Notes under the pieces: generated by a model
Seen by the model: the letters and a program-made list of their open reading frames with translations, nothing else
The model's database searches: none
Told to the model about the DNA's origin: nothing
In this document: piece by piece, positions 1-23,312 of the stretch
Layout of the letters: the number at the start of each line of letters is the position of its first letter
How positions within the stretch are numbered: position 1 is the first letter of the stretch
Origin: a virus
Taxonomy: Duplodnaviria > Heunggongvirae > Uroviricota > Caudoviricetes
Length of the DNA: 23,312 nucleotides
Reading direction: 5' to 3' (one strand)
Virus record (IMG/VR): IMGVR_UViG_2703718778_000014
Made by a program: the position numbers and the translations under genes

Positions 1-204
1 CTCTCCCCGCGCCGCCTTACGCCGGTCTTCTTTAATTTTGAAATACAGGTTCGTCAGATATGTCAGCAGCCCAAACAGCAGACTCCCCAGCACGCCTATT
101 GCCGCCCACTGAGACGGGGAAACCCTGTCCAGCAACTGCAGGAACCAGTAGCCCGTTCCCACCGCTGACGTGGTGTATGACAAACCTGTTGTGATTTTTT
201 CCAT
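1..204 (-). CDS. Holin, phage 21 / Stx-phage S-type (pinholin-like); 5' part only, gene runs off the left edge
   Basis: Reverse-strand ATG at 204-202; the frame reads [68 protein letters not shown] with no stop before position 1; two hydrophobic segments and a charged tail match lambdoid S holins from memory. The ORF-track call 32..229(-) is a different frame. Confidence 0.55.
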
Positions 205-287
205 CTGGTACATACCCCGTCTCCCGCAATCCGGAAGCTCACAACAACAAGTGGGGCATCAGCTCACACCGACACCCCTGCGCATGG

Positions 288-557
288 TTACATCATCATT
301 TCGCCGTCAGGCTGAGGCTCTTCACTACCGTCAGGCTGAGACCCGACGCCATCTGAAACAGCACTGTCATCCGCAATGCCTTCCGGCTCCGGAACAGTCG
401 GTGCGCCCAGCAGTTCATCCAGAATGGCATCCACTTCTGCATCAAGACGCGCCTCAAGATTCTGGCGGAGTTTTTGTTTCAGTGCGCTCAGGACTTCTTC
501 AGAGCGCAGGACTTCCTTCACTGCCTCAGCAGTTACCAGCGATTTTATTTCTGACAT
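288..557 (-). CDS. Hypothetical acidic protein (89 aa) between the esterase and the holin
   Basis: Internal ATG of ORF 288..710(-) at 557 gives MSEIKSLVTAEAVKEVLRSEE...; the upstream extension looks non-coding. Weak RBS. Family not recognised. Confidence 0.4.
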   Translation of the reverse strand: MSEIKSLVTAEAVKEVLRSEEVLSALKQKLRQNLEARLDAEVDAILDELLGAPTVPEPEGIADDSAVSDGVGSQPDGSEEPQPDGEMMM

Positions 558-594
558 AGGATTTTCTCGTTGAAAGGTGTTGTCAAGAAAGTGA

Positions 595-777
595 CTACGG
601 AATGAGCGGATCTTCGGGTTTGCTTCCGGCTGACTGACTGGCGCTGATTTTCTCAGCGGCCCTTTTATCAATCTGCCTGCGCCAGAAATCGCGCACGACT
701 CTGTACCCACCCGAAAGAAGATACAGCACGCATACCACCGTACAGAAGTACAGCATCAGTTGATGAACAAATGTCAT
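595..777 (-). CDS. Possible small membrane protein (60 aa)
   Basis: ORF with a hydrophobic N-terminal segment (LMLYFCTVVCVLYLL) and a basic tail; weak RBS; could be spurious. Confidence 0.25.
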   Translation of the reverse strand: MTFVHQLMLYFCTVVCVLYLLSGGYRVVRDFWRRQIDKRAAEKISASQSAGSKPEDPLIP

Positions 778-870
778 AGTTTCTTACCGTTATGGTTGAC
801 AATGGCGATGACTTTTCAATAAAAGAAAGGCGATATGTGTTACATATCGTTCTCCATGAGGATACTCCTC

Positions 871-920
871 CGCCAGCGTCAGACTTATCCTCCCGTTCTC
901 CTCTGCGCTGGCGTTTTTTT
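871..920 (+). terminator. Putative plus-strand intrinsic terminator facing the 3' end of the esterase gene
   Basis: 8-bp GC stem cgccagcg (871-878) / cgctggcg (906-913) followed by TTTTTTT (914-920); the loop is long (27 nt), so this is uncertain. Confidence 0.25.
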
Positions 921-923
921 GTT

Positions 924-2912
924 TTATGATGAAGAGGTTGCCTGGTTAATGCTTACCATGATACTGCGGAACATGACAGGATAAGATTTTCCCTGATTTG
1001 CGCTGATACCTGTCACTGTGATGTTATCCACCGTAAAGGCAGAAGTGACCGGACCTTCTTTCAGTGCAAAACCTGTTTTCTCTTCTCCGTCAAGTACCGG
1101 AATAACCTGGTGATTGCCGCCTCCTTTATATTTAAAGACAAGCGTGTGCCAGTTGTTATTAACCGCACCGAATGACTCAATTTTTGTATTAGGCTGTGTT
1201 TTACCGTGATACATGACATCCAGGTTACTGGCTTTTGTCTGAGTGAAAAAGGAGGCCATCATATTGCTGCCGTTGCCTTCCTGAGTCCACCCGGAAACTG
1301 GCAGGTAAACACCAAAGAGGTATTTGTCATCTGCAACCTGGGTACCATCCGGCAACCTGAATTCAAGTTTTATTTCACCGCCATTTTCATACAGAGCACG
1401 GGCATCTTCAGCTGATACTCCTGCTGACAGCATCCACGGTCCCTGTTTGCCCTCATGCTGCTTAATCTTCAGCACCTGTCTGCTTTCATCATTAACAAAC
1501 TCGGCGACACCGTCCCGGGCATTCCAGTGCTGGGCTGCCCAGTTACCACCGAGGCTGTCTTTCTCAACAGCTGAATTATACTCAACAACCGTTCTTCTCT
1601 GAGGTGCATCCTGTGATAACGCAGCATCCTCCACAGGTGACGGGAAATTTCCGGATGTAACGTTTTCCCGTTCATCTCCTGCAACTACCGTTTCTGACCG
1701 CCCGGTGATAAACGCCGGGTATTTGCCTGCGTGGGTCAGAATTGCGGTTGCAAGACGATCTGAAATAATTCCACGCCGCGCCCATGAACCGAAATGGCTT
1801 GCCCTGTCACCTGACGTCCAGCTGACAGAACTGTCTCGCCACTTCGAACCGGAGTAGCCAATACCTTCAATATCAGGATCTTCTGCCGGATTATTGGTCT
1901 GCACATTTACCCCGCTTCCATCAACCATGAAAGGGACAAAGTGAATATTCTGCGCTGCCTTATTTTTATATCCACCGTATACAGTTTCATAAGACGCAGC
2001 ATATTTTTCTTTCCAGTAATGCGTCGTATCGCCACAAACCCACGGAACGCTCAGTGCCGAGCCCCCCACGCACTGCCCTGACATATCAGCGATGTCAGCA
2101 CGGAATTTCTGTACCATGCCAGTAAAAAGAGCATTATGACTCTGGCTTCCTGAAGCCAGATCACTCTCCCCCTGCATCCAGATTACCGCCAGCAGGATAT
2201 TTCCGGGATTTTTAGCCAGCGCGACTTTCGTGCGACTTAACAGATCCTGGTACAGCGGCTTATCAGCTCCCCACAATGCAGAATCAGGGCTTGCCCCGGA
2301 AGAGGCGTTAAATGTTCCCTCATTACCTGTAGTCACTCCCGAGCCTCCACGACAGCATGGAACCAGAAGAATGCCCGCATTCGCCGGTATAAACGGTAAC
2401 AGTTTTTTGGCAATATGCAGTCCCTGACCCACACAACCATACTGACCTTTATTGAGGTCTGCCCGGGGGTGATTTTTTTCACTCATATCCATCACATCAT
2501 GAAGACAATGATCTGCCGGAATAACATCGTTATAGGTGCAGGGAACGCCTCGCGGCGTAACGGTACGTCGACGGGCAAGCTGCTTAATTCTCGGATCAGG
2601 GCGATCATAAGAATCAGGTAACGGTACTCCCTCTCCAAAAGACATACCATTTGACTGACCCGCCAGCGCGACAACATAATAATATTCAGGCTCACCGGTC
2701 TTGCTGATAGCCGTCTCCCCGTCACCCGATGGTTTAACCAGCACCGGCGTGGTGACATCACCTTCCGCCGCAATAGCCTGCATCAGGGTATAAGGCGTGA
2801 TGGCGACAGGGCTGCCAAATGGCTGCCACCCCTCCTTCAGTTTTTGTGTCAGTCGTTCAGCAAGGTCTGACGGCGATGCCGCCCTGACCACATCGTAGTG
2901 TTTAAATGCCAT
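924..2912 (-). CDS. nanS: Phage sialate O-acetylesterase, NanS-p-like (SGNH/SASA hydrolase family), 662 aa
   Basis: ATG at 2912 with RBS GGGAGG; GQSN catalytic block (VVALAGQSNGMSFGEG) typical of sialic-acid-specific 9-O-acetylesterases; size and position between tRNAs and holin match the nanS-p genes of Stx-type prophages. Confidence 0.75.
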   Translation of the reverse strand: MAFKHYDVVRAASPSDLAERLTQKLKEGWQPFGSPVAITPYTLMQAIAAEGDVTTPVLVKPSGDGETAISKTGEPEYYYVVALAGQSNGMSFGEGVPLPDSYDRPDPRIKQLARRRTVTPRGVPCTYNDVIPADHCLHDVMDMSEKNHPRADLNKGQYGCVGQGLHIAKKLLPFIPANAGILLVPCCRGGSGVTTGNEGTFNASSGASPDSALWGADKPLYQDLLSRTKVALAKNPGNILLAVIWMQGESDLASGSQSHNALFTGMVQKFRADIADMSGQCVGGSALSVPWVCGDTTHYWKEKYAASYETVYGGYKNKAAQNIHFVPFMVDGSGVNVQTNNPAEDPDIEGIGYSGSKWRDSSVSWTSGDRASHFGSWARRGIISDRLATAILTHAGKYPAFITGRSETVVAGDERENVTSGNFPSPVEDAALSQDAPQRRTVVEYNSAVEKDSLGGNWAAQHWNARDGVAEFVNDESRQVLKIKQHEGKQGPWMLSAGVSAEDARALYENGGEIKLEFRLPDGTQVADDKYLFGVYLPVSGWTQEGNGSNMMASFFTQTKASNLDVMYHGKTQPNTKIESFGAVNNNWHTLVFKYKGGGNHQVIPVLDGEEKTGFALKEGPVTSAFTVDNITVTGISANQGKSYPVMFRSIMVSINQATSSS

Positions 2913-3104
2913 GAATCCTCCCGGCCGGAATAATGTTCTGAGTCAGAGAAGGCTCGGGCTGACCTCCGGAAACACAAAAGTCACACAAAACAGCCCGCAA
3001 AAAAGAAATACGCCCTTACATACAGTTGCGCAATGTGATTACTGTAAGGTATTATTAGGGCGCTGAATAAATTACTTCACGTTTTGTTATTTATTCCTTG
3101 CCAA

Positions 3105-3130
3105 CCGCTCTTCCCTGGAGCGGTTTTTTT
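3105..3130 (+). terminator. Hairpin plus T7 tract (plus-strand half of a bidirectional terminator at the edge of repeat unit A)
   Basis: ccgctc (3105-3110) / gagcgg (3118-3123) stem followed by ttttttt (3124-3130); paired with a second hairpin at 3142-3161 whose T-tract is on the minus strand. Confidence 0.4.
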
Positions 3131-3136
3131 GCATGT

Positions 3137-3304
3137 AAAAAGGCTCCTGCAATGAGGAGCCTGGATGTATGCCTAATCTCTGTATACTACATGGTGCCGG
3201 GTGCCTCCCGGTGAGTTCAGTATCAGCACCTGAACCCGCACAGAAAGGATAGAGTAGAAACACCTGCGCTGATATGCCCCTCCGCTCAGGGGGATTCACC
3301 ATGC
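3137..3304 (-). ncRNA. Candidate structured small RNA, repeat unit A (boundaries approximate)
   Basis: Conserved blocks shared with units B and C; variable 8-bp stem gagttcag (3213-3220) / ctgaaccc (3230-3237) fully paired only on the minus strand (G-U); minus-sense terminator hairpin 3142-3161 plus T-tract; no conserved ORF. Confidence 0.35.
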
Positions 3305-3398
3305 AGAACTTTTTTAACAACTCCCCGTCAGACAGGCAAGCATCAACCATCTGAACTGTGAGGGATTTAACATTTAACAACACAGCCTTTTCCCGCAC

Positions 3399-3563
3399 AA
3401 AAAAAGCCCCTCAGGAGAGGGGCCGATCGCTGTGTATACACCATAAGCAGCATAGTGCCGGGTGCCTCCCGGTAGATTCAGCCTGACTACTGAATCTGCG
3501 TATTGTGACCATCGCTATGGAGACCATGTCAGACGCCCCTCCGCACAGGGGGATTCACTATGC
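3399..3563 (-). ncRNA. Candidate structured small RNA, repeat unit B (boundaries approximate)
   Basis: Same conserved blocks; variable stem agattcag (3474-3481) / ctgaatct (3490-3497) with compensatory changes relative to A and C; strong minus-sense terminator gcccctcaggagaggggc (3406-3423) followed by TTTTTTT. Confidence 0.35.
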
Positions 3564-3779
3564 TGGCTCGTTTTTACAAGACTTCCATCAATCAGACAAT
3601 AGTCCATCAACCGAATTGTGAGTCATTTAACATTTCCATGAGGTAACTGATATCCAGCTAACAATCATCTGCAATGGACGAAGCCAGTTCCAGAACTTGC
3701 CCACACTACAGCAACAACCACTGCATTCCAAAAATGGAATTTTGGGAGATTACTTCTGCAAACAGCTACCGATAAATAT

Positions 3780-3916
3780 ATCCCTGATTGCCTGCGCAGT
3801 CTGTTCAAAACGCCCGGTATCCAGCTCAACGCCTATAGCACGACGCCCCAGCGCCATCGCTGCTTTAACTGCCGAACCCTACCCCATGAAGAAATCTGCA
3901 ACCAGGCCACCCGGCA
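3780..3916 (-). pseudogene. Relic copy of the 3' end of the DNA methyltransferase gene, with an in-frame stop
   Basis: Nucleotide-level match to 5316-5445 (C-terminal codons of the methyltransferase at 5290..6348); the Ser codon of the FFMGSGST motif (tcg) is TAG here (forward cta at 3879-3881); no start codon or N-terminal region present. Confidence 0.5.
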
Positions 3917-4033
3917 GAAGGGAGACTACAGCCCGCAATTCGAAAAAGGCCGCGCAGTTGCGCAGAGTGATTACTATGGGGTATTATTCGCCAGCTGAAA
4001 TATTACTTCACGTTTTATTGTTTATTCCTTGCC

Positions 4034-4061
4034 GCCCGCGTCTCCCAGCGCGGGCTTTTTT
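4034..4061 (+). terminator. Hairpin plus T6 tract (plus-strand half of a bidirectional terminator at the edge of repeat unit C)
   Basis: gcccgcg (4034-4040) / cgcgggc (4049-4055) followed by tttttt; second hairpin gcccctccagagaggggc at 4074-4091 serves the minus strand. Confidence 0.4.
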
Positions 4062-4065
4062 GTCC

Positions 4066-4245
4066 ATAAGAAAGCCCCTCCAGAGAGGGGCTGAAGCCGC
4101 ATTTCTGTATCACCATGAGCATGGTGCCGGGTGCCTCCCGGTGAGTTCAGCCCGGTGACACTAAACCCGCGTATTCTCGCTTACGATCATCAAAGAGATC
4201 ATACCGTTCACCAGTCGCCCCTCCGCACAGGGGGATTCACCATGC
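4066..4245 (-). ncRNA. Candidate structured small RNA, repeat unit C (boundaries approximate)
   Basis: Same conserved blocks; variable stem gagttcag (4143-4150) / ctaaaccc (4161-4168) has two mismatches on the plus strand that are G-U pairs on the minus strand; minus-sense terminator hairpin at 4074-4091. Confidence 0.35.
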
Positions 4246-4380
4246 GAAATTTTTTTAACAAATGCCCAGTCTGACAGGCAACTGTCAACTTACTGAATTG
4301 TGAGGAATTTAACACTTCACAGCACAATATCTTTCCAGCACCCCAAAATCATCTGGACAGGAGAAAATCTTCTCCCCCAG

Positions 4381-4809
4381 TCAGAGTTTAAAATCCAGCA
4401 CGCCATTTCTAAATGCTTTATATACTCCTGAAGACGGTGGTGATGGTATATCAGCATTCTTTACTGCATTCATCGCTTCACGACATAAATCGGGATCACC
4501 GCTTTCTCTTTTAACCTGTAGCAGAAGACCATTCGGGGCCATATACATTCTCAGTGAACACTCTTTTCCTGAATACTTACCCGCATCCTTTAACTGTTCT
4601 TCTATGGCTTCCCTGACCTGAATGGCATACTGCCGGATTTCTTCACTGGCATCAGGGGTACGTTCCGATAAGCTCAAATTTTGCGACTTTATTAATTTAT
4701 CTGAGTGATGCAGCGAAGCATCATAATTATTTGTCGATACATCTTTTGTGCAGCCAGTTGTCAGACTGGCTAATATCAAAACAAGAACCGGTACAGCACG
4801 GCAATACAT
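4381..4809 (-). CDS. Putative lipoprotein (142 aa), cargo gene in the stx-equivalent slot
   Basis: ATG at 4809 with RBS GGAGATGG; N-terminal signal peptide MYCRAVPVLVLILASLTTGC with a lipobox-like LTTGC; AT-rich upstream region suggests its own promoter. Family not recognised. Confidence 0.55.
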   Translation of the reverse strand: MYCRAVPVLVLILASLTTGCTKDVSTNNYDASLHHSDKLIKSQNLSLSERTPDASEEIRQYAIQVREAIEEQLKDAGKYSGKECSLRMYMAPNGLLLQVKRESGDPDLCREAMNAVKNADIPSPPSSGVYKAFRNGVLDFKL

Positions 4810-5087
4810 TTATCCATCTCCATATTAACAAGAACAATTATCTATAAAATATAGTAAATATGCGGGATCCGGGAGGACTTGTAACTATCATCTCCGGATC
4901 AGCATGTAGTTTTTATTTTTCCGGATGATATATGCCGCAATAATACCCCTGCATACAGATGCCTGCAAATATCTACGAAGCATCCGGCGAGAATAAACAA
5001 GGAAATCTGAGACTATCTTATATGATAGCCTGTTGCTCAAAAGACAATGATTCACTCATCAGAGCTAACAACGCATGATGCAGATAA

Positions 5088-5164
5088 TGGACCGCCATCG
5101 AGGACTCGAACCCCGCGCAGCCAGCTCCGAAGGCTGGCGCTCTATCCCGATGAGCTAATGGCGG
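5088..5164 (-). tRNA. tRNA-Arg, anticodon UCG (77 nt including CCA)
   Basis: Manual cloverleaf on the minus strand: acceptor CCGCCAT/ATGGCGG, D-arm GCTC...GAGC, anticodon stem CCAGC/GCTGG with loop CUUCGGA, T-arm CGGGG-TTCGAGT-CCTCG, 3' CCA. C1-G72 pair is unusual. Confidence 0.7.
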
Positions 5165-5173
5165 TATGTGATA

Positions 5174-5249
5174 TGGTGGCCCTTGCTGGATTTGAACCAG
5201 CGACCTGGCGATTATGAGTCGCTCGCTCTCACCACTGAGCTAAAGGGCC
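5174..5249 (-). tRNA. tRNA-Ile2 type with anticodon CAU (ileX/ileZ-like; tRNA-Met not formally excluded)
   Basis: Minus strand reads GGCCCTTTAGCTCAGTGGTGAGAGCGAGCGACTCATAATCGCCAGGTCGCTGGTTCAAATCCAGCAAGGGCCACCA; canonical arms, anticodon loop CUCAUAA; close to E. coli ileX as recalled. Confidence 0.8.
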
Positions 5250-5289
5250 GGGCGCAGGATAATAACGGTACGTAACTAATCCTGCAATA

Positions 5290-6348
5290 TCATCCGTTCT
5301 GGCTGGCTAAATCCTGAACTTCCCTGACCGTCTGCTCAAAACGTTCAGTCTCCAGCTCAACGCCTGTAGCACGACGCCCCAACACCATCGCTGCTTTGAC
5401 TGTCGAACCCGACCCCATGAAGAAATCTGCAACCAGGTCACCCGGACGACTGCTCGCACTGATTATCTGCTGCAGCATTTCTGCCGGTTTTTCGCACGGA
5501 TGTTTCCCGGGATAGTACTGCACCGGTTTATGCGTCCACACATCGGTGTACGGCACCCGCACCGTCACACCGAAATACCGCCGCAGATGCTTATATTCAC
5601 TCTGCAGTTCCGTATACTGCCGGTTCAGTTCACTGTATGTGCTGACCAGTTGGTGATGTGGCTTTTCCAGTTCTCCGCGCTGATGCTTCTCTTCTGCCAC
5701 CCGGGCAAACAGCGCCTGTAATTTCAGATAATCGCTTTCGTCCGGTAACTGCCACTGGCTGGCACTGAACCAGTGCGACACCATATTTTTCTTTCCTGTG
5801 GCATCCACTATCTGTTTTGCCGTTATCCCCAGGGCAGCACGCGCATCACGAAAGTAAGAAATCAGCGGGGCCATCACATGCTGTTTCAGTGCCCTGCCCT
5901 TCGCCTCATACCCGGCATCTTTCGGGCGATACGGCCCCTGATAATGTTCCGCGAACAGAATGCGCTCTGTGGCGGGGAAATACGCCCTCAGGCTTTCCTT
6001 GTTGCACCCGTTCCAGCGTCCGGACGGCTTTGCCCAGATAATATGGTTCAGCACACTGAAGTGTTCACGCATCATGATTTCGATATCAGATGCCAGGCGA
6101 TGGCCACAGAACAGGTAAAGACTTCCGGCAGGTTTCAGCACCCGCCAGAACTGCGCAAGACACTGGTCCAGCCACTTCAGGTAATCATCGTCGCCCTTCC
6201 ACTGGTTATCCCAGCCCTCAGGCTTCACTTTAAAGTACGGCGGGTCCGTGACTATCAGATCAACAGAATTTTCGGGTAACGACCGGATAAATTCCAGGCA
6301 GTCAGCGTTGATTAACTCACAACTGGATATTTTTACAGTGTTAAGCAT
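5290..6348 (-). CDS. DNA methyltransferase, N6-adenine/N4-cytosine family (DPPY motif), 352 aa
   Basis: ATG at 6348; motif IV DPPY near the N-terminus (LIVTDPPYF) and motif I FxGxG near the C-terminus (DFFMGSGST), i.e. beta-class order; position after Q and before tRNAs as in Stx-type phages. Confidence 0.8.
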   Translation of the reverse strand: MLNTVKISSCELINADCLEFIRSLPENSVDLIVTDPPYFKVKPEGWDNQWKGDDDYLKWLDQCLAQFWRVLKPAGSLYLFCGHRLASDIEIMMREHFSVLNHIIWAKPSGRWNGCNKESLRAYFPATERILFAEHYQGPYRPKDAGYEAKGRALKQHVMAPLISYFRDARAALGITAKQIVDATGKKNMVSHWFSASQWQLPDESDYLKLQALFARVAEEKHQRGELEKPHHQLVSTYSELNRQYTELQSEYKHLRRYFGVTVRVPYTDVWTHKPVQYYPGKHPCEKPAEMLQQIISASSRPGDLVADFFMGSGSTVKAAMVLGRRATGVELETERFEQTVREVQDLASQNG

Positions 6349-6486
6349 GGATCATTAAGCCTGTCTCTGATAGGCTCATTCTGCTTTTGCGCAAAGCAGT
6401 GGGCCTGAGGTTTGCTTGTGATCCTGACGCATGAGCAGATGGCTGGTGAGTGCCCCTAACACCCACCAGCCGCCCATTTACCACAA

Positions 6487-6512
6487 ATAAAAAAGCCTTC
6501 AGGACTGAAGGC
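6487..6512 (-). terminator. Intrinsic terminator (minus strand), third of a stack
   Basis: Stem gccttcag (6495-6502) / tgaaggc (6506-6512); minus-sense transcript is followed by TTTTTTATTT. Confidence 0.4.
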
Positions 6513-6546
6513 GTCTGTAACAACCGAACTGATAGTCTGCCAGCCC

Positions 6547-6569
6547 AAAAAAAACCCGCCAGTGGCGGG
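6547..6569 (-). terminator. Intrinsic terminator (minus strand), second of a stack
   Basis: Stem cccgcc (6555-6560) / ggcggg (6564-6569) preceded on the plus strand by A8 (6547-6554), i.e. T8 after the hairpin on the minus strand. Confidence 0.45.
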
Positions 6570-6773
6570 GATCTTTTGATAAAAACGACAAAGGCACCAT
6601 TAAGGTGCCTTTTACACAGGGCAGCAGGCTTGTCATCACCTTATTGCTACTCCTGGCTTCCAGTTCGGAAGTCTCACAAGTCCCATCAGGGTACAGCGAC
6701 AGTATCAGTCAACACTCTATGATTCTGCTGAACAGGCAGTTTCGCACTGTACATTATAACCTGTTAAGCCAAC

Positions 6774-6795
6774 AAAAAACCCGCTCGGCGGCGGG
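6774..6795 (-). terminator. tR'-like intrinsic terminator downstream of the candidate late promoter
   Basis: Stem cccgc (6780-6784) / gcggg (6791-6795), loop tcggcg, followed on the minus strand by TTTTTTG (6774-6779). Confidence 0.4.
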
Positions 6796-6849
6796 GTTTG
6801 CTTACTTTGCCATCGCGAACAAAATCTGCAAAATATCAGATTTACACGG

Positions 6850-6878
6850 AATATATGCTCTTCAGTTCTATTTTGCAA
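6850..6878 (-). promoter_or_regulatory. Candidate late promoter pR' just after the Q gene
   Basis: On the minus strand: -35 TTGCAA (6878-6873), 17-nt spacer, -10 TATATT (6855-6850); about 60-75 nt upstream of the tR'-like terminator, as in the lambda pR'-tR' arrangement. Confidence 0.3.
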
Positions 6879-7551
6879 GATATGGTTCTAAATTAATCGA
6901 CTTTTGCCGTGAACGTACCCGCATTACTGAAATAAGAGCATCCCTGTCCAGCATCTCTGCACTACCCCGCATAGCCAACCAGTGAGGCCTGTGTGTTTTT
7001 GTCCATGTAGATTTAGCAACTCCTATGAACACCGCTAACTCCTGATGTTCATAGGTCTCACGCCCTGCCAGCTCACTCTTCACATCCTGTGCCGCCAGCC
7101 AAATCAGTTTCTTCAGACGATCCAGCGTTTTCCCTGCAATTTTTCTGGTACCAGCCTGAGCTTTAAACTCACCCCATACCCATTGTGTTATAGTGACCTG
7201 ATCTTCCCAGCAAACATTTCCACTGTAGCACCACAGTAACCACGCCTTCTGATGTTCTTCCAGTTCCAGAACGGCACGCCGCCACGATGATGTTGCAAAC
7301 TCAACCGGACTGACCAGCGCAATTGATGAGCCTTTCGCCAGTGATTGTTTACCCGGGATCGGTTGATTATCCCGCGTGATCATTTTTCCGGTTACCTCAT
7401 CGCGATAACGAATTTTTTTGCGTCTGTAACACCCTGTATCGAACAGGGCATTCTCCTGCCAGGCTTCCAGCTGGCCTTTTGTCGCCCCACTGAGATCCGC
7501 AGTGGCAATCATGAGTTGCTCACGAACAAACTGTAAATACTGGTTATTCAT
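6868..7551 (-). CDS. Late antiterminator Q-like protein (QuuQ/YdfT-like family by position and size)
   Basis: ATG at 7551 overlaps the rusA stop (ATGA); sits between rusA and the pR'/terminator region as Q does in lambdoid phages. Family assignment is from gene order and recalled Qin-prophage context, not a motif match. Confidence 0.5.
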   Translation of the reverse strand: MNNQYLQFVREQLMIATADLSGATKGQLEAWQENALFDTGCYRRKKIRYRDEVTGKMITRDNQPIPGKQSLAKGSSIALVSPVEFATSSWRRAVLELEEHQKAWLLWCYSGNVCWEDQVTITQWVWGEFKAQAGTRKIAGKTLDRLKKLIWLAAQDVKSELAGRETYEHQELAVFIGVAKSTWTKTHRPHWLAMRGSAEMLDRDALISVMRVRSRQKSINLEPYLAK

Positions 7552-7907
7552 GCGCACTCCAGTTCTGTGATTTTTATCCCCAGCCGCCCGCCAGGAACAG
7601 GCAGGCCACGCACAATATTGATTTCATCAAACTGCTCATCGTCCATTAACAACCCCGCATGCGTAAGCGCATCCAGCGGCGCTTTCAGAATATTGTCCAG
7701 GTCACGGCGGCGCTTATCCGGTGGCTCTGCAATAATCCTGATTACCAGCCTTCCGGACAGGCTTAATTTCAGCCGCTGCTGGTTAACAATAAGCGCCACA
7801 GCACGGCGATAGCGCTTTCCCTCCTCCGAGATAAAATATGTGCTGCCACGACGACGCCAGTAGGTGTTCACCGTTGGCGGGTAAGGTAAAACCAAATCTA
7901 TGAGCAT
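7548..7907 (-). CDS. rusA: Holliday junction resolvase RusA (119 aa)
   Basis: ATG at 7907 with RBS GAGGTG; conserved RusA blocks PPTVNTYW, DKRRRDLDN and GGRLGIKITE. Confidence 0.8.
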   Translation of the reverse strand: MLIDLVLPYPPTVNTYWRRRGSTYFISEEGKRYRRAVALIVNQQRLKLSLSGRLVIRIIAEPPDKRRRDLDNILKAPLDALTHAGLLMDDEQFDEINIVRGLPVPGGRLGIKITELECA

Positions 7908-7919
7908 CAGTCACCTCTT

Positions 7920-8969
7920 TTACCCGAGCACGCCAGTCGCAAAGGCGTGATCAAGAAAATGAAAAATTAACTCAACCTGGGACCCGTACTTTTTCTCAAA
8001 CTCCAGCGGGTCAGCATGAAGTTCGTTGTGGTGCTCCCGGCACAACGGTAGTGTGAAAATATCGTGGGATTTTGTCCCCATACCGCCCTGCCCATGGCCA
8101 ATCAAGTGATGCGGATCATCAGCTGGCTTTCCACAGCATGCACACGGCTGCGTCTTAACCCAGCGCGTGAACTTTTCATTAACCCAGCGACGACGTTTAG
8201 GCCGTTTCATGAAAGATTCCGGGGACTCCGGATCAACGGCGATGCTTACTACCGTCTTTTCCTGTGGCGTGGTTTGTGGCTGGTGGGCGTGAAGCGGTGG
8301 CGCTATGTTTTTTGTCCGCTGCTTCAGGATGCTGGTGGCGGTCTGCTCTCCCGGTATGATGTCGCTCTCACTGTATACGGAGCGAATTTTTTCCACCGGT
8401 AATCCCAGCGAACGACGCAATACAGATTCCGGAAGCGCATCAGCCACCTGATTGCAGACCGCCCACCAGGATAATTCAGCCAGCGATAATTCACGCTCCT
8501 GTGCGCCATTCATTACGTGACGGATGACGTCAATCATCCAGGCGGCCAGATTCTGTTGAGCAAGTAGCTCCAGTGAATCAGATGTCTGCTCCCGCAGGTG
8601 GTTGTCGCAGTGCCAGCACAACACCATCGCGCCGGTACTGTAACGGTGAATGACGGTTTCGCTGTGATGATAATCGCCGTGTGGCCACTGGCAGGATTTC
8701 ACGTGACGTAATAACCAGTCAGACAGTACACCAGCGCCACCCGCAGCACGGATCACCCGCTCATCGCTGAAAAATGGCAGTAATGATTTATCTTCCGCCA
8801 GCGGCTGGCGAACGGCAGGTACAAACCCGGACGGCAGAGCACGCATGCTTTTCGGTTCCGGCTCCACCAGCACCCTGCCGCAATGAAAAACAGGCAGTGA
8901 TTCGCGTCCGGGCTTAAGGACCACCAGGCCAAGTTCCGGCACCAGAACAGGTCGAAGTAATACCCGCAC
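7920..8969 (-). CDS. DUF968 (YdfU-like) protein with C-terminal HNH-like zinc-finger motif
   Basis: GTG start at 8969 with strong RBS GGAGGT; C-terminus CACCGKPADDPHHLIGHGQGG...LCREHHNELH resembles HNH nuclease signatures; 349 aa as in Qin-prophage YdfU. Confidence 0.55.
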   Translation of the reverse strand: MRVLLRPVLVPELGLVVLKPGRESLPVFHCGRVLVEPEPKSMRALPSGFVPAVRQPLAEDKSLLPFFSDERVIRAAGGAGVLSDWLLRHVKSCQWPHGDYHHSETVIHRYSTGAMVLCWHCDNHLREQTSDSLELLAQQNLAAWMIDVIRHVMNGAQERELSLAELSWWAVCNQVADALPESVLRRSLGLPVEKIRSVYSESDIIPGEQTATSILKQRTKNIAPPLHAHQPQTTPQEKTVVSIAVDPESPESFMKRPKRRRWVNEKFTRWVKTQPCACCGKPADDPHHLIGHGQGGMGTKSHDIFTLPLCREHHNELHADPLEFEKKYGSQVELIFHFLDHAFATGVLG

Positions 8970-8970
8970 G

Positions 8971-9243
8971 TTACCTCCAGATACGTTGCTGGAATGTGCG
9001 GGACGGACGCGGTGGACGTTCGGAATAAGGGAGCCTGACAGAGATTATCCAGTGACGATAATTGAGGCTGAGGGCTTTCTTAACCTCGTATCCGCGCCTG
9101 CGGTAACACTGAATCAGCCATTCGGCCTGTTCTTCAGTGCATGGAGGATGCTGGTACCAGTGGGTTTTAAATACGTGCGAATGCCGCCCCCGCTTAATGG
9201 CCGGGACGGCTTCAGAATTGTGGGATTTTATATGTTGCGCCAT
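8971..9243 (-). CDS. Small phage protein, possibly YbcO-like (DUF1364)
   Basis: ATG at 9243 with RBS GGAGAA (the ORF-track start at 9261 is an upstream GTG); Cys/His-rich 90-aa protein preceding DUF968 and rusA as ybcO does in DLP12. Family call is tentative. Confidence 0.4.
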   Translation of the reverse strand: MAQHIKSHNSEAVPAIKRGRHSHVFKTHWYQHPPCTEEQAEWLIQCYRRRGYEVKKALSLNYRHWIISVRLPYSERPPRPSRTFQQRIWR

Positions 9244-9337
9244 CGGGTTCTCCGGTGACACAGCAGGTGCCAGTTGTTCAGGCTGGCTGGATGATTTTAA
9301 CCAGAATGCGATAAAAAGTGTATAAGACCATCACATA

Positions 9338-9368
9338 TTGCATTCATGCAAAATGATTGTTACATAAT
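9338..9368 (+). promoter_or_regulatory. Candidate sigma70 promoter for the plus-strand two-gene cassette
   Basis: -35 TTGCAT (9338-9343), 17-nt spacer, TACATAAT (9361-9368) in an AT-rich divergent intergenic region. Confidence 0.3.
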
Positions 9369-9415
9369 ATTACTTAATAAGTATAGGTTTTACCGTTTTA
9401 TCATTAGAAGATTGT

Positions 9416-10642
9416 ATGTCAGGAACCATAACAAAAATCAGCACAGGGGAAAATGTTCTGTCAGCAGCAATCCATCGCATTGAATGGTTGTTCGAAACGT
9501 TTAATGAGGTCTGCTTGTCTTTTTCTGGTGGCAAAGACTCTACTGTGCTTTTCCATCTTGTGGCAGAAGTCGCCAGTAGAAAAAAACGTCGTTTTTCGGT
9601 TTTATTCATTGACTGGGAAGCCCAATATCAGTGCACGATTAATCATATCCAAAAGATGAGGGAAATGTACCGGCATGTGACAGACAATTTTTACTGGGTA
9701 GCGCTTCCTCTGACTACGGTAAATGGCGTCTCTCAGTTTCAGCCAGAATGGATATGTTGGGAGCCAGGTGTAGAATGGGTTCGTCAGCCACCAGATGACG
9801 CTATTACAGATATGTCGTATTTCCCATTTTATCGGTATGCCATGACGTTTGAAGAATTTGTTCCGGCATTTTCTTCCTGGTTTGCCGGTAACCGATGTGG
9901 AGTGGGAATACTAACTGGTGTTCGTGCTGATGAATCGCTCAATCGCTTTATGGGACTGGTGTCTCAGCGCAAACTGAGATATGCAGATGATAAACCCTGG
10001 AGCACCGCTTCACCCGATGGTTTTTACTACACCATGTATCCATTGTATGACTGGAAAACAAATGATATATGGACGTATAACTCAAGAACCCGCGCCATCT
10101 ACAATCCCCTGTACGACCTAATGTACCGTGCCGGAGTGTCGTTACGCAACATGCGTGTTTGTGAGCCCTTTGGCCCGGAACAGCGTAAGGGGCTGTGGCT
10201 TTACCATGTTCTGGAGCCGGAAACCTGGGCCAGGATGTGTGAGCGAGTGTCAGGGGCTGCCAGTGGCGCTCTTTATGCCAATGAAAGCGGTGCCTATTTT
10301 GCTCTGCGTAAACGAATCACAAAACCGGCTCATCATACCTGGCGCAGCTACGCAATGTTCATGCTGGATGTTATGCCAGAAAGAACAGCAGAACATTACC
10401 GTAACAAAATTGCAGTCTACCTGCGCTGGTATCAGACGCGGGGCTTCCCGGATGATATCCCGGATGAACAGGAGAATGACCTGGGGAGCCGGGATATCCC
10501 GTCCTGGCGACGTATCTGTAAGACGCTCATAAAGAATGACTTCTGGTGCCGGACCCTCTCCTTCAGTCCGAACAAACCCCGGCACTATGAGCGTTATCTG
10601 CAACGAATGAAGGAAAGGAGGAAAGAATGGGGGATTCTGTGA
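9416..10642 (+). CDS. ibrA: PAPS-reductase-like PP-loop ATP pyrophosphatase (IbrA-like, DndC-like fold), 408 aa
   Basis: PP-loop motif SFSGGKDS near the N-terminus; 3' end overlaps the next gene by 16 nt. Confidence 0.65.
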   Translation: MSGTITKISTGENVLSAAIHRIEWLFETFNEVCLSFSGGKDSTVLFHLVAEVASRKKRRFSVLFIDWEAQYQCTINHIQKMREMYRHVTDNFYWVALPLTTVNGVSQFQPEWICWEPGVEWVRQPPDDAITDMSYFPFYRYAMTFEEFVPAFSSWFAGNRCGVGILTGVRADESLNRFMGLVSQRKLRYADDKPWSTASPDGFYYTMYPLYDWKTNDIWTYNSRTRAIYNPLYDLMYRAGVSLRNMRVCEPFGPEQRKGLWLYHVLEPETWARMCERVSGAASGALYANESGAYFALRKRITKPAHHTWRSYAMFMLDVMPERTAEHYRNKIAVYLRWYQTRGFPDDIPDEQENDLGSRDIPSWRRICKTLIKNDFWCRTLSFSPNKPRHYERYLQRMKERRKEWGIL

Positions 10643-11271
10643 CGCCTGAGATGGATGTACTAAGCAACATGATTCGTCAGTACTTCAGTCGGGAACAGCC
10701 CGAAGAAGAGTCCATACGAGCCCTTAACCATCTGCGCAGGGTACTGCATGAAGTCAGTCCTTTTGCACAGGAGCCTGTAGACTGTGTGCTGTGGGTGAAA
10801 GCGGATGAGGTGGTAGCCAACGATTATAACCCCAATGTCATGGCACCAAGTGAGAAGAAACTGCTGAAGCAGTCACTGGAAAAAGATGGTTTCACACAAC
10901 CGGTGGTGGTGTCAGAGGAGAAGAATCATTATCTGGTGGTGGATGGTTTTCATCGTCAGTTATTGGGCAGAGAATCAGTTACAGGAAAACGTCTGAGGGG
11001 CTGGCTGCCTGTAGCCTGTATTAATCCAGAGAGAAAAGGGCAAGCCGCACGCATTGCCGCAACCATTCGACATAACCGGGCTAGGGGGAAACACCAGATA
11101 GACTCAGTGTCTGATATTGTAAGAGATCTTTCACGCTTGGGATGGGCAGATGAACGCATTGGCACTGAGTTGGGTATGGATCAGGATGAAGTACTGAGAC
11201 TTAAACAAATTAGCGGGCTAACTGAGTTATTTCAGGAAGTGGATTTCAGCCCGGCATGGACAGTTAAATAG
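10627..11271 (+). CDS. ibrB: ParB N-terminal-domain (ParB/sulfiredoxin-like nuclease) protein (IbrB-like), 214 aa
   Basis: Strong RBS AAGGAGG; ParB-box-like HYLVVDGFHR and basic TIRHNRARG block; translationally coupled to the upstream gene. Confidence 0.65.
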   Translation: MGDSVTPEMDVLSNMIRQYFSREQPEEESIRALNHLRRVLHEVSPFAQEPVDCVLWVKADEVVANDYNPNVMAPSEKKLLKQSLEKDGFTQPVVVSEEKNHYLVVDGFHRQLLGRESVTGKRLRGWLPVACINPERKGQAARIAATIRHNRARGKHQIDSVSDIVRDLSRLGWADERIGTELGMDQDEVLRLKQISGLTELFQEVDFSPAWTVK

Positions 11272-11324
11272 CAAGCTCGACTTACTCCCGGCAAGGCAAC
11301 AAAATGATAACTAATACAACTCAA

Positions 11325-11347
11325 GGGCGATTAATATCGCCCCTTTT
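11325..11347 (+). terminator. Intrinsic terminator after the ParB-like gene
   Basis: Stem gggcgat (11325-11331) / atcgccc (11336-11342) followed by TTTT. Confidence 0.5.
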
Positions 11348-11436
11348 ACTGCTCAATTTTCGACCGATACATCTACTTGACTCTCGTTTTACTCCCCCTT
11401 TTTACCCGATATGGAAATTCCCATATCGTAATGAAT

Positions 11437-11541
11437 TCAGCTCCCCAGACGATCCATCAAAAGCACGACCGGGCAGTAAACACCCACAACAACAATAACG
11501 GCCAGAGCGCCTTCCATTGCCAGTGAGATATCATCCGACAT
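11437..11541 (-). CDS. Small hydrophobic peptide (34 aa)
   Basis: ATG at 11541 with strong RBS AGGAGGG; MSDDISLAMEGALAVIVVVGVYCPVVLLMDRLGS; below the ORF-track length cutoff. Confidence 0.3.
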   Translation of the reverse strand: MSDDISLAMEGALAVIVVVGVYCPVVLLMDRLGS

Positions 11542-11576
11542 ATTCCCTCCTTTGGTGTGAATCCCGGCGAACGTTT

Positions 11577-11660
11577 TTACCCCCACCGACAAATAACATA
11601 TATTAAAAAAGCGATAACCATAGCAACGCCTGTAATTGCAAATGCTTCAGGCCAGTTCAT
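11577..11660 (-). CDS. Small hydrophobic peptide (27 aa)
   Basis: ATG at 11660 overlaps the stop of the DUF551 gene (ATGA) with GGAGG upstream; MNWPEAFAITGVAMVIAFLIYVICRWG. Confidence 0.3.
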   Translation of the reverse strand: MNWPEAFAITGVAMVIAFLIYVICRWG

Positions 11661-12169
11661 TGGCGCACCTCCTGCGGCGGTTCTGGTAGCGGCATCCAGC
11701 CGGTTACATTGCGGCTCTGTGTTTCGAAAAATTCATCACCATTACGGACTACATCAAAAAACTCACCGTCTCGATATTGCGCATAAAGAACGAATGCGCC
11801 ATCACATAAAATAATTACGTGCTGACCATCATCCGGCATTCGCTCACTACAGCTTATCCAACCATCCGGAGTTACCGGATAGTTGGTTGACGTTTCCGAG
11901 ATTTCCCGAAAATTATTGGTTGACGACCCCTTATTTTCCCGAAAGTTTCCAGCCTGAAGCATGGCGGCGCGGTGACACCAGATAATCCAGCCAAGCGCCA
12001 TATCCCATGCCATGTATTCTCTATCGCCATTTTTTGCTCTGCGGCGATCTACAGATTCTCCGAAACGCTTCTCCATAAATAATTCATAGGCTGCTCGTTC
12101 ATCCGATACTGCTGCCAGTGATGCCAGCGCAATCCGTGCCAGCTCTTCCGCTTCTTCTGCTGGAAGCAC
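11657..12169 (-). CDS. DUF551-domain phage protein
   Basis: C-terminal block PDGWISCSERMPDDGQHVIIL...GWMPLPEPP typical of DUF551; GTG start at 12169 (an in-frame ATG start further in is possible). Confidence 0.55.
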   Translation of the reverse strand: MLPAEEAEELARIALASLAAVSDERAAYELFMEKRFGESVDRRRAKNGDREYMAWDMALGWIIWCHRAAMLQAGNFRENKGSSTNNFREISETSTNYPVTPDGWISCSERMPDDGQHVIILCDGAFVLYAQYRDGEFFDVVRNGDEFFETQSRNVTGWMPLPEPPQEVRQ

Positions 12170-12240
12170 AACGTTGCTACCCGGTCCGTATGTTTCGCGC
12201 CAATGCTGGATTGTCAGCAGTCAATCTTTGGTAATAGTGG

Positions 12241-12756
12241 TCATGCCGCGTTTCCTTCTTTCTTATTAACAATTACACCGTCATATATTTCATTAAGGTG
12301 CCCTCTCAACTCCATGCGCCTTAATGCAGATAACATGTAATCGCATTCAACCTGCTTATTTCCAGTAAATGGCTTATCGTCAGGATTACCCCAACAGCAA
12401 TTACCCCTGGGCCATCCATGTACTTTCCGTACTCTTCCGTTAACAACGTGAAGTAATCCCCAGCCGGGAGGTAAATCCTCAACTGAAATAATTCCCGGCT
12501 CACTAATAAAGAATCGCCAGTCGCCCATGCCAAGTGAGGGATTTTTACGGAAACGCTTTTTTCTATCTGCCAACAAGTCAGCACGAGAACACTTCGCCTC
12601 TATCAGGCATGATGCTGAATTTCTGAATCCCATAGCATCTGGCTGTTCTCCGGTACTGGTTACAGCAACAAAGCGGTCATGAAAGCAAACCTTGAACCCG
12701 TTGCGCTTAAGGAACTTGTACGCAATCTGACAGAGTTCGTGGTGTGTTAACGCCAT
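12241..12756 (-). CDS. Hypothetical protein with a PD-(D/E)xK-like motif (possible VRR-NUC-type nuclease)
   Basis: ATG at 12756 with RBS AAAGGAG; motif QPDAMGF...CLIEAKCS fits the PD...ExK nuclease core; the fold assignment is an inference. Confidence 0.45.
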   Translation of the reverse strand: MALTHHELCQIAYKFLKRNGFKVCFHDRFVAVTSTGEQPDAMGFRNSASCLIEAKCSRADLLADRKKRFRKNPSLGMGDWRFFISEPGIISVEDLPPGWGLLHVVNGRVRKVHGWPRGNCCWGNPDDKPFTGNKQVECDYMLSALRRMELRGHLNEIYDGVIVNKKEGNAA

Positions 12757-12757
12757 A

Positions 12758-13195
12758 TCACTCTCCTTTGATGCGAATGCCAGCGACGCGTAATGCGTGT
12801 TCTAGGTCAATCAGGTAAAGCCAACTGCCATTTTCTTTAGGTATCATGACTTGTCGCTCATCTGCATTTATCGGGTGTCCATATCGAAGGTCGTAACGAG
12901 TCGGTAATTGAACTTCCCGCGCTTCCAGTTCAGCAATACGCTTGCTCCCATCAGAGATAACGCCTTCGTAATACTCACGCTGCTCGTTGAGTTGTGATTT
13001 TGCTTCTTCCAGTCCATCCAGCAAATCAGCGATAATATCCGCTTCCCGATGACGGATGTGACGCTTAAACGCCGCTAAAGCTGCATCACAATCCTGTTCA
13101 GCGTTTGGACTGTCTGGCTTTTCCTGATACCACGCCAGCGTCGATTGATAGTTTTGTGCTGCCTCACGCAGTGCCTGATAGTCAATCTTGCTCAC
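12758..13195 (-). CDS. Ead/Ea22-like phage protein (145 aa)
   Basis: GTG start at 13195 with RBS AAAGGAGG; N-terminus SKIDYQALREAAQ resembles Ea22-like proteins as recalled; coiled-coil-like middle. Confidence 0.45.
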   Translation of the reverse strand: MSKIDYQALREAAQNYQSTLAWYQEKPDSPNAEQDCDAALAAFKRHIRHREADIIADLLDGLEEAKSQLNEQREYYEGVISDGSKRIAELEAREVQLPTRYDLRYGHPINADERQVMIPKENGSWLYLIDLEHALRVAGIRIKGE

Positions 13196-13499
13196 TGGCT
13201 GCCTCCTTTGCCGGGATTTCTAACTTTTGAGTGGTTGTATCAAATTCAAACAACTTAACCACGTCATCAAACAGGACATAATCACCATCAGGATCTTCAG
13301 TCATATCAGTGCCACAATCCTGACCGCACGAGTCGCAACCACCCATATCAAGCTCGTATCGCTTCAGGTTCGCGATATTTGATAAATTCAGCGCCAGTAC
13401 AGCCAGATCATTAACCTCGTCTGCGGTATACCCTGCACCATGTCCATACATTCCAATGCGGGATATGATTTCTTCTACACGTTGTTTTGTGATCGTCAT
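13182..13499 (-). CDS. Hypothetical acidic phage protein (105 aa)
   Basis: ATG at 13499 with RBS GGAGTGAAGAG; MTITKQRVEEIISRIG...; contains CDSCGQDCGTD and an acidic tail. Confidence 0.45.
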   Translation of the reverse strand: MTITKQRVEEIISRIGMYGHGAGYTADEVNDLAVLALNLSNIANLKRYELDMGGCDSCGQDCGTDMTEDPDGDYVLFDDVVKLFEFDTTTQKLEIPAKEAASEQD

Positions 13500-13770
13500 T
13501 TTTCTCTTCACTCCGATATACAAGGATTACTACGCCCCCTCTGCTGATTGCGCGAGCTGGATCTCCTGGTTCCATACCGTCAATCCCGAAGGCTTCGAAA
13601 AATGCATCCATTGCCTGCTGGCGTTGATCCTGCCTACGGCGTTTATTCCATTTTTTCATGAACAACAGTGACATCCATCGTCCGCTGCAGAACATGATGT
13701 AGAAATAACCAAGAAGTGCCAGGCCGGTATTCAGGGCCGTATCAATCGTTATCGCCGGGTCAATATTCAC
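13411..13770 (-). CDS. Possible small membrane protein; 3' end overlaps the next gene by about 89 nt
   Basis: GTG at 13770 preceded by AGGAGGTGG; hydrophobic segment GLALLGYFYIMFCSG followed by a basic stretch; the C-terminal third looks low-quality, so a frameshift or an earlier true stop is possible. Confidence 0.3.
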   Translation of the reverse strand: MNIDPAITIDTALNTGLALLGYFYIMFCSGRWMSLLFMKKWNKRRRQDQRQQAMDAFFEAFGIDGMEPGDPARAISRGGVVILVYRSEEKNDDHKTTCRRNHIPHWNVWTWCRVYRRRG

Positions 13771-14056
13771 TGACCACCTCCTGAAAAATAACCGCATGAC
13801 CCAGTTTCTCCGTCAGTGCCAGCTCAGTCCTTGCACCTGCCGACTGCTGCCAGCCTTTCAGTATGTAAACCGCATCCACGCAACGGAGCATTGCCATGCA
13901 AATATCCATGTAGTGTGGCTGAGTCAGCCCGTCCGGAAGCACAGCCGGATTTAAAACGGTATGCCCTTCCCGTTTCAGCGCCTCTGCCGCCTTGTGAAAT
14001 GCCTCGCGGTTAAAATTTTCATATCCCGTCATCGGACCGGCGATATAAATCCTCAC
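13760..14056 (-). CDS. DUF4406 (nucleoside 2-deoxyribosyltransferase-like) phage protein
   Basis: N-terminal signature (M)RIYIAGPMTG; GTG start at 14056 overlapping the upstream stop (GTGA). Confidence 0.6.
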   Translation of the reverse strand: MRIYIAGPMTGYENFNREAFHKAAEALKREGHTVLNPAVLPDGLTQPHYMDICMAMLRCVDAVYILKGWQQSAGARTELALTEKLGHAVIFQEVVSEY

Positions 14057-14370
14057 TCCTGAACCCTCCTGTCGAAATAAACGTAGTTATTCACTGCGCC
14101 CAACTTCATCCCAAACTTTTCGGCAATTTCCCGTTGGGGTACGCCACGCTGATGCAGTTGCCGCGCCAGCTCAATATCACGCTGTGAGAATTTGGCTGAC
14201 TGGTGATAATCACCCCGTAACATCATGCTGATCCCCAGTTCCCGCGCTTTCGTCCTGACGGCTGACTCACTACGGCCAATCAGATAACCGATGCTTTCGA
14301 CTCTCATCGTTCCCGCACACTGCCGGAGTATCAGGATTTCAGCCCAACGCCACTTCTTCCAGCCACTCAC
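14053..14370 (-). CDS. Putative DNA-binding protein with two helix-turn-helix-like segments
   Basis: GTG at 14370 overlapping the stop of the 44-aa ORF (GTGA); segments SESAVRTKARELGI and QREIAEKFGMKLGAVNNYV look like HTH motifs; the ORF-track upstream extension to 14457 looks non-coding. Confidence 0.4.
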   Translation of the reverse strand: MSGWKKWRWAEILILRQCAGTMRVESIGYLIGRSESAVRTKARELGISMMLRGDYHQSAKFSQRDIELARQLHQRGVPQREIAEKFGMKLGAVNNYVYFDRRVQE

Positions 14371-14501
14371 CGCTGCTGCTCTCTGGTGGTGGTAATATCC
14401 CGGAGAATATCCCTGTGTTTGTTCAGTTCCCGCAGCGCAGCACAGACTCGCTCCCACTTCTGGACATCACTTTTCGCCCGACGCAGTTCGCGGTTTGCCA
14501 T
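14367..14501 (-). CDS. Small basic protein (44 aa), translationally coupled to the downstream HTH gene
   Basis: ATG at 14501, 6 nt after the preceding gene's stop; MANRELRRAKSDVQKWERVCAALRELNKHRDILRDITTTREQQR; not in the ORF track (short). Confidence 0.3.
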   Translation of the reverse strand: MANRELRRAKSDVQKWERVCAALRELNKHRDILRDITTTREQQR

Positions 14502-14507
14502 ATGCAG

Positions 14508-15083
14508 CTATGGTAAAACCAGGTCATCCGCTTGCGTTTCGGTGAACAGTGGCAACGACTGCACAATATCCACCACAGTTTCTGTTTTAATATCTTCCTG
14601 TGTAGTCGTTTGCTGGACTGGTAACGCAACACCTGCTGGCTGAGGAAGGGCTTTACCATCCGTTTCCGCTACAGATGCGGCTTTCGGCTCTACTGGTAAA
14701 TTATCGCCCGGCATGCAGTAACGAAATTTACCGCCCTGATTCACGCGAATCAGACGCCCTTTGCTGATTGCCATTGCCAGCGATGAATTCGCACGGCGGG
14801 AGGTAATTCCGAACATCAATGCCAGCTCATCCGCCGTTTGTGGGCCATGTTGTTCAATCGCCTCTGTCAGCATTTGCGCCGTCACTTTTGGTGGTTGTAT
14901 CACAGATTCACTTTCCCCTGCCTGAGTCAGCCACCACATCGCCCCCCTGTTATCCGCTTCACCACGGCGTTTCAGTTTCCACAGTTCGTTGACAGCCTCT
15001 TCACGACTGATTCCAAGGCGCGCAGCCACCACATGTGAAGAGGCTTTTTTCAGTGCTTTCAGTGCGTCAGATACGGTTTCCAT
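14508..15083 (-). CDS. Phage protein with N-terminal winged-helix-like domain (191 aa)
   Basis: ATG at 15083 with RBS GGAGGA; N-terminal [34 protein letters not shown]; family not firmly recognised. Confidence 0.5.
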
Positions 15084-15104
15084 TAAAATTTCCTCCGGAC
15101 AAAA

Positions 15105-15851
15105 TTACTTCACAACCCTCATATTGCTGACATTTGGACGCCAGCTATCCCAGTTAAACGTCACCCATCGACCACCGTTCATGGTCATGCGGTCCATAAT
15201 CCTCTCACCAAGAAGCGTACTCATTGCGGCATGATTCAGGTTTGTTAACATCCCGACACTGCACAGTGATGCTGTCCGGCGATCAATTATCTGGTGCAAT
15301 ACCACCTGCTCGTTTTTCGTCTCCCGCTGGACGCCTATTTCATCCAGGACCAGCAAATCAACCCCGCAAAGCTCCTGTAAAAATTTTTCCCCGGATTTGC
15401 CGTTGTCGTAGCTGTCATGCAACACGCTCATGACGTCAGACACGGTGACGATAATCACGCTGCGCCCCTTCACCATCAGCCGGTTGCCCATCGCCGCTGC
15501 AAGGTGATTTTTCCCGGTGCCGGTTTTACCGCTGAACACAAAATTCGTGCACCCGGTCATCAGTTCGTCAGCTATGGATTTGGCCTAGCTCAGCGCGTAT
15601 TTTTGCCCGTCGTTCTGCACCTGATAATTTGCAAACGAGCATTTGCTGTGCAGAGGCTGGATGCCCGAACGATTCAGGATTTTTTCCACCCGCAACTGGC
15701 GATTCTGGCAGTTAATCTCCTCGCTGCGTTTTCGTCCTTCAGCAAGTTGCCATTCCCGCCACTCCTCCACCGTCCGGTACGGTGGAACCGCCCCCAGTGG
15801 TGCAAGTCTGCGAATACATTCAAGAACCCCAACTGCCGCAATGTTTTTCAT
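15105..15851 (-). pseudogene. DnaC-like helicase loader (YdaV-like) interrupted by a single in-frame amber codon
   Basis: N-terminal fragment (15588..15851, ends ...FANYQVQNDGQKYALS) and C-terminal fragment (15105..15560, FSGKTGTGKNHLAAA Walker A) are in one frame separated by TAG at 15585-15587; read-through gives ...KYALS*AKSIADELMTG..., collinear with E. coli DnaC. Confidence 0.7.
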
Positions 15852-15857
15852 GCCACA

Positions 15858-16841
15858 TCACCCCCTGAATCCCGGCGGTATTTCAGTGTCCGGTTCAGAA
15901 ATGTGATTTACGCAACGCTGCGCGGGCGAACGCCCCAGGCGGATAACCAGTTCATCCCATTTTTCCCTGAGTTTTGCCGGACTCATGATGTTTTTTACCC
16001 AGAACGAATCCCGCTGGACACGCCCAAACATTTCACAAATCTGCCGGTGACTACGTCCATCCAGCATACGCATCATGCGCACATCATTCGCCCAGGTCGT
16101 CCAGTTAGGTTCTCTGGGGCGTGACACCTCACCATCATCACTGGCGGCCTGTTCATACAACGCCACAACCCGTCCCCAAATCCACTGCGCACAGGCGACA
16201 TCCTCACGGGTACCCCACTGTCGCTTCGGTACATTCCAGGTATGCGCATCTGGGTGTTTCTCCAGAAATCGCTCAACTGGTGATGATCGTTTTTCGTCCA
16301 GCAGTGAAACGTCCGGACAAGAAGATCTTTTATCTGACGGATCAGGTTTTAATACTGACGGATCGGGGTCAATCATCGCCCCCCTAATACGCAGTTTTTT
16401 ATCAACCGTTGATCCATCAACATTTGACGGGTCAACCGTTGAGGGGGCAATATTTGACGGGTTAACTGTTAACGGGTCATTTTTTGCCGGGCTAATTTTT
16501 CTTTTCGGTTTATATGCCTCACGCGCCGCAGTTGCAGCTGCTTCGAGTTTTTCCACATTAAGCCGATAGATATTGCTTACGTTACGCCCACCGACCTTAC
16601 GCTCTTCCTTCGTCAGCCAGCCCTCTTTCGCCAGTTCTGCAATAGCAGATTTAACGGTGGATTCACTTCTTGCACCGATCTGACGCCGGATAGTTTCAAT
16701 GGCAGGCCATGACACGCCCTCGTCATTGCTGTAGTCTGCAAGACGGGCCATAACCGCCACCCTGGATAAGATCATGCCGGTGAAGGCGCACCCTTCCCAG
16801 ACAAGACCATGAAGCTTGCTGCTCATAAACCCCCCGAACAC
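15858..16841 (-). CDS. Replication initiator, lambda O-like / YdaU-like, with internal iterons
   Basis: N-terminal HTH-like region (VSWPAIETIRRQIGARSESTVKSAIAELAKEGWL); start is GTG at 16841 or ATG at 16826 (G-rich RBS); contains the iteron cluster at 16402-16476. Confidence 0.6.
   Translation of the reverse strand: MFGGFMSSKLHGLVWEGCAFTGMILSRVAVMARLADYSNDEGVSWPAIETIRRQIGARSESTVKSAIAELAKEGWLTKEERKVGGRNVSNIYRLNVEKLEAAATAAREAYKPKRKISPAKNDPLTVNPSNIAPSTVDPSNVDGSTVDKKLRIRGAMIDPDPSVLKPDPSDKRSSCPDVSLLDEKRSSPVERFLEKHPDAHTWNVPKRQWGTREDVACAQWIWGRVVALYEQAASDDGEVSRPREPNWTTWANDVRMMRMLDGRSHRQICEMFGRVQRDSFWVKNIMSPAKLREKWDELVIRLGRSPAQRCVNHISEPDTEIPPGFRG
16402..16476. repeat. Iteron cluster (candidate replication origin) inside the O-like gene
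   Basis: Five tandem roughly 15-bp units of the form TCAAC-NN-TTGA-CGGG (tcaaccgttgatcc, tcaacatttgacggg, tcaaccgttgaggggg, caatatttgacggg, ttaactgttaacggg) followed by an AT-rich tract (16477-16520). Confidence 0.5.
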
Positions 16842-16848
16842 CGTGCTT

Positions 16849-17274
16849 TTAGTGCATCACCACAGCATTCCCTGCCGGGCCGCCGCGATTCATCTGGTCA
16901 TACAAAACAACCGCTGACGCAACAAAATCATCGACATCCTTCACCAGCCGATCCCTCCGTTCGACGATCTCACGGTAATATTCAGAACTGTGGCTGCGCA
17001 TACGGGCCACCAGCAAAGGCGGCATCGCCTTTTCGATCGCCGGTAACAGAGCCTGCATTTTTTCAACAGCATCAGGGGTGTCTTTATCCAGCCAACGGAA
17101 AATTTTCTGTGTATTACGGGCCAGGGCTTCCGGATGGCTGTCGTCGTACAGTTCAGGGAACGTCATCCCCAGTTCGAAATAAGTCCGGGCTATTTCAGCT
17201 GCAGGAACTTTCTCACCGTCCGGATAGGCCCAGGCATTGATCGCCATGCGGATGTGCTCATGCTTGATTTTCAT
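16849..17274 (-). CDS. YdaT-like protein (Rac-prophage-type early gene, 141 aa)
   Basis: ATG at 17274 with RBS AGGAG; position between the Cro-like and O-like genes as ydaT in Rac; assignment by gene order and size. Confidence 0.45.
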   Translation of the reverse strand: MKIKHEHIRMAINAWAYPDGEKVPAAEIARTYFELGMTFPELYDDSHPEALARNTQKIFRWLDKDTPDAVEKMQALLPAIEKAMPPLLVARMRSHSSEYYREIVERRDRLVKDVDDFVASAVVLYDQMNRGGPAGNAVVMH

Positions 17275-17539
17275 GAATCAAGCTCCTAGAAAGTGGTTGT
17301 GTTAACGTTTTGGTATCTTCCAGCTCAGGCCAAATATTCATCCAATCAAAAGGCCTTAGTTGCTGACGTGTAACTTCACCATTACTGGCTCGCTCAATAA
17401 GGACACATAACGATGCCCCTAACACTTGGCCTTTACTCAATGCCTTTCTTAGATAACCGATGCTGGTACCACACTCGCATGCAAACATACGCTGTTCATC
17501 TGACGAAAGAGAATTGAGAAATATTCTTAATTCTTCCAT
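17258..17539 (-). CDS. Cro-like / YdaS-like HTH regulator (93 aa), first gene of the early-right operon
   Basis: ATG at 17539 with strong RBS AAGGAG; HTH-like segment CECGTSIGYLRKALSKGQ; divergent from the repressor gene across the operator cluster. Confidence 0.5.
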   Translation of the reverse strand: MEELRIFLNSLSSDEQRMFACECGTSIGYLRKALSKGQVLGASLCVLIERASNGEVTRQQLRPFDWMNIWPELEDTKTLTQPLSRSLIHENQA

Positions 17540-17564
17540 AGCTACTCCTTAGTAAACACAGCAA

Positions 17565-17646
17565 AGAATACCTATAGGTAAACAAAAGTCAATACCTTTG
17601 GGTTGTTTACCTTACGGTAATCACATCTATTATTTACCTATGGACA
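17565..17646. promoter_or_regulatory. Right operator cluster with divergent pR-like and pRM-like promoters
   Basis: Palindromes TACCTATAGGTA (17569-17580), TACCTTTGGGTT (17593-17604), TACCTTACGGTA (17608-17619), TACCTATGGACA (17635-17646); minus-strand -35 TTGACT (17592-17587) and -10 TATTCT (17570-17565); plus-strand -10 TATTAT (17628-17633) ending 6 nt before the repressor ATG. Confidence 0.45.
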
Positions 17647-18059
17647 AATATGAATTTAGACGACAGCAGCTCATCAAAATTCGTGATGAGAAATGCGATG
17701 GTAAAGCGGTTAACGTAGCCAGAAAGATCGGTCGCGAGCCTTCTTATGTATCAAGAATGTTGTACCCAGAGGGGAAAAAGGGAAAAAAACGGATCGCTGA
17801 TGATATGGTGGAGATTATCGAAGAGTCCTTTGGGTTACCCCGAGGATGGATGGATGGTATCGTTTCATCATCAACGAACACAGCCTCCAATTATGAAACA
17901 AGGGTTCTAACGCCACGACAACGTATTTTTTTAGATCTCTTAGACGAGCTGCCAGAAAGTGAAGCGGATAACTTATTAAAAACTCTTGAAGAGAAAAAAC
18001 AGTATTACAATATGATCTACGAAGAAATCCGTAAAAAGAAAGCACAAAACGCATCATAA
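17640..18059 (+). CDS. Prophage repressor (CI/RacR-like, HTH)
   Basis: HTH-like segment GKAVNVARKIGREPSYVSRML; ATG at 17640 lies just downstream of a -10 element, suggesting a leaderless mRNA; the ORF-track start at 17598 would lie inside the operators. Confidence 0.55.
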   Translation: MDKYEFRRQQLIKIRDEKCDGKAVNVARKIGREPSYVSRMLYPEGKKGKKRIADDMVEIIEESFGLPRGWMDGIVSSSTNTASNYETRVLTPRQRIFLDLLDELPESEADNLLKTLEEKKQYYNMIYEEIRKKKAQNAS

Positions 18060-18104
18060 CTCACCAAACAACCAGTCACCAGTTAAGACGCCTGAAAAAA
18101 AGTT

Positions 18105-18145
18105 ACCCATGGGTATTTACTTTTTGGGTACCCATGGGTATGCTC
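18105..18145 (+). promoter_or_regulatory. Left operator pair overlapping a pL-like promoter
   Basis: Two copies of the perfect palindrome TACCCATGGGTA (18105-18116, 18130-18141) flanking -35 TTTACT (18117-18122) and -10 TATGCT (18140-18145), 17-nt spacer. Confidence 0.4.
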
Positions 18146-18325
18146 CCTTTCATACCAACCCACTCCGCCCCACAGAATGCAGGGCAATACCTCGAGTTAC
18201 CCGGCAGTGGTCAGGGGTTAAGTAGCCAGCCCGAGGCGTATGAACATGACGGCGGGAACACTTTGTATAACAGCGCAGCAGGTTTTTAGTTCCGCTACCC
18301 GGCGTTAAGGGTAAATGGGGTCAAC

Positions 18326-18478
18326 ATGGATACTATCGAGCTTGGCAACAACGAATCTCTGGTGTGCGGAGTATTCCCCAACCAAGACGGCACGTTTACC
18401 GCGATGACGTATACCAAAAGTAAAACGTTTAAAACCGAAGCTGGCGCGCATCGCTGGTTAGCCAGAAACGCTAACTGA
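18326..18478 (+). CDS. Small conserved phage protein (50 aa), possibly YdaF-like
   Basis: ATG at 18326; MDTIELGNNESLVCGVFPNQDGTFTAMTYTKSKTFKTEAGAHRWLARNAN; short, not in the ORF track; family recalled only loosely. Confidence 0.35.
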   Translation: MDTIELGNNESLVCGVFPNQDGTFTAMTYTKSKTFKTEAGAHRWLARNAN

Positions 18479-18746
18479 TTAGCGCCAGTAAAAACAGGTT
18501 TCCACAGGTTAATTTACCCTGAAAAGTCAGGGCATAACACGAAAGCGCACGGCGAGATTCCTTTGCATATAAGGTTAGATTTCTTCGACCGTGCGCTTCC
18601 GGTTGTGGCAATCCGCGAAATGGCGCGGCGGTAAGTATGGCGGGGTTATTCCTTCCCCCGTTGAGGACACCGGGTTGTCAGGTTGACCATACGCTTAAGT
18701 GACACCCCAGCCACAACAACCTCTGTTATCACTTTTCTGGTGATTC

Positions 18747-18773
18747 GGCGGAAATGAATATCCGCCCTTTTTA
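18747..18773 (+). terminator. Intrinsic terminator in the early-left leader
   Basis: Stem ggcgga (18747-18752) / tccgcc (18761-18766) followed by CTTTTT. Confidence 0.4.
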
Positions 18774-18950
18774 AAGTGAATTTTGTGATGCTGTGAATGC
18801 GGCTATGCGCACGCGGAACAGTTAAAGCAGTAAGGCGGTCTTTTACTGGCGTAACGAGCATCAACTAACCCGACGTTAATTGTTAACTGGTTAACGTCAC
18901 CTGGAGGCACCAGGCGCTGCATCACAAAATTCATTGTTGAGGACGCGATA

Positions 18951-19139
18951 ATGGAAACGTTATTACCAAACGTTAATACGTCTGAAGGTTGTTTTGATAT
19001 TGGTGTTCTGCTCAGTAATAAAGCGTTTACTGAGGATGCCATTAATATGCGGAAATATGAGCCTTATCTGCTCAATGATAATTCCATTCTTTCCCGAATT
19101 GCCCTTATTAAACTTGGTATTTTCGGAGAACGTCAATGA
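18951..19139 (+). CDS. Hypothetical protein (62 aa) in an AT-rich insert
   Basis: ORF in a locally AT-rich segment (about 18900-19200); stop overlaps the ATG of a 17-codon hydrophobic ORF (19136..19189, MTSAFALVMTVFLITGE). Confidence 0.3.
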   Translation: METLLPNVNTSEGCFDIGVLLSNKAFTEDAINMRKYEPYLLNDNSILSRIALIKLGIFGERQ

Positions 19140-19419
19140 CTTCAGCATTTGCACTGGTGATGACGGTTTTTCTTATAACGGGTGAATAACAGAATGTGAT
19201 TACCGGAATTTATGCCAGTAAAGAATCCTGCCTCCAGGCAAGAGACGAGCAAAAAATTTCTGGTGAATGCCTACCGGTAAAAAAAGTATCGCTGAACCTG
19301 AATAACGAAACACCGGCTGGATAACCCGCCAGCCATATTAACGCCATACCAACGGATTAAAAATGCCAGCAATAGCAGGGATTCGTTCACCCTGAAATCT
19401 GTAATGAGGTTAAAACACA

Positions 19420-21891
19420 ATGAATAAAATCTTTATTTGCGCTGCTATTCCTGACGAACAGGCCATAGAAGAAGATAGCGCTGTTGCGGTGGCCACTGCC
19501 ATTGAAGCCGGTGATGAGCGTCGCGCACGCGCAAAATTTCACTGGCAATTTCTGGAGCAATTCCCGGCAGCTCAGGACTGCGCTTATAAATTTATTGTCT
19601 GCGAGGATAAACCCAGTATACCCCGCCCTGCCCTCGATTCCTGGGATACCGAATATATGCAGGAAAACCGCTGGGATGAGGAGTCTGCGTCCTTTGTCCC
19701 GGTCGAACCCGAATCCGATCCGATGAACGTCACTTTTGACAATCTGGCCCCTGAAGTACAGAACGCCGTCATGGTTAAGTTCGACGCATGTGAAAACATC
19801 ACTGTTGATATGGTGATTAGCGCTCAGGAATTGTTGCAGGAAGACATGGCAACATTCGACGGCCATATCGTTGAAGCGTTGATGAAGATGCCAGAAGTTA
19901 ACGCCATGTATCCGGAGCTTAAGCTGCATGCCATCGGGTGGGTTAAGCATAAATGTAAACCTGCTGCTAAATGGCCCGAAATTCAGGCAGAGATGCGCAT
20001 CTGGAAAAAACGTCGCGAAAGTGAACGCAAGGAAACCGGGAAATACATATCTGTCGTTGATATCGCCCGTTCCAGAGTAAACCAACAGAACACTGAAAAC
20101 GCTGCTGAAAAAACCGGGGCTGTCACTGTTGCCGTTCGCCGCGAATACAAACAGACATGGAAAACACTCGACAATGAACTGGCCTGCGCCCTCTGGCCCG
20201 GTGATGTGGATGCAGGAAACATTGACGGTACCATCCATCGCTGGGCGACAAATGAGGTTATCGACAAGGATCGCGAAGACTGGAAGCGTATCTCAGCATC
20301 AATGCGCAAACAGCCCGAAGCACTTGCCTATGACCGTCAGACTATTTTTGGCCTTGTTCGCGAACGTCCGATCGATATTCACAAAGATCCCGTTGCACTG
20401 AACAAATATATCAGCGAATACCTGACGACAAAGGGCGTGTTTGAACATGAAGAAACAGACCAGAGCTCTGCTGATGCTCTCCAGTCACCAGCAGCACAAA
20501 CTGCTCCAGTGGAGACGGCAGAATCCGATACTCAAAAAAATGAAATCCTGGTGGAAGCTGAACCATCTGTAGAGCGTGAAGGACCATTTTATTTCGTCTT
20601 TACCGATAAGGGCGGGGAAAAATACGGCAGGGCAAACAAACTTTCTGGTCTGGACAGGGCGCTGGCTGCCGGCGGTACCGAAATCTCAAAAGAAGAATAT
20701 TTTGCCCGAAAAAATGGCACATACACGGGCTTACCGCAAAATGTGGATAGCACTGAAGATTCCGAACAACCAGAGCCGGTAAAAGTTACCGCTGACGAAG
20801 TAAACAAAATTATGCAGGCAGCCAATATCAGCCAGCCTGACGCCGATAAATTGCTTGCTGCATCACGTGGTGAATTTGTTGAAGGGATTAGCGACCCGGA
20901 TGATCCGAAATGGGTGAAAGGGATCCAGAGTCGCGACGCTGAGGACCAGAATCAGCCCAACGTGAAACAAAATGAGCCAGAAGCGGAACAAAACAGCCCG
21001 GATACGCAACAAAACGGGCCAGAAGAACAACAACCAGAACCAGCAGTGCAACAGGAACTGGAAAAAGTTTGCACCGCATGCGGTCAGACCGGTGGCGGCA
21101 ACTGTCCTGACTGTGGTGCGGTGATGGGGAACGCAACCTACCAGGAAACATTCGATGAAGAAAATCAGGCTGAAGCTCAGGAAAATGATCCGGAGGAAAT
21201 GGAAGGCACTGAACATCTGCACAAGGAGAACACTGTCAGCGATCAGTATCACGCCAGCGATAATAAAACTGGCGAAACAGCAAATCCCTTAATTAAAGTG
21301 AACGGTCATCATGAAACCACATCCACCAGCAGGTTGTGGCACCATCTGATGATTGACCTTGAAACAATGGGAAAAAATCCTGATGCGCCAATAAACGCTA
21401 TAGCCGGTAAGTTTTTTGATCCGGCAACCGGAGAGATGGGGCCAGAATTCAGCAAAACTATCGATCTGGAAACCGCAGGCGGGGTCATCGATCGGGACAC
21501 CATTAAGTGGTGGCTGAAACAGTCACGCGAAGCACAATCCGCCATTCTGACCGATGAAATCCCGTTGGATGATGCACTGCTGCAATTCCGGGAATTTATC
21601 GACGAAAACTCCGGTGAATTTTTTGTTCAGGTCTGGGGTAACGGTGCAACTTTCGACAACGTGATTTTACGCCGTTCATATGAACGGCAGGGGATCCCCT
21701 GCCCGTGGCGTTACACCAATGATCGCGATGTAAGAACGATGGTTGCTCTGGGACTGGTGATGGATTTCGACGCAAGAACGACTATTCCATTCGAAGGTGA
21801 ACGCCATAACGCGCTGCACGATGCGCGTTACCAAGCAAAATACGTTTCAGCCATCTGGCAAAAACTGATCCCGAGTCAGGCTGATTTTTAA
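19420..21891 (+). CDS. Large phage protein with C-terminal DEDDh (DnaQ-like) 3'-5' exonuclease domain, 823 aa
   Basis: RBS GAGGT; C-terminal motifs MIDLET (Exo I), WGNGATFD (Exo II), HNALHDARY (Exo III, DEDDh type); acidic low-complexity middle region with a CxxC-x7-CxxC zinc-ribbon-like motif (KVCTACGQTGGGNCPDCG). Confidence 0.65.
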   Translation: MNKIFICAAIPDEQAIEEDSAVAVATAIEAGDERRARAKFHWQFLEQFPAAQDCAYKFIVCEDKPSIPRPALDSWDTEYMQENRWDEESASFVPVEPESDPMNVTFDNLAPEVQNAVMVKFDACENITVDMVISAQELLQEDMATFDGHIVEALMKMPEVNAMYPELKLHAIGWVKHKCKPAAKWPEIQAEMRIWKKRRESERKETGKYISVVDIARSRVNQQNTENAAEKTGAVTVAVRREYKQTWKTLDNELACALWPGDVDAGNIDGTIHRWATNEVIDKDREDWKRISASMRKQPEALAYDRQTIFGLVRERPIDIHKDPVALNKYISEYLTTKGVFEHEETDQSSADALQSPAAQTAPVETAESDTQKNEILVEAEPSVEREGPFYFVFTDKGGEKYGRANKLSGLDRALAAGGTEISKEEYFARKNGTYTGLPQNVDSTEDSEQPEPVKVTADEVNKIMQAANISQPDADKLLAASRGEFVEGISDPDDPKWVKGIQSRDAEDQNQPNVKQNEPEAEQNSPDTQQNGPEEQQPEPAVQQELEKVCTACGQTGGGNCPDCGAVMGNATYQETFDEENQAEAQENDPEEMEGTEHLHKENTVSDQYHASDNKTGETANPLIKVNGHHETTSTSRLWHHLMIDLETMGKNPDAPINAIAGKFFDPATGEMGPEFSKTIDLETAGGVIDRDTIKWWLKQSREAQSAILTDEIPLDDALLQFREFIDENSGEFFVQVWGNGATFDNVILRRSYERQGIPCPWRYTNDRDVRTMVALGLVMDFDARTTIPFEGERHNALHDARYQAKYVSAIWQKLIPSQADF

Positions 21892-21955
21892 TGTTCAACC
21901 CCGGTCGTCGCCCGCAAGCTATAGTGGCGGCGACCATGATTAGCGAACAACTCTC

Positions 21956-22204
21956 ATGGCAAGACTTATTCTTCTCACTGAGTGGGCAAAAGAGGAATTC
22001 AGTGACCCGGTCCCGACTCCGGGCACGTTAAGTAAATACGCTAAAGCCGGAATGATATTTCCTCTCCCCAAAAAAGTTGGAAGACACTGGCGAGTGGATC
22101 CTCGAGCTCGCTTTGTCGGAATGGTAAACAAGCCGGAAGTGATCGCCACAGATCACCCTGCTTTGAAGAGGATACTGGAAGATGGCGCGCCCACGAAAAT
22201 ATAA
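21956..22204 (+). CDS. xis: Excisionase (Xis-like)
   Basis: 82-aa ORF immediately upstream of and overlapping int by 23 nt; MIFPLPKKVGRHWRV resembles the lambda Xis core (IFPPPVKDGREYL). Confidence 0.5.
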   Translation: MARLILLTEWAKEEFSDPVPTPGTLSKYAKAGMIFPLPKKVGRHWRVDPRARFVGMVNKPEVIATDHPALKRILEDGAPTKI

Positions 22205-23312
22205 AACTGAAGTTCCGGGATTATCTCCGTATTTTGACAAAAGAAATAACAAAGTTTACTGGCGTTACAGGCATCCCATAACAGGAAAAAATCACGGACT
22301 CGGCAGTATTGACCAGAAACAGGCAGAAGCTATTGCAGCAGAAGCGAACAGCCGTCTTGCCAGGCAACAAATGGAACAAATGCTCAGTCTGCAGGAGAAA
22401 ATTATTAGTGATACCGGTAGTCCATCAACCGTTTCTGCTTTTCTGAATAGTTACCGAAAAATTCAACAGGAAAGATATGAAAACGGAGAGATCAAACTCA
22501 ACACACTGAAACAGAAAGCATCCCCTCTCAGAGTATTTGATGAACGTTTTGGTACCAGACCATTAGATGCCATAACCGTAAAAGATGTGGTATCGGTGCT
22601 GGAAGATTACAAGGCAAAAGGACATAACAGAATGGGACAAATTTTCAGGAAAGTACTGATCGATGTTTTCCGGGAGGCCCAGCAAACGGGCGATGTCCCG
22701 CTAGGCTTTAACCCTGCAGAATCGGCAAAAAAACCACAGGTACGGATATCACGGCAACGACTGACCTTTGATGAGTGGATGATGATTTATAATGCAGCGG
22801 AAAAGGATGGTTACTTTTTACAGCGTGGTATGCTGCTGGCACTGATGACAGGCCAGCGCCTTTCAGATATTTGCAAAATGAAATTTTCGGATATCAGGGA
22901 TGGTTATCTTCATGTCGAACAGCAAAAAACAGGAACCCGGATTGCCATCCCTCTGGCTCTGCGTTACGATAAATTAAATCTCACCCTGGATGATGTGGTG
23001 TCATCCTGTCGCGATTGCGTTCTTAGTCCGTGGCTATTGCACCACCATCATGCTAAAGGGACAGCTAAGCGCGGCGGGATGGTTAAGCCAGCAACGTTAA
23101 CCGTTGCATTTAAAAAAGCCCGGGATTCTGTGGATTACAACTGGCGTGCTAATGGCACCCCACCCTCTTTCCATGAGCAGAGATCTTTATCAGAACGATT
23201 GTTCAGAGAACAGGGAATTGATACCAAAATTTTGCTGGGCCATTCGAATCAAAAAATGACCGATATTTACAACGACGCACGCGGTAAGGAATGGAAAAAA
23301 CTGGTCATTTGA
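22182..23312 (+). CDS. int: Tyrosine integrase, lambda Int family
   Basis: RBS GAGGA; collinear similarity to lambda Int recalled in several blocks (GQRLSDICKMKFSDIRDGYLHVEQQKTG..., PPSFHEQRSLSERLF, LLGHSNQKMTDIYNDARGKEWKKL); stop at 23310-23312, so the att site should lie just beyond the right edge. Confidence 0.85.
   Translation: MARPRKYKTEVPGLSPYFDKRNNKVYWRYRHPITGKNHGLGSIDQKQAEAIAAEANSRLARQQMEQMLSLQEKIISDTGSPSTVSAFLNSYRKIQQERYENGEIKLNTLKQKASPLRVFDERFGTRPLDAITVKDVVSVLEDYKAKGHNRMGQIFRKVLIDVFREAQQTGDVPLGFNPAESAKKPQVRISRQRLTFDEWMMIYNAAEKDGYFLQRGMLLALMTGQRLSDICKMKFSDIRDGYLHVEQQKTGTRIAIPLALRYDKLNLTLDDVVSSCRDCVLSPWLLHHHHAKGTAKRGGMVKPATLTVAFKKARDSVDYNWRANGTPPSFHEQRSLSERLFREQGIDTKILLGHSNQKMTDIYNDARGKEWKKLVI

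Follow-up and report, generated by a model that had tools for sequence, protein, structure and literature searches.

The right-hand part of the window (the whole stretch of 23,312 nucleotides of viral DNA that was analysed) carries the following genes:

18951-19139, + strand: dicB, upstream operon gene
19196-19324, + strand: DUF1482 gene, upstream operon gene
19420..21891, + strand: ORF of the YdfE/RecE-scaffold DEDDh exonuclease, 823 aa plus stop, complete
21956..22204, + strand: excisionase gene (xis), starting 64 nt past the exonuclease stop
22182..23312, + strand: integrase gene, 376 aa, running to the final base of the window

The exonuclease is encoded in a single open frame, with its ATG at 19420 and a stop codon that ends at 21891 (program-made ORF list). 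Its DNA is 100% identical to RefSeq JFY28_RS02220, the product of which (WP_033804578.1) is named 'exonuclease', and identical genes in RefSeq are called either 'exonuclease' or '3'-5' exonuclease'. The protein, taken over its whole 823 aa, has a pI of 4.6. The gene is a member of the early-left operon (the 'Rec module') of a Qin/Rac-like lambdoid prophage at ompW, a site that the PGAP annotation of an identical prophage shows to be adjoining. As the preliminary description had proposed, it holds the recE slot of such prophages, being the last early-left gene ahead of xis-int. The order dicB...ydfE matches that of K-12 Qin, in which the pseudogene ydfE (b1577) has the same place in the operon dicB-ydfD/DUF1482-ydfE, and RecE (exonuclease VIII) of K-12 Rac has the same slot ahead of xis-int, in an early-left operon belonging to a prophage of the racR/ydaS/ydaT type. 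The recombination-module context of the exonuclease is supported.

The protein is built from four consecutive modules: a YdfE-type N-terminus, a helical middle, a RecE-like linker with a zinc knuckle and an acidic stretch, and a DEDDh exonuclease. The corresponding features of the DNA are:

19420..20199, + strand: module N1, YdfE-type N-terminus, aa 1-260, 87% identical to K-12 Qin YdfE aa 1-255
20200..20829, + strand: module M, aa 261-470, weakly similar to RecE aa 278-450
20839..21294, + strand: mosaic block in common with K-12 recE, aa 474-625, matching RecE about 453-591
21070..21114, + strand: zinc-knuckle motif CTACGQTGGGNCPDC (C551, C554, C562, C565)
21323..21330, - strand: Chi site (GCTGGTGG), in the gap that separates the RecE-like block from the DEDDh domain
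21340..21858, + strand: predicted DEDDh 3'-5' exonuclease domain, aa 641-813, Pfam Rv2179c-like
21349..21366, + strand: Exo I motif MIDLET (D646, E648), aa 644-649
21634..21657, + strand: Exo II motif WGNGATFD (D746), aa 739-746
21805..21825, + strand: Exo III motif HNALHDA (H796, D801), aa 796-802

The gene is the unbroken version of the K-12 pseudogene ydfE, with an architecture that is already catalogued and a function that is predicted only. IS2 cuts ydfE after about 255 codons, which leaves the K-12 reference without the middle region, zinc knuckle or nuclease. The two Pfam families named after it, YdfE_N (PF27430) and YdfE_C (PF27432), are both precomputed on proteins 97-99% identical to the one studied here, and a homology search with aa 1-470 finds nothing beyond near-identical E. 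coli proteins. In the model, residues 1-205 (pLDDT above 90) form a small alpha/beta unit that leads into a helical bundle; the predicted structure of N1 gave no informative fold match and no functional clue. Module M comprises a helical domain (aa 245-340) and a small beta-hairpin/helix domain (aa 385-435); acidic linkers at aa 346-382 and 439-453, predicted to be disordered, keep them apart.

The likeness to RecE, a slightly longer protein (866 aa vs 823 aa), is confined to the interior. The first 260 aa are unrelated, neither BLASTP nor phmmer finds any similarity past RecE residue 591, and the PD-(D/E)XK nuclease domain of RecE was taken as its aa 595-866. On the NCBIfam RecE equivalog NF007259 the protein scores 253.7 bits vs a cut-off of 1269, and only aa 453-625 match. 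The strongest resemblance lies in the mosaic block of ~460 nt, which is ~88% identical to K-12 recE in DNA and ~80% in protein, with unalignable flanks. This block is acidic and Q/E/P-rich and includes the zinc knuckle; over aa 501-600, ahead of the nuclease, the net charge is -21 and the Q/E/P content 30-52%. The cysteine motif consists of CTAC (aa 551-554) and CPDC (aa 562-565), which form the only Cys cluster in the protein, and the pattern CxxCGxxGGxxCPDC is kept in 15/15 sequences that have the zinc knuckle, including K-12 RecE (C517-C531). The acidic Q/E/P-rich region and the CxxC-x7-CxxC motif, first placed at about 21061-21115, are thus where the preliminary description had them, ahead of the DEDDh domain, although by sequence comparison they are no novelty of this protein and appear as a recombinational block held in common with recE.

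The C-terminal domain, which had been assigned to the DEDDh type as opposed to PD-(D/E)XK, is placed by Pfam in the DEDDh family PF16473 (Rv2179c-like). The match over aa 641-813 covers the full profile (1-177/177), with E 7e-62 and 208.7 bits where the cut-off is 27, and all motifs from Exo I to Exo III are in place. The protein has all five of D646, E648, D746, H796 and D801, which are kept in 10/11 aligned family sequences; as far as residues can tell, the exonuclease is catalytically complete. Among its relatives are T4 DexA (PDB 8KEL) and stand-alone exonucleases of lambdoid phages, which have about 190 aa and no YdfE/RecE scaffold; two of these, mEp460 gp26 and gp51 of Yersinia phage PY54, are stand-alone DEDDh proteins 50-56% identical to aa 633-821.

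The earlier reading of the make-up of the protein, a single 823-aa ORF with an acidic stretch, a Cys motif and a C-terminal DEDDh domain, is borne out by the ORF, the Pfam assignments and the motif positions. The same reading had called the architecture unusual, and this is not borne out. The gene is matched in 4781/5426 complete E. coli genomes and 3535/5426 contain a copy with >=80% coverage, so that roughly two in three complete genomes have the family, most Shiga-toxin strains among these; the combination is already catalogued in PGAP names, in PHROG 2082 and in the Pfam families YdfE_N, YdfE_C and Rv2179c-like. PHROG 2082 is an 823-position profile that matches the protein from end to end (1-823/823), and RefSeq genomes contain this 823-aa frame at 100% identity, isolated phages at 84-87%. 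That the family survives in K-12 only as the ydfE pseudogene may be the reason why it has been overlooked; a search of the literature on ydfE, PF16473 and prophage Rv2179c-like genes found no report on function.

The new point concerns modularity, that is, a set of YdfE-like, RecE-like and exchangeable C-terminal parts. Among about 56 long cluster representatives, one scaffold is joined to one of three C-terminal modules (DEDDh in about 11, PD-(D/E)XK in about 14 and Rad52-like tails in about 15), and both N-terminal scaffold types pair with each of the three. The gene neighbourhood follows the C-terminal module. For PD-(D/E)XK forms recT comes next in 3/3 loci checked (K-12 Rac, L093 and L092), and for DEDDh forms xis-int is directly next in 5/5 (the window, Tritos/HannyBb, L090, L094 and L095/96). 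RecE has a C-terminal PD-(D/E)XK 5'-3' dsDNA exonuclease and recT as the next gene, whereas the protein described here ends in a DEDDh domain and has xis as its neighbour. It follows that labels of the type 'exodeoxyribonuclease VIII' on DEDDh-form genes misstate both the type and the polarity of the nuclease. In a profile search the Rad52-like tail matches proteins named Rad52/Rad22 (E about 1e-65), while its profile found no match among PDB sequences and Pfam Rad52_Rad22 gave sub-threshold hits only; on this profile evidence the identity of the third module as a Rad52-family annealase can be regarded as settled. The 'RecE-2' proteins, reported to be without a nuclease domain, may be fusions of the scaffold with this annealase.

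The absence of a RecT/Bet partner, also proposed initially, holds throughout the window, where PGAP annotation of the identical prophage lists no RecT, Bet or Rad52-like gene and neither PHROG/Pfam scans nor an HMM search of six-frame ORFs finds one. There is no space for recT between the exonuclease and xis, given that xis starts only 64 nt downstream, and PHROG and Pfam recognise no annealase among the 10 candidate ORFs (96-349 aa) of the early-right region, 7920-15560. The RecT HMM was built from three sequences; it recovered both positive controls, and beyond the controls no RecT-like or Rad52-like ORF came up in the 92 sequences whose six-frame ORFs were searched. A tblastn search of 85 loci with K-12 RecT and lambda Bet, Exo and Gam also returned nothing, although this test is insensitive, since K-12 RecT missed the true RecT of L093. 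The locus departs from the two-component scheme of exonuclease plus annealase (Red Exo/Beta, RecE/RecT) in both of its parts: no annealase is adjacent and the nuclease is not PD-(D/E)XK.

The nearest isolated relative is Escherichia phage Tritos, whose exonuclease TRITO_27 shares 87% DNA identity over the full length as well as the order dicB-ydfD-exo-xis-int. It is another allele, in another prophage with another integration site. Tritos has the nuclease without an annealase, SSB or anti-RecBCD gene, and no annealase is annotated in its complete genome, which is Chi-rich: there are 9 sites on the top strand and 2 on the bottom strand, one of them inside the homologous exonuclease gene. Its record carries the label 'exonuclease VIII, ds DNA exonuclease', which does not fit the nuclease domain of TRITO_27. 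According to a 2025 article, DnaQ-like nucleases do occur in lambdoid recombination (Rec) modules, and its text assigns Tritos to a class that has a nuclease and many Chi sites but lacks both an SAP and an anti-RecBCD gene (PMC12315714); that text does not state which type of nuclease Tritos was given. The window itself contains 6 Chi sites vs 0.93 expected from shuffles. The E. coli chromosome has on average about one Chi site per 4-5 kb, and the density in the window is close to that, so the enrichment over shuffles may simply mirror adaptation to the composition of the host.

Taken together, these observations suggest, at the level of sequence, a modular Rec-module DEDDh protein that would act in the lytic cycle as a DNA 3'-end exonuclease accessory to host RecBCD, a reading to which a probability of about 0.45 is given. 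Its expression would come from the leftward operon, under repressor control, once the prophage is induced; the protein would trim nucleotides from DNA 3' ends, and its N-terminal scaffold would tether the nuclease to the same partner or site as the nuclease of RecE or the Rad52-type annealase in the sister proteins. Strand exchange would probably be left by the phage to host RecBCD/RecA, because the DEDDh forms have no annealase or anti-RecBCD gene and are found in Chi-bearing phages. The role envisaged is an accessory trimming of ends, for example the removal of 3' tails or flaps so that the ends stay usable by RecBCD, which is our own hypothesis, and it would not be the resection half of an exo-plus-annealase pair. 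Two statements in the text of the 2025 article count against this reading: 3'-5' exonucleases of the DnaQ type are as a rule inhibitors of homologous recombination, and Rec modules that consist of a single gene are called 'somewhat suspect' (PMC12315714).

It is also conceivable, though unlikely, that the scaffold is a general adaptor which, during infection, brings exchangeable effectors for DNA ends to a single shared target, be it a nuclease of either polarity (5'-3' or 3'-5') or an annealase of the Rad52 type. The DEDDh form would then stand for an annealase-independent mode of end processing in temperate phages, in cooperation with Chi and RecBCD. As the fold of the scaffold offers no functional clue, the notion of a common tether derives from the domain shuffling. 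The domain-swap pattern provides a handle on the role of the N-terminal region of RecE, a large, dispensable part of that protein, as well as on recombination-dependent replication in lambdoid phages that have no annealase and no anti-RecBCD function.

The domain belongs to the same DEDDh subfamily as T4 DexA (PDB 8KEL/8KEN) and E. coli EcD ('HREX'), with which all catalytic residues align, and this homology raises an unlikely alternative in which the protein is an HREX-type prophage exclusion nuclease that spares unmodified host DNA, degrades phage DNA with modified cytosine and protects the lysogen. A short E. coli homologue of DexA, EcD, was shown to break down the 5hmC DNA of T4 and to confer protection from this phage (Kang et al. 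2025, PMC12153337), and its clone starts with MIDTET, which resembles the MIDLET found here. EcD is nevertheless another, short protein, whose C-terminus reads ...TIPETY vs ...PSQADF in the present one; DexA and EcD both stand alone, with about 200-230 aa and no scaffold, and their identity to this domain is low (E 6e-6). W152 of DexA, which is needed for 5hmC recognition, aligns with T766, and relatives have W, Y or C at this position, several of them W or Y; the region of D169, also involved in 5hmC recognition, aligned unreliably. The tetramer-forming Asp (D90 in DexA, Ala in EcD) is kept here as D717, in what is a low-identity alignment. The exonuclease would moreover be silent in a lysogen, since it lies in a repressor-controlled early-left operon; promoter-like sites were found only at the immunity region, and none upstream of the gene. 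PADLOC-DB 2.0 yields 0 defence families at E <= 0.01 for the protein, and the exclusion function leaves unexplained the conserved 640-aa scaffold that is common to RecE and the Rad52 fusions.

Rather improbable is a substrate other than DNA, whether RNA, as for an Rv2179c-like exoribonuclease, or second messengers or retron-type msDNA, the degradation of which would serve anti-defence. The best Pfam family is named after the 3'-5' exoribonuclease Rv2179c of Mycobacterium tuberculosis, PGAP often calls close relatives '3'-5' exoribonuclease', and an anti-defence role had been proposed in the preliminary description; nothing found here speaks for such a role, the protein having no PADLOC match and the gene no promoter-like site of its own. 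That the founder of PF16473 is an exoribonuclease by Pfam name also weighs against a DNA substrate in the preferred reading. Rv2179c, the type member of the family, shares with this protein a full-length profile match, while no direct sequence match between the two was obtained, and it differs in that it stands alone and is encoded on the chromosome; descriptions of it call it an exoribonuclease. T4 DexA, the solved relative found by sequence, acts on DNA; the domain takes the place of a DNA exonuclease on a scaffold whose other partners are a DNA nuclease or a DNA annealase, the gene occupies a recombination-gene slot, and nothing ties the exonuclease to immune signalling.

The mosaic structure could also be read as an evolutionary by-product, a deletion having fused a recE-like gene with a stand-alone DEDDh gene near xis and left the N-terminal 640 aa inert, so that at most the nuclease domain would still count. 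The stand-alone homologues of 190 aa do lie in the same slot directly ahead of xis (mEp460 gp26 is immediately upstream of the excisionase gene), the mosaic joint falls at the linker, beside a Chi site, and truncated copies such as the K-12 ydfE cut by IS2 are common. An inert scaffold is nevertheless very improbable, given that purifying selection acts on every module (dN/dS 0.10-0.34) and that N1 is constrained like the nuclease, with values of 0.12-0.18 vs 0.10-0.12 (dS 0.3-0.67), those of the middle modules being 0.23-0.34 and that of module M about 0.25. The full 823-aa frame is retained in thousands of genomes and in viable phages, and the DEDDh domain is fused to two different types of N-terminal scaffold. 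An internal start at M644, which would yield a stand-alone nuclease, was considered and rejected, as the DNA has no Shine-Dalgarno-like sequence before this codon.

A sequencing frameshift that fused two genes into a spurious long ORF was raised as a caveat in the preliminary description, its sole support, and is practically refuted by conservation, since 823-aa ORFs that are identical or 84-97% identical are present in independent complete genomes, in phage isolates and in at least 599 viral contigs, and PHROG 2082 spans the full length. On the opposite strand, an antisense ORF of 283 aa (19387-20238, - strand) overlaps the start of the gene and is taken as a shadow of the coding frame.

The exonuclease gene of the window is a single, uninterrupted open reading frame, from an ATG at 19420 to a stop ending at 21891, and the 823-aa protein that it encodes has a pI of 4.6. 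All the elements named in the preliminary description (three DEDDh motifs, a cysteine motif and an acidic, Q/E/P-rich stretch) are present in it; the acidic stretch occupies residues 501–600, with a net charge of -21, and the remaining elements, together with two others discussed later, lie as follows:

~20839–21294, + strand, block shared with K-12 recE (ORF nt ~1420–1880; ~88% DNA identity)
21070–21114, + strand, CTAC-x7-CPDC, the sole cysteine cluster of the 823-aa protein
21323–21330, - strand, Chi site (GCTGGTGG), ~25 nt beyond the right edge of the recE-shared block and just before the DEDDh domain
21349–21366, + strand, DEDDh motif MIDLET
21634–21657, + strand, DEDDh motif WGNGATFD
21805–21825, + strand, DEDDh motif HNALHDA

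The assignment of the C-terminal domain to the DEDDh nucleases is borne out by the Pfam search, where the Rv2179c-like 3'-5' exonuclease profile is matched from end to end by residues 641–813, with an E-value of 7e-62 and a score of 208.7 bits (cut-off 27). Residues D646, E648, D746, H796 and D801 are kept in 10 of 11 aligned family sequences, and the only solved relatives retrieved by sequence search are the T4 DexA chains 8KEL and 8KEN. Both DexA and EcD, a short homologue from E. coli, discriminate 5hmC DNA, and EcD protects against T4 (NAR 2025, PMC12153337). P0268, a cluster representative of 752 aa (RecE-type N-terminus + DEDDh), has Lys in place of the Exo I Glu and Ala in place of the Exo II Asp, so that its nuclease domain is probably inactive while the scaffold is kept. 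Opposite the first third of the gene, a 283-aa antisense reading frame (19387–20238, - strand) most probably just shadows the exonuclease coding frame.

The idea that the gene might be a frameshift fusion of two reading frames is refuted by the recurrence of the full-length frame in RefSeq genomes, phages and PHROG 2082 ('exonuclease'), which is matched over positions 1–823 of 823. The DNA is 100% identical to RefSeq genes named 'exonuclease' or '3'-5' exonuclease', carried by complete genomes of E. coli strains of human origin, several of which bear the name STEC. Of the 5426 complete E. coli genomes, 4781 contain a match, and in 3535 it has at least 80% coverage. Homologues occur in at least 599 IMG/VR contigs and, at 84–87% identity, in isolated phages (Tritos, HannyBb, PhiR42_1, mEp460_ev081 and the PPompW prophages), and precomputed Pfam annotation of 97–99% identical proteins gives PF27430 (YdfE_N), PF27432 (YdfE_C) and PF16473. 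The architecture first described as unusual is therefore real, but common and previously catalogued. The names 'exonuclease VIII, ds DNA exonuclease' and 'exodeoxyribonuclease VIII', given to the DEDDh protein in several phage records (among them TRITO_27 of Tritos), were probably transferred by way of the middle region shared with RecE, and are wrong as to both the fold and the polarity of the nuclease.

In strain S19-651 an identical prophage, whose integration site adjoins ompW, has the order repressor, DUF1391, dicB, DUF1482, exonuclease gene, xis, int. The order is dicB-ydfD-exonuclease-xis-int in phages Tritos and HannyBb, and dicF-dicB-ydfD-ydfE-IS2-intQ in the Qin prophage of K-12. K-12 YdfE is 87% identical to residues 1–255 of the 823-aa protein and is then cut off by IS2. 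Because of this identity and of the shared gene order, the gene of the window is the intact counterpart of the K-12 pseudogene ydfE. On its rightward side the prophage has ydaS/ydaT-type genes, as in Rac, and the earlier placement of the gene at the recE position was therefore correct. Upstream of dicB, 18651–18826 (+ strand) is 81% identical to dicF of K-12 together with its flanking sequence and contains a terminator-like hairpin with a T-run (18747–18766); it may be a diverged dicF-like sRNA, and gives no Rfam DicF match at the gathering threshold.

Residues 262–625 align to residues 278–591 of K-12 RecE (BLASTP), and the final 150 residues of the alignment, zinc knuckle and acidic tail included, are ~80% identical. 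The knuckle CxxCGxxGGxxCPDC is kept in every motif-bearing sequence, including RecE (C517–C531), and thus the zinc/acidic region is not the novelty it was taken for, since RecE itself has it. At the DNA level the common block (~460 nt) has sharp edges and unalignable flanks, and is a classic phage mosaic joint directly before the nuclease domain. The RecE C-terminus is PD-(D/E)XK, whereas that of the 823-aa protein is DEDDh, with no similarity to the RecE PD-(D/E)XK domain, and against the NCBIfam RecE equivalog the protein reaches 253.7 bits, far short of the threshold of 1269.

Of 1.84 billion cluster representatives, an exhaustive HMMER search with residues 1–640 found just 245, so that the scaffold family is narrow. 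The 56 that are 450 aa or longer, classified by phmmer against defined modules, have two N-terminal types (YdfE-type and K-12 RecE-type), both of which precede the middle and zinc/acidic modules and combine with interchangeable C-termini: DEDDh (~11 representatives), RecE PD-(D/E)XK (~14), a third tail (~15) and two minor tails. Representative P0129, for instance, joins a K-12-type RecE N-terminus and the zinc block to DEDDh. The third-tail profile matches stand-alone Pseudomonas proteins of ~243 aa (E ~1e-65, ~40% identity), of which some bear the name 'Rad52/Rad22 family DNA repair protein'. Of 11 members, 8 give sub-threshold matches to Pfam Rad52_Rad22; these profile matches identify the third tail as a Rad52-family annealase. 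Such fusions (P0130, P0133, P0165, P0216 and others) bear the public names 'exonuclease' or 'hypothetical', and at locus L091 one (5650–7986) lies between a Gam-like and a Sipho_Gp157 gene. The minor tails, 'X' (P0125, P0139, P0247) and 'Y' (P0244, P0239), have no Pfam match.

Among the loci checked, nuclease type and the occurrence of recT are strictly associated. The PD-(D/E)XK versions are followed by an overlapping recT in 3 of 3 cases examined (K-12 Rac, L093 and L092, whose downstream gene matches Pfam RecT at E 2e-36), and the DEDDh versions directly by excisionase and integrase in 5 of 5 independent cases (the window, Tritos/HannyBb, the Rac-like prophage L090, L094 and L095/96). The reported lack of an annealase partner holds: RecT and Rad52-tail HMMs, run on every six-frame ORF of the window and of 91 loci, found positive controls only, PHROG and Pfam scans found no annealase among the other candidate ORFs of the window, and none is annotated in the complete Tritos genome. 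In the relatives checked, this absence goes with the DEDDh form and is not specific to the window prophage.

PMC12315714 reports DnaQ-like nucleases in lambdoid Rec modules and describes a 'Tritos' class with a nuclease, abundant Chi and no SAP, SSB or anti-RecBCD gene, as well as 'RecE-2' proteins without a nuclease domain and of unknown role, which may be the Rad52-tail proteins; there, domain shuffling is explicitly left unanalysed. What is added here is the identification with ydfE, the exchange of three effectors on a common scaffold and the association of nuclease type with recT. We found no literature on what ydfE does, nor any that deals with PF16473 in prophages.

The window contains six Chi sites (6463, 8279, 8331, 8864, 17007 and 21323) against 0.93 expected from dinucleotide shuffles, none of 100 of which reaches six; four lie on the strand equivalent to the lambda top strand. 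This count fits the Chi-rich lambdoid class without anti-RecBCD that PMC12315714 describes. Tritos has nine top-strand and two bottom-strand sites, one of the former (27079) within its homologous gene. A Chi hotspot at the module junction could have promoted domain exchange.

Against seven homologues, at dS 0.3–0.67, dN/dS is 0.12–0.18 for the N-terminal module, about 0.25 for the middle module, 0.23–0.34 for the zinc/acidic block and 0.10–0.12 for the DEDDh domain. The prophage bears, in a recombination-gene slot, a complete DEDDh domain on a conserved, selected RecE/YdfE scaffold, with Chi and without an annealase. No promoter-like site of the gene's own was detectable, and the protein would be made from the early-left operon after induction. 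It would act on DNA 3' ends, the scaffold tethering its effector, of whatever type, to one shared target; in phages with the DEDDh version, strand exchange may be left to host RecBCD/RecA while the nuclease serves end trimming. An HREX-like exclusion nuclease is a weakened alternative, because the protein has T766 at the position of DexA W152, keeps D717 and gives no PADLOC match, and because its gene lies in a repressor-controlled operon. That the enzyme is directed at RNA or nucleotides has the family name as its one argument, and a largely inert fusion is contradicted by the dN/dS values.

Elsewhere in the window, downstream of the Q antiterminator gene, the late-regulatory region contains the Rfam sRNA family STnc100 in three tandem copies (3131–3332, 3397–3592 and 4062–4274, - strand; 121–172 bits). 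Two phage-borne tRNA genes (5091–5164 and 5177–5249, - strand), tRNA-Ile and tRNA-Arg according to the identical RefSeq prophage, adjoin a DNA methyltransferase gene (5290–6348). Finally, a gene pair encoding a PAPS-reductase-like protein (9416–10642, + strand) and an IbrB-like (ParB-like) protein (10627–11271, + strand) is inserted within the nin region in the opposite orientation.
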